IMG/VR virus record: IMGVR_UViG_3300022552_000002
Span: 32,001-96,000 of that record
DNA length: 64,000 bases
From: a virus
Reading direction: 5' to 3' (one strand)
Part shown: positions 1 through 64,000 of the stretch, piece by piece
Numbering within the stretch: position 1 is the first letter of the stretch
Layout of the letters: each line of letters begins with the position of its first letter
The notes under the pieces: generated by a model
What the model saw: only the letters and a program-made list of their open reading frames with translations
What the model was told of the DNA's origin: nothing
Databases searched by the model: none
Made by a program: the position numbers and the translations under genes

Positions 1-2
1 TT

Positions 3-191
3 TCTTCTGAGTACGATCATTTTCTTGTAAAGATGCTGAATGAACCATTTCTCACAAGATGGTATAACGATTCAGAAGATTGTTTTGGAAAACATATTTC
101 AATGAGAAGTTCTCATTGTAGAAATTCATGTTCATGTACTATATTGTGTAGACTCTTTTTCTGTAGATTCCATAAAACAAAGAATAAGTAA
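3..191 (+). CDS. 3' part of a hypothetical Cys-rich protein (truncated by window start)
   Basis: Frame 3 is open from the window start to TAA 189-191, which overlaps the next ATG. Encodes DCFG-x9-C-x3-C-x5-C. Confidence 0.6.
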   Translation, partial: SSEYDHFLVKMLNEPFLTRWYNDSEDCFGKHISMRSSHCRNSCSCTILCRLFFCRFHKTKNK

Positions 192-442
192 TGTTTGTTG
201 AAAGAGAAAAAATAGAGAAACTATTTGAACTTTGTTTTGATGATATGACAGAGTTTGAGAAACGTGAATTTGCCATGTTTTGTTTTACTCATCTTTACTT
301 CATCACATGTGTAGTTGGTGATGATGGTTCGCCAGTTAGTCTCCAAGGATTAATGAAGTTTAGACAATCAATAACAACAAATCTTTCAAGAGAAGATTTA
401 GAATACATCCGACGATTCTTTAGAGAAGTAAAAGATTTGTAA
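191..442 (+). CDS. hypothetical phage protein
   Basis: 83-aa ORF, TAATG-coupled to the upstream gene and tiled in the + strand array. Confidence 0.6.
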   Translation: MFVEREKIEKLFELCFDDMTEFEKREFAMFCFTHLYFITCVVGDDGSPVSLQGLMKFRQSITTNLSREDLEYIRRFFREVKDL

Positions 443-682
443 ATGACGAAGACTGAGACATTAATTGTAATTTGTTTTGTTTCTTGTCCCTTTTGTAAGG
501 CCAAGAAAGGCGAACATTGTGTATCTAAATGTAGAAGTTCTCATAGACACGATAAAAGATATAGACCTTATTGGGATCCTGAACATAAACCAAATTTAAA
601 ATATAAACCTGTTTATTTCAAAGAGCTTTACACAGCATATGAATCCAGAAGAAGAAAGTATGAGGCCGTGAAAAATGCCTAG
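443..682 (+). CDS. small phage zinc-finger protein
   Basis: CPFCKAKKGEHC...H..R motif (CPxCxAxxGxxC family). Confidence 0.6.
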   Translation: MTKTETLIVICFVSCPFCKAKKGEHCVSKCRSSHRHDKRYRPYWDPEHKPNLKYKPVYFKELYTAYESRRRKYEAVKNA

Positions 683-1058
683 AACTTTGTCATCTGACTT
701 AGCCCACATTGCAATCTTCATTGCTGAGATAGGTGAAGAATTTGAGATGCCCCTTGAAGAAGAGAAAAAAACAGAAGACAAATTCTTTATCATTGAGTTT
801 TTTGCTTATATGGAAGTCAGCAAAGAATTTAGTTTGAGACGTAGGGGAATTGAAGATGGTTATTATGTTGAATTTGAAAACAAAATGACAATTGGAATTC
901 ATTTGAAAGATATGAATGATGATATAGAGTGTTTAATGCAAACAAGAATATCAGGACAAATGGTTGGACTTTCTTTTCTTTTATCCAACATTGAAGCTAC
1001 AGCAAGAGTAGCTGATGTTTTGTTGGGTGAAGTTGTGACTATAGAACTGCGTTGGTAG
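675..1058 (+). CDS. hypothetical phage protein
   Basis: 127-aa acidic ORF with an overlapping start. Confidence 0.6.
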   Translation: MPRTLSSDLAHIAIFIAEIGEEFEMPLEEEKKTEDKFFIIEFFAYMEVSKEFSLRRRGIEDGYYVEFENKMTIGIHLKDMNDDIECLMQTRISGQMVGLSFLLSNIEATARVADVLLGEVVTIELRW

Positions 1059-1066
1059 GAGATAAA

Positions 1067-1405
1067 ATGTCTGAAAGAAAAGACAAAAAACCTTCAAAGA
1101 AACCGGCAAAAACTAAAGCAGAACTTCTTGAATTAGCAGTTAAAGAAAGAGCAGAATTGCGTATAGCAATTCCTTTCGATGAAGTAGTAGATCTTCTTGA
1201 TGTAGAAAATAGCAATATTGACCTCGATCTTGTAGGCATTGAAATAGATTATGATGATTTTATGTTTGGATATGAGAAAAATTTCAAAGACGAATTGGTT
1301 GAAAAAACAAAAAGAACTTCAAAAATTATTGTATTTAAAGCTGTTGATTTTATTGAAGTTGAAGTTCCATCTGTAACGAAAAAAATCAGAACTTTGAAGC
1401 TTTGA
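1067..1405 (+). CDS. hypothetical protein with Lys-rich N-terminus
   Basis: AGGAG SD precedes ATG 1067. Confidence 0.65.
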   Translation: MSERKDKKPSKKPAKTKAELLELAVKERAELRIAIPFDEVVDLLDVENSNIDLDLVGIEIDYDDFMFGYEKNFKDELVEKTKRTSKIIVFKAVDFIEVEVPSVTKKIRTLKL

Positions 1406-1413
1406 AAATTTTC

Positions 1414-1442
1414 TTGCGAAAAGAAAAGAGCAGCGCTACAGT
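1414..1442 (+). promoter_or_regulatory. putative sigma70-type promoter TTGCGA-N17-TACAGT
   Basis: Intergenic, 17-bp spacer, same -35 hexamer as the promoter at 16247. Confidence 0.5.
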
Positions 1443-1488
1443 CAAGAGTAGCTAAGAGATCTCAGTTCAAGAGACCTCGGGAGGAAAA

Positions 1489-2013
1489 ATGGTTGCCAAG
1501 AAAAAGTCTTCGTCTATCCCCACACCCAAATCACTCAACCTTCTCAAGTATTTGGGCGATCTAACGCCACTTCAAGCGTTGGCTCTCACCAAGTTCAGTG
1601 TGGTTCCTAAGGAACTTGTCGGTGAACTCACTGACCAAGTCTCCGCAGGATGCCATGTGGTGGACTTCATTGTACGTTTCCGTGGTGAACTCACCAAGAA
1701 TCCTGACCACGAAAAGAAGCCTACCAGCAGCATTCCATGGCTCGTTGTGATCGCTCTCCTCGTTCGTCGTTCTGGTGCTACCAGAAAGAAGAGCGTAGAG
1801 ATGTTGTTTGAGATTCTGAAAGAAGCAATGAAACTCAACAAAGAAACAGATGAAGTTCGTGAAGAAATTCTTGAGAAAACTGGTGTTAGAGATGCAATGG
1901 AACAATTGTCGGAACATATTGACGACCTGCCTAAGATAACAGCTCGAGGTCATGTCAGTAAAAGATATGAAGTAGATTTGCTGGCAGACATTGAAGCTAC
2001 ACACGTTAAATAA
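1489..2013 (+). CDS. hypothetical phage protein
   Basis: GGAGG SD; 174-aa ORF. Confidence 0.75.
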   Translation: MVAKKKSSSIPTPKSLNLLKYLGDLTPLQALALTKFSVVPKELVGELTDQVSAGCHVVDFIVRFRGELTKNPDHEKKPTSSIPWLVVIALLVRRSGATRKKSVEMLFEILKEAMKLNKETDEVREEILEKTGVRDAMEQLSEHIDDLPKITARGHVSKRYEVDLLADIEATHVK

Positions 2014-2020
2014 AAACAAA

Positions 2021-2043
2021 AGCTAGGCGTTAAATGCTTAGCT
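2021..2043. terminator. small intergenic hairpin (possible terminator or processing site)
   Basis: AGCTAGGCGT-TAA-ATGCTTAGCT pairs with G-U wobbles and is flanked by A tracts. Confidence 0.3.
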
Positions 2044-2059
2044 GAAAAAGGAGAGAGTT

Positions 2060-3298
2060 ATGATGAGTCCTCGTCAAGTGGTCTGTCCTACATGTGGTGT
2101 GCGTCCTGGTCAAAGCTGTGTGACAGTAGATGGTTTTCGAGCACATGGCTATCACGCTGCACGCAAGGGCGTGGCTAATGATAATGGTGCGGCGAAGCCA
2201 AAGCCAAAGAAGGCTAAGAAGAAGCTAGAACCAGCAATGCCGCAGCAGGTTGATGCTTCCAAATTAGTTAATCACATTGCTCTCATTATTGATGGTAGTG
2301 GTTCGATGGGTCATCTTTACAAGAAAGCGCGAGAGGTGATAAATAGTCAGCTGAAAACCATTAAGAAGAATGCAGCTGCAAATAGCATAAAGACTTTTGT
2401 TAGCCTCTATGTCTTTGAGGATAGAGTTAAAACAATTTATGTGAATGTGCCTATTAAGATGGCAGCGCCTTTGAGTGAATTTGATTACGGTCGAAATATG
2501 GGTATGACTGCGCTTCGTGATACAGTGATGCAGGCAGCAGCAGATTTCAATCAGTGGACAAACGATGTTAATCATAGCTTCCTCATTGTAACAGTGACAG
2601 ATGGAATGGAGAATGCATCTCGTCGATATAGAGGGCATTCAGGTAAGAAGCAATTCCAAGAATCTGTTGAAAGATTGCAGAAGACAGATCTCTGGACTTT
2701 TGTGTATTCTGTTCCTCCTGGTGATTCTCGGGAAGTTCAAGATAGTCTTGGTGCTCATCCTGGTAATATTCAGGAATGGCAACAGACAGAGCAAGGTATC
2801 AAGCGTGCTGGTGATATGATCTCTAGCGGTCTTGATACTTATTATACGAGTCGCGCACAAGGTCAGCGTTCAACTACAACCTATTTTGCAGATCTCAAAC
2901 ATGTTGATGATGCTGATCTCGAAAATCTCAATGATGTTTCTGGTAACTTCATTCGTTGGAAGATTCCTTATGATGTCGATATTCGTAGTTTTGTGAATGG
3001 AAAAGTCAATTCTGATATGCGTGTGGCCAGACAAATCGATAGGTACAGACAAGGTAAGGGCTACTATCAGCTGACCAAGAGCGTGCTTGTTCAGGAAAAT
3101 AAAAGGTTCCTCATCATGGACAAGAAAACAGGGGCGATCTTCGGTGGTGAGCAGGCTCGTGCGCTCGCTGGTATCCCCCTTGGCCAACGTCACCAAGTGC
3201 GTCCAGGGGATTTCAAAGACTACCTCCTGTTCATTCAGAGCACTTCTGTCAATCGCAAGCTCATTAGCGGAACTGTTCTTTTGTACGACACAAACTAG
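2060..3298 (+). CDS. zinc-finger / von Willebrand factor A (VWA) domain protein with conserved C-terminal domain
   Basis: N-terminal CPTCGVRPGQSC..H..R finger; MIDAS motifs IIDGSGSM, TALRD and VTDGMEN; C-terminal GYYQLTK...FIQSTSVNRKL. Confidence 0.85.
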   Translation: MMSPRQVVCPTCGVRPGQSCVTVDGFRAHGYHAARKGVANDNGAAKPKPKKAKKKLEPAMPQQVDASKLVNHIALIIDGSGSMGHLYKKAREVINSQLKTIKKNAAANSIKTFVSLYVFEDRVKTIYVNVPIKMAAPLSEFDYGRNMGMTALRDTVMQAAADFNQWTNDVNHSFLIVTVTDGMENASRRYRGHSGKKQFQESVERLQKTDLWTFVYSVPPGDSREVQDSLGAHPGNIQEWQQTEQGIKRAGDMISSGLDTYYTSRAQGQRSTTTYFADLKHVDDADLENLNDVSGNFIRWKIPYDVDIRSFVNGKVNSDMRVARQIDRYRQGKGYYQLTKSVLVQENKRFLIMDKKTGAIFGGEQARALAGIPLGQRHQVRPGDFKDYLLFIQSTSVNRKLISGTVLLYDTN

Positions 3299-3301
3299 AC
3301 T

Positions 3302-3313
3302 TTTGTAGTATAT
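3302..3313 (+). promoter_or_regulatory. repeated intergenic motif TTTGTAGTATAT (copy 1)
   Basis: The identical 12-mer occurs at 6890 (+) and 16229-16240 (-), each intergenic and upstream of genes. Confidence 0.55.
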
Positions 3314-3319
3314 ATAGTG

Positions 3320-3385
3320 GGGGTGCTGGTGGGAGGAAGCTCAGGAGAGTTTCAGACACTCCTCTCTGGGTTCCACCAGCACCCC
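3320..3385 (+). other. GC-rich RNA stem-loop (leader or small structured RNA)
   Basis: GGGGTGCTGGTGG / CCACCAGCACCCC is a perfect 13-bp inverted repeat with additional internal pairing. Confidence 0.6.
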
Positions 3386-3397
3386 TTCGGAGATTGA

Positions 3398-3877
3398 ATG
3401 AAAATCATCTTCCTAGACATTGATGGAGTGCTTGTTACACCAGGCTCATTACGCGCTAGTGGTGGAAAAGTATTCTCTGATTTTCATCCTCCTTGTGTTG
3501 CTTGTTTAAACGAAATTATCAAGAAGTCAAACGCCAAGATTGTAATATCTAGCACTTGGCGTCATGGTCATCCAAAATATTTTGATATACGTTCGTTCTT
3601 AGAAGAACAAGGAGTCAAAGGCGAGATAATAGGAATGACACGAACTGGTGATTCTGCTCATCGTGGAATCAAGATCATGGCTTGGTTAGCAGATCATAGT
3701 AATGGTTTTCAAGTTAAAAATGCAGTAGGTCAAATAATAGGAAGTGATAGAATTGATTCATATGTGATTCTTGATGATACATTGGTTAGACCTTATGATA
3801 ATCTTGTCCAAACAGACATGAATGATGGACTCAATCCAAATCATATCAAAAAAGCATTGGAAATTTTGAATGGATAA
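3398..3877 (+). CDS. HAD-superfamily phosphatase (Swiss-army-knife RNA-repair type, HAD_SAK_2-like)
   Basis: FLDIDGVL, IVISSTWR, RG..I..WL and YVILDD motifs. Confidence 0.85.
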   Translation: MKIIFLDIDGVLVTPGSLRASGGKVFSDFHPPCVACLNEIIKKSNAKIVISSTWRHGHPKYFDIRSFLEEQGVKGEIIGMTRTGDSAHRGIKIMAWLADHSNGFQVKNAVGQIIGSDRIDSYVILDDTLVRPYDNLVQTDMNDGLNPNHIKKALEILNG

Positions 3878-4151
3878 CAATCCAATACGTCCAGGAAGCA
3901 TAGATGAAATGTTTGGTAAGGTAATTCTTTGGGAATTAGAACAAGTAGCTGAAAATCTGAAGATAGATATAAAGGATGTTATTACCGCAATCAAATCAGG
4001 AAAATTAGCATTTGTTCAATTTCCTGGAGAAACAGAAAAAATAGCACTGTATCATTTGTATCAATATGTAGAACAGTACACGTACAAATATGATGAACTC
4101 AAACAAGAAATGATACAGATTATGAAAGGAAAAGAAAATGGCACTGAATAA
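3870..4151 (+). CDS. excisionase-like helix-turn-helix DNA-binding protein
   Basis: LEQVAENLKIDIKDVITAIKSGKL resembles the HTH_17/MerR-like winged HTH. Confidence 0.6.
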   Translation: MDNNPIRPGSIDEMFGKVILWELEQVAENLKIDIKDVITAIKSGKLAFVQFPGETEKIALYHLYQYVEQYTYKYDELKQEMIQIMKGKENGTE

Positions 4152-4488
4152 ACACGAATTGAGAATTCTTCTTGTTATTCTACAAAGAATGAATAAGGTT
4201 TCGAATAATTACGAATCGTGCAGTGAGTGTGGCACGATTCATGAAATTAATGAATTTGATGATTTGCAATTTGATTTTCAAATGGAAATCATCGATCATC
4301 CAAGTAATAGACAGATTGCAGTAGCTATGGAGAGTTTTATTATCGAAAGAAACAAAAGAAACGAAGATGATATGATTTTTGAAGCTGGTCAATCTAAACC
4401 TGGAAAGGGCCAGCGAAAGATGATTTACTTCAATTCGTACTATATGTTTGAGTATCTGATGCATAGGATAAAAGAAGAGAGCGAATAA
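4138..4488 (+). CDS. hypothetical protein
   Basis: 116-aa ORF containing CSECG. Confidence 0.6.
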   Translation: MALNKHELRILLVILQRMNKVSNNYESCSECGTIHEINEFDDLQFDFQMEIIDHPSNRQIAVAMESFIIERNKRNEDDMIFEAGQSKPGKGQRKMIYFNSYYMFEYLMHRIKEESE

Positions 4489-4703
4489 TGTCAGCATGGG
4501 CACATTTGGTAATTGTAATAGTGAATATTTTCTTTTGTATAGTTTTGTTGATACGATTGTTTAGGATGATATTTTTACAAAGAGAATTAAAAAGATTGTA
4601 TATGGTAGTAAAAATTCAAGATAAAGAAATATTTGATCAATTGATACAAATGAAATATATGAGTGTTCCTGGGAAGATATTGAACAAAAGCACAAACAGA
4701 TGA
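4488..4703 (+). CDS. small membrane protein
   Basis: N-terminal hydrophobic helix; TAATG-coupled to the upstream gene. Confidence 0.55.
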   Translation: MSAWAHLVIVIVNIFFCIVLLIRLFRMIFLQRELKRLYMVVKIQDKEIFDQLIQMKYMSVPGKILNKSTNR

Positions 4704-4715
4704 TAGGAAGACACA

Positions 4716-5108
4716 ATGGCAACTCCTAAGCTGAAAGAATTAGCTCGCAAAGAGCTTCGTAAACTTGCTGATGAATATGGTCTTGACATCTCTGAAGAGA
4801 TGAAGAAGAAAGATATACGTAAACTTATTAAGAAGAAAATGAAAGATGGAGTTGAACCTCCACGATCCAAGGATGAGTTAATTATCGATTTTATTAAGAG
4901 TATGGTTGCAATTGAAGAAGCAATAGAACCGTATAAGGAACAAAAGAAAGATCTCAAGAAGCAATACAAAGAGAATAGTTGGCTCGATGCCAAGGAGCAG
5001 AAGAGAGCACTTCAAGCTCTTCGTCTATTGAAGAATGGTGAGAATATTGATGCTCTTGTTAAATATTATCAAGAGATTCAACAACAGACTGGTATTGGAG
5101 AAGACTAA
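4716..5108 (+). CDS. Rho-N/HeH-like plus GapR/T4-DsbA-like DNA-binding protein
   Basis: LKELARKELRKLADEYGL..MKKKDI N-terminal motif; C-terminal IIDFIKSMVAIEEAIEPYKEQKKDLKK...LDAK helical pattern. Confidence 0.55.
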   Translation: MATPKLKELARKELRKLADEYGLDISEEMKKKDIRKLIKKKMKDGVEPPRSKDELIIDFIKSMVAIEEAIEPYKEQKKDLKKQYKENSWLDAKEQKRALQALRLLKNGENIDALVKYYQEIQQQTGIGED

Positions 5109-5314
5109 TGAATAAGATGAAACCACTTGAACTTTCTCTTAATAGCTGTATGAATCCAATAGAGGTTATGAAAAGATTTGCAGATATTTGTGTCAAAATG
5201 AATGAAGTGATAGATGTTGTTAATATATTAACAAGAGAAAGATTATTGTCTTCTGAAGAGCGTAGAAAACTCGAGATAATGAAAATACAAGCTGAAGATA
5301 AAGTGAAGATATGA
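5108..5314 (+). CDS. hypothetical protein
   Basis: Coupled small ORF. Confidence 0.5.
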   Translation: MNKMKPLELSLNSCMNPIEVMKRFADICVKMNEVIDVVNILTRERLLSSEERRKLEIMKIQAEDKVKI

Positions 5315-5646
5315 TTTGCGAACACGGCAGAGATCGCAGTCAAGAACCGTGTAACGTTTGTGATGAATTGGAGACGTGCGATCCTAAACATCACAGACGT
5401 ATGAAGCGTGGAATACAACAAGGACAAAAAATGGATGTTAAAGAGAGCATTGCTATTCTTCTTACAGCAAAAGGCATGTTAGAAGATGAACTTCTGGAAC
5501 AAATTACTCGAATAATTAATACATTCAGAGAGACACATAGTATTGCTCCATCTGATATATACGTTGAAATGATTCACAGAGAAACACTTGGTCAACCAAA
5601 AGAACATGTAGTGGGTAGAATTCAAGTGTGTTTTGATTTGGAGTAA
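5311..5646 (+). CDS. hypothetical protein
   Basis: ATGA overlap; CEHG..CNVC N-terminus. Confidence 0.55.
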   Translation: MICEHGRDRSQEPCNVCDELETCDPKHHRRMKRGIQQGQKMDVKESIAILLTAKGMLEDELLEQITRIINTFRETHSIAPSDIYVEMIHRETLGQPKEHVVGRIQVCFDLE

Positions 5647-5648
5647 TT

Positions 5649-5915
5649 ATGAAAAACATCTATGTTGAAAAATGTTGTGAATGTCCATTCGTTTGTTGTG
5701 TAGGCGAAGACTTTGGTGAATATGATTGTGAATTTAAACCAAAAGGAATCGATAAAGAAGGTACATATGAAGATGGAAGAAAATATATTATTGCAGAAGA
5801 TATTCCTTCTGGAACAGAGAAACCACCTGATTGGTGTCCGCTAAGAAAAGAAGAAGTCATCACAGTCCAACTAACCATGAAGTGGGCTTTAGAGGAAGTA
5901 GATGGGAAATCATAA
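5649..5915 (+). CDS. Cys-rich phage protein (CxxCP...PDWCPL type)
   Basis: CCECPF and PPDWCPL motifs, common in small phage proteins. Confidence 0.7.
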   Translation: MKNIYVEKCCECPFVCCVGEDFGEYDCEFKPKGIDKEGTYEDGRKYIIAEDIPSGTEKPPDWCPLRKEEVITVQLTMKWALEEVDGKS

Positions 5916-6249
5916 ACACGTTAAGGTTCGTAACAACGAAGCTGCTATTGTTTTCACCAACGATAGAGGTTTCGATATCGTTACTGGTTACGGACCATTG
6001 CTTATTCTAAAAATGGCTCAAGCTTTTGCCGTGTGTTATGCTGTAACCACACATGAACATTTGTTTGATGCCTTTAGAAGAATTATTATTTCAGATATGC
6101 AGATTCGTAAGCATCATTCAACCGATGTTAAAGAAAGAATGCAAAGACAACAGATGATCGATTTGTTGTCTGATGGACTTGAAGAATTCGAAGACAAGGG
6201 GGGAGAAGAAGATGGTGATGGAGAAGATGGACCCACAGAAGAGACATGA
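5902..6249 (+). CDS. hypothetical protein
   Basis: GAGG SD; acidic C-terminal tail. Confidence 0.6.
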   Translation: MGNHKHVKVRNNEAAIVFTNDRGFDIVTGYGPLLILKMAQAFAVCYAVTTHEHLFDAFRRIIISDMQIRKHHSTDVKERMQRQQMIDLLSDGLEEFEDKGGEEDGDGEDGPTEET

Positions 6250-6532
6250 TGTAGTCGAAAGAATCGTCAACTCAGGTGATGAATCTGCGAATATTATTTT
6301 GCAGATTTGTGATGAAATAGAAGTAGAAGCCAATGGTTATGTTGATTTTCATATAGGTAAAAATGTATATTGCTGGAAAGAAGAAGGTGGTTGGTTGATT
6401 TTTCCAGAAAAAGAATTAACAGAATTTGCTTGTAATTTGATGAGAAAAAACACTGAAATGCAATCGTTGCTCGTTCAGCATTTTTCAACACATCAACAAT
6501 TAGAACGGTTAGCGCGGAGCCAAGATGACTGA
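6212..6532 (+). CDS. hypothetical protein
   Basis: GGAG SD before ATG 6212. Confidence 0.55.
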   Translation: MVMEKMDPQKRHDVVERIVNSGDESANIILQICDEIEVEANGYVDFHIGKNVYCWKEEGGWLIFPEKELTEFACNLMRKNTEMQSLLVQHFSTHQQLERLARSQDD

Positions 6533-6875
6533 TGAAACCGATCTCTATTTTTATAAGGCAACGGTTCGTCGTGTAGTCGATGGCGACACAGTAGATCTCG
6601 ATGTAGATTTAGGAATGAAGTGCCACGTACACGAGAGAATACGATTCAACAATTTTGATGCTCCTGAAACCTATGGTGTGAAGAAAGATTCTGAAGAATA
6701 TCAACGTGGTTTAGCCGCGAAGATTGAGTTGCAAACTCTTCTTCCTGTGGGTCGTGAAGTTTTTGTGAAGACTTTCAAGGATAAAACAGGCAAATATGGT
6801 AGGTATATAGCTCAAATTTTTACTGGTGGTATTAATGTTGGTGAATTTATGGTTTCTTCTGGACACGAAAAGTAG
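6525..6875 (+). CDS. thermonuclease (staphylococcal nuclease-like)
   Basis: RVVDGDTVD, RIRF..DAPE and GKYGRYIA motifs. Confidence 0.9.
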   Translation: MTDETDLYFYKATVRRVVDGDTVDLDVDLGMKCHVHERIRFNNFDAPETYGVKKDSEEYQRGLAAKIELQTLLPVGREVFVKTFKDKTGKYGRYIAQIFTGGINVGEFMVSSGHEK

Positions 6876-6889
6876 GAAAATTTGTAGCT

Positions 6890-6901
6890 TTTGTAGTATA
6901 T
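6890..6901 (+). promoter_or_regulatory. repeated intergenic motif TTTGTAGTATAT (copy 2)
   Basis: Identical to the copies at 3302 and 16229; precedes an AGGAG SD and ATG 6922. Confidence 0.55.
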
Positions 6902-6921
6902 GTAATATAGGAGAAAAACAA

Positions 6922-7332
6922 ATGTCGAATGGTTACAAGTTTTGTTGGAATTGTGAATATTATCATTCTCTTGGAATGAATGACGATTCTCATGGAAAAT
7001 GTCAAGGAACCCCTCCGAATCCATCGGTGACAGAAGGTAGTGGTTATCCTCGTGTTTCTTTCAATAGTGACTGTAGTTGCTGGAGACCGCATCCAAATAA
7101 AGTGAAGATTCCTGGTCAAGATCCATTGCAAAAACGTATCGATTCTGCTATCAAAGAATTAGTACAATTTGGAATGGGATTAGCTAAACAGCATCATCAA
7201 TTTAGACTTAGACCGCATGAAACTCTATCATTACAAGAATTAGAAAACGATCCTGAATATCAAAAATTATTACACATCATTAAAATTCTCTCTGGTGAAA
7301 ACGAAACAACGAACTCTGAAGAACAGATATAA
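6922..7332 (+). CDS. Cys-rich hypothetical protein
   Basis: CWNCEYY..GKC..PP..YPRV..CSCW motif; AGGAG SD. Confidence 0.7.
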   Translation: MSNGYKFCWNCEYYHSLGMNDDSHGKCQGTPPNPSVTEGSGYPRVSFNSDCSCWRPHPNKVKIPGQDPLQKRIDSAIKELVQFGMGLAKQHHQFRLRPHETLSLQELENDPEYQKLLHIIKILSGENETTNSEEQI

Positions 7333-7345
7333 AAGGAGAAAGAAA

Positions 7346-7552
7346 ATGGCAAAGAAGAATCCTCTCGTCACTACTGCCAAGATCAAGGGTAAGGTCTACT
7401 ACTTCGTCGATGGAGTGGGACCAAAAGGCCCTCACGTTGAAGCTCGAGGCGACAGCGTGAAGTTCATCAATCCAGATGATGAAGAGACTCCCAAACGCGA
7501 CATGTCCTATGTCGGTTCTGCCATCAAGCTCATGGTTGAAGCTAATCAGTAG
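7346..7552 (+). CDS. hypothetical protein
   Basis: AGGAG SD; GC3-rich codons like the putative highly expressed genes. Confidence 0.7.
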   Translation: MAKKNPLVTTAKIKGKVYYFVDGVGPKGPHVEARGDSVKFINPDDEETPKRDMSYVGSAIKLMVEANQ

Positions 7553-7654
7553 AGCTTCTGTATCGACAAGGACATTCAGTATCTAACGAGGTTTATGTCT
7601 CGTGATGCTCAAAAAGTATCTAACCAATCCTTGATTTTTTCAAGGAAACAAAGG

Positions 7655-8551
7655 ATGAAAACAATGGCAAATTCGAAAGTGGCAATCTTTGTGGATGGTA
7701 AGAATTTCTATGAAGGTCTTCGTGCCAGTGGATTGACTAACAAGATTGATTTTCCAGCTCTGTCTGAGTTTATGGTCAGAGTTGTAAGAGGTAATATACT
7801 TACAGGACTTCATTATTACACTGGTATTGAGCCAGTGGGATATCAACCACAGCAGCAGCCATCACAATCATCAGAAGACAATGACGAGAACAGTGATGAG
7901 AAGCCAGAGCAGCTTCAGGAGCAGAAGAGAGGCGGTCTTGATGGCTTTCTTTCATTCCTTGAGACGCAGCCTGGATGCTTTGTGTATCGCTTTCCTCGAC
8001 GCATTCGGCGTGTCTCTTGTGGTGAGTGTGGTCATGAGCACGCCTATACAGAAGAGAAGGCAGTTGACACGTCGTTGGTAGCGACCATGATTAGACAGGC
8101 GGCAATTGATGCGTTCGATTCAGCGGTGCTTTGTTCAGGAGATGCCGATCACACACCGGCACTTGAAGCACTACGGGACCTGGGAAAGCCTACCTGGGTT
8201 GCAACTTTCGGGGGTCATGGTCTCTCACGTCGTCTTCGTCAAGCGGCTTATGGCCACATCGATCTTTCCGCAGCCCATGGGAAGTATTCCGAGGGATTCG
8301 ATGAGGAAAATGAGAAGGGCGACGATGAATACGATGTGGTTGCGGCTCTTGAAGAAGCCGAAAAGTATTTCGGTGACGAACGTTATGTCGGCTTCAATAT
8401 GTTTGTGAAAGAATGGCGTTCAGAATATCTCCCAAAAAACATCACGCGACGTAAGCAATTCGTGCAGGAAATGATTGATGATGGACGAGTTGAAGCATAC
8501 GAAGCCGATGACGGATGCAGAGCCATTAGAACAATTTGTGCCGATAGCTGA
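7655..8551 (+). CDS. NYN-domain (LabA/DUF88, PIN-like) ribonuclease
   Basis: IFVDGKNF, EKAVDT and SGDADH..AL..G motifs; CGECG insertion; helical C-terminal domain. Start uncertain (7595, 7655 or 7664). Confidence 0.9.
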   Translation: MKTMANSKVAIFVDGKNFYEGLRASGLTNKIDFPALSEFMVRVVRGNILTGLHYYTGIEPVGYQPQQQPSQSSEDNDENSDEKPEQLQEQKRGGLDGFLSFLETQPGCFVYRFPRRIRRVSCGECGHEHAYTEEKAVDTSLVATMIRQAAIDAFDSAVLCSGDADHTPALEALRDLGKPTWVATFGGHGLSRRLRQAAYGHIDLSAAHGKYSEGFDEENEKGDDEYDVVAALEEAEKYFGDERYVGFNMFVKEWRSEYLPKNITRRKQFVQEMIDDGRVEAYEADDGCRAIRTICADS

Positions 8552-8786
8552 TCGCTCTGAGTATCCATTAAGCTACTATGACATCGTGGAGTACATGCTC
8601 CACGGTGATTATAGTAAATATCAATTCAAGCGTCCACCTGAAGAGGTGAGTGTTATGGTGCATGATTATATGTGTCATGCTGAAAAAGCATCGGCAATAT
8701 TCCATCCTGAATATGGATGGTTTGTAATCAAGGCACCATGTTCAGTTGTTGCATGGTGGAAGAAGACACACTTGATAGGAGATTGA
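8538..8786 (+). CDS. hypothetical protein
   Basis: Fills the gap between the NYN gene and the next gene; start uncertain. Confidence 0.5.
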   Translation: MPIADRSEYPLSYYDIVEYMLHGDYSKYQFKRPPEEVSVMVHDYMCHAEKASAIFHPEYGWFVIKAPCSVVAWWKKTHLIGD

Positions 8787-8787
8787 G

Positions 8788-9327
8788 ATGTTTGCTACAG
8801 AATATTTTGAAGACGAAACATGTGATGGTGAGGGATGTAATGACGAAGAATGCATTTCAACAAAAATTCATTTTGTAGGATTACTTGTAGAATATGATCA
8901 TATTCTACCAACTGTTGAAATTAATCATAAGGGTGATATTTATTATAAATTAGCCAATGATGGAGGAGGTTTTAGCGAAGAAGAGAGTATAAGGACAGAT
9001 ATCGATGCTGCTCTTCTACGTCTTGAAAGAGAGTGCGCGGCAATAAAATCTTTCCACGGACAAATCAGAACAAAAGAACAAAGAAAAATCGTTGAGATTC
9101 TTGGTTTGAGGCACACTGGAAAGAAAATTGTGATTGAAAATAATAATGAATGCTACGGTTTACTATACAGTAAGAATGCTGAAGTTTGTAATCTTCATTG
9201 TGGATTAATGAAACAATGTATTCATAGTACAAAAATACTTCGAAAAAGAATAGAGAATGTTTTTCCAACTATGAGCAGAACAATCTTTAAGTTGATGAAG
9301 GAGATTATGGATAGCGATGAACGTTAA
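8788..9327 (+). CDS. hypothetical protein with Cys4 motif
   Basis: AGGAG SD; ECYG-x9-C-x3-C-x5-C. Confidence 0.7.
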   Translation: MFATEYFEDETCDGEGCNDEECISTKIHFVGLLVEYDHILPTVEINHKGDIYYKLANDGGGFSEEESIRTDIDAALLRLERECAAIKSFHGQIRTKEQRKIVEILGLRHTGKKIVIENNNECYGLLYSKNAEVCNLHCGLMKQCIHSTKILRKRIENVFPTMSRTIFKLMKEIMDSDER

Positions 9328-9859
9328 ATTACCAATTAATCCATTAAACGAGGGAGAAGAGAAATTCTACACTGGTGTAGGATCTCGAGCTATAGATTTC
9401 GATATTGATTTTCTCATGAAGAGATGTGGATATGTATTAGCAAACCTTGGTTATATCCTTCGTTCTGGTGGAGCAGAAGGTTCTGATAAAGCTTTTGAAG
9501 ACGGGTGTGACCAAATTGATGATAGTTTGAAAAGAATCTGGAGACCAAAACACGCAACACCAGAAGCGATTGAGATAGCAAAGCAGTATCATGGAAGATG
9601 GGATTTAGTAACTGAACATGCTGCGAAGCTTCATGGCAGAAACATTTTCCAAGTATTAGGAAGAAGTCTTGAGGTTCCAAGCGAGTTTGTATTGTGCTAC
9701 ACCCATGACGGTTGTACCAATCACAAAGATCGAACAGCTAAAACTGGTGGCACAGGAACAGCAATCAGTGTCGCAAGTGAACGAGGAATCCCAATATTCA
9801 ATCTCAAATTAGCCAGACATAGAAAAATAGTAGAAGAGTGGTTGAGGAGGTTTAGATAA
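9317..9859 (+). CDS. DprA/Smf-like (SLOG superfamily) protein
   Basis: YTGVGSR, LRSGGAEGSDKAFE and GGTGTAI..A...IPIFNL motifs. Confidence 0.85.
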   Translation: MNVKLPINPLNEGEEKFYTGVGSRAIDFDIDFLMKRCGYVLANLGYILRSGGAEGSDKAFEDGCDQIDDSLKRIWRPKHATPEAIEIAKQYHGRWDLVTEHAAKLHGRNIFQVLGRSLEVPSEFVLCYTHDGCTNHKDRTAKTGGTGTAISVASERGIPIFNLKLARHRKIVEEWLRRFR

Positions 9860-10080
9860 TGTGGGTTTTATATGGGGTTTGTGCTTTCTCAGGTCATCCA
9901 GATGAAATTTCATCTTATGCTAAGTTCTCTTCTGAAGAATTAGCTAGAGAATATATCAAAAAATCATCTTTAAAGAAACCAACTAGATATACTGCTTTTA
10001 AAGCAAAAAGTCTTTTAGGTGGTTGTTGTGAAGCATATGTTGAATATGAAGACGAATTAGATATTGATCCTGTTTTTTGA
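9859..10080 (+). CDS. hypothetical protein
   Basis: TAATG coupling; GGAGG SD. Confidence 0.6.
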   Translation: MWVLYGVCAFSGHPDEISSYAKFSSEELAREYIKKSSLKKPTRYTAFKAKSLLGGCCEAYVEYEDELDIDPVF

Positions 10081-10113
10081 AGAAAGGAAAAAATTTTTAA
10101 GACTAAAAGTTAT

Positions 10114-10189
10114 GGGGGTATAGCTCAGCTGGTAGAGCACCGTCCCTTTAAGTCGGTGGTCCAGGGTTCAAACCCCTGTGCCCTCACCA
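10114..10189 (+). tRNA. tRNA-Lys (anticodon UUU), atypical anticodon arm
   Basis: Cloverleaf: GGGGGTA/TGCCCTC acceptor, GCTC/GAGC D-stem, CCGTC-CCTTTAA-GTCGG anticodon arm, CAGGG-TTCAAAC-CCCTG T-arm, ACCA 3' end. Confidence 0.9.
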
Positions 10190-10278
10190 AAACTGGTCTT
10201 GAAAAAATAATGGCTCATTGTAAATGGAAGTACATTTGTTCTCATGGAATAAACCATCATCAACCATGTGAGGAAAAG

Positions 10279-10563
10279 ATGTCTAAAACAGAACAGACAG
10301 CAATTCGTATTTCTGAAGAATTGATAGCACGTATTGATCGTTATATAGAAAATAAACAAAAGGAAATACCATATAAAAAACTAACTCGTTCCGATGCAAT
10401 TCGGATGTTGTTACATCAAGAATTGGAATTAAAAGAAAAAGATTATGTTTTGGAGTTAATTTCATCAAATGAAGAAGCGCTATCAGAACAACTAAATAAA
10501 AAAGCAGAAGAATTGGCAACTGAAAGTCCCAACGAACCCGTGATCGTGCCACCGAATAAATAA
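10279..10563 (+). CDS. ribbon-helix-helix (CopG-like) DNA-binding protein
   Basis: TAIRISEELIARIDRY...TRSDAIRMLL. Confidence 0.75.
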   Translation: MSKTEQTAIRISEELIARIDRYIENKQKEIPYKKLTRSDAIRMLLHQELELKEKDYVLELISSNEEALSEQLNKKAEELATESPNEPVIVPPNK

Positions 10564-10778
10564 TGAGTTTTTGTTACGGATGGCGTTGGATTGAGCCATT
10601 TTGTCCTAAACATTGTAGAGATTCAGAGAAGTGTAGAAAACTTACTGAAAAATTGAAGAATCAAAACAAAATGATACAATCGGCTAAACCTGAAAGGGGT
10701 GAAGCCGATGAACAACCAACTAGACAATGCAATTGCCGACAGAGTGATGATTGTCATTGCAGGGATGTTCGGAGCTGA
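10563..10778 (+). CDS. small Cys-rich protein
   Basis: FCYG-x7-C-x3-C-x5-C; TAATG coupling. Confidence 0.5.
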   Translation: MSFCYGWRWIEPFCPKHCRDSEKCRKLTEKLKNQNKMIQSAKPERGEADEQPTRQCNCRQSDDCHCRDVRS

Positions 10779-11028
10779 TCCTTCGATAGCTCAATCTCTG
10801 TTTGATTTTAGAGTCAATGTAGGCGACAACGATACATTCACCTCTGTAGTACCAACACATGAAATATTTGAAGTAAATGGCGAACCTTGTCGTTTCATTG
10901 GCTTGTTTCACATATTGAATGCAATGATGTCTCCTGTTCAAACTGAAAAACATAATGGATGTAGTCGCCTTTCTCTTATCCGTGACGAAAAAGGCATGAG
11001 GATAGTTAAAACAGAAGAGCTGGAGTAA
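10708..11028 (+). CDS. hypothetical protein
   Basis: GGGGTG SD-like sequence before ATG 10708. Confidence 0.6.
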   Translation: MNNQLDNAIADRVMIVIAGMFGADPSIAQSLFDFRVNVGDNDTFTSVVPTHEIFEVNGEPCRFIGLFHILNAMMSPVQTEKHNGCSRLSLIRDEKGMRIVKTEELE

Positions 11029-11030
11029 AC

Positions 11031-11261
11031 ATGGCATCTTCAAAAAGCACAGGTAGTGCTGTTGACCATCCTTCTCATTATAACCAAGGTAAAATTGAAG
11101 TTATCGATTTTATTGAAGACCAGAATCTCGGTTTTCATGAAGGTAGTGCGGTAAAGTATATATGTAGGCATCTATTTAAAGGAAAGCCAGTTGAAGATTT
11201 AGAAAAAGCCATTTGGTATCTTCAGCGTCTTATCTCTCTGCATAAGGGAGGTGCGCGATGA
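11031..11261 (+). CDS. DUF3310 (SaV-like / T7 gp1.7-like) protein
   Basis: VDHPSHYNQGKIEVIDFI...KYICR...EDLEKAIWYL signature. Confidence 0.9.
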   Translation: MASSKSTGSAVDHPSHYNQGKIEVIDFIEDQNLGFHEGSAVKYICRHLFKGKPVEDLEKAIWYLQRLISLHKGGAR

Positions 11262-11890
11262 AGGTTGACGAACTCGACTACACAGTTTTAACACCGGACG
11301 TTGATTTCGAACGTATGTTAACGTGTATCGAACGTGCTGGTAGAAATTGCTACAAATCAGAGGATAAGATCACTGATGAGAGCGCTAAGGCTTTCGTGGC
11401 TATGCTTATCAAGCGTGGTCATGAAGCAATGTTGGAACACGCACCTAACATTGGTACTTTATTTCATGTGCCACGAGGATTAACTCATGAATTCGTTAGA
11501 CATCGTTTAGCTAGTTTCGGTCAAGAGAGCACTAGGTACTGCAACTACTCCAAGGGAAAGTTCGGTACTGAATTGACGTTGATTCCAATGATGGATGGTC
11601 TGACCTCGGTCCAGATAGAGCGTCGTAAGGACTTGTGGGAGGCCATTGAGCGTGTGTACCTGGCCGAGATTGACGAAGGCATCAAACCTCAACAAGCTCG
11701 TGACAACCTGCCTATTTGTCTAAAGTCGGACATCGTCATTACCACTAACGTCCGACATTGGCGCGAGATCTTTCGACAGCGGACGACGAAGTTTGCACAT
11801 CCACAGATGCAGACAGTTATGAAGAAGTTATTGGCCGACTTCCGTAGCCGTGTGTCTGTGTTATTCGATGATGTTGGAACAGTTGATTAA
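11258..11890 (+). CDS. thyX: FAD-dependent thymidylate synthase
   Basis: RGHEAMLEH, HEFVRHRLASFGQESTRY (RHRx7S motif) and QARDNLP. Confidence 0.95.
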   Translation: MKVDELDYTVLTPDVDFERMLTCIERAGRNCYKSEDKITDESAKAFVAMLIKRGHEAMLEHAPNIGTLFHVPRGLTHEFVRHRLASFGQESTRYCNYSKGKFGTELTLIPMMDGLTSVQIERRKDLWEAIERVYLAEIDEGIKPQQARDNLPICLKSDIVITTNVRHWREIFRQRTTKFAHPQMQTVMKKLLADFRSRVSVLFDDVGTVD

Positions 11891-11891
11891 G

Positions 11892-11964
11892 GGGCTGGTA
11901 GCTAAGCGGTAAAGCACGACGCTCATAACGTCGCGACGCGGGGGTTCGAATCCCTCTCAGCCCA
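11892..11964 (+). tRNA. tRNA with CAU anticodon (elongator Met or lysidine-type Ile2); CCA not encoded
   Basis: GGGCTGG/TCAGCCC acceptor, CGACG-CTCATAA-CGTCG anticodon arm, GGGGG-TTCGAAT-CCCTC T-arm, followed by A-TCA. Confidence 0.85.
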
Positions 11965-11990
11965 TCACACAACGATAAAAGGAGGATAAG

Positions 11991-12383
11991 ATGGCACCCA
12001 AGAAGAAGACAATGACAGCAAGCGAACGAATGAAGAAGTATTGGAAGGATCGAAGGAGCGGAAAGATCAAGGCTCCGAAGAAAAAGAAGGCAACAGCCAA
12101 AAAGCCGATGACCAAGATGGAGATAGCTCGCCACATGGCCGATCTCCACGAGATGAAGCCTGGGGAGGCTCGAGACTTCATCGCTGATTTCGTGGAACTC
12201 GCTGTGAAGCAGGTGAAGAAGAATGGCTCCTTCACCATCCCAGGGCTCGTGAAGCTCGTGAAAAGGCGCACCAAGGCTCGTGATGGTCGCAATCCAGCCA
12301 CAGGTGAGAAGATCCGTATCAAGGCTAAGACCGTGGCCAAGGCTCGTGTCCTAAAGAAGTTCAAGGATGAAGTGCTTGGATGA
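11991..12383 (+). CDS. hup: HU-family histone-like DNA-binding protein with Lys-rich N-terminal extension
   Basis: MTKMEIA...FTIPGLVKL..KARDGRNPATGEKIRIKAK motif. Confidence 0.9.
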   Translation: MAPKKKTMTASERMKKYWKDRRSGKIKAPKKKKATAKKPMTKMEIARHMADLHEMKPGEARDFIADFVELAVKQVKKNGSFTIPGLVKLVKRRTKARDGRNPATGEKIRIKAKTVAKARVLKKFKDEVLG

Positions 12384-12883
12384 TATGGTTCTCTCTCTTT
12401 GTGTTTTCTGTCCTATGCTATGTTATATGGGCAGCAATTCATGAATTGTCACATGTCTATATGGCTCACAAGCTTATAGGCATTACATATTGGGAAATTA
12501 ATCTTATTCCAAAATTACCACAAGAAGCTAATTCTTTTCGAATACAGTTTGCATCCTGTTTCTACACACCGGGAAAGCTCCCAACCAAAAAACAACAAGC
12601 GGCAATTAGCATAGCACCGAGGATTCCTGATATTCTCGGTGCTATAGCTTTGCCATTTACTTGTTATACTTCAGAACCATTCTCTTATTTTCTTATGATA
12701 TTTTTTGGTTCCGCTCTTATAGATTTGTTTGTTGGTTCACTTGGAATGTCTAAGAAATCTGATTTGCGAAAAGCATCTAATAAACTTGGATTATCTCCAT
12801 GGTGGTTAAGAATTTTTGGATTCTTAACCATACTATGCTCTATAGGTCATCTGCTTAAAAATACAGGATGGATCATCAAATGA
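12380..12883 (+). CDS. membrane-embedded zinc metallopeptidase-like protein (M50/zincin)
   Basis: IHELSH within a hydrophobic helix, ISIAP, SD motif and several TM segments. Confidence 0.55.
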   Translation: MIWFSLFVFSVLCYVIWAAIHELSHVYMAHKLIGITYWEINLIPKLPQEANSFRIQFASCFYTPGKLPTKKQQAAISIAPRIPDILGAIALPFTCYTSEPFSYFLMIFFGSALIDLFVGSLGMSKKSDLRKASNKLGLSPWWLRIFGFLTILCSIGHLLKNTGWIIK

Positions 12884-13551
12884 GAGAATGCCCTATCATC
12901 TGGTTGGAAAGTATCATTGGTGGTGGCAAAACAACATTGTTAGAATACTTGAGAACAATGTTGAACATCAGAGCTTTTGATGAACCATTTGAACAAAATC
13001 CTTATTTTGATGATTCGTATGAGAAGCCAGAACACTTTGCTGCATTAGCTCAATTGTGGTTCGCTTTAAAGAGAGGAGAGATACATGAGCTTGCTACAGC
13101 TGAAGCCTTATTTGGAACTCAATTCGATGCTGTAGTAATCGATAGAGGTTTGCCTGGTGATGAGGTTTTTGAAGCTGTACATCACAAGAGAGGAAACATT
13201 CAAGAAAGAGAACACGAACTATACAAATTGTTTTATAACAATATTTTTAATAGACCGAAAGCATCTGCATTACTTATTTATTTAGATGTATATCCAGAAG
13301 AAGCAATGCAACGCATTAAAAATAGAGGTAGAGAAGCAGAGAAGGCAATTGATTTAGATTATTTGGTTGAAGTGAGAAACGAACATTATGATTTAATGGT
13401 TCGCATTGAGAATGGAAAACATGCGTGGTCTGGTAAAACTAAAATAGTCAGAATTCCCTGGAACAGTCGTAATCAAAATCCAGAGATAGTTGTCGCAGCT
13501 ATACTCAAAGAGTATCCTCATATAAGAAGAAGAGATGCCACACAATCCTGA
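12880..13551 (+). CDS. deoxynucleoside kinase
   Basis: P-loop ESIIGGGKTT, EP, IDR and LIYL...RIKNRGR.AE motifs. Confidence 0.9.
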   Translation: MRECPIIWLESIIGGGKTTLLEYLRTMLNIRAFDEPFEQNPYFDDSYEKPEHFAALAQLWFALKRGEIHELATAEALFGTQFDAVVIDRGLPGDEVFEAVHHKRGNIQEREHELYKLFYNNIFNRPKASALLIYLDVYPEEAMQRIKNRGREAEKAIDLDYLVEVRNEHYDLMVRIENGKHAWSGKTKIVRIPWNSRNQNPEIVVAAILKEYPHIRRRDATQS

Positions 13552-13768
13552 AAAATATATGGCCAATAGATATAGACGCGGTACACCTGAATATCTGTGG
13601 CGCAAATGGTATCAAAAGTTTTGGAAGGCATATCCAAGATACGCACAAGATCCAAGAGGAGAGCCGCCATCATTCATGCGGGATGAATTTATTAGAGATG
13701 TGATGGCTATGGTAGAACGAGAGCTAGCGAAGATAGCTCCAGAGAAGACAATTCTCAAAGACGAATAA
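13535..13768 (+). CDS. hypothetical protein
   Basis: Tiled small ORF. Confidence 0.55.
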   Translation: MPHNPEKYMANRYRRGTPEYLWRKWYQKFWKAYPRYAQDPRGEPPSFMRDEFIRDVMAMVERELAKIAPEKTILKDE

Positions 13769-13805
13769 GTATAAACAAGAAAGACAACGATATGCGGAGA
13801 AGAAG

Positions 13806-14042
13806 ATGTCTGAAGAAACTAAAAGAGAAGAGCATTTGATCAGTGAACTACATGTTAGAAATTATATGTTACTTGAATTTCGAAAACTAAATCTGCATTT
13901 AAAAAGAATTGAACATCATCTTGAGAGGATTGCTATTCCTCCTGCTACACTTGATTATCAAGATCCTGATGCTGTGAAGAAAGCAACTAAGACTATTTCT
14001 GGTACTAGAAAAGTATCATCTGGTCAGGTAGATCAAGGTTAG
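13806..14042 (+). CDS. hypothetical protein
   Basis: GGAG SD; last + strand gene, its stop overlapping the convergent gene's stop. Confidence 0.6.
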   Translation: MSEETKREEHLISELHVRNYMLLEFRKLNLHLKRIEHHLERIAIPPATLDYQDPDAVKKATKTISGTRKVSSGQVDQG

Positions 14043-14533
14043 TCTGTTCTCGGATATCTCTTCACGCCAAATTCATCGACTACGCAGACTTGTTTTCCTA
14101 GTGCCAAATATCTATCAATGGTAGAAAGCCATTGATATCCATTACTATCTTTTCTAGCGAAAATGAGTAGCGAACGTGTTTTCTCTGCCATTGAATCAAA
14201 TTTTGTAAACTTTATTTCTTTCTCAGTGTATTTCTCCATTATTTTTCGATACGGTGTGGTTCCGATCTCAGTAGTTACTCTGAATTTCCAGTTGGTAGCT
14301 TTCAATTGTTTCATGATTGATTTGAATATTTTTTGACCTTTATTTTCAGCTTCTAATCCATCTTTCAAAAGAAGTGGTATTTGGTCTCCTGGTTTTACAG
14401 AATTAGGTTGACCACGATAATCAGAATCAATAATTATCATCATAGTGCGATTTGCTTCAGCACCACGCAGAAAGATATCGTTGACGGAAGATTGTGGACT
14501 AGGTCGCATAAAACGAATTTGTTTCTTCTTCAT
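14039..14533 (-). CDS. hypothetical protein (weak SLOG/YspA-like alpha/beta pattern)
   Basis: ATGA-coupled to the M15 peptidase gene; C-terminal LLIF...STI..YLALGKQVCVV. Confidence 0.6.
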   Translation of the reverse strand: MKKKQIRFMRPSPQSSVNDIFLRGAEANRTMMIIIDSDYRGQPNSVKPGDQIPLLLKDGLEAENKGQKIFKSIMKQLKATNWKFRVTTEIGTTPYRKIMEKYTEKEIKFTKFDSMAEKTRSLLIFARKDSNGYQWLSTIDRYLALGKQVCVVDEFGVKRYPRTD

Positions 14534-15027
14534 TGTGTGACAAGCCCCTTACGATATCTTTTTTCACCAGAGAGCTTGGAGAGAACTTGTTCTCTTAGAC
14601 CACTAAGTTTTATGCTTACATGTACCCAACCACTATTAGGGCGTCCAGCTGTGTGGTATTCAAGAATCAATTGATCAAAGAAGATGTTGTTATCAATCCA
14701 TTGAGCAAGTTTAAGATTTGAGACACCGTAGATTTCGATATCACCTGCTTCACCTTTTCGATGTTGACTTCTTCTGCTACTGCCAGGTGTTGCATTATTT
14801 AGTTTAGGACCACGATATCCACTGTTGACGTGAACCGGTTTTTTGAAGTGGTCTCTAATTGGTTGAAGTACATTTTGGCAGAGTAGAGTGAGAGCTTCGA
14901 TGACTTTGAAGCTTGTTGGTGTATTGTCGATACCAAGTCTTTGAGCAATAGAAGATCTTATCATTTCTCTGAGAGTAAAGTTTTTACTGAGTCTCATATC
15001 AAGATCGACCACGAATTTCTTTGCCAT
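14530..15027 (-). CDS. peptidase M15A (D-Ala-D-Ala carboxypeptidase fold), probable endolysin
   Basis: LSKNFTLREM, VNSGYR, SQHRKGEAGDI and FDQLILEY..WVHVS motifs. Confidence 0.9.
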   Translation of the reverse strand: MAKKFVVDLDMRLSKNFTLREMIRSSIAQRLGIDNTPTSFKVIEALTLLCQNVLQPIRDHFKKPVHVNSGYRGPKLNNATPGSSRRSQHRKGEAGDIEIYGVSNLKLAQWIDNNIFFDQLILEYHTAGRPNSGWVHVSIKLSGLREQVLSKLSGEKRYRKGLVTQ

Positions 15028-15030
15028 CTT

Positions 15031-15252
15031 TTACTCCTGTTCTAGAATAAGAAAACGATAGATTGTTTGGCATCCACCGCAAATCATTCTAGCTTCTGCA
15101 AACAGAGGTTCATTCTCTGCTTTGTGAAGGTTAGTCATACTGAGTGTGCGACCACATTTGCATGTACCTATAGCAGAGAATTCACTTCGATCTTGAATGA
15201 GCCGAAGTGGTATAATTTTTTCTTCATCTGATTTTGGTTTGCTTTTCATCAT
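15031..15252 (-). CDS. small zinc-ribbon protein
   Basis: CKCG...CGGC. Confidence 0.6.
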   Translation of the reverse strand: MMKSKPKSDEEKIIPLRLIQDRSEFSAIGTCKCGRTLSMTNLHKAENEPLFAEARMICGGCQTIYRFLILEQE

Positions 15253-16169
15253 TCTCCTAATTCACATAACGTAGTCATATTGTTTTTATGTTCATAGATA
15301 CTTCTAAATTCTAACGCCATCAAAAGATCGAGCAACTTTTTAGGTTTTTGTCTTGGTGTTTCTAGAGGTATTAATTCTAAGTCTAATTTCAGTGTAATAA
15401 TACCAAGAAACATTCTTGCTATTTCCATACCTTCTTCTAGTTTCTTTTTTACGTTTTCAGTTAGAGCCATTGTATGGATTTCACTTTCAATTTCTTTCAG
15501 TGTTGGAGAATCAACTTGACTGAAGATGTCTGCTGCTGTTTGCGGACCAATGCCTTTGATGCCTGGAATATGGTCTGTAGAATCTCCCACAATTGCCAAG
15601 AAGTGAGGGTAAAATTTTGGGTGGAAGCCAAAACGCACTTTCTTGTATTCGTATTCTCTGATGAATTTTTTCTTGGTCCACCATCTGCTCTCTCCAGATC
15701 TTCGTTGGAGCACTCTCACCTTTTTCATGCGGAGCATTTGCAGGAAGTCATGATCGTTGGAGTAGATGACGAACTGCTCCCATTCATTCTTGTGTTGCGC
15801 AATGTAGCTCGAGATCAAATCGTCCGCTTCTTCACCCTTCACTCGGTATTGTTCTATTCCAATTAGCTTCATTAACTTTCTACATGTTTTTAAGGAATTT
15901 TTTATGTCTTTATACTTCATCTTTGTATTGAGTTTTCTATTGGCTTTGTAATCTGGAAATATTTTCTTTTTTCTATCAGAACCACCATCCCAAAAAACTA
16001 CAATTTTATCAAAAGTTTTTTCTTCGGTAATACTTATAAGTCCTTTCAAGAACCCAAAAGCCATTCCAGTGAAGACCACTTTTCCATTGAGCTTGGTGGT
16101 CAGAGTCTCATGAGAAAAGAGACTCCTGAATGCTAGAGCATTCCCATCAACAAGTACAACTCTATGCAT
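15249..16169 (-). CDS. 5'-3' exonuclease / flap endonuclease (PolA N-terminal, T4 RNase H-like)
   Basis: LVDGNALAFR, YKANR, EADDLI, SNDHDFLQ and GDSTDHIPGIKGIG (H3TH) motifs. Confidence 0.95.
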   Translation of the reverse strand: MHRVVLVDGNALAFRSLFSHETLTTKLNGKVVFTGMAFGFLKGLISITEEKTFDKIVVFWDGGSDRKKKIFPDYKANRKLNTKMKYKDIKNSLKTCRKLMKLIGIEQYRVKGEEADDLISSYIAQHKNEWEQFVIYSNDHDFLQMLRMKKVRVLQRRSGESRWWTKKKFIREYEYKKVRFGFHPKFYPHFLAIVGDSTDHIPGIKGIGPQTAADIFSQVDSPTLKEIESEIHTMALTENVKKKLEEGMEIARMFLGIITLKLDLELIPLETPRQKPKKLLDLLMALEFRSIYEHKNNMTTLCELGE

Positions 16170-16228
16170 AATCTTTGCCTCTTTTTGACTTCAGGAACGT
16201 TTTTGTATAGTATGTTGTTTCACTACAT

Positions 16229-16240
16229 ATATACTACAAA
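16229..16240 (-). promoter_or_regulatory. repeated intergenic motif TTTGTAGTATAT (copy 3, minus strand)
   Basis: Reverse complement ATATACTACAAA lies 60 bp upstream of the minus-strand operon. Confidence 0.55.
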
Positions 16241-16246
16241 CCTACC

Positions 16247-16275
16247 TTGCGATGAGTTCTTTTTTCATATAGAAT
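16247..16275 (+). promoter_or_regulatory. putative sigma70-type promoter TTGCGA-N17-TAGAAT for the morphogenesis operon
   Basis: Near-consensus hexamers with a 17-bp spacer, upstream of an AGGAG SD and ATG 16297. Confidence 0.6.
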
Positions 16276-16296
16276 TTATTCATAGGAGTATTCCAA

Positions 16297-16800
16297 ATGT
16301 TCAAGAAACGACGCAACGCATTTCGCAAAAGACGAGCCGTTTATCTTCTAGTTGCATGTCAACTTGATGAGAAGACCGTTGCACGAGAATTAAGCGTCAA
16401 AGAGAGCACTGTTCGTAAGTGGATGAAACAACCTGACTTTGCTGCCGAACTTGAGAAGGCTATGCAAAGGATAGAAGGCATTGATGCAAAGTGGCGTGCA
16501 AAACAGAATAAAATTCTATCTGGCAGGTTATATGAAGAGGCACACAATAGAATAGCGAACACTCGTGAATTAAGAGATATTCCATTGACTACATTAATCA
16601 GCAAGATAAGAGAAGTGAACAATGAAATCAGAGTTGATACTCCTGGTGATGCTACATCTCGAGGCGAAATGACACACAAGCATGAGCTACAAGATGCTCT
16701 GCTTGAACGATACAAGGAAGCACAGAAGCAACAACCGCGTCTCAGTTTGGTTGAAATGCCATCTGGAGATGAACCAAAGAAAGAGGGTACAAATGAGTGA
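16297..16800 (+). CDS. putative terminase small subunit (HTH)
   Basis: VARELSVKESTVRKWMKQPDF HTH plus coiled helices; lies upstream of TerL. Confidence 0.65.
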   Translation: MFKKRRNAFRKRRAVYLLVACQLDEKTVARELSVKESTVRKWMKQPDFAAELEKAMQRIEGIDAKWRAKQNKILSGRLYEEAHNRIANTRELRDIPLTTLISKIREVNNEIRVDTPGDATSRGEMTHKHELQDALLERYKEAQKQQPRLSLVEMPSGDEPKKEGTNE

Positions 16801-17062
16801 CGAAGAAAAAAAAGAAGGCATCTCAACAAGGATCTTTAGCAGAAAGAAGAAAGAATCTCCTGAAGAAGAAAAAGCCAAGGTGATGGAAGAGCCAGAGGCC
16901 ATGAAGCTCGAGGAGACGGCTCCTGAGCCACCGCCACCAGCAGTTTCCAAGGCACCAGCAAAGAAGTCAAAGCTCGCTGGTCATCCGGTTGCGCGCAGAA
17001 AGCATCGAACTGTGCTTTCTCAGAAGCCAAAAGAAGCACATAAATATCTGCAAACGAAGTAA
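16793..17062 (+). CDS. low-complexity hypothetical protein
   Basis: Overlapping start; E/K/P-rich. Confidence 0.6.
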   Translation: MSDEEKKEGISTRIFSRKKKESPEEEKAKVMEEPEAMKLEETAPEPPPPAVSKAPAKKSKLAGHPVARRKHRTVLSQKPKEAHKYLQTK

Positions 17063-17078
17063 CGGTTTTTGGTGCTTC

Positions 17079-19094
17079 ATGTTATCAATTAGTTCCGACA
17101 TAAAAAATAGTATAGGATCTCACTTTGATGAAGTTGTTGAATCAAAGAAAAAAGAACTGAAAAAATCGAAGAGTAAAAAACTTAAATTAGTTGAAGAAAA
17201 ACCTAAGCGCTTTCCACGACCAGTAAAACGCTTTCCCAAACCAGAAGGATGGACTCCACCTAGTTATCGAATAATCGTCAAGAAAGAACTTGATGAGGAA
17301 ACGATGAATAGGTGGATGTCTACTCCTCCGGGATGGCTTGCTGCATTAACTGAAGATGCAGAAGGTGATCCGACTGAGTTTTATGATTATCAAAATGAAC
17401 ATTTGCTCGACCAATCAATTTTCAAAGGTGTAGATAAAGCCAGACAAACTGGTTTCAGTTATGGCAAAGCTGGAGAAGCTTTAGCTAAAAGCCATTTGAA
17501 GTTGGTTCAGACAACGATTTTTATTTCAAAAGACAAAGAAGAAGCAAATGAAAAAATTTACTTTGCAAAATATCTATATTATTCAATGCCAACAGAGTAT
17601 CAAAGAAAAATTGTTGTTGAAAACAAGCAATCATTAGAGTTCGAATACAAGAATAGACGCACAAGAATTCTTAGTTTTGCTCAACGTCAACCTCGTGGTA
17701 AAGGCAATAACACAGATATTCTTCTTGACGAGTTCGCTCATATGATATGGGCGAATGAAATTTATACAGCTGCCGTTCCTGTTATTACCAGAGGTTCAGG
17801 AACAATTACTGTTGGTTCTACTCCACTTGGTAAGGGAACACTTCATTATGAAATCATGAATAATAAGGAAGGTTTTCCCTATTATTCACGTATACAAATT
17901 CCTTGGTGGTATTGTCCAATTCTTTGTACCAACGTTGAAGATGCCAGAAAACTCGCTCCTTTCATGGAAACAAAGGAGCGAGTTGATATATTTGGTACGC
18001 AAAAATTGAAAATGATTTATAAATCAATGATTGATGAAGAAGATTTTCAACAGGAATATGAACTTCATACAGCTGATGAAAGTTATTCTTATTATCCATT
18101 AGACCTGATTCGTTCTTGTGCATTCGAAGATGAGAAGAGTCAGATACTCGAAAACAATATCGATCCAGATGAGATTCCTGTAGGCTTCGCTCCAGTCAAA
18201 GGTGAGAGTGGTTTAGTGATGCCTGATACCATCATGAACCACTACAAGGATGAACATATCAATTGGTATTGCGATACAAATTCATTCCATGATGAAAATA
18301 CTATTATGGATGGCATTGAAGAAATGACAGATAAACTTCTGTTAGCAATGCAGATTGAAGGCTTTGGAAGAAATCTTCTTCTTGGAATGGATATTGGACG
18401 AAAGAGAGATAGTTCAGAGATTAGCATACTTGAAGAACATGATTTAGATTTATATAACCTTCATATCGAAAGAATGATGATAGAGCTGATTCACATACCA
18501 TATAGAATCCAAAAAGAAGCAATCAGGCTACTGATTAAAAAACTTCCAATTGTCAAGGCCACTATCGATGGGACAGAAGGTTCGCATGGTGCGGACATAG
18601 CTGAGACATTGACTTACGAATTTCCACAAGTTATTGAATCGATGAATTTTACTCCTGAATCAAAAGCACGTATGGCTAAGAATTTCCGCTTCAGATTGGA
18701 AGACAGAACAGTTGCTTTGTTGAATGATTCTAAGTCGATAAAGCAAATTCACAGCATTAAAAAGATTGTCACTGAAGCATCAAATGTAAAATTTGGTGCT
18801 GAAAAATCCAAGAAACATCATGGTGATAAATTCTGGTCTAAAGCATTAGCTAGTATTGGTGGTAATGAATATGATAGAAACAACATTATACAATCAGGAA
18901 AAATAATTGGTATTGGCGATAGCAGAAACTTTGCATCAAATTTGCATAATGGCGACTCAATCATTAGAATAGCTGACAATTCAATGACACCCAATATGCA
19001 ATTAGTGAAAAGTAGAATCCACAAAGACGATTTGCTCAGCGAAAGAGACGCTTATCAAGGCGAATTCTTTGACGCTGTTCCACATAAGTTCTAG
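17079..19094 (+). CDS. terL: terminase large subunit (Mu gp28-like)
   Basis: Walker A KARQTGFS, Walker B ILLDEFAH, STP coupling motif, nuclease GMDIGRKRD and HGDKFWSKALA. Start uncertain. Confidence 0.95.
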   Translation: MLSISSDIKNSIGSHFDEVVESKKKELKKSKSKKLKLVEEKPKRFPRPVKRFPKPEGWTPPSYRIIVKKELDEETMNRWMSTPPGWLAALTEDAEGDPTEFYDYQNEHLLDQSIFKGVDKARQTGFSYGKAGEALAKSHLKLVQTTIFISKDKEEANEKIYFAKYLYYSMPTEYQRKIVVENKQSLEFEYKNRRTRILSFAQRQPRGKGNNTDILLDEFAHMIWANEIYTAAVPVITRGSGTITVGSTPLGKGTLHYEIMNNKEGFPYYSRIQIPWWYCPILCTNVEDARKLAPFMETKERVDIFGTQKLKMIYKSMIDEEDFQQEYELHTADESYSYYPLDLIRSCAFEDEKSQILENNIDPDEIPVGFAPVKGESGLVMPDTIMNHYKDEHINWYCDTNSFHDENTIMDGIEEMTDKLLLAMQIEGFGRNLLLGMDIGRKRDSSEISILEEHDLDLYNLHIERMMIELIHIPYRIQKEAIRLLIKKLPIVKATIDGTEGSHGADIAETLTYEFPQVIESMNFTPESKARMAKNFRFRLEDRTVALLNDSKSIKQIHSIKKIVTEASNVKFGAEKSKKHHGDKFWSKALASIGGNEYDRNNIIQSGKIIGIGDSRNFASNLHNGDSIIRIADNSMTPNMQLVKSRIHKDDLLSERDAYQGEFFDAVPHKF

Positions 19095-19100
19095 AGGTTA

Positions 19101-20723
19101 GTGATGCAGCAAGCTCACGTTTTGAGAACGCCGTTCCCTAGCGAAACTGAGATAGCATCGCTTCCTCCGATTGCGAAAAATATTCTTGGAATGTTCGAAG
19201 GTCAGGTAGAAATGTCTGACTACAAAGAATTAGCAAATGGATTGGTTGATGCAAACAATGGTAGAGAACCAAATTTTGGTGAAGCAAAAGTTAAATATCG
19301 TAACCCTGATTTATTAAGGACTGCGAAAAAAGAAGCAGGAATTGGTGAATATAATCCTGATAGAATACCAGTTTCTACTTATGAAAAAATGAGGTTAGAT
19401 CCTCAAATTGCTCTTGCTACTGCACTCATAGAACTTCCTATTCTGGCTCAAAATTACAGAATCGAATGTGCCAATCCGAAGATAGCTGCTGTTGTAGATG
19501 CTTGTCTTCGTCCTATTTACAAGAAACTTCTCAAATCAATGCTTCGCGCAGTTCAGTTTGGTTTTGCAACTGGTGAGAAAGTTTGGGAAAAAGTCAAATT
19601 AAGAATCGATCAAGAAGGCGATGATGGTAAGAATGCTACTATTTATAATCGTTATACTGTTGTTCTTAAAAAGGTTAAGTTTATTCATCCAAAATCAGTT
19701 AGAATTATTAGAGATGAAAAGTCGGAAGATATTGAGTATGTTACGCAAACCCAAGACTATTATGATTTTAAAGGAAAAAGAGTTCCGAAAGTCCATATCA
19801 AAGATATGGTTTGGTTTGCGTTAGACGATGAATATGGAAATTTCTTTGGAAGTGCTCGTTATAAAAACGTATATCAAGCGTGGTACTGGTATCAAATAGT
19901 TGTTCAATTTATGCTGCGCTATCTTGAGCGTCGTGGCGCTCCAGCAGCAGTTGGTAAAGCACCATTTGGTTCTACAACAAAAGCAGATGGTGAAAAGGTT
20001 TCAAATATTGATGTGATTTTGGAGGCAGCATACGCTCTTGTTTCAAATTCTGCTGTTGCCATCCCATCACAATATGATAAAAATGGTAACGAATTATGGA
20101 AACTCGAGCTTGTTGAAGACGAACAACGTGGCGAACTCTTTCTTGAAGTTCTTCGTTATTTCAATATCTTAAAGCTTCGTGGTCTCTTTGTTCCAGACAA
20201 GGTTGGGACAGCTGAAGGTGCGTCAACGAATGCTACTACTGAAGGGCACACTGACGTTCATCTTTTAGAAGAAGAGGCTTTAACTCAGTTCCTTGAGAGT
20301 TGTTTAAACACACAAGTTATTCCTGATATTGTTCAAAACAATTTCCCTCCAAGTAAAATAGTTCCTTGTACTATCAAGATTGAAAGACTCAATCATAGCA
20401 AGCGCGCACTTATGAAGGACGTGCTAACTAGAATGCTTATGGTCTATTCAGGAGCCATGCGTGATGGTAATTGGCCAAATTGGTTGCCATCAGTGAAAGA
20501 GATTGCAAAATTCCTTGAGGTTCCTGGTTCTGAATCAACAACACAATTCTTGCCATTGAATATCAATGATGGTAATAATGATAATCCAGATGCATCATCT
20601 GATGATGATTCTTCAGATGATACGCCTTCAGATAAAAAAGATAAGATAGATAAAAACAACAAAGATGCGACTCCCCGGAAGGATCGTACTCGTCGTGATA
20701 GGCGTTCAAAAGAGCGCGCCTGA
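19101..20723 (+). CDS. portal protein (Mu gp29 / DUF935-like)
   Basis: YEKMRLDPQI, AVQFGFATGEKVW, YLERRGAPAAVGK and LNTQVIPDIV..NF motifs; follows TerL. Confidence 0.85.
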   Translation: MMQQAHVLRTPFPSETEIASLPPIAKNILGMFEGQVEMSDYKELANGLVDANNGREPNFGEAKVKYRNPDLLRTAKKEAGIGEYNPDRIPVSTYEKMRLDPQIALATALIELPILAQNYRIECANPKIAAVVDACLRPIYKKLLKSMLRAVQFGFATGEKVWEKVKLRIDQEGDDGKNATIYNRYTVVLKKVKFIHPKSVRIIRDEKSEDIEYVTQTQDYYDFKGKRVPKVHIKDMVWFALDDEYGNFFGSARYKNVYQAWYWYQIVVQFMLRYLERRGAPAAVGKAPFGSTTKADGEKVSNIDVILEAAYALVSNSAVAIPSQYDKNGNELWKLELVEDEQRGELFLEVLRYFNILKLRGLFVPDKVGTAEGASTNATTEGHTDVHLLEEEALTQFLESCLNTQVIPDIVQNNFPPSKIVPCTIKIERLNHSKRALMKDVLTRMLMVYSGAMRDGNWPNWLPSVKEIAKFLEVPGSESTTQFLPLNINDGNNDNPDASSDDDSSDDTPSDKKDKIDKNNKDATPRKDRTRRDRRSKERA

Positions 20724-20738
20724 ACATAGGAGTCCAAG

Positions 20739-22766
20739 ATGCAAACTAAGCTTGAAAAACGTATTCAAGACCTTCTTAAAGACCCAAAGTTCAGGCCAAA
20801 TCAAAAGAAGAAAACACGCGAGATGTCTGCTTTGGCTATTTGCCAAGCGTCTCAGAATAAAAAGAAAAACTCTGAAGCAGACATTTTCTCTACTTTATAT
20901 GATCTACCAGAGAGCATTGCTATTTCCATCAACGAAGATGGAATGATTGAACTTTCTGAAATCGAAGATATTGAAGATCAGGTTTTTGAAGAAACTAATG
21001 ATGAATCTGGATACGATTTATTCTTTGATGAAAATGGCATGGAAGACGAAAGCATGAATGGGTTTTTGATCCTTAGTGAAATCAGTCTAACTGAAAAGAA
21101 AAAGAAGAAGAGCGAAGATAGCGACGATGATGACGATGATGACGATGATGATGATGATAGCTACAAAGCTGCTATTTCTCAATTAGAACTTCTTCGTTCT
21201 GGTACTTGGGCACATCCATGGTATGGAAAAATTGTTTTTGATAAGAAATATTTCGTAAGTTGTATTCAGAATTTTGCCAATAATATCCTTCATCGCGACA
21301 TCTCCTTTGATGCTCAACATATGCCATGGTTTGGCGCAGTCGCTTGGGTGACTAAGCTGAGCATGAGTTTGAGAAAATTCTTCGATGGCAAACGTCGTTG
21401 GGTGCTGAAAGCTGAAGCTGAGTTCACAGAAGATGGAGAGAAAATGATCCGCCAAAAGCGGTTCAAATATTTCTCTTCTGAAGTTCACGATAATTATCGC
21501 GAACAAGAGATGGGTAAAGACGAAGACGAAAATAAACTCAAAGAATACGGTCCCACTTTGATGGGGGGTGGCGTCACCAATCGCCCTTACATCTCGGGAA
21601 TGTTGGCAGTACAGCTCAGTGAGGATGGTTTGGGTTTCAGGAGTGTCAAGCCCGTCACGAATGGTCCCCCAACCAAAACCTTTACTGAAGTAGCAGTTGG
21701 TGACGAGGAGGTAAGCGAAGAAGAAATTGAAAAAATTGTTACCAAACTGGACGAAATTATAAAAGAAAAGAAAATAGATCTAGCAGAGACAACAGCTCGA
21801 CCGCCTGAAAGTACGCTTCCTGATACATCATTTGCCCTGATAAAAGAAGACAAGACAGGGAATGTGGTGAAGCGTGCGTTGTCTCACCACAAACCTGATG
21901 TCAAGTCAAATGCAGAGGACAGCTCTGTGGACATTAGGGCTCTCAGGAAGGCTTTGGCGCAGTGGAATCATGTCAAGGGGTTTACCCCTGCTGAAATCGT
22001 CAAGGCAAAGGAACACCTTCTAGCTCATGCTAGTGAGGTGTTGAAGTCCCAAGAGGCTGCGCCAGCAGCAAAACCAGCAACACAAGAAGGAGTCGATAGC
22101 ATGGACTTCGAGCAGATGATCAAAGATGTCCAGACGAAGCTCGACGCCTTGGACGACAAGGACTCCGAAATCGCCAAGGCATACTCCGAGCAGATTACCA
22201 CCATCAAGGCTACCCAGCAAAAGGCAGAGGAAACTGCGAAAGAGTTCGCAGATGACCAGGGAAAGAAATTTGCTGAGCAGCAGAAGAAGATCGAAGAGCA
22301 GAACGAAGCTCTCGAGAACCAGAAGAAGAAGTTCGATGAGATGGAATCTCGTTGGGCTGTCGCAGATGAGGAGCGTCGTCAGGCGCAAATCAGTCTCTTC
22401 TGTGAGTCTCTTGAGAAAGAAGATCACCTTCCAGCGACTATCGAAGTCGTGAAGAGGTACATGTTTGCGGACGTGGGCAGCTTCACGATGGAGTTCAGTG
22501 AAGGCGAAGGCGAAGAGAAGAAGGAAGTCAAGGTTAACCTTGAAAAGATGTTCAAGGAAATCCTGGATTCCATTCCGAAAGAGCGTCGCGCCAAGCTGAG
22601 TGAGAATCTGAGAGGCGAAGGTGATGACACTCCTGTTGTCGCCGCCAAGACAGAAGTCAATCTCTCGGATGAAGAGAAGCCGGTCAACATCGACGATCCC
22701 AAACGTCGTGCCCGTGCTCTTTCCAGAGCTGGCTACAAGGTGAAAGAAGCAGGCGACATTCAGTAA
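20739..22766 (+). CDS. prohead protease / scaffold (Mu gpI-like)
   Basis: LLRSGTW.HP.YG, FDAQH..AVAWV, FTEDG..KYFSSE and GGGVTNRPYI motifs; acidic coiled-coil C-terminus. Confidence 0.85.
   Translation: MQTKLEKRIQDLLKDPKFRPNQKKKTREMSALAICQASQNKKKNSEADIFSTLYDLPESIAISINEDGMIELSEIEDIEDQVFEETNDESGYDLFFDENGMEDESMNGFLILSEISLTEKKKKKSEDSDDDDDDDDDDDDSYKAAISQLELLRSGTWAHPWYGKIVFDKKYFVSCIQNFANNILHRDISFDAQHMPWFGAVAWVTKLSMSLRKFFDGKRRWVLKAEAEFTEDGEKMIRQKRFKYFSSEVHDNYREQEMGKDEDENKLKEYGPTLMGGGVTNRPYISGMLAVQLSEDGLGFRSVKPVTNGPPTKTFTEVAVGDEEVSEEEIEKIVTKLDEIIKEKKIDLAETTARPPESTLPDTSFALIKEDKTGNVVKRALSHHKPDVKSNAEDSSVDIRALRKALAQWNHVKGFTPAEIVKAKEHLLAHASEVLKSQEAAPAAKPATQEGVDSMDFEQMIKDVQTKLDALDDKDSEIAKAYSEQITTIKATQQKAEETAKEFADDQGKKFAEQQKKIEEQNEALENQKKKFDEMESRWAVADEERRQAQISLFCESLEKEDHLPATIEVVKRYMFADVGSFTMEFSEGEGEEKKEVKVNLEKMFKEILDSIPKERRAKLSENLRGEGDDTPVVAAKTEVNLSDEEKPVNIDDPKRRARALSRAGYKVKEAGDIQ
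21117..21158 (+). repeat. GAY trinucleotide run (poly-Asp tract) in the protease N-terminal region
   Basis: DSDDDDDDDDDDDD encoded by mixed GAC/GAT codons. Confidence 0.8.
22101..22766 (+). CDS. nested in-frame scaffolding protein (internal start)
   Basis: AAGGAG SD followed by in-frame ATG 22101 (MDFEQMIK); codon usage shifts to GC3-rich from this point. Confidence 0.6.
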   Translation: MDFEQMIKDVQTKLDALDDKDSEIAKAYSEQITTIKATQQKAEETAKEFADDQGKKFAEQQKKIEEQNEALENQKKKFDEMESRWAVADEERRQAQISLFCESLEKEDHLPATIEVVKRYMFADVGSFTMEFSEGEGEEKKEVKVNLEKMFKEILDSIPKERRAKLSENLRGEGDDTPVVAAKTEVNLSDEEKPVNIDDPKRRARALSRAGYKVKEAGDIQ

Positions 22767-22831
22767 GTAGGAGACCTGGCTTATTGAGTGTTTTCTGTTG
22801 AAGAGAAGAAAAAGAAACTCGGAGGAACGAG

Positions 22832-23245
22832 ATGAGTGACCAGATTGGATACCACGGGTACGATGGCACGGGTCTCAGTGAGGAGATCCTTGCTTCGAAA
22901 GAAAACCTCGTCGAGCAGTCTGTGACTATCGACGCTTCCTGTCGTGACACTCAGCACGATGTTACGACAGATCTTCGTCGTGGTTTGGTTCTGTGGCCTG
23001 ACCCGACAGTGGCAGATCGCTACACGCAGTTCGATGCTGCTGCCAAGACAGCCCTCGCTGGTGCTGAAGCTGTGGTTCTCGCTGTGCCGCTGGACATCAG
23101 TGGTAGTGTGGATCTTGTGGCAAAGGTCTACTACGGTGGTGTCTTCAAGCCAGACAAGCTGGTGGATGACAGCGGTTATGGCCTGACCCACTTCGATGCA
23201 ACCGAGCGTGCTAAGGCACAGCGCATCATCATCAAGAATGAGTAG
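22832..23245 (+). CDS. head decoration protein (lambda gpD-like position)
   Basis: 137 aa between scaffold and MCP; SVTIDA..LRRGLVL..AVVLA..VYYGGVF pattern. Confidence 0.7.
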   Translation: MSDQIGYHGYDGTGLSEEILASKENLVEQSVTIDASCRDTQHDVTTDLRRGLVLWPDPTVADRYTQFDAAAKTALAGAEAVVLAVPLDISGSVDLVAKVYYGGVFKPDKLVDDSGYGLTHFDATERAKAQRIIIKNE

Positions 23246-23303
23246 TGTGGTTTGGAGGAGACACACTCTTTCTTGAAAGGAAAGTTCTGAAAAGGAGTAA
23301 GAA

Positions 23304-24557
23304 ATGGATGATCTGAGAAACCACGAACTCCTCCAGCCAGCGCATATCTCCAAGCTGCTGGATGAGATCATTCCTGACGACAGTCAGTATTACATGACGA
23401 CTATCATTCCGTTAGTCACTCAGGATACTGACGAAGTGATCGTGGATGTGCGCGACAATATCGGTGGCATGACTCAGGCAGTGGCCCAGGGTGCTGAGTC
23501 GCCGATGGTTGAGTTCCGGGGACAGAGCCAGTTCAAGTTCACCCCGGCGCATTTCCGTGAGAAGACAGTGTTGAGTGAGCGCGATCTCAAAGTGATCCGC
23601 AAGATCGGTACTGCTTCTGAGTTAGCCAAGGCTGAAGATCGTGTGGCCGAGGTCGTTGGTGGTCTGCGTATGCGCCTCGAGACAAGGATCGAGTGGTGCA
23701 AATGGCAGATGGTCTTCGGTACTCTCGACATCGATCAAACCGATGTGCAGTTCTCGGTGGATTACGGTATTCCAGCGGACTACACGCCAACACTCGCTGG
23801 TGTTGACAAATGGGATGCGCTGGCAACAGCTGATCCTGTTGATGACATCATTGAGTGGGCGTACCTGTTCAGGGATGAGGGAATCGATCCTGAGTACCTG
23901 CTCTTTACTCGTGCGGTCGAGAAGCTTCTGCTTCAGAACACAACACTGCGTGAGTTGGCCGAGGCACACTACACCAATACCGGCAAAGCCGAGATGAACA
24001 CGGCTCGCCTCAACGAGATGCTGAAAACCTTCGCGGGTTATGCATACAAGGTGTACGACAAGGGTTACTTCTTCAAGATGAAGTTAGAAACTCCTGTCAC
24101 ACCAGCGAGCACAAGCTTCATCGTCAGCGAGAACCCTGGTGTCAATACTGGTGATGAGGTGACGTTGATCCACAAGAGTGGTTCGCGTCTTCCTGGTGGA
24201 AAAGTGAAAGTCACGGTCACGCCGACCGGTCTTTCCTTTGCGCACGCTGCTATCGGTGGAACCGTGACCTTCCCGGCCGGTTCTACCGTTCGCATCAAGA
24301 AACGCTTCATCCCTGACAACCTAGCGTTGCTCATGGGTGCGGTGCCTCCTGGGACCACAGGTGGTACGGACTTCGCAGAGTTCGTTTCAACTCCAAGTCC
24401 CTACAATGGTGGCATCATGAATGCGCAGCCTGGTCCGTTCGGGAAGGTTGTTGTGGATGATGATGGCGATCCTCCTAAGGTGTCGGTCATTGCCGGTATC
24501 TCGGGGCTTCCTGTTCTGTATCATCCGACCTGCAACCTGATCGCTACTGTCTACTAG
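23304..24557 (+). CDS. major capsid protein (lambda gpE-like, HK97 fold) with inserted beta-domain
   Basis: FTPAHFREK, LETRIEWCKWQMVFG, VDYGIP, KWD..ADPVDDI, RFIPD and GLPVLYHP motifs; strong codon bias. Confidence 0.9.
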   Translation: MDDLRNHELLQPAHISKLLDEIIPDDSQYYMTTIIPLVTQDTDEVIVDVRDNIGGMTQAVAQGAESPMVEFRGQSQFKFTPAHFREKTVLSERDLKVIRKIGTASELAKAEDRVAEVVGGLRMRLETRIEWCKWQMVFGTLDIDQTDVQFSVDYGIPADYTPTLAGVDKWDALATADPVDDIIEWAYLFRDEGIDPEYLLFTRAVEKLLLQNTTLRELAEAHYTNTGKAEMNTARLNEMLKTFAGYAYKVYDKGYFFKMKLETPVTPASTSFIVSENPGVNTGDEVTLIHKSGSRLPGGKVKVTVTPTGLSFAHAAIGGTVTFPAGSTVRIKKRFIPDNLALLMGAVPPGTTGGTDFAEFVSTPSPYNGGIMNAQPGPFGKVVVDDDGDPPKVSVIAGISGLPVLYHPTCNLIATVY

Positions 24558-24575
24558 CGTAGACGTGATGAATGT

Positions 24576-24618
24576 TTTTCAAGGCTGGGGTATGGGAAAC
24601 TGTACCCCACCTTGAAAA
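24576..24618 (+). terminator. long stem-loop after the major capsid gene (terminator, processing or stabilising hairpin)
   Basis: TTTTCAAGG-C-TGGGGTATGG-GAAA-CTGTACCCCA-CCTTGAAAA, with a GNRA tetraloop. Confidence 0.65.
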
Positions 24619-24663
24619 GCTTCTTCATAAAATAAAAAACAACAGAAACGATAGGAGAAAACG

Positions 24664-25071
24664 ATGGCAAAGAAAGTTCTTAGTGATTTCACTGTTGAGT
24701 GCCATCTCAATGGTTGGCATTGCAAAAACAAGTCAAGTGCTACCAAGATGGTTGGTGGCAATGTCAAGATTCTGCGAAGTGGTCAGAAGTTCAGGGGTGA
24801 CGAAATCATAGAACGCATGGTTGTCGCCCTTGAGCCACCAGCTGATACTTTCAGAGATAAAGCTACTGGCAAAATGACAGAAGTTCTGTCTCTTGTTGGT
24901 GGTTCTGCCAAAGATCTTCGCGTTGCTTTCGAAGATAGGCAGAAGGAACTTGAGTCTGTCAGTGAAGCATCGGTTGTCAAACCTGAGCCGACTCCTGATC
25001 CAGAAGATGATGAAGAAGAAAAGAAAGAGAAATCGAAAGAGCCCAAGCGTAATCCACGCCCCCCACAGTAA
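24664..25071 (+). CDS. hypothetical virion-region protein
   Basis: AGGAG SD; charged low-complexity C-terminal tail. Confidence 0.7.
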   Translation: MAKKVLSDFTVECHLNGWHCKNKSSATKMVGGNVKILRSGQKFRGDEIIERMVVALEPPADTFRDKATGKMTEVLSLVGGSAKDLRVAFEDRQKELESVSEASVVKPEPTPDPEDDEEEKKEKSKEPKRNPRPPQ

Positions 25072-25106
25072 GAGATATCAACAATTTCAGTTGAGAGGGG
25101 CACAAG

Positions 25107-25460
25107 ATGAGTAGAGACATAAAAGAAGAAGTCGTCAAAGCTGAATATTGGCTTGACGGAATCGATCCTGAGCTTCACGACAAAGCTCAGAACGATCCAG
25201 ATTATTTGTTTCGAACACAAGAAAAAAAGATTGCAATATTTCTCAAAGCCAGAGGATTTCCTGTTCGTGGCTTAGAGAAAAAGCAGTTGAGAATTGCCGG
25301 TGGTCAGAATAAGAAGATTCTTACATTCTGTTTTGACCATACCGTGCAAAGAGCTAGATTAGAATATTACAATGACAATAATCCTGAGTCGTACAACGTG
25401 AATGCCAAATCCATTCTCGATGCGCAACAGGACATCACTTCAATGATTGTGAATTTTTAG
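25107..25460 (+). CDS. DUF5659-like protein
   Basis: IAIFLKARGF...LTFCFD...YYN..VNAK pattern. Confidence 0.55.
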   Translation: MSRDIKEEVVKAEYWLDGIDPELHDKAQNDPDYLFRTQEKKIAIFLKARGFPVRGLEKKQLRIAGGQNKKILTFCFDHTVQRARLEYYNDNNPESYNVNAKSILDAQQDITSMIVNF

Positions 25461-25469
25461 GAGGGAAAG

Positions 25470-25802
25470 ATGGAAGAAGCAACAAAACTCGTTTCACTTA
25501 ATGACTTAATCACATTGAGTAATCTTGTGTTGATTATTGCGATCCAAGTTGTACTTGGTGCTGTTAAGGTCACACTCGAAAAACTGAAGCTTTTGAAAAA
25601 GCTTCCAGTGGAAATACTTCTTCCATATGCTCCAATGCTCATGGGCATGGCAGCGGCTTTTATTCCTGGTGTCATTGATGCAGCTAACTTAGGCACCAAG
25701 ATTGTTTTTGGTGTTGCGATTGGTGGCATTAGTGGTCAGATTTGGAAAGCTGTTTGGAAGAATAGTGGCGATCTTCTTGATGGTAAACTTGGAGAAAAAT
25801 AA
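25470..25802 (+). CDS. putative holin (three hydrophobic segments)
   Basis: 110 aa with TM helices and a charged C-terminal tail; precedes the spanin-like pair. Confidence 0.55.
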   Translation: MEEATKLVSLNDLITLSNLVLIIAIQVVLGAVKVTLEKLKLLKKLPVEILLPYAPMLMGMAAAFIPGVIDAANLGTKIVFGVAIGGISGQIWKAVWKNSGDLLDGKLGEK

Positions 25803-26158
25803 TGAGTTTCAAATTAATCATAAGTTGGTTTAAAACTAACGCAGTAAAAATATTACTTCTATTACTGCTTTTTGTTGTGCTTATTTTGATAGCACTCACG
25901 TTTTGGTTCAAGCTGCGTGGGTTTAAGATAACGGACTTGCTTCTTCGTTTGCAGGTGGCCAATGCTAAGAATGAGGTAAACCACCTGCAAACGAAGAAGA
26001 CACTATTAGAAGCTAAAGAAACAATTAAGATAAATGATATTAGAGAAATTGAAAAAGAAATCAAAGAAGAAAAGAAGAAAGTAGAAGCAGGAAAGATGAA
26101 GATTGAAGGGATGACAAACGATGAGATTATTGCTCGTTTTACTGAGCTTGGCTTTTAG
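25802..26158 (+). CDS. putative inner-membrane spanin-like protein
   Basis: N-terminal TM (ILLLLLLFVVLILIAL) followed by coiled coil. Confidence 0.5.
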   Translation: MSFKLIISWFKTNAVKILLLLLLFVVLILIALTFWFKLRGFKITDLLLRLQVANAKNEVNHLQTKKTLLEAKETIKINDIREIEKEIKEEKKKVEAGKMKIEGMTNDEIIARFTELGF

Positions 26159-26543
26159 CGTAAACGCTATAGCAGTTCCAGAGAAGTGTGAAACTGCCGA
26201 TGGCAGGGAGATGATTTGCTTTGATGTCGATAAAGCAAAAGAACTTTTGAAGATTGTTGACATTGAAGTTCCATCTTTAAAAAGAACAGTTGCAAAACAA
26301 CAAACACAAATTGATGCACAAAAAGAGTTAATGAAAATTAAAGATGAAAAGTTCAAAGTACAAGAAGATATAACAAATAAATGGAAAGAAAATTTTGAAA
26401 ATCTTTCTACTCAAATGGCCGCAATGAATGATGATGAACGAATAGAAGCGTATATTGATGTTGGAATCTTTTTATTAGGTACGTTGGTTGGCGGTGGCAT
26501 AATGTATACGTCTTCGTTGCTGGTGTCTAACACCATTAACTAG
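26121..26543 (+). CDS. exported coiled-coil protein with C-terminal TM anchor (spanin-partner candidate)
   Basis: Signal peptide, two Cys, coiled coil and C-terminal hydrophobic Gly-rich helix; overlaps the upstream gene. Confidence 0.5.
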   Translation: MRLLLVLLSLAFSVNAIAVPEKCETADGREMICFDVDKAKELLKIVDIEVPSLKRTVAKQQTQIDAQKELMKIKDEKFKVQEDITNKWKENFENLSTQMAAMNDDERIEAYIDVGIFLLGTLVGGGIMYTSSLLVSNTIN

Positions 26544-26552
26544 GAGAAGAAG

Positions 26553-27218
26553 ATGGCACAACAAGACCTTGGCTCTCTCAGAGATAGAGCACAATTATAT
26601 TCTGGTCAGATAAATAGTGAATCTCTTAGTGTTGAACGTAGCACTGGTTTGGTTCCAACTTCTGGCTTTAGACGCGCAGATATATTTGTTGATTTTACAA
26701 GAAGTGTTGTTGATGAAATTAGAATTCAACACAAATCTACTGATTATATTGAACAAGTAAAAGACGAATCTGCTCTTCCTGTTTTTGAGTTGAAAGACTT
26801 ACAATACAAAAAAACAATTACAGAAAATAAGAAATTCAAATTTTCTATTGATTTGAATTCTGAATACACAGAGCTTATCTTCAATGCATTAAGTGCTGCT
26901 GTTGAAAGTGTTGTTTTTTCTGGTAGTGGTCTTGATGATGCATCGTCAAGCGGAATATTTACTGGTTCTGATCCAGTGGAATATCTTGTTGAGATTGATG
27001 GAACAGGTACACCAGATACTTTCCGTTGGTCAAAAGATGGTGGTTCTACTTGGGCGGTAAGTACAGTCGCTATCACAGGTGCGCCACAATTGCTTGATGA
27101 TGGTGTGTCTATTGCATTCGCCGCAACCACAGGTCACACTAACGGAGACCAGTGGACCATCAGAGCAGGTTACGGTAGCTCAGGCGATCTTATCACAGTG
27201 GATGTTTCACTGAGATAA
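26553..27218 (+). CDS. virion structural protein with S.DGG.TW beta-module
   Basis: C-terminal module is similar to an insertion in the tail tube protein. Confidence 0.7.
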   Translation: MAQQDLGSLRDRAQLYSGQINSESLSVERSTGLVPTSGFRRADIFVDFTRSVVDEIRIQHKSTDYIEQVKDESALPVFELKDLQYKKTITENKKFKFSIDLNSEYTELIFNALSAAVESVVFSGSGLDDASSSGIFTGSDPVEYLVEIDGTGTPDTFRWSKDGGSTWAVSTVAITGAPQLLDDGVSIAFAATTGHTNGDQWTIRAGYGSSGDLITVDVSLR

Positions 27219-27593
27219 TTGAGCATCGTAAAATTGGAGGCTGTGATGACCTGTGATGCACAACAAATTTTAGAATACAAGGTTAACGATACACAGCCTT
27301 CTATTGCGTGTACTTACAAAGAAATAGATTCAGTTACAGGAGAAAGAACTCCTATTGATATTACTGGATACACTTTTAGATTAGATATTGGTTATGAAGT
27401 TCCAAATAGTGTTACAGGAAGTATTGTTGGTGCTCCAGTAAATGGAGAATTTATTTTTGAATTTACAATTGGAGCAAGCGAAGTTGATGAAGTTGGAAAA
27501 CCACTCACAGAAATTGTTATTTGGGATAATCTTGGAAATCAAGTCACATATGACTTTGTGAAATTCAATGTGAAGTCAAGGATTGTTCCATGA
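27219..27593 (+). CDS. BppU-N-like structural protein
   Basis: NDTQPSI...PIDITGYTF...NGEFIFEF...EIVI pattern. Start uncertain. Confidence 0.55.
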   Translation: MSIVKLEAVMTCDAQQILEYKVNDTQPSIACTYKEIDSVTGERTPIDITGYTFRLDIGYEVPNSVTGSIVGAPVNGEFIFEFTIGASEVDEVGKPLTEIVIWDNLGNQVTYDFVKFNVKSRIVP

Positions 27594-28333
27594 CAGTTGA
27601 GCTGATCATAGGTGGCAATCAAGTTGAGGTCGTCAAAGGCAGTGTGGGTTCTGAACTCATTGCTGGTGATAACGAAGTCGTTATCGAGAGATCTGTTGTT
27701 CACGTTGAGATAACCAAAGGTGAGCATGAAGTTCTTCTAGTAGAGCCAGAGATTGGTTCAGAACAATTAGACTTAAATATTGAACAAGTAACTCCACAAG
27801 TAAATATTGAACAAACAGAAGTAGATTTAGATATTGTTAGAGATGGAATTGAAGTTGAGATAGTAACATCAGAACAACTTGTTGAAGTTCTTCAGGGTGA
27901 TGTTGATATAGAGATTGTAGCTCAACCATCAATAATTCATGTCAACCCAGAAGCATTACCAGAAGAAGCTTTTTGTTCTGCGTTAGAAATTGTAGGAGAT
28001 TGTGTTTATATATATGATGATAAAGTTACAGGAAAACCAGTTGTTAGAAAATGCGATATATTTGATTTAACAAAGATGCCTGCTATTGCAATTATAACTG
28101 AGAAAATTACAACTACAGAATGTAAGATAAAAAAGATTGGAGAAGTAGATGGGTTTGGCAGTTTCACTTCAGGAGGAATGGTGGTGGTTGGCTCGAGTGG
28201 ACAGCCTGTGCATCCACCAGCGTTACCTGATCCAACGATTACACCGTACTACGTGCAGGTATTAGGTGTTGCATCTAATCCTGACACGCTTTTGCTGCAC
28301 ATAGATATGACTATGTGTCAACGTATAAGATAA
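27590..28333 (+). CDS. structural protein with V/E/I-rich beta repeats and a capsid-cement/fibre-like C-terminal domain
   Basis: C-terminal AIAI..GEV.G..FTSGG.V.V...G...YVQVLGVA..PDTLL. Confidence 0.65.
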   Translation: MTVELIIGGNQVEVVKGSVGSELIAGDNEVVIERSVVHVEITKGEHEVLLVEPEIGSEQLDLNIEQVTPQVNIEQTEVDLDIVRDGIEVEIVTSEQLVEVLQGDVDIEIVAQPSIIHVNPEALPEEAFCSALEIVGDCVYIYDDKVTGKPVVRKCDIFDLTKMPAIAIITEKITTTECKIKKIGEVDGFGSFTSGGMVVVGSSGQPVHPPALPDPTITPYYVQVLGVASNPDTLLLHIDMTMCQRIR

Positions 28334-28345
28334 CAGGAGAAAAAG

Positions 28346-28741
28346 ATGAAGAAGGAAGAGAAGAAAGCGCAACCTGACAATGTGGTCGAAATGAAGGATA
28401 ATGGAGAGACAGATAAAAGAAAAGAAGAAGAAAAGGGAGCGGTTGATCTTCCGCATCTTAATGAAGAAGAGCTTCAACAGTTTAAGCTCTTTGATGCTGA
28501 GATGACGAAAAGAATGCTGCTTGTTGGCAATACTACTTTGGCTATGAAACTAGAAGAAGCGCAACATCAAAATAAAGTAAGTCAATTAATGACAATGAGA
28601 AATCAACAACAAGAAGACTCAGAACAATATCAGAGAAAATATGAAGAATTTAACAAAGGTTTGACAGGAAAATATCGTATAAGGCCAGATGTGAAGATAA
28701 GCATTGATACAGAAACAGGGGTAATACGAGAGTTACCATAA
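28346..28741 (+). CDS. coiled-coil hypothetical protein (possible fibre chaperone)
   Basis: AGGAG SD; ends ISIDTETGVI. Confidence 0.65.
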   Translation: MKKEEKKAQPDNVVEMKDNGETDKRKEEEKGAVDLPHLNEEELQQFKLFDAEMTKRMLLVGNTTLAMKLEEAQHQNKVSQLMTMRNQQQEDSEQYQRKYEEFNKGLTGKYRIRPDVKISIDTETGVIRELP

Positions 28742-28760
28742 GTTCTCAAGGAGATAGAAA

Positions 28761-30341
28761 ATGGCTGAAGTTGTTCCAGTTTATCACCTTCTCAGCGGCA
28801 ACTACGCTGCTCTCCAAGGCGTAGATCCAGCAGTCGATACTGTCACGTTCAAGGGTCTCACCATGAACGGTGTTGTCGCTATGGACAGCACTGGTGGTGG
28901 CACACCAAATAAAATAACTGGTTTGGCTTCTGCTACAGCAGATGAAGATGCCTTAGCTTATGGTCAGACAGGTGCAGACCTTAATGGTTTGAATCTGACA
29001 GCTAACTTGACCATGAATTCCCAGAAGATTACTGGTCTTGATCCAGGTACAGCTGGTACTGATGGTGTCAATAAGAACCAGTTAGACAGCGTAGCAGCTG
29101 GTGTTGCCTGGAAACACGCAGTTCAAGTTCTCAGAATGGTCAATGATGCATTGGCTACTTCACCAACGCTTACTGCTGGTGACGCAGGCAAAGCCTATGT
29201 CGTTGCTGGTACTGGTGGTGATTGGTCTACATTCACAATCGGTGACATCGTAGAGTGGGATGGTTCTGCTTGGAATCTCGTTCTAGCTGGTTCCGGTGCT
29301 GAGCCGCCAGACGGAACGTATGTTATCATCGTTGAAACCAGTGCAGCTGGTTCATTCGCTGGTCAAGAGAATGAAGTTGCTGTCTACAACGCCACCACCA
29401 ACACATGGGCATTTACTCCAGCATCAGATGGTGATGGACGTACTGTTGCTGGCGAAAACAGTGTTTACGAAAACCTCGGTTACGTCTGGGATGCGACTCC
29501 AGGCGAATGGGTCATGTTCAATGGCCCTGGTCAAATCGTAGCTGGCGCTGGTCTAACAAAGACCTTCAATCAGCTTGATGCAAATGTCAAAGATGGTATT
29601 CAGATTGATGCTGATGCTATCACACTTCTTCTTGCTGCAACTCCAGGTCTCCAACTTACTGGTACATCACCAGCGAAAGTTCTTTCGGTTCTTCCTGATG
29701 GAGCTAAGGGCGTTGAAGTTGGCGCAAGCGGTGTAGCGGTAATAGTTGAGTCAGATGGTGCTATTGAATTCGATGGCACGAACGGTGGGTTGGAAATTAA
29801 CCTCGAAGCATCCAATCCTACATTGGATATTGTTTCGAATGAACTTGGTGTTAAGTATAGCGCCACAGCAGGCGGTCTTACTCAAGACTCTACTGGTTTG
29901 AAAGTCAAGGTTGACGGTACAACCATCACAATCAATGGCTCTGGTCAATTGGTTGGAGCATCAGCAGATGGTGATCGCATTGCTGATGATTATGTGGTCA
30001 GTGAAAACATTTCAGCTGGTGATCCGGTTTACTGGAGCACAACAGCAAATCAAGTTGCTCAAGGTGATGCAGCACAAGCTTTGTGGCCGAGCCATGCACA
30101 AATCTTTGGTGTTGCAGAAGATGCAGCTACAACTGGCAATTCGTCAACTATCGTTAGTAGAGGACCGTGTCTCGGTGTTCTTTCAAGCGCGACTCCTGGC
30201 GATATTTATTGGATGGCAGTCGGAGGTGGAATCACCACTACCATTCCTTCAACGAACAATGCTCTCATCCGTGCAGGGTGGGCAAAGAACGCAGATGATC
30301 TCTTTGTGTCCATAGCCGACTACGGTCGTCGCGGATACTAA
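28761..30341 (+). CDS. fibre/spike protein (YadA-stalk-like motifs, DUF2793-like region, beta repeats)
   Basis: KITGLASAT.DEDA and KITGLDPGTAGTDGVNKNQLD; AYVVAG..GDW..GQENEVAVY; G/A/T-rich. Confidence 0.75.
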   Translation: MAEVVPVYHLLSGNYAALQGVDPAVDTVTFKGLTMNGVVAMDSTGGGTPNKITGLASATADEDALAYGQTGADLNGLNLTANLTMNSQKITGLDPGTAGTDGVNKNQLDSVAAGVAWKHAVQVLRMVNDALATSPTLTAGDAGKAYVVAGTGGDWSTFTIGDIVEWDGSAWNLVLAGSGAEPPDGTYVIIVETSAAGSFAGQENEVAVYNATTNTWAFTPASDGDGRTVAGENSVYENLGYVWDATPGEWVMFNGPGQIVAGAGLTKTFNQLDANVKDGIQIDADAITLLLAATPGLQLTGTSPAKVLSVLPDGAKGVEVGASGVAVIVESDGAIEFDGTNGGLEINLEASNPTLDIVSNELGVKYSATAGGLTQDSTGLKVKVDGTTITINGSGQLVGASADGDRIADDYVVSENISAGDPVYWSTTANQVAQGDAAQALWPSHAQIFGVAEDAATTGNSSTIVSRGPCLGVLSSATPGDIYWMAVGGGITTTIPSTNNALIRAGWAKNADDLFVSIADYGRRGY

Positions 30342-30369
30342 GGTTTTGGTAGAGGGTAAGGGATAAGAA

Positions 30370-31152
30370 ATGCCATTAACACCCGACGACTACGATGTAG
30401 TTCAGGTCGTTAAACAAGAATGGCCTAATCTCGGCGGGAAACCTGGCCCACTTATCCCTTACTCTCTTCCTATTGAACCTCTTGAAGATGGAATTGAAGC
30501 AGGAGCATTATTTGTAGTTGAAGTTGGAAGAAGAAATAAAAATGTAGCTATTTGGGCCAATCAAGGAAAGATGATTTTTAAAGATATTGAGAACCCAGGT
30601 GTTGGTGGAATTGGATATACACTTACGCAGATTCTTACCGCAATTCTTGGACAAGTAAGAGTCAGCGCTAATGACACTATTGCTGGTTATCTAAATGGCA
30701 AACTTATAGCTGGTACAGGAGTAAATCTCAATGAGCTGAATGACGGTGGTAATGAGGCGTTAGAGATTTCAGCTGAGTTTTCTGAGATCTTTTCGGTTGA
30801 TTACGACACCGCTACTAACATACAAAGCACAAGCAGCACTACAGCGCAGGATGCTGGAGTGTCTGTTGAAATTCCTGTTGATGGTGATTATGTCGTATTC
30901 TTTGATTCTGAAACTCGTGTTTCTAATAGTAATGGTGATATGGCTATTAGTCTTAGCGCACCAAATACAATAATTGAAAATTCTAGTACGGTGCGTATTA
31001 TTGGTGGAAATAAACGTAGTTCGTCTATTATTATTTATCCATTTATTGGTTTGAGTACCGGTGATGTGATTAAAGGATTATTTCGCAAAGAAGGTGGTCC
31101 TGGCACGGCTTATGTTTATAACCGTTCCATGTTTTTGATGAGGATTGGCTGA
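30370..31152 (+). CDS. putative structural protein
   Basis: VRVSANDT.AGYL.GKL.AG motif typical of fibre proteins; beta-sandwich C-terminus. Confidence 0.7.
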   Translation: MPLTPDDYDVVQVVKQEWPNLGGKPGPLIPYSLPIEPLEDGIEAGALFVVEVGRRNKNVAIWANQGKMIFKDIENPGVGGIGYTLTQILTAILGQVRVSANDTIAGYLNGKLIAGTGVNLNELNDGGNEALEISAEFSEIFSVDYDTATNIQSTSSTTAQDAGVSVEIPVDGDYVVFFDSETRVSNSNGDMAISLSAPNTIIENSSTVRIIGGNKRSSSIIIYPFIGLSTGDVIKGLFRKEGGPGTAYVYNRSMFLMRIG

Positions 31153-32000
31153 TGACTGCTACTAAGTATCAGTATTCCATCTCCAACGATTTTCCCAATC
31201 AGGCAGTAGATACTGACCGCTTGGAACAAGAAATTCGTGACAGTGTCATTATAATTGCTCTTGACTATGTTAATACGTCAGGTGACGACTGCGATATTTG
31301 GTTTAAAGATGCATTGTCAGCTGGTGATAAAACAATACTTGATGGAATCGTTGCATCACACTCTGGTCTTCCATTAACACCAGATCCAACTGAAGTTATT
31401 ATTCAAGAAGAGTATGGTGTTAAAAGAACTGGTGGAAATTTTGGATCACGTAGTCATAATTTCGACATTTCATCTGGTGTTCCTGGTGCATTAACTGAAC
31501 ACGATTTTAGTTTTCCAATTCCAATAGCTATTTTCAGCGCTCAACTTATTGGAAAAGAAATACTGGAAGGTGATGAAATAGAATTTCAGATAGCACCAGA
31601 TACTCCCATTGGAGCGTTAGTAGCAGATGTTGCTGTTGATGCTGAAGTAATAACTGTTACGCAAAGTGCGTATGACAATTTGAAAGTTGGTTTTACTGTA
31701 TGTTTAGATGACCAAACAAATCACAACAATCTGGGTATGGTGGTAGAAAAACAAGTAAACAATCAAATCAAAGTAGAGAAGAAAACTACAAATGCTTTTG
31801 CTGCATCTACACCAACGTATGTTCTTTTAACAGTGAAGATGATTCCTCATGGACATCTTCCATCTTGTTCTCGTCTTGTTCTTGGTGAAAGTAAAATTGG
31901 TGGTACATACATTAATGCAAATACAACACTTAGAATTATGTATAGAAATTCAGATGGACAAGCTAAGAAATTTGATTTCTGGTTAGAGTACATGTATTAA
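31152..32000 (+). CDS. putative structural protein
   Basis: 282 aa; contains the LVADVAVDAEVITV decoration module. Confidence 0.7.
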   Translation: MTATKYQYSISNDFPNQAVDTDRLEQEIRDSVIIIALDYVNTSGDDCDIWFKDALSAGDKTILDGIVASHSGLPLTPDPTEVIIQEEYGVKRTGGNFGSRSHNFDISSGVPGALTEHDFSFPIPIAIFSAQLIGKEILEGDEIEFQIAPDTPIGALVADVAVDAEVITVTQSAYDNLKVGFTVCLDDQTNHNNLGMVVEKQVNNQIKVEKKTTNAFAASTPTYVLLTVKMIPHGHLPSCSRLVLGESKIGGTYINANTTLRIMYRNSDGQAKKFDFWLEYMY

Positions 32001-32044
32001 AAATAAAAAGAGACGCCACCCATATAGCGAGATTGGGTTGAAAG

Positions 32045-32398
32045 ATGGGAAACATAATAAGCATATTAAAGGAACTTGTTGGAATATTACGTGATGGTGG
32101 TCCATACGCAGGTTGGGCACTTTTTATTATACTTTGGTATTTTGAGCGCAGAGAAAATAAAATATTCAGAAAGGAAGGAATAAATTTAGCAATAGCACAA
32201 GTAGAAAATAATGTAAAAACAGAAATGACACTTCAGTCTTTAAAAGAGGCATTGAGTGGTGTTAAATATTCTCTTGGAGATATCACTGCTATATTAAATA
32301 AAATACAAACAATGAAAGAATCTTTACTCCAATTATCTTCTAAGCCTGACCTGAAACTTTTAGAAGACAAAACGAAGGCAGACGACAAAGAAGAATAG
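32045..32398 (+). CDS. holin-like single-TM protein (BhlA/UviB-like architecture)
   Basis: GPYAGWALFIILWYF.RRE TM segment followed by coiled coil. Confidence 0.5.
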   Translation: MGNIISILKELVGILRDGGPYAGWALFIILWYFERRENKIFRKEGINLAIAQVENNVKTEMTLQSLKEALSGVKYSLGDITAILNKIQTMKESLLQLSSKPDLKLLEDKTKADDKEE

Positions 32399-32407
32399 GA
32401 GAAAAGC

Positions 32408-32773
32408 ATGTTTGGTTTTTTATTTTCAAAAAGAAAAATAAATAGAAATAGAGAAAAAGCAAAGGAAGATAAAACATCATTAGGAAATCTTTTATTAAAA
32501 AGTGGTATTATTGAACCAGACGATCTGTGTGATGCATTGGAATTTCAAGATGAGAATACAGATTTTATGTTAGGAGAAGCTTTGATTCAATTAGGCAAAA
32601 TAGATCGAGGAATTGTTGAAGCGCTTTTATGGACACAAAGAGTAGAACGAGGAGAAGAAGAACCAGCTAAAGTTATTCAATTTGCGACAAAACACACACA
32701 AAGAATTATGATAATAAAAGATGAAGTAAATGTAATGGCTCTGAGCCTCAATGGAAAGAAAGCTAAAGCATGA
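32408..32773 (+). CDS. stand-alone MshEN-like (T2SS/type IV pilus ATPase N-terminal, c-di-GMP-binding fold) protein
   Basis: Tandem motifs SLGNLLLKSGIIEPDDLCDALEFQ and MLGEALIQLGKIDRGIVEALLWTQ match RLGxxLLxxGxIxxxxLxxxLxxQ except for the leading Arg. Confidence 0.8.
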   Translation: MFGFLFSKRKINRNREKAKEDKTSLGNLLLKSGIIEPDDLCDALEFQDENTDFMLGEALIQLGKIDRGIVEALLWTQRVERGEEEPAKVIQFATKHTQRIMIIKDEVNVMALSLNGKKAKA

Positions 32774-33618
32774 TGGAACTTCCTATCGTTGGCGCTGGCG
32801 GTGGTGCAACACTCTATGCTCATTGGGGTGCACTTCAGTGTTTGATGGATCATGATATTTATCCATCAAGTCTCATTGGTGCATCTGCTGGTGCAGTTGC
32901 TTTCGCTCCAATTGCAAATGGAATGAAACCACATGATTGCTTAGGTATAGCACTTGAGCTTCTTCCAAAGAAAGTAATGTCATTTAATTGGAGATTTTGG
33001 CAAAGAGGTCATTGGGGTTTCTATACCTTAAAAGGATTGGAAAAAGCTTTAAGCAAATATGCTCCTAAGAAATTCTGTCAATGTTTGATTCCACTTTATG
33101 TTGCTACAACAGATTTAACTACAATGAGATCAAGGATATTTAATCCCGATACAACGCCTACCATGAAAGTAGCTAAAGCAGTAAGGATATCAGCTAGTGT
33201 CCCATTTCTCTTTGATTTTGTTCCTTTTGATAACACTATTTTTTCTGATGGAGGTATTGTTGATAATTATCCAATCGATTTAGTTGTTCCAGGTTCAATT
33301 GATTTAACAAAAGAACCAGCAATAGGTTTTAGACTTTTATCTTCTGGTGAAAGTACAACCAATAAAACACCAGATACTTTCTTGGAAGCAGCTATTAATG
33401 TTTTAGGAGCAATGAGAGCAGAAGCAGAAAGAAAACATATCGAAAATGCAAATATTTGGTCACGCACCATCAATATTCATGTGCCATGGAATTCGATGGA
33501 CTTTTTGAATATTACCCAGGAGAAAATTGAGGAAATCTATCAAGTCGGTTATGATGCTGTTCAGAAGAAATTAGATTCTGGATGGAATCCAATGGAGGTT
33601 CCTGATGTCCTTAGTTAA
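32770..33618 (+). CDS. patatin-like phospholipase
   Basis: Gly-rich GAGGGA, nucleophile GASAG, AVRISASVPF.F and catalytic SDGG motifs. Confidence 0.92.
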   Translation: MMELPIVGAGGGATLYAHWGALQCLMDHDIYPSSLIGASAGAVAFAPIANGMKPHDCLGIALELLPKKVMSFNWRFWQRGHWGFYTLKGLEKALSKYAPKKFCQCLIPLYVATTDLTTMRSRIFNPDTTPTMKVAKAVRISASVPFLFDFVPFDNTIFSDGGIVDNYPIDLVVPGSIDLTKEPAIGFRLLSSGESTTNKTPDTFLEAAINVLGAMRAEAERKHIENANIWSRTINIHVPWNSMDFLNITQEKIEEIYQVGYDAVQKKLDSGWNPMEVPDVLS

Positions 33619-34819
33619 TGTTCCTATTAATGTTGAAGACATAAGCGTTACTGCTTGTGATTTTGACTATATTGATGTCTACCGTGCGGAAACAAAATGG
33701 GGTTCGTATACTAAAATTACAGATAGCAATTCACGTTTAGAACTATGTGAAGAAGAATCGCATTATGAATATGGCGACGAAGATGGCTCAGAATACCATT
33801 GGTATAAATGGAAGTATGTTCAGACTGATGGAACAGAAAGTATTTTCTATGGTCCGATTCAAGCTCACACACCAAATGTTACATATTGTAAATTTGATGA
33901 CGTAAAACGGTTACTTCGTTCAAGAAATTACGAAGGTTCAATACGTTTTTCTGACATCTATAAAAATCTAAGAAAAGGTGACGACGCACAAGATGTGTCT
34001 CTAGCTGCAATTTCACTTAGTCAAGATTATTCAGGTACAGAGCCTTTTAAATTAACGTTCTTGAATGTAACAGATTTCAAACTTGAAGTTGGTGATGAAT
34101 CTGAATTAACACTTAGGTATCTTGGACAAGGAAATATCAATACAGACTTCATTGCAAATGATTACTCTGTAAGAATCAATAGCGATGATTGGTCTGGTAC
34201 TCCAGTTCAAGATGACGAGATGTTGTTTGATTCTGATAGCCACATGTCTATCAACGATGCTATTCAATTTATTAGAGATGCTGAAATTCTTGTTGATGTG
34301 ATACTTGAAGAAAATCTTGGTTATACAGAAGCAAAAGATAATGAGTTGAGATTTACTAGATCTACTGCACCGAAAGCTATTGGCGCAGCAACAGCTCGTT
34401 TTGCTGCTTTCTTTATCTACACTACCATATACAAGGAACAACAAATTGCTGGTCTGCCAAGCAATATAAATGACATCACTACTGCTTTGATTCATCGTAA
34501 TGACGATCTCTCGAGCTGGGCCAAGCAAGCTATGAAATATCTCAGTGGATATATTAAGAAGTACAGCGAATACTTTGATCCAGAATCAGGTAATGCACTT
34601 CAAACAGCTCCTCGTTGGATCACAGATGATAGTTTGTTTGATGGTAAGGGAGTCGTTGGAGTTGGTAAGGGCTTGAGAAGACCAGATATAGATTTGTTCT
34701 TTAGTAGATCTAACCAAAGCTACGATGGTTTACTCGATTGGGATTTATTGTTCCCTGGTTACGATGCAGTATATGGAACAAGACTTGTCGGTTCAGAGGA
34801 TGATACAGGTTACTATTGA
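33605..34819 (+). CDS. putative head-tail adaptor/neck protein with added domains
   Basis: YCKFDDVKRLL...IRDAEILVD..L...P.AI..ATARFAAF connector pattern; N-terminal beta-domain. Confidence 0.55.
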   Translation: MSLVNVPINVEDISVTACDFDYIDVYRAETKWGSYTKITDSNSRLELCEEESHYEYGDEDGSEYHWYKWKYVQTDGTESIFYGPIQAHTPNVTYCKFDDVKRLLRSRNYEGSIRFSDIYKNLRKGDDAQDVSLAAISLSQDYSGTEPFKLTFLNVTDFKLEVGDESELTLRYLGQGNINTDFIANDYSVRINSDDWSGTPVQDDEMLFDSDSHMSINDAIQFIRDAEILVDVILEENLGYTEAKDNELRFTRSTAPKAIGAATARFAAFFIYTTIYKEQQIAGLPSNINDITTALIHRNDDLSSWAKQAMKYLSGYIKKYSEYFDPESGNALQTAPRWITDDSLFDGKGVVGVGKGLRRPDIDLFFSRSNQSYDGLLDWDLLFPGYDAVYGTRLVGSEDDTGYY

Positions 34820-35430
34820 TGTTTACTCTTGACACAAATATAAATGAATTTCTGAAAGGAATTGAATCTCTAGAAAAAGATGTTCTTAATCTACAAAGAA
34901 GACTTACTGGTGTTGGAATTGCATTTTCTATTTGGCCAAAAGTAAGAGATAGAATTATAACTCTTTTGAAAGAGAATTTATTACATATTAATGAAGTTGA
35001 TGTAACAAGTCCAAGGTGGCAGGGCGTAAAGAAACAAATGATTGGAATGCCTGTATCAGAATATCCAGGTTTTTTAAAATCAAAAGGTTATGGACAGTAT
35101 ACAACAATTAGAAATGTAGGCGGAAGTTGGTTGCCTGTTATTGACGATGATCATTGGAAAGCAACCGGTACTATGGAAAGACATTTGATGGAAGAATTAG
35201 ATCAAGGAATAGATAGTTTGAATGTATCAGAAGCAAATCTTAATGCTAATATAGATGTTGATGTTTCTCAATTAGATGATGCATATCCAATTATTGTTGA
35301 TGAAAAACTTATGATAGCAACAGGTGGTAAATTCGGTTTGATTAGATTAACTGAAGAACAAGAATCAGAAATATACAAAATGCTCATTCAGGCTACCGGA
35401 GACATAAGTAAAGAGTTAGGTGGAGGATAA
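34816..35430 (+). CDS. putative neck / tail-completion protein
   Basis: Position between adaptor and terminator; ATGTM motif. Confidence 0.45.
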   Translation: MMFTLDTNINEFLKGIESLEKDVLNLQRRLTGVGIAFSIWPKVRDRIITLLKENLLHINEVDVTSPRWQGVKKQMIGMPVSEYPGFLKSKGYGQYTTIRNVGGSWLPVIDDDHWKATGTMERHLMEELDQGIDSLNVSEANLNANIDVDVSQLDDAYPIIVDEKLMIATGGKFGLIRLTEEQESEIYKMLIQATGDISKELGGG

Positions 35431-35956
35431 AGTGGCTATCGGATCACAAATTAGGCCGAACGAACATTATGTTGAAACCGATAATCCATTTGATGGTGCT
35501 ATCGAAAATATTTGTGAAGTTTTGAGAAGAGAATTGAAGGAAGATACTGAACAAAAACTAAAATATATTAGGAGAAATACACAAGTCACTAGTGAAGATT
35601 TAGTTCTAGTTCCGAAACCACCTGTTATTTCTGTTTCGTTTAGTGATTGGGAAGAGAATGTAAGCACGATAGGACAAAGATATCCACAAACGGTCGAGTA
35701 CAGTATTTGGATTGAGATTTATTACTACTACCAAGAGATAAAAAATAAAAGAGCAGAAAAAGATGTGAGAAGGGCTCTCTGGGAGATCGGCAGATTGTTG
35801 AGACGCAATTCGGACTTTAACGGGCTTAGTTCGAAAGGTGCTCAGATACATGGTGGCCGACCAATTCTCAGGAGACGCAACGACAAGTTGTATGAGGGCG
35901 GGATAATACGGCTTCTAGTTCCTGTTCTTGACCAAACTAGGAGAGGCGTAACTTAA
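35420..35956 (+). CDS. putative tail terminator protein
   Basis: Immediately upstream of the tail tube; P.ISV...I.IYYY...I..LLRRN..FNG pattern. Confidence 0.55.
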   Translation: MEDKVAIGSQIRPNEHYVETDNPFDGAIENICEVLRRELKEDTEQKLKYIRRNTQVTSEDLVLVPKPPVISVSFSDWEENVSTIGQRYPQTVEYSIWIEIYYYYQEIKNKRAEKDVRRALWEIGRLLRRNSDFNGLSSKGAQIHGGRPILRRRNDKLYEGGIIRLLVPVLDQTRRGVT

Positions 35957-35967
35957 AGGAGTAATCC

Positions 35968-37752
35968 ATGGGTACTCTTGGTCGAATTGCAATTGGAGCC
36001 CGTGGCCAGACTTCCTACGGGGAAGAGGTCGCTTGGGGCGAACCAGTTGCGCCTACTCGAAGAGTGGGTTTTGTTTCTGAATCTTTCAACAACGAGATCG
36101 CAAGTCTCGTTTCAGAGGAAATCGATCCTAGTCGTGGTATCTCGAAGCGTGCTCAAGGTGTGAGTAACATCTCGGGTGATCTAGCTTTCGAGCAGAACAC
36201 GCAGGGATACGAAACTCTGTACAAACATGCTCTTGGTGATCACGTCACCATGAACAAGGTTGATGGTGGTGTTCGAACACAGATTCTTTCTGATTACGTT
36301 TCAGGTACAACGTTGTCAGTTGAGAACAATGCTGTGTTCGAAGGCACACCTGGAGCGGATTGGGGTCTGTCAGTTGTCTACAAAGACAGCAATGGACTCT
36401 TGACCGTTCAGGCAGTGGTATATTCTGCGCTGGATTCTGGTGGTGAAGACATCACCATCGTCGATCCAAGTCAGGTGCTTCATAAGGGCGCGTGGGTTTT
36501 CCAGAGCTATATCGGCAGCGATGACTTCTGGGATGATGTTTACACGCACTACATCGAAGCAGCACGCGATCTTCCCATCGGTCTGACCTGGGAGATCGGT
36601 CGTGACGTGGCGTTCTTCACTTATGGTGGCTGCAAAGTCAACACAGCGGAGAATACCTTCACGGCACAGGAGATTTGCACAGGCACATTCTCCTACATCG
36701 GTAAGGGCGAGTATGTTGGTGGTGAGTTGGTTTCTGATGTCACTGCTGGTGATACAACCTTTACTCTCACTGACTACGTTCTGACAAACAGTGGTAGCAT
36801 TAGTGCTGCTGTTCAGACTGTTGGTGCTGGTCTCAGTGACATCACTGTGAGTGGTGCGTTCACTGGTGATGAAACAACCGCTTACCAAATCAAGATCTCG
36901 TTGGCAGGTGCCACAGACGAGTTTGACTGGTCGAGCGATGGTGGCGTGACCTGGACAACTGGTGTCGTTATGACTGGTGCAGCTCAGCTGCTCGACCAAG
37001 GCGTCTCCATTACATGGGCAGCTATCACAGGCCATGTGCTTGATGACGAGTGGCGCATTCAGACTGGTGACATCATCGGTTTCAACTTCTCCGGTGCCAC
37101 GGTGCAGATGGAGTCCGAGAACGATATCACTTACACAAGCTATAACGCTTACAGTGGTGTCTTCTCTGGTGTTCCAGCTTCCGGTGTTGGTTCTGTCGAG
37201 TATGACCATAGTGCAACTCTTCCGGTTGCTCCGCAGTCTACTTGGGGAACCAGCGTCACAGAGCCGCCAGCTCTCAATCCCATTACTAGCTTCAAGGCTG
37301 GTATCTACATCAATGGGACGTTCCAAGAGGTGCTGTCTGCTAGCTGGACCCTCAACAACAACCTGTTCGCAGACAAGTTCCAGCTTGGTGACAGATACCG
37401 AGCTGGTCTTCCTGAGCAGCAAAGAACGGTTGAGGGCACGTTCAACACCGAGTTCGATGATACGGTCCTCTACAAAGCTTATCTCAAAGGTGCTCGTGCT
37501 TTCCTCGAGATTCGCTGCATTGAAGACCAGAACCGCATCGACAGCCAAGGTGTGCAGACTGCTCCGACAGGACACTGGATTTACTCCCAGAAGCACTGTC
37601 TGTTCCCGAAGGTCTACTACAGTGGCACCACACCGCAGATCGGTGGCCCTGAGCAGATCGTCCACGATTTCCCGTTCCAGGCATTCGTGGATAACGAGAA
37701 CACCATGAATGAAATGGCGCTCATCTTCGTCAACGAAAGAGTGTCCATCTAG
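35968..37752 (+). CDS. major tail tube protein with inserted domains
   Basis: GEEVAWGEP..FVSES, FTYGGCKVN, WTLNNNL..RTVEGTF.TEFDD and LFPKVYY motifs; strong codon bias. Confidence 0.85.
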   Translation: MGTLGRIAIGARGQTSYGEEVAWGEPVAPTRRVGFVSESFNNEIASLVSEEIDPSRGISKRAQGVSNISGDLAFEQNTQGYETLYKHALGDHVTMNKVDGGVRTQILSDYVSGTTLSVENNAVFEGTPGADWGLSVVYKDSNGLLTVQAVVYSALDSGGEDITIVDPSQVLHKGAWVFQSYIGSDDFWDDVYTHYIEAARDLPIGLTWEIGRDVAFFTYGGCKVNTAENTFTAQEICTGTFSYIGKGEYVGGELVSDVTAGDTTFTLTDYVLTNSGSISAAVQTVGAGLSDITVSGAFTGDETTAYQIKISLAGATDEFDWSSDGGVTWTTGVVMTGAAQLLDQGVSITWAAITGHVLDDEWRIQTGDIIGFNFSGATVQMESENDITYTSYNAYSGVFSGVPASGVGSVEYDHSATLPVAPQSTWGTSVTEPPALNPITSFKAGIYINGTFQEVLSASWTLNNNLFADKFQLGDRYRAGLPEQQRTVEGTFNTEFDDTVLYKAYLKGARAFLEIRCIEDQNRIDSQGVQTAPTGHWIYSQKHCLFPKVYYSGTTPQIGGPEQIVHDFPFQAFVDNENTMNEMALIFVNERVSI

Positions 37753-37764
37753 CCTAGAGTCTTT

Positions 37765-37845
37765 CCGCTGAATTTCCCCCGAGGAGCAGCGGTCGTCATG
37801 GAGGTGGGTGAAGTAGTAGCGAGAGCGAACCTTCACTCACCTCCA
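37765..37845 (+). other. tandem RNA hairpins after the tail tube gene; the second carries a bulged-G (loop E/sarcin-ricin) motif
   Basis: CCGCTG/CAGCGG stem; TGGAGGTGGGTGAAG/CTTCACTCACCTCCA stem enclosing U-AGUA-GC-GAGA-GC-GAA-C. Confidence 0.65.
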
Positions 37846-38100
37846 CTCCCCATCCTTATGATTACAAAGATTTCATATTGGTTAGCTATTGCGTTTTATT
37901 CTCCAAGTATACTTATAGCCAAACTCTATAATTACATTGCATATAAACTTCTTAAATCATCATATGAATCTTATGGAATGCCTGCTGGTTATCGTTCGAA
38001 GCTAGCCTTGAAGCTAAGGACAAGAGCGTATAAGATAGTGGACGAAGTTGCGGTAGATGCAATTGCATATGCTGCACAGATAAAAGAAAAGGAGACAATA

Positions 38101-38490
38101 ATGAAAGCGATTCGTGCAGACCACCCCTACGACCTCGTTCCCAAAGAAGACAAAAAGAAGCCAAAGAAAGAGCAGACCATCTTCAAGGTCAAGTTCATCG
38201 ATCCCTACATGGCAGCCAAGCTGGGCGACCAGATGTTCGATGTGAAGGGTGCTGGCTCCAGTCGTAAGGAGAGGCTGCTCACAGGTACACAGGCTCTCGA
38301 GATCTTGAAGGATTGTTTGGTGGGTTGGGAAAATCTTGAGCATCCTGATTCTACCGAAGAGAACAAGAAACTCGTCGAATTCGATAAGAAGGATATCGAC
38401 GGGATGATTGAGATGGTTCATCCGAAGACCCGCTCCGAGATTGTTGACTTTGCCCGTGGTGAGTCTGAACTCGATGAGGGGGAAGAGTAA
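38101..38490 (+). CDS. tail assembly chaperone (G-like)
   Basis: AGGAG SD; LVGWENL motif; between tail tube and tape measure. Confidence 0.8.
   Translation: MKAIRADHPYDLVPKEDKKKPKKEQTIFKVKFIDPYMAAKLGDQMFDVKGAGSSRKERLLTGTQALEILKDCLVGWENLEHPDSTEENKKLVEFDKKDIDGMIEMVHPKTRSEIVDFARGESELDEGEE
38478..38484 (+). other. programmed -1 frameshift slippery site GGGGGAA
   Basis: Located two codons before the chaperone stop; the -1 frame is open from here (KLRDIVRF..WTCDFC) through the 38580 ORF to 39098. Confidence 0.75.
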
Positions 38491-39098
38491 AGCTAAGAGA
38501 TATTGTACGCTTCCGGTATTTCTTAGCGACCGGTGACAGTCCAAAGCAGCGTCAGAAAGAGTGGACTTGCGACTTCTGTATGTCGCAAGAAGGCAAAAGT
38601 TTGCCTTTGGATAGAAATTGTCCTTTTGCTAATAAAAAAGAAAGGAATCTTCTTCAAAAGAAACATGAAGAATCATCTCTTAGAAAATATGACTTTAGTC
38701 GCAAAAGAAAAGCACCAAAGAAAAAACAGAATGTTGTTGAAGAGGAAATAAAACAAAAAGAAGCAGAAGGAACACCAGCACTTGTGGTTGGTGAACATGA
38801 GATATATTCCTGTCCTGTTGCTATAATGTCAGACAACAGAGGATTGACAGGATTGATAGACCTGATAAACTGGTCTTCAGATATGCACACTCCATTGTTT
38901 GATGGAGGCTTAATTAATCACACTAACTATTACTTTGAATGCTATCGGACTGTTATCGGAGAGCAGAGAGCAATTGAAGCTGAAGAGACAAAGAGACATC
39001 GCAAGGAAGCTGAAGCTGGTAGGAAGAAGGGTGGCAAAGGAAAAGGCAAGCTAGGTAAACCTCGAGCCGGTAAAGCTTCCAGAGCGCGAAGAAGATAA
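38481..39098 (+). CDS. tail assembly chaperone C-terminal (T-like) part, expressed by -1 frameshift
   Basis: Open -1 frame; CDFC..NCP..SCPV and PLFDGGL..H motifs. Confidence 0.7.
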   Translation, partial: GRVKLRDIVRFRYFLATGDSPKQRQKEWTCDFCMSQEGKSLPLDRNCPFANKKERNLLQKKHEESSLRKYDFSRKRKAPKKKQNVVEEEIKQKEAEGTPALVVGEHEIYSCPVAIMSDNRGLTGLIDLINWSSDMHTPLFDGGLINHTNYYFECYRTVIGEQRAIEAEETKRHRKEAEAGRKKGGKGKGKLGKPRAGKASRARRR

Positions 39099-39140
39099 GT
39101 ATAAGTATCTCGAAGTTATTAGGTATAAAAGGTTAATAAA

Positions 39141-42100
39141 ATGACAGGCGGTGGCCGAAGTATCACCTTCGGCGTTAATATATCTGTCAAAGAATTAGGT
39201 CTGATCAAGAAGCTTGCTACAGAGCTTCGTGAGTTCTCTACTGGTGCGATTGAAGCAGCAAAAGGTTTAGCTGCCATCAATAAAGTTGGTGGTCAGATTA
39301 ATCCAGCGAATATCGATAAAGCAGCACAAGCTTTCGATAAACTAAATCAAGCTTTTCAAAGAATAAAAACAACAAGTTCTACCGCAGGTCTTGGTTCTGT
39401 AGCTAAAGAAGTTAGTCAAGCTACTGGACAAATGGATGGTTTCACTCGAAAAACATCTACATTGCGTAGTCAATTGGCTGAAGTAAATAAAGAAGCTTCA
39501 AAGATATCTACATCAATAAAATCAGACGAAGCATTAAGGGCAACTAAAACACAAATTGATAATACAAGATCTGCAACAAATAAATTACTTAGTAATTTTC
39601 AAAAGATATTATCTACAAGACAAAAACTTTCTCAATCAGAACGAGATGGCGTAACAGTAACTCAGTCAGTAGTAACTCAAGCCAATAGAGCTGTGGAGAG
39701 CTTTAGACAACTCCACAGAACCACACAATTCAATATTCAGGCATTCAGTGCTGCTTCTAAAAATGTAGAGAAGTTAGGTGTTGATGCAGATACAGTAAAG
39801 AATAGATATAAAAAAGTATCTGATGTTGTTAAACAATTAGTAGGAGAAATTCAAAAATTAGCAGCAACATCTCAACAAAGAATTAATCTAGAAAAACAAG
39901 CGAATGCTGTAATTAAAAGTTCTGGTCGTATTGCTGCATCGAAACAACTTCAACAAGCACAACAGAATCTCAACAAAGAAAAAATCAAAGGCATTGAGCT
40001 GACTTCTCAGTTAGCTCAGATCGAAAGAGAAAGAGCGCGTGCTGCTCAACAACGTAGAGAGATAGTTGCTACACCACGAGGTGCATTTGGTGCTGGTGCA
40101 GCTGGTGCCGATGCTCAATCTAAATCAATAGAAGCGGCAACAAAAGCTCTTGATGCATACGATAATAGACTTAAAGCATCTAAAGCTCTTATAGAACAAC
40201 ACAATCAAGTTCAACGTACAGCTGCACAAGTTACATTGAGAACTGCTGCCGTTAGAAATGCAGCAGCAATGGAAGTTCGTGCTGCTCAAAACATGATCGC
40301 ACAAGGTTTTAGTCAAGTTTCACAGAAGGAATTACAAAGAGCACAACAATCGAGACTTTTTGCACAACAAGAACTTGAAAATGCTAAGAAAGTTTTAGCA
40401 GCCAGACAACAAACTTTCCAACAATCGGCTGCTGCCTCTAAAGTATATGATAAGACTCAAAAAGACCAAATAAGAACAAGTCAAGCTCTTATAAATCAAC
40501 AACAAAGACAGAGTGGTTTTCTTAATAAAATAAATGAAGGTTTTACTAGAGTTATTAGAACACAATTACTTTACTTTGCTTCTACAATATTGATATTCGG
40601 AGCTATCGCAAAACTCAATGCATCATTCGAATCTCTTGTTGAACTTTCTGGACGTACAGCTAGAGCATTTGCTGTTTCTCGTTCTTCTGTACTTCTCTTT
40701 GAAGAACGTTTTGTTGCTCTACAAGAAGCAGTAGAAACAACCGCTGCTGTAACTGGTGAATCTATCAACGATGTAAGTGAAGCTATTTTCCAATTTGGTA
40801 GTGCTGGTCTTCAAGCAGAAGAATCTATTGCAGCTCTTGAATCTACAATGAATCTGATTCAGGCAACTGGTGCAGATGTAACAACTACTACAAAAACAAT
40901 TGCAGCAACATATCGTTTGATGCGTGGTCAACTTGAAGATGTTGGCGATCAAACAGCAAAGTTCGCACGTATCAATGATATTATTGCTGCCACATATAGA
41001 GACAACCAAGTTGAAATTAACGACTTCACTCAAGCAATGAAGTTTGCTCTTCCTGTATCACGCCAGTTGAATCTTAATCTTGAACAGACTTCTGGAATCA
41101 TCGCTCTCTTACATAACAACTTCATTCGTGGTGGTGAATCTGGTAGAGCACTACGTGTCATCTTCTCGCGTATGTCGAGAGAGATGGATCAATTCTCTGA
41201 AGCATTTGGTATTGCAATCGATCCAGATAAACCATTAGATTTCTTAGATGTAATGGAACAGATTAGCAATCGAATGAACACTGGTGCAATCACAGCTAAT
41301 CAAGTTGCTACTGTTTTCGAGAGATTAGGTCTTCGTGGTGCAAATGCTTTCATTATTATGGCTCAACAATTTGAAGAATTAAATGGTGTTATCGGTAAAT
41401 TAGAAGACACTTCTGCTGGTGCAGCGAAATCAATGGCACTTATCAAACGTGAAAGCGATCCAGGACAGCTTAAAGTATTTACAGAGAATATGCTGATACT
41501 TGGTCGTACAGCAATTGAACCTATTGGATTTATTATTTTGAAAGTTGTTCGAGCAATTAATACATTTGCAGAAGCAATTAGAGACACAGGAGTAGAAAAA
41601 GTTCTTGGTATTTTATTGAGACTAGTTTCTGTTCTTATCACAATAAAAGTTGCTGCTGCTCTTGCTTCACTTATTTTTGGTCAACTTGGTATCAGCACTG
41701 GATTCATGGCTACTTCATCAATAGCCGCAGCATTAGCACAAGGTAAATTAATATTTGCAATGGAGTCTTCTTTAATAGTTGCTAAGAAAAATATCGCAAC
41801 TATGCTTTCGCTTTCTGGTGCTTTGAATGTTTTGAAATTAGCAGCAATCAAAACTGGTGCAGTTCTTATTGCTGCTTTTCCATATGTAGCAATTGTAGCG
41901 TTAATTGGTGTTTTAGTTTATTGGATTTATCGACAAATTACAGCACAAGAAAGATTGATTGAGATAAATAATGAGAGACTCGAACAAATCAGAGAAGAAA
42001 AGAAGGAAAGAAATGAACAACTTGCTTCTTATGACAATACAATAGCAAAACTTGAAGATCTTAATCGAGCTTATGAAGAGAATCGCACCACTATATTAGA

Positions 42101-45100
42101 AACGCGCAAAGCAATATCTGAAGCTGTTAAATCTCATGGAGAACTTGGTATTGCGGCAGCTGTTGCTGGTGATGATCTTGGTTTATTTATCAATAAAACT
42201 AAAGAACAAAGAGCACAAATTCAAAGTTTATTAGATGAATTAAAGAAAGAAGATAAAGAAATATTCAAACAAAATATAGAAATATTCACACAAAATATCG
42301 ACAATGCTGCTGCCGCATATGCTAATCTTCAAGATCAATTAGATAGAGGCGTTATACAAAAAGCTAGTCCTCGTGGATTGATTCAAGAGTTTAAAATAAC
42401 TGAAGGTGAAATCGAAAATCAAAGAGAAAAATTAGCTCAATATCAAAAGAACGCGAGAGATGCTGCGCTTGAAATGATAAAACTTGCTAATAGTAATGGC
42501 GAATTAGCAAGATCGTTTGGTGTAGTAATTAACGAAGCATTTTCTGTTGCAGCATCTATGAATGCTTCAGCAGAAAATGCAAAAAGTTTTGGAAATGTAT
42601 TAGAATATTTAGAAAGAACAGCTATAAATCTTTCAGAACTTCCTCTTAGAGAAAAGATTGATGAACTTAGAAAAACAGTTGAAGGTTTAGAAGGACTAAG
42701 ACTAAAGTTTTTGTTCAAATATGATTTCATTATTCCACAAGAAAGCATTAATGAAGCAAAAAAGAAAACACAAGATGCTATCAATAAAATTAAATTACTA
42801 ACTAAATCTGATAGAGAAATAAAAATTACTTTATTGTATGAAGAAGAAGATTTCTCTATTAATATGGAACATGTAAAAAAGAATGCAGATCAATTAGCAG
42901 AAATTACTAATTCTGCTATGAGAGATGCAACAAAAGGTTTAGATTTAGCACAATATATTACAGTAGATGACCAACAAATTGTTAATTTATTCGAAGCTGT
43001 TGCAGAAAATACAAAACTTATAAAAAGTGGTTTTCAAGAAGGATCTAAAGAAGCTGTAAAATTTGCAAATAATGCTAAGAAAATAGACGATGTTCGGCGT
43101 AGTATTCTTTCTCAAGCACAATTTTACGCTAAAAATCGAAACGAAATTGAAATTATCGAAAGAACTATCAATACGCTCCTTGAAGATAGAGTCGCATTAG
43201 CAGAATATTTAGTGGTATTACAACAAAGACAAATAGCTGTCACTTCTGCATATAATTTGCAATTGAATGCAGAAATAGATCTACTTCAGAAGACAAGAAA
43301 TCTTAGTCTCAACACAACAAAAAATACACAAGATCGAGTTGATGCAACAAGAGAACAAGTTGTTGCTACAGGTATATTATATAGAGGTGCTGTTGCTAAT
43401 GAAAAAATAGCAAGAAATAATTTGAAGACAATTGAAGATACGAAAAAAGGTATTCTAGGTACTATACGTCATTATTTAACATTAAAAGAAGCTTCTAGTG
43501 AAGTAGAAAATGCCACAAAAGAAAGAGGCGAAATATACGAAAATCATAGAAAGTCATTAGAAGGACATACTAAATCGCTTTTGGCTCAAGTCAATTGGAC
43601 ACATCAAATGAAGTCAGAAATTGAAAAATCATTTGATGCTCATAGAAAAATAAATCTTTACGGAGAAGATAGAGTTAGTCAATTAAGAGCAGAACTTGTT
43701 CATCAACGAAATATCATTAAAGAAGAAAAAAGATATTTAAAAGATTTAATAAGTGAAGGAATTATTCTTGAAGATAAAGAAATTTTGAAAGCAAAAGATA
43801 GAGAATTAAGGGCCAAAACTGCTGAGTTACAAAGAAAAGAAACTCAAGAAATTTTCAAACAAAATATTGGATTGTTAAAAAATGCACAAGCTTTAGAATT
43901 AGCTTTAGCATCTGGTTCAGAGATGTTAAAAGTTAGCCAAAATATTGCTTTAATAGATGCTCGACTTGTAAATGAAATGGAATTGTATAATAAATTGGTA
44001 AAAAGAATTAAAAAAGAAGAAAATAGTGTATATAGATTAGATAGACAAAGACTTGTGGTAATGGGTAGAATTAGAGCAGAAGCCGAAAAACGAGTTAAAC
44101 AAGTTATTAAAGCTTTCGAAAAAGAAGTAGATATACGCAATCAATTTATCGAACAAGTCAACACAATAAGAGAAATGAATATAGCATTAGAAGAATCAAA
44201 AGACATTAAGGAACAAATACTCATTAGCACTATGGAAGAGCAAATTGCTTCTAAAGAATTAGAAACCATACAAAATAGAATCAATGTAATTGAAAAAGAA
44301 AGAGAGCTACAAGGATTTAGTGAGATTACAAGAAGATTAGAATTAAATAATCTGTACAACCAACAAGCAGATATAATCAAGAATCGGATTGTTAAAGAAC
44401 AACAAAAATTAAATAGTATTAGAGAAAAAGAAAGAAACTTAATAGATTCTGTTAACAATCTATATGGCAAACAACTTGATAATATCGGACAAGTGAGAGA
44501 CGCATTAGAAGAAGCATTCAAACCATTAGTTGAATTTGATTTCGATCAACGTCCATTTACTGCTGCTATCTTTGCTTCCCAAGCGCTTGGGAAGAATCTC
44601 TTAGAGATAGCTCAATTAAGTCCACAACAAGTTATTGATGAACTCAATACAGGTCTCCGTGAAGGAACTGTTGATTTCAAGATATTCAGCGGTCATGCTC
44701 GAGAACTAGCTGAACATATTGCGCGCATTGGTGCAGAGGAAAGAGAGCTTCGTCAAATACAAGAAGATATAAGAGCACAAGAATTTGCAACAGATTTGCT
44801 TAGAGTTAAACGTGCATTATCTGTAGAAGACATAGAAGCAGCAAAAAAAGCTTTTGATAAACTTGGTGAGAGCGCTCAGGTTTTAGATCCCATTACTGGT
44901 AAAGTAGATTATGATGCTACTCGAAAAAATATGAATATGTTGAAAGATTTAGCAAATGAAATAGCAACAGCATATGAAGAAGCTGGAAATACAACTGAAC
45001 AAAATCTAAAAAATCTTCAAACTAGATTGAATGAAATTCTTGGAGATATTGCTGAAGTAACAACAAAGATAGCAGATGAGTTAAAGAATACGAAGTTTGC

Positions 45101-48100
45101 AGATGCATTCTTCGATCAGATGACATCTATCATTCGTCAATTAAGAGATCTCAATGGGACGACCATTGAATTCAAAATCGATGATGTAACAGCACAGCTT
45201 GCTCGAATGAATGTGCTTGTTCCACAACCAACAGGATATCAAGAAGGTGGTCCTATTGGTGGGACAGGCAGAGGAGATATAGTTCCTGCTCTCCTCGAGC
45301 CAGGTGAATTCATAATACCAAGAAATGTAGTTGAATCTCTTGGTGTTGGATTCTTTGAAAACTTTAGAAATCCAAAGTTTGTTAAAAAGATTGCAGCTTT
45401 GAATGGCGTTAATGAGATTCCAAAATTTAAAGATGGCGGTCTTGTAGGATATCAAAATGGTGGTGCAGTTGAATTTACTTCTGCCGAAGTATCAAATGCG
45501 TTCAATGCAATAGAATTTAGCGCAAAAGAAGTATCAGATGCATTAAATACTGTAGAGTTTTCTGCCAAAGAAGTAAATGAAGCGCTTTATGGAATTCAAT
45601 TTTCTGCCAAAGAAGTAGCAGATGCATTAAATTCAATAGAATTTACTGAAGAAGAAATAATAAATGCAATGGATTTGGAAAAAGCTATAGCGGCTTTACC
45701 AATGGGTGATGTTGATATTGATTTGGAAAAAGCTATAGCGGCTTTACCAATGGGTGATGTTGATATTGATTTGGAAAAAGCTATAGCGGCTTTACCAATG
45801 GGTGATGTTGATATTATAGAAAAAGAAAGAGCAGAATTGATTTCTAAATTGAGAGAAATGAATGCTGCTGGTGTTGATACAGCTGAAGAAATCAATCTAA
45901 GTGTCAGATTATTAAGAGGATGGGTTGAAAGATTAGAAGCAGAACCAATAGAAATGACAAAAGCAGTTGAAGAAGGATTTACTAATGTAGCTATGTCTAC
46001 GGATTTAGCTTCTATTGTTGAAGAAGGATTTGCTAATATTGTAATAGACGAACCAAATAATGATAGGCAACAATTGTTAGCAACATTAGCTGAATTAAGT
46101 CCTTCACAAGCTAAAACAGCTGAAGAATTAAATATAAGCAATAATCTTCTTGAAGCAGCAATTAAAGGACTCGAAAAAATAGCAGAAAAAGAAAGAATTA
46201 TAGCAGAAGCAGGTTTAGGAAAAGAAGCCGATATTGGTCCTGAGAGAACAGAACAACTTCTTGATCTTCCTATTGAAGAACTTAAAACAGCAATGAAAGA
46301 ATATGTGGAATTTCGAAAATCCATATTAGAAAAAGAAAAACTTTTAGCAGAAGCAGGTTTTAAAGAATTTGGTCCTGGTAAAAAAGAAGAGTTAATCGAC
46401 TTACCTATTGATGAGCTTGAAACTTTATTAAAAGAATACAAAAAAATACCATTATATGTAGAAGAAGGAGTAGAAATAGGAATAGGAGCACAACAAGATA
46501 TAAAAATTAATTTTATTTATGAAGAAGAATTAGAAAAACTTAGATTAGAGTTAATGTCTCTTGATCAAACAAGAATCGAATTGTCATTTAATGCTACTGG
46601 ATTAGATCAAATCAAAATCGATGTCAGAGGTATAGCTGAAGAAGTTCCTGGTAGCAAAAGAGCTGGCTTCCAAACAGGTGGTCCTGTTCCTGGTATTGGT
46701 TCTGGAGATATAGTTCCAGCACTCCTAGAGCCAGGTGAGTTTGTTATACGCAAAGATATAGTAGATAAGCTTGGAATATCTTTCTTCAAAGATTTGAATA
46801 GATTTAAAGCTGGTGGCGTTGTTGGAATGCAGGCAGGAAGTCCTGGTAGTCCAATAACAACAGGTAATGTTCGCGGTTCTTTTGAATTACCAGCAATGGA
46901 ACCATTTGTTGAACAAGTAAAAGTTGTTCGTGAAGAATTTGATAAAATTGCAGAAGATACAAAAGAAATTGCAAAAAATGTTGATAATGCGGAATTTGAA
47001 AAGATAACAAAAGAATTAGAAAATATAAAATCTCTTAATGTAGGTTTTGTTGAAAAATTGAGAGAAGCAGCAAAGTTATCTGGTAAAAAAATTGATGTTT
47101 CTAAATGGGGCGAACTCACCCAATATGCTAAAGAACTTGGTATTGATCCAATTATCATTACTCAAATGGGACAACTTGGTACTGAAACTGATTCTACTGG
47201 TCAAATAATTAATAAGCTGCAACAAGAATCTGGTGGATATTTCTCTCAAATAAAAGAAATTATAAAAGGTGTTGGAAGTGGTGCAATTCCTGTTGGTAGA
47301 GCAATAACAGGTGTTCGTGCAGTTATTGGTAAATTCCAATCTGAAGTTTCAAATGCAAATAAAGAAGTTGTTGAATTTACTGAAGCATTACTCAATGCAT
47401 TCGGTCCAAAGATTAGAAAAGCAATTCAATCTATTGTTAAAACATTCCAAGATGTTTTCGGAAGAATACTTCCTGGTTTATTTGGTGGTTTCTTAGATTC
47501 ATTTATCGATACTCAAGTTGGTATAGTTGCAGCTGCCAATGAAGCAGCTGAACAAACAGCTGATGCTTATTACGATGCTCGTGCAGATTTAGTTGAATCT
47601 TTGAAACGTAATGAAATTTCTTATTTCGACTACTTCAATAGTCTTGAAGATCTAAATAAAGATACTGCTGATAATATGGCAGATGCAGCTATTCAAGCTG
47701 AACAAGATAGAGTAGAAGCTGTTGGTGATGCAATCGTTGGATTGACTAGCACAATACTAGATGAAGTAGGCAAATGGGTAGATGGTTTTAGCGATTTCTT
47801 TGGAAACATAATTGATGGTTTCGTTGATATAGGCGTGGGCGTAGCCGATTCACTAGATGAAGTTGGAGCATTAATAGGCAATATTATAGAAATGGGAATT
47901 GGCGCTCTTGGTGCAGCTGGTGGTGGAGGCATAGCAGCTGCCATTGGTGGTGTAGCCGGTACTGCATTGGCTCCTGGTGTTGGTACAGCTATTGGTGCTG
48001 GTGCTGGTGTTGCTATTGGATCTATTGTTGGTGGAGCTGTTGGATCTATATTTAAAACAGCTATTCCAATTGTAGGCGATATACTCAAAGCGTTTGAGCA

Positions 48101-50399
48101 AATGGCTTCGGCTGCGATCAAAGGTGTTCTTGATATTATTCCTTATATTGTTGAACTTGGTGCAATGACAGAAGATGAATTCAATGCATTAGTTGGATAT
48201 ACAAACAAAGCTAATGAACACATTAAGGGTGTTCTCGAGCTTCTTCCTGGTGATATTGAAACATTCACAAATCAATTCGCTGAAAGACTTCCTATTATAG
48301 TAAAGAAGTTTGAAGAGCTTCTTCCAGATATTATTACTGCTCTTGTTGGTGGTGTGAATAGTGCAGAGAAAATGCTTGAAGGAGCAATACCAACTGTATT
48401 CAGAATAATCACAGATCAACTTGATAATATTATTGCTTTGGCAATTCCACAAATGCTTCGTTTCTTTAATTCTATTCTTGATTCACTTCCAAGTTTATTC
48501 ACTAGTATTTTCACTTCAATAATAAACAGTGCTAAGAATTTATTTAGTGGAAATAAACTTACTGTTTTGTTCCAAAATATAGTCGATACAATTACAGAAG
48601 TTTTTACTTCTTTTGCTAAAGATTTTGTGCGTCCATTGGCAGATTCATTAAAAGAAAATATGCCATCATTGATTTTAGTTATGACAGAAACATTAGTTGA
48701 AGCAATACCGATTCTTACTGATGCAATGGTTATCGTTATCAATGCTATGGCAGATGTAATAGGAGATCCTGCAATTCAAGATGCTCTAAAACGCGCAATG
48801 TTTGCTTTGTTTGGAGCGATGTTTGAAGCAATTAGAGAATTGGTTCCTGGCTTTGATGCATTCTTAGCAATTCTAGCAGCAGTAGTGTTAGTTGTTGGTA
48901 CATTAGTTGGCGCAATAGCCGTTGGATTGTTAGGAACGTTATCTTTACTTCTTTTAGTTCTTTCTCCATTAATTGTAACGCTTGGATTAGCCAATGCAAT
49001 AATCATAGTTCTTGCTGGATTGATAGTAACCGTTCTGTTGCCACCACTCACTGCACTTATTGGATTCTTCGGAATATTAGCATCTGTTATAATTGGAATC
49101 ACATTGAAACCACTGATAGATTTGTTTGGATTCTTTGGAGACGTAATAGATGCTGTTGGTAAAAAACTCAAAGACAATGAAAAAGTACAAGAAGCTATTC
49201 TTAAATTACAAGAGGCATTTGATAAACTTGGTGAAGCAGCTGGTAAATTGTTTGAAGCTCTTGGACCAGATAAAGCTGATCCAGATTTAATTGATGCTGT
49301 TGCAAATGCAATTGTATTTTTCATAGAAATACTATTACTGTTAGTTGTTCCACTTGAAATTTCAATAACAATTATGACTCAGATGATAGATGTAATGACA
49401 AATGTTATAGATAGCTTAGGAAAACTTTTCCATATATTTAAACTGATAGATCAAATATTAGTTGGAGAAAGTGTTGTTCCGTCTTTGAATTTACTATATG
49501 ACATCCTTGCGCTTGTTGATCGAGCAATCAATGAAACTGTTACATATTTAAGAAGCCTTGTGGCTGTGTTCTCGGCTCTCTTTAATCCTGTTCAGCAGAT
49601 TGAAGACATTACTAATACTGTTGCTATATACTTTAATACACTTTCAGCAGCAATGTTGAATGCTATTGATCCTGTACAACAATTAGCTGATTTAATCGAT
49701 GGTACTTTCACAACTGCAATGGATAATTTTAAAACGATTATTAATGGCATAATTGCTTTGATTCCAGAGCCAGGAGAAGTGCTCGAAGAAATAGATAATA
49801 CAACAGGAAGTAATCTTTCAACAGCTGAACAACAACTTTCTGAAGGCGATCTTGTTGGCGCTTTTGGTTCTGCAACTGGTTTGTATCATCAAGGTGGTAT
49901 ATTTACTGTTCCTTCTGATCCACAAAGTCAGACTTTCTATAGTTCGCTTGGTTTGGCGTCTAACGAAGGTTTGGCTCTTCTCATGGACAAGGAAGGTATA
50001 CTCACAGAAAGAGGCGTAGAAGCAATAGGTGGAGCTTCTGTGCTTGCTCAATTGAACCAGGGACAGAATCCATTCACTCAAGAAGCAGCTGTTCAAGCTA
50101 GTGTAGCGTCTGCTTACGATACTGAAGAAGAAGCTGTTTCATTTAATGTTGGTACAATAGATGCTGGAACAGAACCAATTGGAAGCGTTGGCAAAGCATC
50201 AAGTAGTGATTCTGTTAGTCAAGAAACCAATATAGAAGTAAACATTGATATGTCTAATTCAAACTATCAAAGTGAAACTGTAGCCCAGGACGTTGAAGAA
50301 CAAATCGTTGGTTCTATGCAGAATCAAGAAGGAGCGATGTTCGAAGAAATAGACACTAAGTTTGGGAATGATACAATGTCTGGAGTGAAACGTAGATAA
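39141..50399 (+). CDS. tape measure protein (TP901-type core), 3752 aa
   Basis: Follows the chaperones; FGSAGL, GIIALLHNNFIRGGESGRALR core; long helical repeats, TM segments and GG..D.VPALL.PGEF motifs. Confidence 0.92.
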   Translation: MTGGGRSITFGVNISVKELGLIKKLATELREFSTGAIEAAKGLAAINKVGGQINPANIDKAAQAFDKLNQAFQRIKTTSSTAGLGSVAKEVSQATGQMDGFTRKTSTLRSQLAEVNKEASKISTSIKSDEALRATKTQIDNTRSATNKLLSNFQKILSTRQKLSQSERDGVTVTQSVVTQANRAVESFRQLHRTTQFNIQAFSAASKNVEKLGVDADTVKNRYKKVSDVVKQLVGEIQKLAATSQQRINLEKQANAVIKSSGRIAASKQLQQAQQNLNKEKIKGIELTSQLAQIERERARAAQQRREIVATPRGAFGAGAAGADAQSKSIEAATKALDAYDNRLKASKALIEQHNQVQRTAAQVTLRTAAVRNAAAMEVRAAQNMIAQGFSQVSQKELQRAQQSRLFAQQELENAKKVLAARQQTFQQSAAASKVYDKTQKDQIRTSQALINQQQRQSGFLNKINEGFTRVIRTQLLYFASTILIFGAIAKLNASFESLVELSGRTARAFAVSRSSVLLFEERFVALQEAVETTAAVTGESINDVSEAIFQFGSAGLQAEESIAALESTMNLIQATGADVTTTTKTIAATYRLMRGQLEDVGDQTAKFARINDIIAATYRDNQVEINDFTQAMKFALPVSRQLNLNLEQTSGIIALLHNNFIRGGESGRALRVIFSRMSREMDQFSEAFGIAIDPDKPLDFLDVMEQISNRMNTGAITANQVATVFERLGLRGANAFIIMAQQFEELNGVIGKLEDTSAGAAKSMALIKRESDPGQLKVFTENMLILGRTAIEPIGFIILKVVRAINTFAEAIRDTGVEKVLGILLRLVSVLITIKVAAALASLIFGQLGISTGFMATSSIAAALAQGKLIFAMESSLIVAKKNIATMLSLSGALNVLKLAAIKTGAVLIAAFPYVAIVALIGVLVYWIYRQITAQERLIEINNERLEQIREEKKERNEQLASYDNTIAKLEDLNRAYEENRTTILETRKAISEAVKSHGELGIAAAVAGDDLGLFINKTKEQRAQIQSLLDELKKEDKEIFKQNIEIFTQNIDNAAAAYANLQDQLDRGVIQKASPRGLIQEFKITEGEIENQREKLAQYQKNARDAALEMIKLANSNGELARSFGVVINEAFSVAASMNASAENAKSFGNVLEYLERTAINLSELPLREKIDELRKTVEGLEGLRLKFLFKYDFIIPQESINEAKKKTQDAINKIKLLTKSDREIKITLLYEEEDFSINMEHVKKNADQLAEITNSAMRDATKGLDLAQYITVDDQQIVNLFEAVAENTKLIKSGFQEGSKEAVKFANNAKKIDDVRRSILSQAQFYAKNRNEIEIIERTINTLLEDRVALAEYLVVLQQRQIAVTSAYNLQLNAEIDLLQKTRNLSLNTTKNTQDRVDATREQVVATGILYRGAVANEKIARNNLKTIEDTKKGILGTIRHYLTLKEASSEVENATKERGEIYENHRKSLEGHTKSLLAQVNWTHQMKSEIEKSFDAHRKINLYGEDRVSQLRAELVHQRNIIKEEKRYLKDLISEGIILEDKEILKAKDRELRAKTAELQRKETQEIFKQNIGLLKNAQALELALASGSEMLKVSQNIALIDARLVNEMELYNKLVKRIKKEENSVYRLDRQRLVVMGRIRAEAEKRVKQVIKAFEKEVDIRNQFIEQVNTIREMNIALEESKDIKEQILISTMEEQIASKELETIQNRINVIEKERELQGFSEITRRLELNNLYNQQADIIKNRIVKEQQKLNSIREKERNLIDSVNNLYGKQLDNIGQVRDALEEAFKPLVEFDFDQRPFTAAIFASQALGKNLLEIAQLSPQQVIDELNTGLREGTVDFKIFSGHARELAEHIARIGAEERELRQIQEDIRAQEFATDLLRVKRALSVEDIEAAKKAFDKLGESAQVLDPITGKVDYDATRKNMNMLKDLANEIATAYEEAGNTTEQNLKNLQTRLNEILGDIAEVTTKIADELKNTKFADAFFDQMTSIIRQLRDLNGTTIEFKIDDVTAQLARMNVLVPQPTGYQEGGPIGGTGRGDIVPALLEPGEFIIPRNVVESLGVGFFENFRNPKFVKKIAALNGVNEIPKFKDGGLVGYQNGGAVEFTSAEVSNAFNAIEFSAKEVSDALNTVEFSAKEVNEALYGIQFSAKEVADALNSIEFTEEEIINAMDLEKAIAALPMGDVDIDLEKAIAALPMGDVDIDLEKAIAALPMGDVDIIEKERAELISKLREMNAAGVDTAEEINLSVRLLRGWVERLEAEPIEMTKAVEEGFTNVAMSTDLASIVEEGFANIVIDEPNNDRQQLLATLAELSPSQAKTAEELNISNNLLEAAIKGLEKIAEKERIIAEAGLGKEADIGPERTEQLLDLPIEELKTAMKEYVEFRKSILEKEKLLAEAGFKEFGPGKKEELIDLPIDELETLLKEYKKIPLYVEEGVEIGIGAQQDIKINFIYEEELEKLRLELMSLDQTRIELSFNATGLDQIKIDVRGIAEEVPGSKRAGFQTGGPVPGIGSGDIVPALLEPGEFVIRKDIVDKLGISFFKDLNRFKAGGVVGMQAGSPGSPITTGNVRGSFELPAMEPFVEQVKVVREEFDKIAEDTKEIAKNVDNAEFEKITKELENIKSLNVGFVEKLREAAKLSGKKIDVSKWGELTQYAKELGIDPIIITQMGQLGTETDSTGQIINKLQQESGGYFSQIKEIIKGVGSGAIPVGRAITGVRAVIGKFQSEVSNANKEVVEFTEALLNAFGPKIRKAIQSIVKTFQDVFGRILPGLFGGFLDSFIDTQVGIVAAANEAAEQTADAYYDARADLVESLKRNEISYFDYFNSLEDLNKDTADNMADAAIQAEQDRVEAVGDAIVGLTSTILDEVGKWVDGFSDFFGNIIDGFVDIGVGVADSLDEVGALIGNIIEMGIGALGAAGGGGIAAAIGGVAGTALAPGVGTAIGAGAGVAIGSIVGGAVGSIFKTAIPIVGDILKAFEQMASAAIKGVLDIIPYIVELGAMTEDEFNALVGYTNKANEHIKGVLELLPGDIETFTNQFAERLPIIVKKFEELLPDIITALVGGVNSAEKMLEGAIPTVFRIITDQLDNIIALAIPQMLRFFNSILDSLPSLFTSIFTSIINSAKNLFSGNKLTVLFQNIVDTITEVFTSFAKDFVRPLADSLKENMPSLILVMTETLVEAIPILTDAMVIVINAMADVIGDPAIQDALKRAMFALFGAMFEAIRELVPGFDAFLAILAAVVLVVGTLVGAIAVGLLGTLSLLLLVLSPLIVTLGLANAIIIVLAGLIVTVLLPPLTALIGFFGILASVIIGITLKPLIDLFGFFGDVIDAVGKKLKDNEKVQEAILKLQEAFDKLGEAAGKLFEALGPDKADPDLIDAVANAIVFFIEILLLLVVPLEISITIMTQMIDVMTNVIDSLGKLFHIFKLIDQILVGESVVPSLNLLYDILALVDRAINETVTYLRSLVAVFSALFNPVQQIEDITNTVAIYFNTLSAAMLNAIDPVQQLADLIDGTFTTAMDNFKTIINGIIALIPEPGEVLEEIDNTTGSNLSTAEQQLSEGDLVGAFGSATGLYHQGGIFTVPSDPQSQTFYSSLGLASNEGLALLMDKEGILTERGVEAIGGASVLAQLNQGQNPFTQEAAVQASVASAYDTEEEAVSFNVGTIDAGTEPIGSVGKASSSDSVSQETNIEVNIDMSNSNYQSETVAQDVEEQIVGSMQNQEGAMFEEIDTKFGNDTMSGVKRR
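45468..45671 (+). repeat. about five degenerate 42-bp (14-aa) repeats in the tape measure
   Basis: VEFTSAEVSNAFNA / IEFSAKEVSDALNT / VEFSAKEVNEALYG / IQFSAKEVADALNS / IEFTEEEIINAM. Confidence 0.85.
45672..45815 (+). repeat. perfect 3 x 48-bp tandem repeat (DLEKAIAALPMGDVDI)
   Basis: GATTTGGAAAAAGCTATAGCGGCTTTACCAATGGGTGATGTTGATATT repeated exactly three times. Confidence 0.95.
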
Positions 50400-51634
50400 T
50401 GGCACCAATTACCCCCATAAGCCCCGTGGCCGATCAAACAATTGGCGCTACCAATATGTCTATCATTATTGATTTTGACAATAACCCAGCGCTAGTTCGT
50501 GTGAACAGTATTTTAGCATGGGACGACATTTCAGGTTTTCAAAATTTCTTTACTGGTGGAGTGATTTCTTACGATAGCAAAAAACGTATTTACTTGGATA
50601 CGCCTTCTAATTTTACTAGAGATGCAGTTGTTCCTGTTCACGCAGAAGATGATAGTGTAAACGAATTAGACTATAGTTTTATTGCAGCAATAGATCAAAT
50701 GACTACAACAGATGATGCTTCTCATCCTGATATTATTGATATTGATGGAACCAACGTCTTTGTCGGTTATGAGAAAAGAGATCCAACGAGTTCTGCGTTT
50801 GGTGCTATCACTATCAACATGCGAAAACATGACCCGAATACATCTGAGGTTGAAGTTATATCTGGTCGTCTTGTTGGATATGGAACAAATCCTGTTAGCG
50901 GAAAATTAATTATGTTCATCAATATCAATGATATTATTTATGCCACAGAGGCGTTAGCTTCTGACTTACCTGTAACATTGACAGATGTTTCTGGTTTGAA
51001 TGACTATGCTCCTGTTACACCTGGCGTTGGTCTAAAAGGTCCGGTAGAAATAACACAGTTTTATTCTGTGAAATCTACAGAGACAGATATAATACGAACT
51101 ACACCTGGCGTTGGTAGGAAGTATGAGTTCGATAAAACTCCATATAAATCTGCTAATCCGGTTCCAGAGATCATTAGCGTTGATCCAATTATATTGAGGA
51201 TACCACCTCCGATATCAGAACCAGAGTTATCGGCCATCAAAGGATATTATGTAGCTAGAGTATATCTTCCTACAAATACAATAAGTGGCGGTTTCCATTA
51301 TATAGCTTTTCCAGAAGGTGCTTCATTTGTAGATTGGGAAGATGAAGGCAAACCTTTTGGTGTTGGATACATTATCATAGGCGTATATCAATTTGATGAG
51401 GAACACCAAGAAATAGAAGGCCCGCGTTCTGATGTGCTTGTAGTTCCACCATTTCTTGGTGCAGATTTGATACGTACAACGCCTGGTACTGGATTGCATT
51501 ATTCTATATCTATAACGCAGTATCATGTTGAGGTTTTAGAAGATGGCACTGATATAATAAGAACAACTCCAGGTGTTGGTAGATGGTCATCTGTATCTGT
51601 TGACGGTTTCGGTTCGAAAGGAATAGGCTCATAA
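50399..51634 (+). CDS. tail-tip region protein with DIIRTTPGVG repeats
   Basis: Coupled to the TMP; four TPGxG motifs. Confidence 0.75.
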   Translation: MAPITPISPVADQTIGATNMSIIIDFDNNPALVRVNSILAWDDISGFQNFFTGGVISYDSKKRIYLDTPSNFTRDAVVPVHAEDDSVNELDYSFIAAIDQMTTTDDASHPDIIDIDGTNVFVGYEKRDPTSSAFGAITINMRKHDPNTSEVEVISGRLVGYGTNPVSGKLIMFININDIIYATEALASDLPVTLTDVSGLNDYAPVTPGVGLKGPVEITQFYSVKSTETDIIRTTPGVGRKYEFDKTPYKSANPVPEIISVDPIILRIPPPISEPELSAIKGYYVARVYLPTNTISGGFHYIAFPEGASFVDWEDEGKPFGVGYIIIGVYQFDEEHQEIEGPRSDVLVVPPFLGADLIRTTPGTGLHYSISITQYHVEVLEDGTDIIRTTPGVGRWSSVSVDGFGSKGIGS

Positions 51635-52209
51635 ATGTCACAGCTAATCAGAATCAATGATCCAAAAAGACTGTCATTAGCCGAAGTGTACGCTCTTAGC
51701 GGGAAAGAGGCTGGTTTCTCTTTCAAGTTTAAGGGTGAGATATTTATGGATTTCATTGATGAACGAACCGGCGTATTAAAGAAGCATAAGCATATCAAGA
51801 ATACTAGAACATGGTGGTTTCGTAATCTTTTAATTAGAAATAACCAGAAAATAACTGCTTATGGAAAAGTATTTATAGCTAATGATGATGGAGATTGGCA
51901 CATTCGTAAGAATGTGGTTAGAGCACGTATGCAGATAATGGTGGTAATTATTTTGTAGACGATAATCCTATAAGAACATCATCTCCATCCACATATGTGT
52001 TTCAACTCGTTGCTCAATTCAATGCTGCTCCTGTTGGTACTGTAAAGACTATAAATGCAGTTGGAATTACTGGTGCTGCTGCCCGAATTCAAGGTAATGG
52101 TCTTTATTCTCATCATGTTATAGCAGCAACAAGATTGCCAGGAGCGGGTGAAACTCAAGATGAATACACAATCTTGAACATCACATATAAACTCACCGCA
52201 ACGGTGTGA
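51635..52209 (+). pseudogene. tail-region gene apparently split by a 1-nt frameshift near 51922
   Basis: The frame of ORF 51635 and the frame of ORF 51997 (open from 51922) join as ..KNVVR|STYADNGG.. if one A is restored. Confidence 0.55.
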
Positions 52210-52216
52210 GGTAGAA

Positions 52217-55200
52217 ATGTCTTCCAGAGTTTCAAGTGGTTATGGTTTTGCTGTTGATAGAAATGGCAATGAACATGTTAAAAGCAACTTTAGTTTTCCT
52301 GCTAAAGTGAAAGAGTTCTTGCTAAATGTGTATATGAATCATGAAACATCTATTGTTCAAAGCACTGGAAATACTTACGGTAAAGCTTTCGCGTCTCCCA
52401 TGTTCAATAGATACAATAGAAAAAGATATGAGAGTTCTGCTCTCAAGATGCATAACGCAAGTCCAATAGGAGTTTTTGATGCCGGGTGGCAAGGCGACTA
52501 TGGCGACCAGAATTTTCCATCTATAGATTATCAGAGAAATAGATTCTACATATTAAAAAGTCTTCTTGAAGCAGACAATTGTGCAGCTATAAGTAGCGTT
52601 GGAGATAATCTTTCAGGTGGTAGTTTTTGGTCACTCAATGTTGAACCATTTTTACCAGATTCATGTTATTTGAAATTCCTGTTCACAAACATCGATATTC
52701 CAGGTACAGAGATAGGACCACCATATAAGCACGAAATAGGTTCCGTGCAACTATTCGATGATGCTGGTGACACGCCTTCTAGTCAAGGTGCGATAGAGTT
52801 CAGTGGCGTGTTTGATCCACCAGAGGGATTAGAAGGCAGTCGTACACTACAAGTTTACTTTGCCACTAGCGGAGGTACTGGAACTTCTACTGGTACATCT
52901 GGAACCAATGGCGCTGTCACTACTGGAGACCCTGATAGATTCACAGATTCAACTGCTGCTGCGTTTGTTGTTGGAGATGAAGGTAAATATATCAAGATTA
53001 ACTCAGGACCAAATAGAGGAATCTATAAGATTCCAGTTGGCGGATATATAGACGCAAGTAATGTTGATACTGATTCTGTTGATATTAATCAAGGATTCAC
53101 AACAGAGTCTTCAATTGATTGGGAAATAGTCACAGGACCAATAGGAGAATACTTCCTTCGCACAAGACCGTATACACATGGTTCTATTTGGAGTAGTGGT
53201 TTTGTTGGAACAAATTCTTCATATTTGCCATTAGGAACAATGGGGCATGAGCTTGGATATAGAACACTGAATGGATTACAACAAGTTCGTAGATATATTT
53301 ACGATAGAGGTGGCAGTTGGTGGTGGATTGTTAAACACCCGACTGATGATGGTTTATATGGACTTATGCGTTGGTGCCATATGTCACCAAGTGGTATGGA
53401 TCCAGTTTATCGTAACGCTGATATTACTGGCGGGATGCCAACAGATCTATTCAATTGGTCGGACATCGCCATAGATGATGATGACAAGATTTGGGTCGGC
53501 GTTGAAGATGCAGCAACATCAACTGATAGATTATTCGAAATAGATCCATACCCAGGTGCCACACCTGACGCTTCTGCACCAGCATTGTTATCTTCATATG
53601 GAAAACAGTCTAATATTTACACCGCAGATGGATTAACTGCTGAAACAGTTCTTGGAATTTGTTGCGATGATAGCCAAGCTATTGCTGCTGGCACAAGAAT
53701 ATGGGTGTTTGGTGGCGATGATGGCTCGACAGAAGGTGAAGGTGGAATTTCCTACACCGATGACTATGGAACAACTTGGAAAAGAATTCATGTGTTACAT
53801 TCTGTGGCTGGCGAAACTCTCACTGTAGCCAATGGTAGTCCAAACGTAACAGCAGGCACAAGTCTTGATACAAAGTTCGCTGTTGGCGATTGGATCAGAT
53901 TTGGCGCTGATATACGTAGTTACGAAGTTTCTGCGCGTACTGCTACAACTATGACTCTAGCTGAGAACTATCAAGGTACTGGTGGCAGCTATAGCGTTCA
54001 GAAGGGAGCGCTTACTGCCAGTGAGTCCGTGTTATTGAATATAGGAACTTATGTAGCAGGCAGCGCCAGTTCAGATTTTACTCATCAACCTCCATGCGAC
54101 TATGACAGCGAAGGCCGTGTGTATTGGATTCCTTCAGGTCGTGACAGAGTTTGTAAGTGGGATGAATCAACTGGACAAGTAACAACTGCTATGGCTTCTG
54201 ATCTTGGTCAGACAGTTACAGTGACAGATCCTTCTACATTAAAAGTGTCAAGAGTTCCAGATATCGCTGGTTCTGGCGATAGCATTTGGCATGACAATAT
54301 CTGGATTGGTTGTTTTAATACGACCAATGGAGGATGGGTTCGTATTCAGAAGAAAAATTTTGAGTACGTTAATAATACCGCTGCTATCACTGTGTTTGCA
54401 GATGCAGGTAGTGGACAAGTTACTGTTACAAGCAATGGTCATGGTCTTCAAAATGGATGTGAGATACAGATCTCAAGTACAACAAATTACAATGGGTTCT
54501 TTGTTATAAGTAATGTAACAACTAATACATTTGAGATAACTGCTACGTGGGTTAGTAACGATGCTACAGGAACATGGTTGGTAGTTGTCACGCGCTATCA
54601 TTGGTCTACAACTACAAACTTTCCTAAATCTGTTGATCTTACGTATACCGCACAAGGTTATAAATCTGATTGGAATATTGCGGTAGAGCCCAAAACTGGA
54701 CAGATTTATTTGTTGCATGATTATGGTGCGGACGGTGTAGATACCCGTATGATTGTTGTCGCAATAAATATGGATGATGGTTCTACAATTACAGAAAGCG
54801 TTCATGTTGTTCATTCACCTGCTGCCAACAGTGGCGATCGTGCTGTGAATACAGCAAGAGCGTTTGGGGTAATAGATTTTGATGATTTTGGACTTGGTTC
54901 TATAGCGTACCTACCTTTCGGAGTTTCAGATTATATATTAAATCGTGCTTCATCTGGAATTTTCTCTCCAATTTGGGTGTGTCAACGATGGGATGGAGAT
55001 TCGTGGGAGCTTGGGCCACTCAATCAAATAAATGCTGACATCGATTTCGATGGAACTCCGAAGGTTGAAAATCTTCCTACGGTTGGTAACGGTTTACGTC
55101 GCGTCCATGATTGGGAAGAAGAACTTTGGGCTGGAGTATATGTAAAGTTTGAACAAAAAGGCGCTGCTACTCCACAAGCTAGCGAATACATCGAAGATGA

Positions 55201-57430
55201 ATCGTTCACTAGCACATGCTACATTGGAACCGGCAAAGACAATTTAGCTAAAGCAGAATGGGGCGTAGACGTATATGCAACGCCAACAGTTTACAGACTT
55301 GATGAACCAGTTAAAGATCTAGAAAATCAATGGACTAGCAATGGCGGCATTGATGGTGGTTGGAAAGGTGGCGGAACTGCTGCTGATGTTTTGACATTCT
55401 CAAGAGGTCCAGCTGAAAATACATATAGATATGGTGAAGGGAATTCACCATATTGGCTCACATCTGGATTCAATTGGAATACATACAATCCATTGCAACT
55501 TATGGCTGCTTTAAGAATAGCAGATGAACACGAACTAGATAACGATGGTATTATAGCTCCTGGTAGCAACCTTGATAGATTCCAGAGTACAGGATATTCA
55601 TTCACAGCAGATGATGTTGGTAAAAGCATTATCACAGAAGGATATACTGGCTCCAACAATGGGCAGTTTATTGTTACTGATTCTGTTCCATCGTCTACAT
55701 GGCCAGCAAGCACTGTGACTGTAACTCCAAACTTCAATGCGAATGAAGTTGCCGCAGTAGGTAAGAGATGGAAACTTAGAGACATACCTGCTGTTGGATA
55801 TGTTGTATTCCAAGTATATAGATCAATAGATTATAACCCAAATTCAGGTCTTCTAAGAACAAACTTCAAACTATATAATAGTGACACTTATGGGGAAACA
55901 TGGTCATTGCAAAAGGAAATTGAAAGAGGAGAAATAGCGACTGTTAATGGTAGTCTCGACCAAGACAATTGTTTTTTCAACGTCAATGAGTATGGTCAGC
56001 TACAAGGTATTGACTGGAATAATAATAATTCAGGACCAGAAACAACTGTAGTCTTTAGACTTACAGATATTACTGCTAATTCAAGACGCAAACAATATTG
56101 GAAAATACTTCAATCATTAGGTACTAGCGACGATATGTATGTTGCTGGTATCATGTTGTTGGACGATAACTTCAACATACTTGGTAGGTCAAGTAGTCAT
56201 AAAGTTGAGGACGCCGAAGATTCATTATTCTCAGCATGTCTTGTTGGTAGACCAATGCTTGTCCCGTATGAAAGCACCACGGTTGGTCAGCCAAGTGGAA
56301 GCGGCACATACACTGACCTTATCAGTGCAGCTAGCGAAAGCTTCTATGAGCATGATGGTACTAACACAGGAACTATATCTGGTGGCAATACTCTTACCGT
56401 CACAGGACATTATTTCTCGCATAAGGACAGAGGTAAATATATCCGCATCAATGAAAGCGGATATGCTGATAACGGATTCCACGTTATCACGGCTATAAAT
56501 TCAACCACACAAGTTGTTCTTGGTTCTACCGGTCTAACAAATCAGTCAAACCTTGATTGGCAACTTCTCACGTTTGGACCTGGCGATTTCGTGCGCTTCA
56601 CAAGTGATATATTGTATGTGCATCGTGAAGGTACTGAGCTTGAGGATACCTACTATGAAATCCTTGATGTTCCTTCTAACACAACTATTCAACTTGCTAA
56701 TGCAGAGCTTCCTGTACAGATAGCAGGTTCCGCATGGACTTCGAATTTCGACATCAATCGAGATCCAGACAAGACAGATACAGATTGCCAAGCCAGTGAT
56801 TTTGAAACTGGCGGATATATGGTTCATGACGCAAGGTTTGGCACTCTATTCTATAGCACGAACACAGAATTCGTAGAAATAGAAAGTGGTACGTCAACTA
56901 CATCTACAAAAGAATGGGGCGGTGGTGCAACTGATAATGATGGCGATGGGAGAGTTGATGCTGTTAATATAGGAACTGTGTTGGCTGGTAAAGATGGAGC
57001 GTTCACAGCTGTAGCCAACAACGGTTCAGGTAAGGCTCGTTTCACAACATCTGCTGCTCACGGAATGTCTGTAGGAGAATTTGTCACAATTTATGGTGGT
57101 TCAGCATACGATGAACAATACAAAATAACTACAGTGTCAGACACAACACACTTTGATGTTGACGTTGCCTACGTTGCAACAGATACAGGCAGTTTTAGTT
57201 CTGTCATTGGCCCTGGCGATTATATCCTTCTGACTGGTAGTTCAAACTATGGACGTAGAGTGTTAAAAATCAGAGACATCACCAGAGGCGGTGCTGCCAC
57301 AGATGTTCGCTTCACATACGACGAGTTGTATCCTAGCGATACATTCACCGGTTGGTATGTCTACACGAAGCGTGAATGGCTACGTGCCGCACAGCGTAGA
57401 ACAATAACAATTCTCAACGAGACACCATAG
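52217..57430 (+). CDS. large tail/baseplate structural protein (beta-propeller-like segments, repeated beta-barrel modules)
   Basis: 1737 aa, G/S/T/D-rich; SYTDDYGTTW and SDTYGETW Asp-boxes; HG..G..I.I modules. Confidence 0.8.
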   Translation: MSSRVSSGYGFAVDRNGNEHVKSNFSFPAKVKEFLLNVYMNHETSIVQSTGNTYGKAFASPMFNRYNRKRYESSALKMHNASPIGVFDAGWQGDYGDQNFPSIDYQRNRFYILKSLLEADNCAAISSVGDNLSGGSFWSLNVEPFLPDSCYLKFLFTNIDIPGTEIGPPYKHEIGSVQLFDDAGDTPSSQGAIEFSGVFDPPEGLEGSRTLQVYFATSGGTGTSTGTSGTNGAVTTGDPDRFTDSTAAAFVVGDEGKYIKINSGPNRGIYKIPVGGYIDASNVDTDSVDINQGFTTESSIDWEIVTGPIGEYFLRTRPYTHGSIWSSGFVGTNSSYLPLGTMGHELGYRTLNGLQQVRRYIYDRGGSWWWIVKHPTDDGLYGLMRWCHMSPSGMDPVYRNADITGGMPTDLFNWSDIAIDDDDKIWVGVEDAATSTDRLFEIDPYPGATPDASAPALLSSYGKQSNIYTADGLTAETVLGICCDDSQAIAAGTRIWVFGGDDGSTEGEGGISYTDDYGTTWKRIHVLHSVAGETLTVANGSPNVTAGTSLDTKFAVGDWIRFGADIRSYEVSARTATTMTLAENYQGTGGSYSVQKGALTASESVLLNIGTYVAGSASSDFTHQPPCDYDSEGRVYWIPSGRDRVCKWDESTGQVTTAMASDLGQTVTVTDPSTLKVSRVPDIAGSGDSIWHDNIWIGCFNTTNGGWVRIQKKNFEYVNNTAAITVFADAGSGQVTVTSNGHGLQNGCEIQISSTTNYNGFFVISNVTTNTFEITATWVSNDATGTWLVVVTRYHWSTTTNFPKSVDLTYTAQGYKSDWNIAVEPKTGQIYLLHDYGADGVDTRMIVVAINMDDGSTITESVHVVHSPAANSGDRAVNTARAFGVIDFDDFGLGSIAYLPFGVSDYILNRASSGIFSPIWVCQRWDGDSWELGPLNQINADIDFDGTPKVENLPTVGNGLRRVHDWEEELWAGVYVKFEQKGAATPQASEYIEDESFTSTCYIGTGKDNLAKAEWGVDVYATPTVYRLDEPVKDLENQWTSNGGIDGGWKGGGTAADVLTFSRGPAENTYRYGEGNSPYWLTSGFNWNTYNPLQLMAALRIADEHELDNDGIIAPGSNLDRFQSTGYSFTADDVGKSIITEGYTGSNNGQFIVTDSVPSSTWPASTVTVTPNFNANEVAAVGKRWKLRDIPAVGYVVFQVYRSIDYNPNSGLLRTNFKLYNSDTYGETWSLQKEIERGEIATVNGSLDQDNCFFNVNEYGQLQGIDWNNNNSGPETTVVFRLTDITANSRRKQYWKILQSLGTSDDMYVAGIMLLDDNFNILGRSSSHKVEDAEDSLFSACLVGRPMLVPYESTTVGQPSGSGTYTDLISAASESFYEHDGTNTGTISGGNTLTVTGHYFSHKDRGKYIRINESGYADNGFHVITAINSTTQVVLGSTGLTNQSNLDWQLLTFGPGDFVRFTSDILYVHREGTELEDTYYEILDVPSNTTIQLANAELPVQIAGSAWTSNFDINRDPDKTDTDCQASDFETGGYMVHDARFGTLFYSTNTEFVEIESGTSTTSTKEWGGGATDNDGDGRVDAVNIGTVLAGKDGAFTAVANNGSGKARFTTSAAHGMSVGEFVTIYGGSAYDEQYKITTVSDTTHFDVDVAYVATDTGSFSSVIGPGDYILLTGSSNYGRRVLKIRDITRGGAATDVRFTYDELYPSDTFTGWYVYTKREWLRAAQRRTITILNETP

Positions 57431-57438
57431 GTGACAAG

Positions 57439-57699
57439 ATGTATCAATGCGAATACGAAGTCTTCAATAACACTGAAAACATGATTAAAACTTTCGACAT
57501 GTCTGAAATAGCGACAGTCAACCCACCTATGGTGACGCCAATAGAATCAGGTTCAAGTCATAAGTTCTTTGGTCATGACATGAACTTCGAACGTATCCGT
57601 AACAACTTTGCCGCCAAGTGCTTTGAACTTGGTGTGCCAAATAATAAACAAGGTTTGTATTTGGCTATTTCAACTATTGACGTTGCTGAAGAAGAATAA
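57439..57699 (+). CDS. hypothetical protein
   Basis: AGGTG SD; coupled to the next gene. Confidence 0.65.
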   Translation: MYQCEYEVFNNTENMIKTFDMSEIATVNPPMVTPIESGSSHKFFGHDMNFERIRNNFAAKCFELGVPNNKQGLYLAISTIDVAEEE

Positions 57700-59519
57700 T
57701 GACTTGGGATAACCCACCAGTTAAGATTTCCGAACGTGGTGCAGCAATACAACCACGTTACGTGTACGTTACTTCTCTCAGTAAAGGCTTTCTTGTTTAC
57801 AATGGTGTGCGTTCAGCTCAACACACACTCTTCGTAAAAGAATATCCTGGGTCAACAGATACATGGGTTATCTCTGCTGATATTGGTATTGTTGAAAGTT
57901 TCGATATTGGAGAATCTGAAACAAATGATAATGTGATTATTGTTTATAGCAATGGACATAGCATGTATAAATTAGAAGTAAATTTTGCAACACAAGAAGT
58001 TGTGTCTGGTCCTGAATTTATATTTGTTGGTAGTCATCCGGCATTTGATAAACAAAAACCACCAAAAGTTGATTACATAAAAGACGACGATTTAAAACAT
58101 AGAGCTAGTGTGTCTGCGTTGTCTACTGAATACGATGTAGGAGATGCTCCTGATAAATTGTTTTTGCAAATTGCAGCAGATAAATTCTTTGGACAAGACA
58201 AAATTAGATTTGCTACTCAAACGGTTCCGTCATTAAATATTGTATTACCGTTCAGTAATATCACAGAAACAATATTAAGATATGACGGTCAAACTACGCT
58301 TTCATCACCTAGAAGATTAGAAGATTTATCAGGTAATGGATATCATCTTGCGATAGGTACTTTACCGATACATACAGGATATGGCCTAAGAAGCGATGGA
58401 ATATATGAATCTGAATTTACATGGGGATTACCATCTACAGCCATAACTATTGAAGCTAAGATTTATAGGAATGGTAATGGATACGAATCATATGTTGTTA
58501 ATTCAAATTCTATAACATTTGGATATATGAATGATGGTACTCTTATATTTTCATTCTATGGTGGTGGCGAAACACATACATTCAAACAAACATATAACGA
58601 AGATCAAATCAAATACAATGACAAATTAGCATATATATCTGTATCACATACATGGGGATCTCCTGGTTCCACATTCATGACAATAAATGGAACTGTTGTT
58701 CTAGCTGAATGGGTTGAAGGTGATGGGACGCCATTTCCTTCAACTCCACATTGGAAAATGAATGACAATGCTGGCTTACCGACAGTAATAGATTCGTCTG
58801 GAATGCATGACGGATCGGTGTCTGGTGGAGTAACATCGGTATCTGGAAAAATAAATACAGCTCTATCGTTCAATGGTTCTAATGGTTGGATTGATATCGC
58901 TCATCATACAGGTCTTCAACCACATTTGTTTACAGTTTCTTTCTGGTTAAACGCTGCCTCTTCTCAATCTGGTTCTCATTCTTTGGCAATTGATAAATCT
59001 CATGGTTGGTTAGGTTATACTGGATGGGTTTTTCAAATAAAGAATTCTACTCAAAAAATGGGTTTTGCTATAGGCAATAATATTAATGGTTTTCCACAAG
59101 CAGATAGCACGACATCTATATTAGATGATGTTACCAGACATTATTTTGGAACATATGATGGATCAAATCTCAGACTATATGTTAACAATGTGTTAGAAGC
59201 TACTATTCCATTTTCATCTACTTCTGCTGTTTGGGCAAATACAAGAAATGTAAATATGGGTAGCAATTGGGGTGGTGGCTCTAGGCAAAGATATTTAAAT
59301 GGTTGGATAGATGATGTACGTTTATATCCACGAGTGTTGAGTAGTTCAGAAAGAGCTATTATATATAACTCTGGCAATGGTACAGAGAATGAATTGCCTA
59401 ATAATGTAACTACAAAAATGATTCTTGGTATAAAAGATTATTTGTATAGTATGAGAATATTAAATGTAGCACGTTCTTCTTCGCAAATACGAAACTACAT
59501 AGAAGGTAAATTACTGTAG
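57699..59519 (+). CDS. LamG / concanavalin-A-like lectin domain tail protein
   Basis: HWKMND..DSSG, ALSFNG, FTVSFW, TYDGSNLRLYVN and GWIDDVRLYPRVLS motifs. Confidence 0.85.
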   Translation: MTWDNPPVKISERGAAIQPRYVYVTSLSKGFLVYNGVRSAQHTLFVKEYPGSTDTWVISADIGIVESFDIGESETNDNVIIVYSNGHSMYKLEVNFATQEVVSGPEFIFVGSHPAFDKQKPPKVDYIKDDDLKHRASVSALSTEYDVGDAPDKLFLQIAADKFFGQDKIRFATQTVPSLNIVLPFSNITETILRYDGQTTLSSPRRLEDLSGNGYHLAIGTLPIHTGYGLRSDGIYESEFTWGLPSTAITIEAKIYRNGNGYESYVVNSNSITFGYMNDGTLIFSFYGGGETHTFKQTYNEDQIKYNDKLAYISVSHTWGSPGSTFMTINGTVVLAEWVEGDGTPFPSTPHWKMNDNAGLPTVIDSSGMHDGSVSGGVTSVSGKINTALSFNGSNGWIDIAHHTGLQPHLFTVSFWLNAASSQSGSHSLAIDKSHGWLGYTGWVFQIKNSTQKMGFAIGNNINGFPQADSTTSILDDVTRHYFGTYDGSNLRLYVNNVLEATIPFSSTSAVWANTRNVNMGSNWGGGSRQRYLNGWIDDVRLYPRVLSSSERAIIYNSGNGTENELPNNVTTKMILGIKDYLYSMRILNVARSSSQIRNYIEGKLL

Positions 59520-59529
59520 AGGACGAACT

Positions 59530-62500
59530 ATGCCAGATATCTATGCAGGTTCTCATGAATATTTAGATCTATTGCCACCATATGTGGTTAATGAATTTCC
59601 TACGCCAAATAGCTCTGGAGTTTCTGTAGAAACAGCAATTGGTTTCGATTGGCTTGACTACGAACCAGCAACACTTCCTAACCCAACTACATTGAATATA
59701 AAATTGTATATCAATAGCGAACCAGTTATTGATGTGGTTATTGATGGTGTAGTTCAAAGTGGTTTTGATTTAGCATTAATACCTCTTACAAGTGGTTATC
59801 ATGTTATTATCGATCCAGATAATTATTTAGATGAAGCTTCATCGTATATAATTACAATTGATGGAGCCGATTACTATGGCAATGTAATGGATACTTATCA
59901 ATGGGGGTGGTTTACAAGTAGATTATTCCTTACAAATTCAAAATGTTTTTTGGTCAATAGCAAACTGAATAGTATTCAGGCTCAAAGTTCACTTTTTCAA
60001 CCAAAGATCAGAGAGACATTGGCCGGCAGCTATGGAAACATCTCCCTCAATGTAGAACAAACTATTGATTTAGTTGCATCAGAATCGTTTGAAATTAGAA
60101 CTGTGCGCTCTGGTAGACTCGATACCAAACTCAACACACAACTGCTTAATGAAGTTGAGCTTGGTAGTGGTCAGATTACCTACAATGAAGAACGAGCCGT
60201 GAGAGGCAGCTTCAGACCACCGCACTATGTTATTCAAGACGCAGACGATGTGTATGGTCTCGACCTCACAATGAGCAAACACATATTTGCAACGAACTAT
60301 TCTGGTAATAGTATTTATAGCTTTGCATTGTGCGATAGAAACGATGAAAGCTTCTTTGTGATTACACATAGAAATCCATATCCATTGCCAAACTATCAAC
60401 CGTTTATTTCTTCTGTTGCAAAAGTTGGTAAAACAGACAGCACTCCAGTTAGTAGCCTCGTTAGCGTGAAGTCAGCTAATGATGTTGTGAAGGTTTCAGA
60501 GAACAGATTCATTCTTGTTACTACTGAAAAGTACGAACCAGTAGTTTATCCAAATGATCCTGCTGTTTTCTTTACTTTGTTAGATGAAAATTTGAATATT
60601 ATTAATCAATCAGATGGATATCATTTCCTTGAGTATCTTGAATACAATAATACATTATCCCCAGATAAGGGTTATCTAGATGCAACATTGTATTCGGATG
60701 GAAATGGTAGCGTGTATTGTGTTGTTTCTTATTCATACAATTTCTCTGTAGCTGACAGTCAAAGACTTTATTTCATGAAATCTGTTGATGGGGGTTACAA
60801 TTGGGAAATGGTAAATGCGCCAGGCACCAATGAACCGTTGACTGTGGCTAATCCAGTACAAGATGAGATTTCAAATCTTGAACCACAGACTACTACATAT
60901 CAAGAACAGTATGAGCCAAAGCTTTCATATGACGATGTGAATGAATATTTCATCTTAACTTACACAACTGAAGATGCGTCTGATACTACAAAGAGAAGAA
61001 CAGTTACTATGTATTCCAAAGATTTTGTGAATTGGAGTAGATTAAATTTCCCAATTTACACATCAAATGTTGGTACTCTTTCAACAGCTGAATCTCTTCA
61101 AGAGTCTTCTGGGCTCTTCAGATTTAAAGACATGTATTGGTCTATTGGTAGAGTTAACACAGCTAGTGCATACAAGAATAGTGTGTGTATTTTTGATTAT
61201 GATAATCAAGTGTATGGATATAGGAGAGGTTCTTTTTGGAATGGAGACGATGCAACAAATGACAAAGGTGCATTGATCACATCGTATGAATCAAAAGTAT
61301 TTGATGACATTATGTATGTTGCAGCGAATTGCCATGATGATGGTGGTTTTACCATTCATGCTATAGGTGTTCCCACAAACATTCCAGATAGAACACCGTA
61401 TTGTCATGCTTATTTTGGAAATCATGATGCACCAAATAATGGTTATGGGTACTCAGCTACTACAACTGGTACACCAACTACTCTTCAAAACGATTATGGT
61501 TTTGAAATTGGATTAACAACTGGTGATACAGCATACTATTCTTATGGTAATCTTAATGGACTTTTCTTACGCAATAATGGTTTCAAGTTTAAGTTCATCG
61601 TAGCTCGTTTAGCGAACGCTGGAACATATGATTCTGATATAGCTCAACGAGCTTATGTGAAGATACCTACTCCGGACAACTTGAATCATTTTGATTTTAC
61701 TGTGCGTATTGGTACTGATGGAGTGAAAGTTGTAAACGAAACAACACCAACACAAAGTTTAGTCCACAATCAAGCTCTTTCTAATTTGGAATTTGTGGAA
61801 GTGTTAGTTGTTGCTGTTCCTCAAGCTAACAATACTCATATGTATATTAAGATGTACGTGAAAGACTATGATGACACAACATATGAAGATATTTGGGTTG
61901 AATCGTCTGGTTCAAATGCATTTGGTATTACAGCTGGTGTATCAGCGCCGGAATTTTCTTTTGGTTTGAAGTCAGCTCCATCTGCTGCATCTCAGTATAA
62001 TTGGAAAGCCATCTATATGATCAACACAGATTTGCTTGATGATATAGAGTTTACATTCAATGATGAGATAATTGAATACGTAGCTGGCGACAATGACGAA
62101 TCAATGGTAGCTATACCAATGCAAATAGAAGGAGCAACACAGCGTTCTATCAGGGGTATGCTTTTCAAATGGTATGGCACAGACGCTATCACCGAAGACA
62201 AATGGAACTTCGGTGTAGAGAGTGACTTTGAAGCAGAGAATATATTGAACAAAGCTCCAAGTATTATCTATAGATCCGCTAACACATCTGTTGCACAGAC
62301 TATTACATTTAGAGCTTCAGATGATGATTTAGGAATGTACATCTTTGATACAATTATGTTCATGAATTCAAACTTCAGATATATAACAATACAGGCGAAT
62401 GAGGATGGTACTACTTGGTCTCCAGCACCATACGAAAAAACAATTGATATGGCATTGGAGACAGGAGTTATAGAAGGAACATCTGAAAGAGAAGATGAAG

Positions 62501-63273
62501 ATTTATTAGTTGTTCGTTGTACAGATAAAGATTGGGTTCCTGGTGAATTAAAAGATAGATATTTAATGCTTGAGAGAATCTATGAACCACACAATACAAC
62601 TCCATCGTTAGACAATAATTACAAAAATGTAGCATTCAAAATATTAGACAATGGTACTGATTTCATTCTTATTAGTACGAAAGGATTATTGAAAGACGAA
62701 CTCAATAGCGATCCTCCCACTCATAACTATGGCAATATGCGCGCTTTAATGTATGGAAATTTTTTGATTTACGATACAAGGATTGCTGTAATTACCAATG
62801 ATCCAGAGTTACATAAGTATTTAAGAATTAGCATAGTACAATCTGTTGGGTACGCTACTGCATGGGGGAATAATCAACCTAGTCTGCCAAATGAAAGAAG
62901 CTGGCAAATAGGTGACTTTGATATTGGTACAAGAATACATCTCACTCAAGATGTTAACTATCCTTACAATGAAGAAATAGATAGACGAGTCAAAATACAG
63001 GAAGAAAAAGATGGAAGAATTGAAGTTACTAATACAGGAAAAGAACAAAGAAAATTCTTTTTGAATTATAGAATTCTACATGATGACGATAGAGATGAAT
63101 TGAGAGCATTCTATAAGGCAGCCAGTGAAAGTGGAGAACCTTTTTGGTATGTTCCTAATCTGGTAAATGATCCAGAAAAAGTTTATTTAGTTGTGTTCAA
63201 TAAAGAATATAGTGAGTCGAGAATGCTACCAGAACATCAAGATGTTAAAATGATATTAGACGAGGTTGTTTGA
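59530..63273 (+). CDS. large tail-tip protein (Ig-like N-terminus, Asp-box propeller, distal-tail-like C-terminus)
   Basis: PYVVNEFP.PN Ig-like start, KSVDGGYNW Asp-box, C-terminal RKFFLNY..ELRAFY..G.PFWY. Confidence 0.75.
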   Translation: MPDIYAGSHEYLDLLPPYVVNEFPTPNSSGVSVETAIGFDWLDYEPATLPNPTTLNIKLYINSEPVIDVVIDGVVQSGFDLALIPLTSGYHVIIDPDNYLDEASSYIITIDGADYYGNVMDTYQWGWFTSRLFLTNSKCFLVNSKLNSIQAQSSLFQPKIRETLAGSYGNISLNVEQTIDLVASESFEIRTVRSGRLDTKLNTQLLNEVELGSGQITYNEERAVRGSFRPPHYVIQDADDVYGLDLTMSKHIFATNYSGNSIYSFALCDRNDESFFVITHRNPYPLPNYQPFISSVAKVGKTDSTPVSSLVSVKSANDVVKVSENRFILVTTEKYEPVVYPNDPAVFFTLLDENLNIINQSDGYHFLEYLEYNNTLSPDKGYLDATLYSDGNGSVYCVVSYSYNFSVADSQRLYFMKSVDGGYNWEMVNAPGTNEPLTVANPVQDEISNLEPQTTTYQEQYEPKLSYDDVNEYFILTYTTEDASDTTKRRTVTMYSKDFVNWSRLNFPIYTSNVGTLSTAESLQESSGLFRFKDMYWSIGRVNTASAYKNSVCIFDYDNQVYGYRRGSFWNGDDATNDKGALITSYESKVFDDIMYVAANCHDDGGFTIHAIGVPTNIPDRTPYCHAYFGNHDAPNNGYGYSATTTGTPTTLQNDYGFEIGLTTGDTAYYSYGNLNGLFLRNNGFKFKFIVARLANAGTYDSDIAQRAYVKIPTPDNLNHFDFTVRIGTDGVKVVNETTPTQSLVHNQALSNLEFVEVLVVAVPQANNTHMYIKMYVKDYDDTTYEDIWVESSGSNAFGITAGVSAPEFSFGLKSAPSAASQYNWKAIYMINTDLLDDIEFTFNDEIIEYVAGDNDESMVAIPMQIEGATQRSIRGMLFKWYGTDAITEDKWNFGVESDFEAENILNKAPSIIYRSANTSVAQTITFRASDDDLGMYIFDTIMFMNSNFRYITIQANEDGTTWSPAPYEKTIDMALETGVIEGTSEREDEDLLVVRCTDKDWVPGELKDRYLMLERIYEPHNTTPSLDNNYKNVAFKILDNGTDFILISTKGLLKDELNSDPPTHNYGNMRALMYGNFLIYDTRIAVITNDPELHKYLRISIVQSVGYATAWGNNQPSLPNERSWQIGDFDIGTRIHLTQDVNYPYNEEIDRRVKIQEEKDGRIEVTNTGKEQRKFFLNYRILHDDDRDELRAFYKAASESGEPFWYVPNLVNDPEKVYLVVFNKEYSESRMLPEHQDVKMILDEVV

Positions 63274-64000
63274 TGAACACTATACCTAGAATCGGTTTCA
63301 TGAGTGACAGAATGCTTCGTTATGGAGCGTTTGTTTCTGAAACAGATTCATCTTCTAAATATGGTGTGGAATTCAACAGAGTCAATGAGAGTTTTGGTCA
63401 AGACAATATAGCTGAATTTTCAATCATCGATCAAGATCCAACAATAGATCTACACATTGATGGAATGTCTGTTAAGTGTCTTAGAACTGGTCCGCTTATT
63501 GATAAGCACGACAACTATCGTTCACCTCTTATTGGTACTGATTTTTCTTTGGGTGTTTCTAGAATTGGAATAAAAGATAATGAAGAAACTACTGACTATA
63601 AAAGCAAAGATGAGTATTGGGCTCAAAGAGAATATGTAGAAATAGCAGATGAAATTGATGAACTTCTTTATCATACGTGTCATTCAGATGGCACCGTGAT
63701 GATGATGGCTTATGTAACAGCTGGCGCAGCAGATGAAACAGCTAAGATTTATGTGAAGATAAGAAATGAAACTACTAGAGCATGGGGCTCAGCAATACTA
63801 GTTGACGAGGTTTACAGAAAATACAGTACATCGCTTGGCTTCTTTGAAAACATCACACCTCGAGTTGCTTTCGTTACTGTACCAAATCTTGGTACTCTTC
63901 TTTATTACTTTGGCTTGAATGATGACGCGCGTACAGAGACAGCAGAGACCACAAGACAAGAACAACTTGTTTATTCTGCTCTTACTAAAGATAATGGTAC
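63273..64000 (+). CDS. 5' part of another tail protein (runs off the window end)
   Basis: TGATG-coupled ATG 63273 (MNTIPRIGFMSDRMLRYG...); no stop seen in this frame before the window end. Confidence 0.7.
   Translation, partial: MNTIPRIGFMSDRMLRYGAFVSETDSSSKYGVEFNRVNESFGQDNIAEFSIIDQDPTIDLHIDGMSVKCLRTGPLIDKHDNYRSPLIGTDFSLGVSRIGIKDNEETTDYKSKDEYWAQREYVEIADEIDELLYHTCHSDGTVMMMAYVTAGAADETAKIYVKIRNETTRAWGSAILVDEVYRKYSTSLGFFENITPRVAFVTVPNLGTLLYYFGLNDDARTETAETTRQEQLVYSALTKDNG

What the first reader, a model, noticed from the sequence alone, without database searches (positions are those of the whole stretch)
32045..33618. Candidate new system: holin-like protein, stand-alone MshEN (c-di-GMP-receptor fold) and patatin phospholipase embedded in the virion operon
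Seen: three adjacent non-structural-looking genes interrupt the structural cluster. They are a single-TM coiled-coil protein, a 121-aa protein that is essentially two tandem MshEN motifs (SLGNLLLKSGII....L..AL..Q / MLGEALIQLGKI....V..LL..Q) with an amphipathic MFGFLFSKRK N-terminus, and, ATGA-coupled to it, a patatin with intact GASAG and DGG catalytic motifs. Known: MshEN is a high-affinity c-di-GMP-binding module (RLGxxLLxxGxIxxxxLxxxLxxQ) of PilB/MshE/GspE ATPases, and patatin-fold CapV is a cyclic-dinucleotide-activated membrane-destroying effector in CBASS. Inference, with alternatives: (a) a second-messenger-gated lysis module coupling membrane destruction to the host's c-di-GMP (biofilm vs motile) state; (b) a cyclic-dinucleotide sponge; (c) a dominant-negative mimic of the pilus-ATPase N-domain that shuts off type IV pili for superinfection exclusion. 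Caveat: both leading Arg residues are replaced (S, M), so ligand affinity or specificity may be changed or lost. I know of no described phage module with this composition.
Basis: partly seen in the sequence, partly recalled or inferred. Interest (0 to 1): 0.85.

Follow-up and report, generated by a model that had tools for sequence, protein, structure and literature searches.

The report
Phage lipase beside membrane-anchored MshEN-like pair
An uncultured marine-sediment phage carries, inside its virion-gene operon, an intact patatin-type lipase next to a conserved two-gene pair (a small hydrophobic-anchor/coiled-coil protein and a mini-protein built on the four-helix c-di-GMP-binding bundle of bacterial pilus ATPases); it is probably a late envelope-breaking or lysis-control unit, but nothing has been tested at the bench.

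Summary
Three coupled genes (32045-32398, 32408-32773, 32770-33618) sit between fibre-like genes and the tail module of a large siphovirus-like phage. The 282-aa protein is a patatin with its Ser and DGG motifs intact. The 121-aa protein is a real homologue of the MshEN_N subdomain by profile and by predicted fold, but it misses NCBIfam's curated cut-off by 3 bits.

What is new here:
- The conserved unit is the pair, not the trio. It recurs with a patatin in three close relatives and one distant high-GC contig. It recurs without a patatin at the same locus in others, and beside a different unknown protein in a third group.
- The small protein belongs to a wide, unnamed, mostly viral family.
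- That family keeps every hydrophobic, Gly and Gln position of the MshEN motif but has a conserved Ser where MshE has Arg9.
- Published PilF data cut both ways. Leu or Lys at that position binds better than Arg, while Ser abolished binding in one construct.
- The phage has its endolysin 17 kb away and three other small membrane proteins.

Best reading (0.4): a late lysis or envelope-disruption accessory, closest to the proposed, untested patatin cassette of phage WO. Ligand gating is unproven. This scan noted the same pair earlier in other phage genomes.

The parts
32045..32398 (+). Gene 1: 117-aa protein. It has an N-terminal helix, the motif DGG-PYAGWALFIILWYF-ERR (an uncharged core of 14 residues), a coiled-coil region and an acidic, charged tail. 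It is the obligatory partner of gene 2. It is holin-like in shape only.
   Evidence: ORF. No Pfam, PHROG, NCBIfam or PADLOC family. Family of 24 proteins, all metagenomic. Core length and +2 charge on the C-terminal flank. Alignment A6. Found next to an MshEN-like gene in L001, L007, L039, L040-L043, L045 and L047. PF10960 Holin_BhlA finds nothing in the genome even at E<=10.
32408..32773 (+). Gene 2: 121-aa stand-alone MshEN_N-like protein. It has a hydrophobic tip plus basic N-terminal helix (1-20), a four-helix core (23-80) and a C-terminal helix (86-117, modelled at low confidence).
32477..32548 (+). MshEN-type motif I (residues 24-47, S-LG-..-LL-..-G-II-....-L-...-L-..-Q). Position 1 is Ser instead of Arg, Lys or Leu.
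   Evidence: Direct reading. Column statistics over 68 family members: S 62/68, L/I 66/68, G 66/68, Q 60/68.
32549..32566 (+). Spacer between the motifs. It is 6 residues (DENTDF) against 5 in MshE and PilF. N50 and D52 are conserved within the family.
   Evidence: Direct reading; the 5-residue spacer is given in PMC5013675.
32567..32638 (+). MshEN-type motif II (residues 54-77, M-LG-..-LI-..-G-KI-....-V-...-L-..-Q). Position 1 is Met (family: M31, L21, R7, F5).
   Evidence: G56 68/68, Q77 67/68.
32770..33618 (+). Gene 3: 282-aa patatin-like phospholipase with no signal peptide. It has a Gly-rich loop GAGGGA (8-13), a nucleophile elbow GASAG (Ser39, nt 32884-32886) and a DGG Asp160 (nt 33247-33255).
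   Evidence: PF01734 E 3.7e-25. Alignment A7 shows S39 and D160-G161-G162 invariant, including in the 33%-identical L039 homologue. The best solved relative is PlpD, 5.6e-11. Homologues are confined to a few phage-like contigs.

Best explanation
The trio is an accessory late-gene unit that acts on the host cell envelope at the end of infection.

Gene 1 is a small protein held in or on the cytoplasmic membrane by a short aromatic-rich hydrophobic helix. The positive-inside charge bias predicts that its coiled-coil tail faces the cytoplasm. [quoted passage not shown] It works with gene 1 as a fixed pair, probably as a regulator or adaptor that sets when or where membrane damage occurs. A comparison is a cytoplasmic antiholin or the GspE-N/GspL pairing, both named from general knowledge.

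In this phage lineage the pair has acquired a cytoplasmic patatin phospholipase as an extra effector. This enzyme would hydrolyse membrane phospholipids once lysis starts. It would thus play a role like mycobacteriophage LysB, or like the patatin proposed for phage WO.

Shown: gene order, coupling, purifying selection, homology and fold of gene 2, intact catalytic dyad of gene 3, recurrence of the pair with and without the lipase.

Inferred: membrane anchoring, physical pairing, late expression, any link to lysis, lipase activity, and nucleotide binding. My odds that gene 2 still binds c-di-GMP at physiological affinity are about 0.35. My odds that it binds some cyclic or linear dinucleotide are about 0.5.
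For: 1. Position and coupling. The three genes lie in one strand-continuous late operon between fibre-like and tail genes, with overlapping or near-abutting starts. There is no promoter or terminator signal above chance.
2. The pair is conserved across very different GC contents and contexts, always adjacent and usually overlapping: window, L001, L007, L039, L040-L043, L045, L047. Contig-length matching places both genes on four long contigs of 149110, 53299, 39342 and 143682 nt.
3. A patatin follows the pair both in the low-GC window clade and in high-GC L039, with Ser and DGG conserved at 33% identity. Other contexts put the pair next to a multi-TM small protein (L047) or an unknown 158-aa protein (L040-L043). 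This modular make-up is typical of lysis cassettes.
4. All three genes are under purifying selection.
5. Gene 1 has the gross features used to call holin-like proteins: under 150 aa, an N-terminal hydrophobic helix, a coiled coil and a charged C-terminus. The same criteria, with the same placement directly upstream of the tail module beside a patatin, were used for the proposed phage WO cassette (PMC9203015).
6. The phage's endolysin (window 14530-15027, minus strand; PF08291 7e-19, phrog_894 9e-37) has no membrane-protein neighbour. Holin-type functions must therefore be encoded elsewhere.
7. The patatin has no signal peptide (direct reading of the N-terminus). My inference, from what I know of ExoU and CapV, is that a cytoplasmic patatin made with virion proteins would need to be held in check. 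That makes a coupled regulator plausible.
8. Nearest language-model clusters for genes 1 and 2 are mostly viral, and one cluster near gene 1 is 28% Holin_BhlA. This is a lead only.
Against: 1. No gene of the trio matches any holin, antiholin, spanin or lysis family in Pfam, PHROGs or NCBIfam.
2. The hydrophobic core of gene 1 is only 13-14 uncharged residues, which is short for a membrane span.
3. The endolysin is 17 kb away on the other strand. A separate set of three small membrane proteins lies at 25470-26543: a 2-3-TM protein, an N-terminal-TM coiled-coil protein, and a signal-peptide protein with a C-terminal TM. This set could already supply holin and spanin functions.
4. In my own loci the pair is never seen next to a recognisable endolysin. 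The 158-aa neighbour in L040-L043 has only a PHROG hit to a family annotated 'enoyl-CoA hydratase-like'.
5. Within this phage group the pair always sits among virion genes, which would also fit an assembly role.
Confidence: 0.4

Rival explanations
1. Nucleotide-gated switch in the strict sense, the first reader's option (a). Gene 2 binds host c-di-GMP, or an asymmetric dinucleotide such as 3'3'-cGAMP, and through gene 1 switches the patatin or lysis on or off according to host state.
For: Every hydrophobic, Gly and Gln position of both 24-residue motifs is kept across 68 family members. Q77 is 67/68 and Q47 is 60/68, and these Gln are known only as ligand contacts (PMC5013675, PMC11731258). 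The isolated MshEN_N subdomain of MshE binds c-di-GMP with Kd 0.35 uM. Leu or Lys at position 1 gives nM affinity in PilF. The asymmetry, Ser in motif I against Met/Leu in motif II, could suit an asymmetric ligand (inference).
Against: Ser at position 1 removed all measurable binding in a resurrected PilF GSPII-A construct (PMC12002112). The spacer is one residue longer than in MshE and PilF. The score is below NCBIfam's curated cut-off. Relatives keep the pair without any patatin. No cyclase or phosphodiesterase was seen among the phage ORFs scanned.
Confidence: 0.2
2. Interference with the host type IV pilus or type II secretion machinery, the reader's option (c). The MshEN_N mimic, tethered by a bitopic GspL/PilN-like partner, docks on the pilus platform or ATPase and blocks it. 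The effect would be superinfection exclusion or protection of progeny from adsorbing to dying cells.
For: The fold and sequence come from the N-terminus of PilB/MshE/GspE ATPases. The MAG that carries a close relative of the phage contig has a PilB-like gene with this N-terminus. Gene 1 has the TM-plus-coiled-coil shape of DivIC-type and pilus-platform bitopic proteins (structure lead).
Against: The genes sit in the late structural operon with no promoter of their own above chance, whereas exclusion functions are usually early or lysogenic (general knowledge). The family is deeply diverged from any PilB, at about 30-38% identity over 55 residues, and is not a recent capture. The patatin link is left unexplained.
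Confidence: 0.12
3. Virion or assembly role. The pair is a membrane-associated assembly factor or minor virion component of this phage group, and the patatin is a virion-borne enzyme used at entry.
For: In the window clade and in L044-L046 the pair lies at a fixed place between fibre-like genes and the homologue of the 404-aa protein that heads the tail module.
Against: In L040-L043, L039 and L047 the pair lies among different neighbours. No PHROG structural family matches. Gene 2 is a signalling-type fold. The patatin can be lost without loss of the pair.
Confidence: 0.12
4. Cyclic-dinucleotide sponge or anti-defence protein, the reader's option (b). A variant of this reading is a phage-carried CBASS-like effector directed against competing phages.
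For: The small size and possible dinucleotide pocket of gene 2. Patatin is the CapV fold, with a weak PADLOC 'Effector phospholipase' hit at 2e-6.
Against: The CBASS lipase model scores 20.5 bits against a cut-off of 200. No cyclase was found. The late-operon position and the strict pairing with a membrane protein are unlike known sponges (general knowledge of Acb2 and Tad1/2). The only structural likeness to Tad1 is a generic helical hairpin in the low-confidence tail (rank 17).
Confidence: 0.06

Closest known systems
MshEN_N subdomain of V. cholerae MshE (PDB 5HTL) and GSPII-B of T. thermophilus PilF (PDB 8PDK); NCBIfam NF053729
   Same: Two tandem 24-residue hLGxxhhxxGhhxxxxLxxxLxxQ motifs forming a four-helix bundle. 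Top structural matches have rmsd 1.1-1.6 A over 53-60 residues at 30-38% identity. There is profile-level homology. The isolated subdomain is a sufficient c-di-GMP binder in MshE.
   Different: It stands alone, with no MshEN_C subdomain and no ATPase. It has a family-specific basic N-terminal helix and a C-terminal helix. Ser occupies position 1 of motif I. The spacer is 6 residues. It is viral, and always paired with a small hydrophobic-anchor protein. It scores below the curated cut-off (34.9 against 38 bits) and gets no Pfam T2SSE_N hit at E<=0.1.
Proposed patatin-based lytic cassette of Wolbachia phage WO (Bordenstein & Bordenstein 2022, PMC9203015). It is a hypothesis in that paper and has not been tested.
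   Same: A patatin-like phospholipase lies next to a small holin-like protein (N-terminal hydrophobic helix, C-terminal coiled coil, under 150 aa, charged tail), placed immediately upstream of the tail module.
   Different: WO has an ankyrin-repeat protein and no MshEN-like gene. WO lacks a canonical endolysin, whereas this phage has an M15 endolysin. Sequence homology between the two holin-like proteins and between the two patatins could not be tested here. No WO record appeared among the GenBank phage hits.
LysB lipolytic lysis enzymes of mycobacteriophages (from general knowledge)
   Same: A phage-encoded lipid esterase that is an optional accessory to holin and endolysin and helps breach a lipid outer layer at lysis.
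   Different: LysB has a cutinase-like alpha/beta-hydrolase fold, not a patatin fold, and sits in a recognisable lysis cassette. No MshEN-like partner is involved.
CapV, the cGAMP-activated patatin effector of CBASS (NCBIfam NF041079)
   Same: A cytoplasmic patatin-fold phospholipase whose activity is controlled by a cyclic dinucleotide. This is the conceptual model for a nucleotide-gated membrane attack.
   Different: It is not an equivalog (20.5 against 200 bits). In CapV the nucleotide binds the enzyme itself. No CD-NTase is present. The context is a phage late operon, not a defence island.

Membership tests
MshEN_N c-di-GMP-binding subdomain (NF053729; N-terminal part of Pfam T2SSE_N) | Two tandem 24-residue motifs with conserved L-G, two hydrophobic pairs, a turn Gly, LxxxL and a terminal Gln | tested here: met
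   Residues 24-47 and 54-77 fit at every position except position 1. One 'h' position of motif II is Lys (K64). Family-wide conservation is shown.
MshEN_N c-di-GMP-binding subdomain (NF053729; N-terminal part of Pfam T2SSE_N) | Position 1 of each motif is Arg, extended to Lys or Leu by the PilF work, and stacks on a guanine | tested here: not met
   Motif I has Ser24 (Ser in 62 of 68 family members), and Ser at the motif-II equivalent abolished binding in PilF GSPII-A constructs. Motif II has Met54, which is hydrophobic like PilF L196 and so acceptable.
MshEN_N c-di-GMP-binding subdomain (NF053729; N-terminal part of Pfam T2SSE_N) | 5-residue spacer between the motifs | tested here: not met
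   The spacer is 6 residues (DENTDF). HMMER opens a one-residue gap against MshE.
MshEN_N c-di-GMP-binding subdomain (NF053729; N-terminal part of Pfam T2SSE_N) | Four-helix bundle superposable on MshE/PilF | tested here: met
   The AF2 core has pLDDT 84-88. In Foldseek the top 12 hits are all MshE/PilF, rmsd 1.1 A over 53 residues, probability 0.99, although E is only about 0.5. In VIA-wide the top 3 of 48,161 chains are 5htl Z 7.9, 8pdk Z 6.8 and 6f8l Z 6.3.
MshEN_N c-di-GMP-binding subdomain (NF053729; N-terminal part of Pfam T2SSE_N) | Score over the curated family cut-off | tested here: not met
   NF053729 scores 34.9 bits against a cut-off of 38, with E 9.4e-9. Pfam T2SSE_N is not listed at E<=0.1. 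Homology is nevertheless clear from profiles.
MshEN_N c-di-GMP-binding subdomain (NF053729; N-terminal part of Pfam T2SSE_N) | Binds c-di-GMP | not testable with these tools
   Needs ITC, DRaCALA or DSF with purified protein.
Patatin-like phospholipase (PF01734) | HMM score over the gathering cut-off | tested here: met
   89.7 bits against 27.7, E 3.7e-25, residues 9-172.
Patatin-like phospholipase (PF01734) | Ser-Asp catalytic dyad in GxSxG and DG[GA] motifs | tested here: met
   GASAG (Ser39) and DGG (Asp160). Both are invariant in four homologues down to 33% identity.
Patatin-like phospholipase (PF01734) | Gly-rich oxyanion loop (GGxR/K type) | tested here: inconclusive
   The GAGGGA loop is present at residues 8-13 but lacks the basic residue (direct reading).
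CBASS CapV phospholipase (NF041079) | Equivalog-level score, and a CD-NTase in the same unit | tested here: not met
   20.5 bits against a cut-off of 200. No cyclase family was found among the phage ORFs scanned.
Holin | At least one transmembrane helix in a small protein with a charged C-terminus | tested here: inconclusive
   The protein is 117 aa with a charged tail, but the uncharged hydrophobic core is only 13-14 residues across the family.
Holin | Match to a known holin family, or adjacency to the endolysin | tested here: not met
   No Pfam, PHROG or NCBIfam hit. PF10960 finds nothing in the genome at E<=10. The endolysin lies 17 kb away on the other strand.
Phage WO-type patatin lytic cassette (proposed, PMC9203015) | Patatin plus a small holin-like protein directly upstream of the tail module | tested here: met
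   Gene order compared with the paper's description.
Phage WO-type patatin lytic cassette (proposed, PMC9203015) | Ankyrin-repeat partner; no canonical endolysin in the genome; sequence homology of the components | tested here: not met
   There is no ankyrin gene in the unit. An M15 endolysin is present. Homology to WO proteins was not tested because no WO sequence was at hand.

The most novel reading that the evidence does not exclude
The 121-aa protein is the founding example of a widespread viral family of membrane-tethered dinucleotide receptors. Its conserved Ser-for-Arg change and one-residue-longer spacer retune the MshEN pocket, for example to an asymmetric ligand such as 3'3'-cGAMP or to a different affinity window for c-di-GMP. 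Through the gene-1 anchor it would couple the time of lysis, and in this lineage the release of a membrane-destroying patatin, to a host second messenger.
Probability: 0.2. Interest if true: 0.85.

Novelty: new variant of a known kind. Interest (0 to 1): 0.6.

Why it matters
If the pair controls lysis or membrane attack, it adds a new and apparently widespread component to phage lysis systems. If gene 2 binds a dinucleotide, it would be the first viral receptor of the MshEN type and a direct route by which phages read host second messengers, such as biofilm against motile state.

The question can be tested directly. The protein is small, soluble-looking and has clear point-mutant controls (S24R, Q47E/Q77E). 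The family-wide Ser at the stacking position is also a natural experiment on what the MshEN motif needs in order to bind. The patatin link gives a second, independent example beside phage WO of a lipase recruited next to a holin-like gene upstream of the tail genes.

If instead the fold is only a structural adaptor, the finding is a modest annotation gain: a name for a common pair of phage 'hypothetical proteins'.

Tried and rejected
The long contigs holding the more distant pair members (143,682, 60,669 and 35,430 nt) could not be read.
- Complex prediction of gene 1 with gene 2 gave no verdict: score 0.23 against a mark of 0.32, and the controls were not run. This is neither support nor evidence against binding.
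- AF2 of the 158-aa neighbour of the pair in L040-L043 gave pLDDT 41, too poor to search. Sequence and profile searches of it against PDB and Pfam found nothing. My recollection that its SHAW...TCSE pattern resembles permuted NlpC/P60 enzymes is untested.
- IMG/VR scans returned only one related contig or chance hits. The queries were the single protein, three family alignments, the gene-1 alignment and a hand-made degenerate DNA pattern.
- GenBank phages have no match to gene 1 or gene 2, and only three weak patatin hits.
- BFVD gave no significant structural match.
- The Holin_BhlA lead from the protein atlas was not borne out by the HMM.
- PADLOC gave nothing for genes 1 and 2.
- The promoter and terminator scan showed nothing above shuffled expectation.
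- No fusion of a gene-1-like anchor to the small MshEN-like family was seen among the 150 best representatives. The TM-bearing multi-repeat hits have a different architecture, several MshEN_N repeats followed by a TM and a further domain.
- No RNA holder was listed among sequencing runs, so expression is not assessed.
- PHROG and Pfam scans of neighbours in L040 and L042 did not identify lysis or structural genes.
Full report
**What the window is.** The window is 64 kb of a 109,973-nt IMG/VR virus record, estimated 76% complete. It is a large tailed phage with these genes:
- large terminase, 16989-19094
- portal, 19101-20723
- major head protein, 23304-24557
- tail tube, 35968-37752 (PF18906)
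- a 3752-aa tape-measure-sized ORF, 39141-50399

DNA nearly identical to the region occurs in marine and sediment metagenome runs, some of which may be the source sample.

**Checking the observation.** They lie on the same strand as all the virion genes. Upstream are fibre or decoration-like genes: a 526-aa protein with a YadA-stalk and head-decoration likeness, then 260-aa and 282-aa proteins. Downstream are a 404-aa protein, 204-aa and 178-aa proteins and the tail tube. Gene 2 follows gene 1 after 9 nt. Gene 3 overlaps gene 2 by ATGA, and the 404-aa gene overlaps gene 3 by 14 nt. A consensus scan finds no promoter or terminator signal above shuffled expectation, so the trio is read as part of the late operon. 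Pairwise dN/dS against two relatives is 0.25-0.34 for gene 1, 0.13-0.16 for gene 2 and 0.07-0.16 for gene 3. All three are therefore real, selected genes.

**Gene 3.** It is a patatin (PF01734, 89.7 bits). The nucleophile Ser39 in GASAG and Asp160 in DGG are invariant, even in a 33%-identical homologue. There is no signal peptide. It is not a CapV equivalog (NF041079 20.5 bits against 200; PADLOC effector models only 2e-6). Its nearest solved relative is PlpD. Its close homologues are confined to a handful of phage-like contigs, and patatins are almost absent from GenBank phages.

**Gene 2.** Sequence evidence for MshEN_N homology:
- phmmer against PDB picks only PilF and MshE.
- NCBIfam's 53-position 'c-di-GMP_motif' model gives E 9.4e-9. 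At 34.9 bits it stays under the curated 38. Pfam T2SSE_N does not report it.
- A profile of the close family found 951 proteins at E<=1e-3.
- A 68-member family profile hits the first 55 or so residues of 550-600-aa PilB-like ORFs in 145 of 301 genomes, at 1e-9 to 1e-14.
- The same profile aligns to the PilB-like protein of the MAG carrying a related phage contig with 97% probability.

Structural evidence: AF2 models residues 21-80 at pLDDT 84-88 as four helices. Foldseek's top twelve PDB hits are all c-di-GMP-bound MshE/PilF domains, with rmsd 1.1 A over 53 residues. An independent all-against-representatives search puts MshE (Z 7.9) and PilF (Z 6.8 and 6.3) at ranks 1-3 of 48,161 chains. The Z values are middling in absolute terms, and the rest of that list is generic helical hairpins matched to the low-confidence C-terminal helix. 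The protein is thus a stand-alone MshEN_N subdomain flanked by a basic N-terminal helix and a C-terminal helix.

**Would it bind c-di-GMP?**

For binding:
- Across 68 family members every hydrophobic, Gly and Gln position of both motifs is conserved: G56 68/68, Q77 67/68, Q47 60/68.
- The two Gln are ligand contacts in MshE and PilF, and the PilF double Q-to-E mutant loses binding.
- The isolated MshE N-subdomain binds with Kd 0.35 uM.
PilF GSPII-B has Lys and Leu at these positions and binds at 6 nM. K167L binds at 2 nM, and Arg substitutions weaken binding. Met54 is therefore no problem.

Against binding:
- Position 1 of motif I is Ser in 62 of 68 members.
- In resurrected PilF GSPII-A constructs, a Ser at the equivalent motif-II position removed all measurable binding.
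- The inter-motif spacer is one residue longer than in MshE and PilF.

A Ser conserved this strongly is a family trait, not decay. It could mean an altered ligand or no ligand. I put canonical c-di-GMP binding at about 0.35.

**Gene 1.** It has no family in any library. Its relatives share the motif L+EL..VL+DGG.YAGWALF...ERR...AQVENNV. The uncharged hydrophobic core is only 13-14 residues, with a +2 charge bias on the C-terminal side. It probably anchors in or on the membrane with the coiled coil in the cytoplasm, but a full span is not assured. A language-model lead to Holin_BhlA was not confirmed by the HMM.

**The main new result: the unit is a pair.**
- Three close relatives have the same trio at the same place, although the fibre genes upstream differ: L001/L006/L053 from one IMG/VR contig, and L007 from a contig binned in a Halanaerobiales MAG.
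- A distant, high-GC metagenome contig (L039) also has all three genes with overlapping starts.
- L044, L045 and L046 have the pair directly followed by the homologue of the 404-aa protein, with no patatin.
- L040-L043 have an unknown 158-aa protein, then the pair, then unrelated genes.
- L047 has a multi-TM small protein, a shortened gene-1 homologue, and the MshEN-like gene.
- About half of the best 150 hits are full-length, single-domain proteins of 100-130 aa, all unnamed and metagenomic. Their nearest atlas clusters are mostly viral.

This scan's earlier notes report the same pair in several other phage genomes, some beside endolysins. I could not verify those contexts and use them only as leads.

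**Other lysis-relevant genes in this phage.**
- An M15 endolysin lies at window 14530-15027 on the minus strand (PF08291, phrog_894). Its neighbours have no membrane segments.
- Three small membrane proteins lie at 25470-26543 inside the head-gene region: a 2-3-TM protein, an N-terminal-TM plus coiled-coil protein, and a protein with a signal peptide, a coiled coil and a C-terminal TM. They look like a holin/spanin set but match no family.
- The trio is therefore not the only candidate for lysis functions.

**Interpretation.** The most economical reading is a late envelope-acting accessory. A membrane-anchored protein and its cytoplasmic MshEN_N-like partner form the constant part, and hydrolases or membrane proteins are swapped in around it as in modular lysis cassettes. 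Here the swapped-in part is a cytoplasmic patatin that would have to be restrained until the end of infection.

The nearest published idea is the untested patatin-based lytic cassette of phage WO. That cassette has a patatin and a small holin-like protein of the same gross shape, also directly upstream of the tail module. It has an ankyrin protein instead of an MshEN-like one, and WO has no endolysin.

I give this reading 0.4. Strict nucleotide gating gets 0.2, pilus or secretion interference 0.12, an assembly or virion role 0.12, and a sponge or defence role 0.06. The remainder is unassigned.

**Novelty.** Full-text searches found no paper linking MshEN to phage lysis genes. No paper combined patatin, phage and lysis cassette apart from the WO work. 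I rate the finding a new variant of known kinds: a lysis-type cassette with a lipase, plus an MshEN-type module. There is a 0.2 chance that it is a truly new viral second-messenger receptor system.

Noticed in passing
window 25470-26543 (+): Three adjacent small membrane proteins lie inside the head-gene region: 110 aa with 2-3 TM segments; 118 aa with an N-terminal TM plus coiled coil (i-spanin-like shape); and 140 aa with a signal peptide, a coiled coil and a C-terminal TM. They have no family hits. They could be the phage's holin/spanin set.
   Followed up: partly
window 14530-15027 (-): The only recognisable endolysin (Peptidase_M15_3, phrog_894) sits alone on the minus strand. It lies between nucleotide-metabolism genes and the terminase, with no membrane-protein neighbour.
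   Followed up: partly
L003 7687-10179 (G000:C1:103687-106182): An 831-aa SNF2/DEAD-type helicase is interrupted by a Hint domain plus a LAGLIDADG homing endonuclease, that is, an intein.
   Followed up: no
window 39141-50399 (+): A single 3752-aa ORF lies in the tape-measure position with several hydrophobic segments. If it is a tape measure, the tail would be exceptionally long.
   Followed up: no
window 28761-32000 compared with L001 1698-7091 and L007 1106-5628: The fibre-like genes just upstream of the trio are swapped between close relatives (526/260/282 aa here; 526/197/835/228; 524/198/189/293/288). The trio and the tail genes stay syntenic.
   Followed up: no
L040 121-594, L041 975-1448, L042 5207-5680, L043 1023-1496: A conserved 158-aa protein with invariant His and Cys residues sits directly upstream of the pair in a high-GC group. 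It matches only phrog_1128 (annotated enoyl-CoA hydratase-like). It has no Pfam or PDB match, and AF2 failed on it (pLDDT 41).
   Followed up: partly
L039 950-1735: The distant patatin homologue keeps the Ser and the DGG but has ATSGS in place of GxSxG, so both flanking glycines of the nucleophile elbow are replaced.
   Followed up: no
window 10114-10189 and 11892-11964 (+): The phage carries tRNA-Lys(UUU) and tRNA-Met(CAU) among nucleotide-metabolism genes (thymidylate synthase, thymidylate kinase, a DprA-like protein).
   Followed up: no

Follow-up and report, generated by a model that had tools for sequence, protein, structure and literature searches.

Organization of the Tail Tube Locus

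The window, a 64,000-nt stretch of DNA, comprises bases 32001–96000 of a 110-kb record of an uncultured virus (76% complete) with a genomic G+C content of 38%. The tail tube gene (35968..37752, + strand) encodes a protein of 594 aa that matches PF18906 (Phage_tube_2; E 2e-28) and PHROG 290, and its G+C content, taken in windows of 200 bases, is 47–56% as against 38% for the genome. An intergenic gap of 105 nt separates it from the next gene (37858..38490, + strand, 210 aa), downstream of which lies a tape measure gene encoding 3752 aa. The gap contains a small upstream hairpin, H1 (37766..37793, + strand), and the main hairpin, H2 (37799..37845, + strand). A preliminary description of this DNA had placed a hairpin downstream of a tail tube gene, and the PF18906 match of the upstream gene bears out that placement.

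The open reading frame of the next gene starts at ATG 37858, 12 nt past the end of the H2 stem and without a Shine-Dalgarno sequence; the protein is conserved in relatives from its first residues, MITK. This start opens an A+T-rich, hydrophobic N-terminal part of 81 aa. A second in-frame start, ATG 38101, has a strong AAGGAG in front of it and begins a conserved part of 129 aa, and gene callers are divided between the 210-aa and the 129-aa form. Relatives keep both parts and are free of stop codons between them, and in a sediment relative of ~90% identity (run X5) 19 of the 30 listed differences over 37893–38073 fall in third codon positions. Judged from the sequences, the two starts suggest that long and short isoforms of a probable tail chaperone may be made. 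The gene probably encodes a tail assembly chaperone, as indicated by its position and by an acidic C-terminal tail of the protein; comparison with Pfam and PHROGs gave no matches.

Two ways in which the hairpin region could be translated were considered and rejected. A 230-aa protein cluster entry (P0002) begins at ATG 37798, which lies within the hairpin, but the upstream ATG is out of frame or missing in relatives, and the protein alignment starts at MITK (37858). Because ATG 37798 is not a conserved start and the downstream protein is conserved from MITK, H2 is a non-coding, intercistronic hairpin within the late tail operon. The frame of the tube gene is open past its TAG stop codon into the next gene (window 37750–38490), as readthrough of the stop codon through the hairpin would need; the same frame is stopped within 4–30 codons in five relatives (L003, L005, L006, L007, and L016; see below). 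Being thus confined to the window phage, the open frame is no evidence for conserved readthrough.

No DNA match was present in a GenBank phage collection, the downstream protein (37858–38490) had no tblastn matches in that collection, and the tail tube protein gave only weak partial matches there, to Cellulophaga phages. A search of Rfam over 37000–39000, with E values up to 10, returned chance-level matches only and no rRNA family.

Structure of the Main Hairpin

H2 begins 46 nt past the tube stop codon, on the coding strand, and reads UGGAGGUGGGUGAAG-U-AGUA-GC-GAGA-GC-GAA-C-CUUCACUCACCUCCA on the + strand. A stem of 15 bp, running from U37799–A37845 to G37813–C37831 and including one G–U pair and eight G–C pairs, is followed by the internal loop UAGUA/GAAC, a 2-bp helix (GC/GC) and a GAGA tetraloop. 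Sequence and RNAfold both agree with the stem and closing loop that had been described at 37799–37845. In RNAfold this structure is both the minimum free energy and the centroid structure (–29.3 kcal/mol, z = –3.86), and none of 200 shuffled sequences was as stable. In a scan of the window that took stems of 10 bp or more and loops of 3–20 nt, H2 was the longest uninterrupted stem of the + strand. H1, evident from the sequence, has the stem CCGCUG...CAGCGG and a C-rich/GAGGA loop.

H2 has the G+C-rich stem-loop of an intrinsic terminator, on the coding strand where a gene ends, and lacks the U-tract: the tail after the stem, ACUCCCCAUCCUU, is C-rich, and the H2 site was not among the matches of a terminator consensus scan.

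The apical cap, U-AGUA-GC-GAGA-GC-GAA-C (37814..37830, + strand), combines the bulged-G consensus of the sarcin-ricin type with a GNRA loop. [quoted passage not shown] A loose version of the motif, AGUA-(1–3 bp)-GNRA-(1–3 bp)-GA[A/C], has a single occurrence in the 110-kb genome, where shuffles lead one to expect 0.63; its presence alone is not rare and means little. For one named hairpin, the chance of finding it precisely at the tip works out at about 3e-6 from the shuffle counts, so that it is improbable for the present window taken singly. With about 90 stems of at least 10 bp on both strands per window and a survey of about 250,000 such windows, tens of such tip coincidences are expected. 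An alternative to chance is selection for a compact, stable tip, as the GAAA loop of a sister hairpin (see below) and the C(UUCG)G loop of the nearest relative exemplify. A hairpin cap combining AGUA/GAA with GNRA is thus insufficient for calling an rRNA mimic.

Conservation of the Hairpin in Related Loci

Relatives were gathered via the tube protein and the downstream protein from viral, metagenome and genome contigs, and each locus had a tube homologue immediately upstream according to tblastn. Thirteen loci are distinct, namely the window, L003, L005–L007 and L009–L016; the intergenic sequence of L008 is that of L007. A strong hairpin is present in the tube-downstream gap of all 13, with free energies of about –17 to –46 kcal/mol in 12 loci, the hairpin of L009 having been read by eye. 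The AGUA/GAA/GNRA cap is present in none of the 12 related loci, and the loop differs in every one (UUCG, UUUAACGA and others).

In L005, the closest relative (downstream protein 88% identical), a gap of 86 nt holds a plain 13-bp C(UUCG)G hairpin, with the 5' arm GGGGAGGGUGGUC, the loop UUCG, the 3' arm GGCCACCCUCCCC and the tail AUUUUCU. The sediment relative of run X5 has this form too, the 105-nt gap being replaced there by 86 other letters. A contig from a vent metagenome of a separate study (X4) carries the window form, identical through the GAGA loop. The hairpin of L016 (75%) consists of the 5' arm GGAGUGGGUGGU(UU), the loop UUUUGG, the 3' arm (UG)GACCACCCACUCC and the tail CAUUUUUAUU; at its base, GGAG(G)UGGGUG, the window stem can be recognised as a homologue of the L016 stem, and the upper 23 nt differ. 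L003 (60%) has the 5' arm AGGGAGGGUAG, the loop UUUAACGA, the 3' arm CUGCCCUCCCU and the tail UUUUUCC, and L006 (56%) has the 5' arm AGAGCCUGGUAU, the loop CUAAAAA, the 3' arm AUAUCAGGCUCU and the tail UUUUUUU. L007 forms a larger structure of 66 nt, and the hairpins of L009–L015 have stems of 9–15 bp, loops of 9–17 nt and pyrimidine-rich tails. A U-tract follows the hairpin in the manner of an intrinsic terminator in L003, L005, L006 and L016, unlike in the window.

On the sequences compared, the cap appears to be confined to the window lineage among the tail-locus relatives. Since stem and position are kept and the loops are different in every lineage, it is the stem with its stability that is under selection, rather than the sequence of the cap. 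Motif conservation in related phages was the check that the preliminary description had proposed for its rRNA-like element, and the finding that stem and position are kept and AGUA/GAA/GNRA is lost is the outcome that it had itself named as refuting. Inspection of the homologous site is a fast way of settling such candidates for rRNA mimicry.

Several further features of these loci were observed. In most of the homologous hairpins (window, L003, L005, L010–L013, L015 and L016), the 5' arm is rich in purines and of the GGAGG/GGGAGG type and the 3' arm is of the CCUCC type, the two arms resembling Shine-Dalgarno and anti-Shine-Dalgarno sequences. In a distant group (L010, L012–L015), the tail, CCUCUUCA, and the ribosome-binding site that follows it, GAAAGGAG, are both conserved and are partly complementary. 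H1, located between the tube stop codon and H2, has a conserved loop, UCUCCCCCGAGGA, and is found in close relatives only: L002, L005 (~92–122) and L016 (~1409–1435). In L016 its stem is CCGCUA/UAGCGG, a compensatory change on both sides of one pair. L016 (DAOVRZ010000040.1) is a 42-kb contig in a Halanaerobiales MAG and has the same tail module, with protein identities of 75–79%; it could represent a prophage or a phage contig placed in the wrong bin, or it could point to the host.

A Sister Hairpin Downstream of the Major Capsid Gene

Directly 3' of the major capsid gene (23304–24557, + strand; PHROG 29) stands a sister hairpin (24565..24628, + strand) of ~28 bp with a GAAA tetraloop (–37.6 kcal/mol, z = –8.4). 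It is longer than the tube hairpin and also has no U-tract. The capsid and tube genes form two G+C-rich islands (~50–55% vs 38% for the genome), a richness that would be a mark of high expression. In codon composition both genes differ strikingly from the structural genes around them. The genes for the capsid and the tube, presumably the two most abundant virion proteins, are thus each followed directly by a hairpin of high stability with a tetraloop cap. Canonical hairpin-plus-U terminators are used elsewhere in the genome (GGGGCUUUCGCCCCUUUU near G000 14387–14405, and G000 18068–18110), and the missing U-tract at H2 is therefore informative.

A Related RNA Module Upstream of DGR Reverse Transcriptase Genes

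The exact 17-mer of the cap has one further occurrence in the viral contig collection, in L017, where it lies between the template repeat (TR) and the reverse transcriptase (RT) gene of a DGR. This system includes a variable repeat (VR; 2880–2996) in an Mtd-like gene, the TR (3055–3171), the hairpin (3277–3314) and the RT gene (3325–4329). The shared 17-mer was rejected as evidence of transfer: a rough estimate of the size of the collection leads one to expect several chance 17-mer matches, and a constrained motif coincides easily.

The hairpin itself recurs. In 27 loci with related RTs, a hairpin is located in the 40 nt before the RT start, with (U)AGUA and GAA invariant. These hairpins consist of (U)AGUA, a 2-bp helix, a mostly GNRA loop, the second side of the 2-bp helix and GAA(A/C), and the helix covaries (GC/GC, AC/GU, GG/CC, AA/UU, GA/UC and GU/AC). 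Over the ten drawn pairs, 84% of cells pair, compared with 36–49% in slid registers, and none of 500 shuffles matched the observed pairing or covariation score.

A covariance model, R1, was built from 18 of these DGR spacer hairpins, with the window and the sequence of L017/L018 excluded. It recovered the held-out L017 (40.9 bits, E 6e-8), and its best non-DGR match in 116 kb was the window hairpin (22.5 bits, E 0.0045). It found nothing in the tube-gap hairpins of the 12 related loci; a match in L011 at 1984–2039 (E 0.07), apart from the tube-gap hairpin of that locus (1411–1443), was treated as chance. According to the model, the window cap conforms well to a natural RNA module that is under selection and whose spacer is likewise of 2 bp, and this match makes it likely that the cap folds as an S-turn.

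The window element was nevertheless rejected as a DGR target, template or other DGR part. The 110-kb record, 76% complete, contains no RT match to PF00078 and no TR/VR-type repeat of the hairpin region, and CAAAAUAC, the conserved element upstream in DGR spacers, is absent at the window hairpin. The likeness to the DGR spacer hairpins (L017–L044) resides in UAGUA, 2 bp, a mostly GNRA loop, 2 bp and GAA(A/C), up to identity of the 17-mer in L017; the window differs from them in a much longer and perfect outer stem and in its tail operon context, as well as in lacking an RT, template and variable repeats and CAAAAUAC.

In a Bordetella phage DGR, a stem-loop just upstream of brt binds the RT (bioRxiv 10.1101/2023.10.23.563531), and the hairpins of the present DGR clade occupy the position of that stem-loop. 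The term "S-turn" is absent from the text of that report, and a literature search found no description of a DGR spacer hairpin as an S-turn, sarcin or bulged motif. This conserved, covarying module beside DGR RT genes is a more promising lead than the tail hairpin and may merit a follow-up of its own.

Role of the Hairpin

H2 is best explained as an intercistronic attenuator or a 3'-end-protecting hairpin after a presumably highly expressed tail gene, with the cap as a lineage-specific remodelling of its tip; we give this reading a probability of roughly 0.7. A positionally conserved, stable hairpin after the tube gene is found in 13 of 13 loci, and the capsid gene is followed by its sister. 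The preliminary description had listed an extra-stable processing or terminator hairpin among its options, and this option fits the comparative evidence, position and a G-rich/C-rich stem being what is kept. From the directly established structure, position and positional conservation of the hairpin, and from the non-conservation of its cap, we infer that a hairpin placed after the most abundantly needed tail gene would raise the level of tube mRNA above that of the mRNAs for the chaperone-like protein, the tape measure protein and later tail proteins. In the relatives with U-tracts, the same outcome would probably be reached by partial intrinsic termination. In the window phage, with its C-rich tail, the hairpin would by analogy more likely act as a barrier to 3'-to-5' exonucleases, possibly one formed after processing by an endonuclease of the RNase III type. 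Through the cap, a 17-nt loop that would otherwise be flexible would have become a closed tip in which S-turn, two pairs and GNRA are stacked. No link between the cap and the ribosome can be demonstrated.

Two points stand against the attenuator or 3'-end-protecting role. H2 has no U-tract, and the termination part of the explanation does not apply to it directly. In addition, the cap is very improbable by chance for one named hairpin (~3e-6) and matches a covarying family at E 0.0045, and it may have been selected for something more specific than stability.

The other readings differ in whether they start from the stem or from the cap. In phage T7, cleavage by RNase III at processing sites leaves a protective 3' stem on the upstream mRNA. 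The ~21 stacked layers of H2 and the ~28-bp hairpin after the capsid gene could likewise be substrates of the double-strand RNase of the host, after whose cleavage the upstream mRNA would keep such a stem. Both hairpins are long for terminators and have no U-tracts, and they contain an internal loop or bulges; set against a length of about two turns of double-stranded RNA, H2 offers 15 bp, 3–4 non-canonical layers and 2 bp. The homologous hairpins of the relatives, however, are short (9–14 bp), have tetraloops or small loops and in four cases U-tracts, features that fit terminators better, and we regard an RNase III site as unlikely. A distinctly unlikely reading, likewise, is that the window lineage gained the S-turn and GNRA cap as a place where a protein, of the phage or of the host, docks; the stability of tube mRNA or the translation of the next gene could be regulated in this way. 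Hairpins of this kind appear to play such a docking role beside DGR RT genes; the window hairpin is the best non-DGR match to model R1 and shares the architecture of the DGR spacer hairpins, including the 2-bp spacer, and the next open reading frame begins close to the stem with no Shine-Dalgarno sequence of its own. Yet the RT, the TR/VR-type repeat and CAAAAUAC are all absent, close relatives manage without the cap, and no candidate binding protein has been identified. An SRL-type protein-binding element, as suggested in the preliminary description, is not supported either, the cap being retained in 0 of 12 related loci.

Protein docking can also be cast more boldly, as an S-turn and GNRA module grafted onto the 3' hairpin of the most abundant tail transcript, where it would be a decoy for SRL nucleases or a handle for an RNA-binding protein like the apparent reader of the DGR module; we consider this very improbable. 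Least credible of all is the rRNA mimic that had originally been put forward, in which the cap would serve as a likeness of 23S helix 95 carried by a plentiful late mRNA and would absorb SRL-cleaving defence toxins or bind translation GTPases. The sequence likeness is real, and bacterial toxins that cleave the SRL exist, including VapC20 and VapC26 (PMC5175351) and SRLase1 (bioRxiv 10.64898/2026.09.18.752725). SRLase1 is reported to need EF-Tu, which would imply action in the context of the ribosome, a context that a free hairpin would lack. The cap is moreover missing in all 12 related loci, one of them ~88–90% identical, and has no Rfam match, and its spacer is of two base pairs where helix 95 has a single C–G pair. 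No description of a phage SRL decoy was found in the titles and abstracts returned by a full-text literature search on sarcin-ricin loop, bacteriophage and mimicry.

Comparison With Known Systems

Helix 95 of 23S rRNA, the SRL, reads U-AGUA-C-GAGA-G-GAC-C in Escherichia coli (2653–2667). The window cap shares with it, at the level of the sequence consensus only, the U·C juxtaposition, the AGUA/GA(A) bulged-G consensus and the GAGA tetraloop. It differs in placing two base pairs (G–C and C–G) between the motif and the tetraloop, and this two-pair spacer in place of one means that the geometry is changed with respect to helix 95; as ribotoxin studies indicate, a two-pair spacer gives the tetraloop a different placement with respect to the bulged G. 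The cap also stands on a 15-bp mRNA stem, is unconserved in homologues and has neither an rRNA context nor an Rfam match.

Tailed phages are well known to set transcript ratios by hairpins placed after their major capsid and major tail genes, and the finding matters little as it stands. In Bacillus phage SPP1, predicted stem-loop terminators are located directly after capsid gene 13 (8775–8815) and directly after tail tube gene 17.1* (11,255–11,304), before the chaperone gene (PMC6316719). The window resembles SPP1 (PMC6316719) in this layout: one hairpin occupies the short gap between the tube gene and the probable chaperone gene, another follows the major capsid gene immediately, and the two lie on the coding strand within a long operon of late genes. 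The hairpins of SPP1 are short and have U-tracts, whereas H2 of the window has a stem of 15 bp, a structured cap and a C-rich tail and is probably not an efficient intrinsic terminator.
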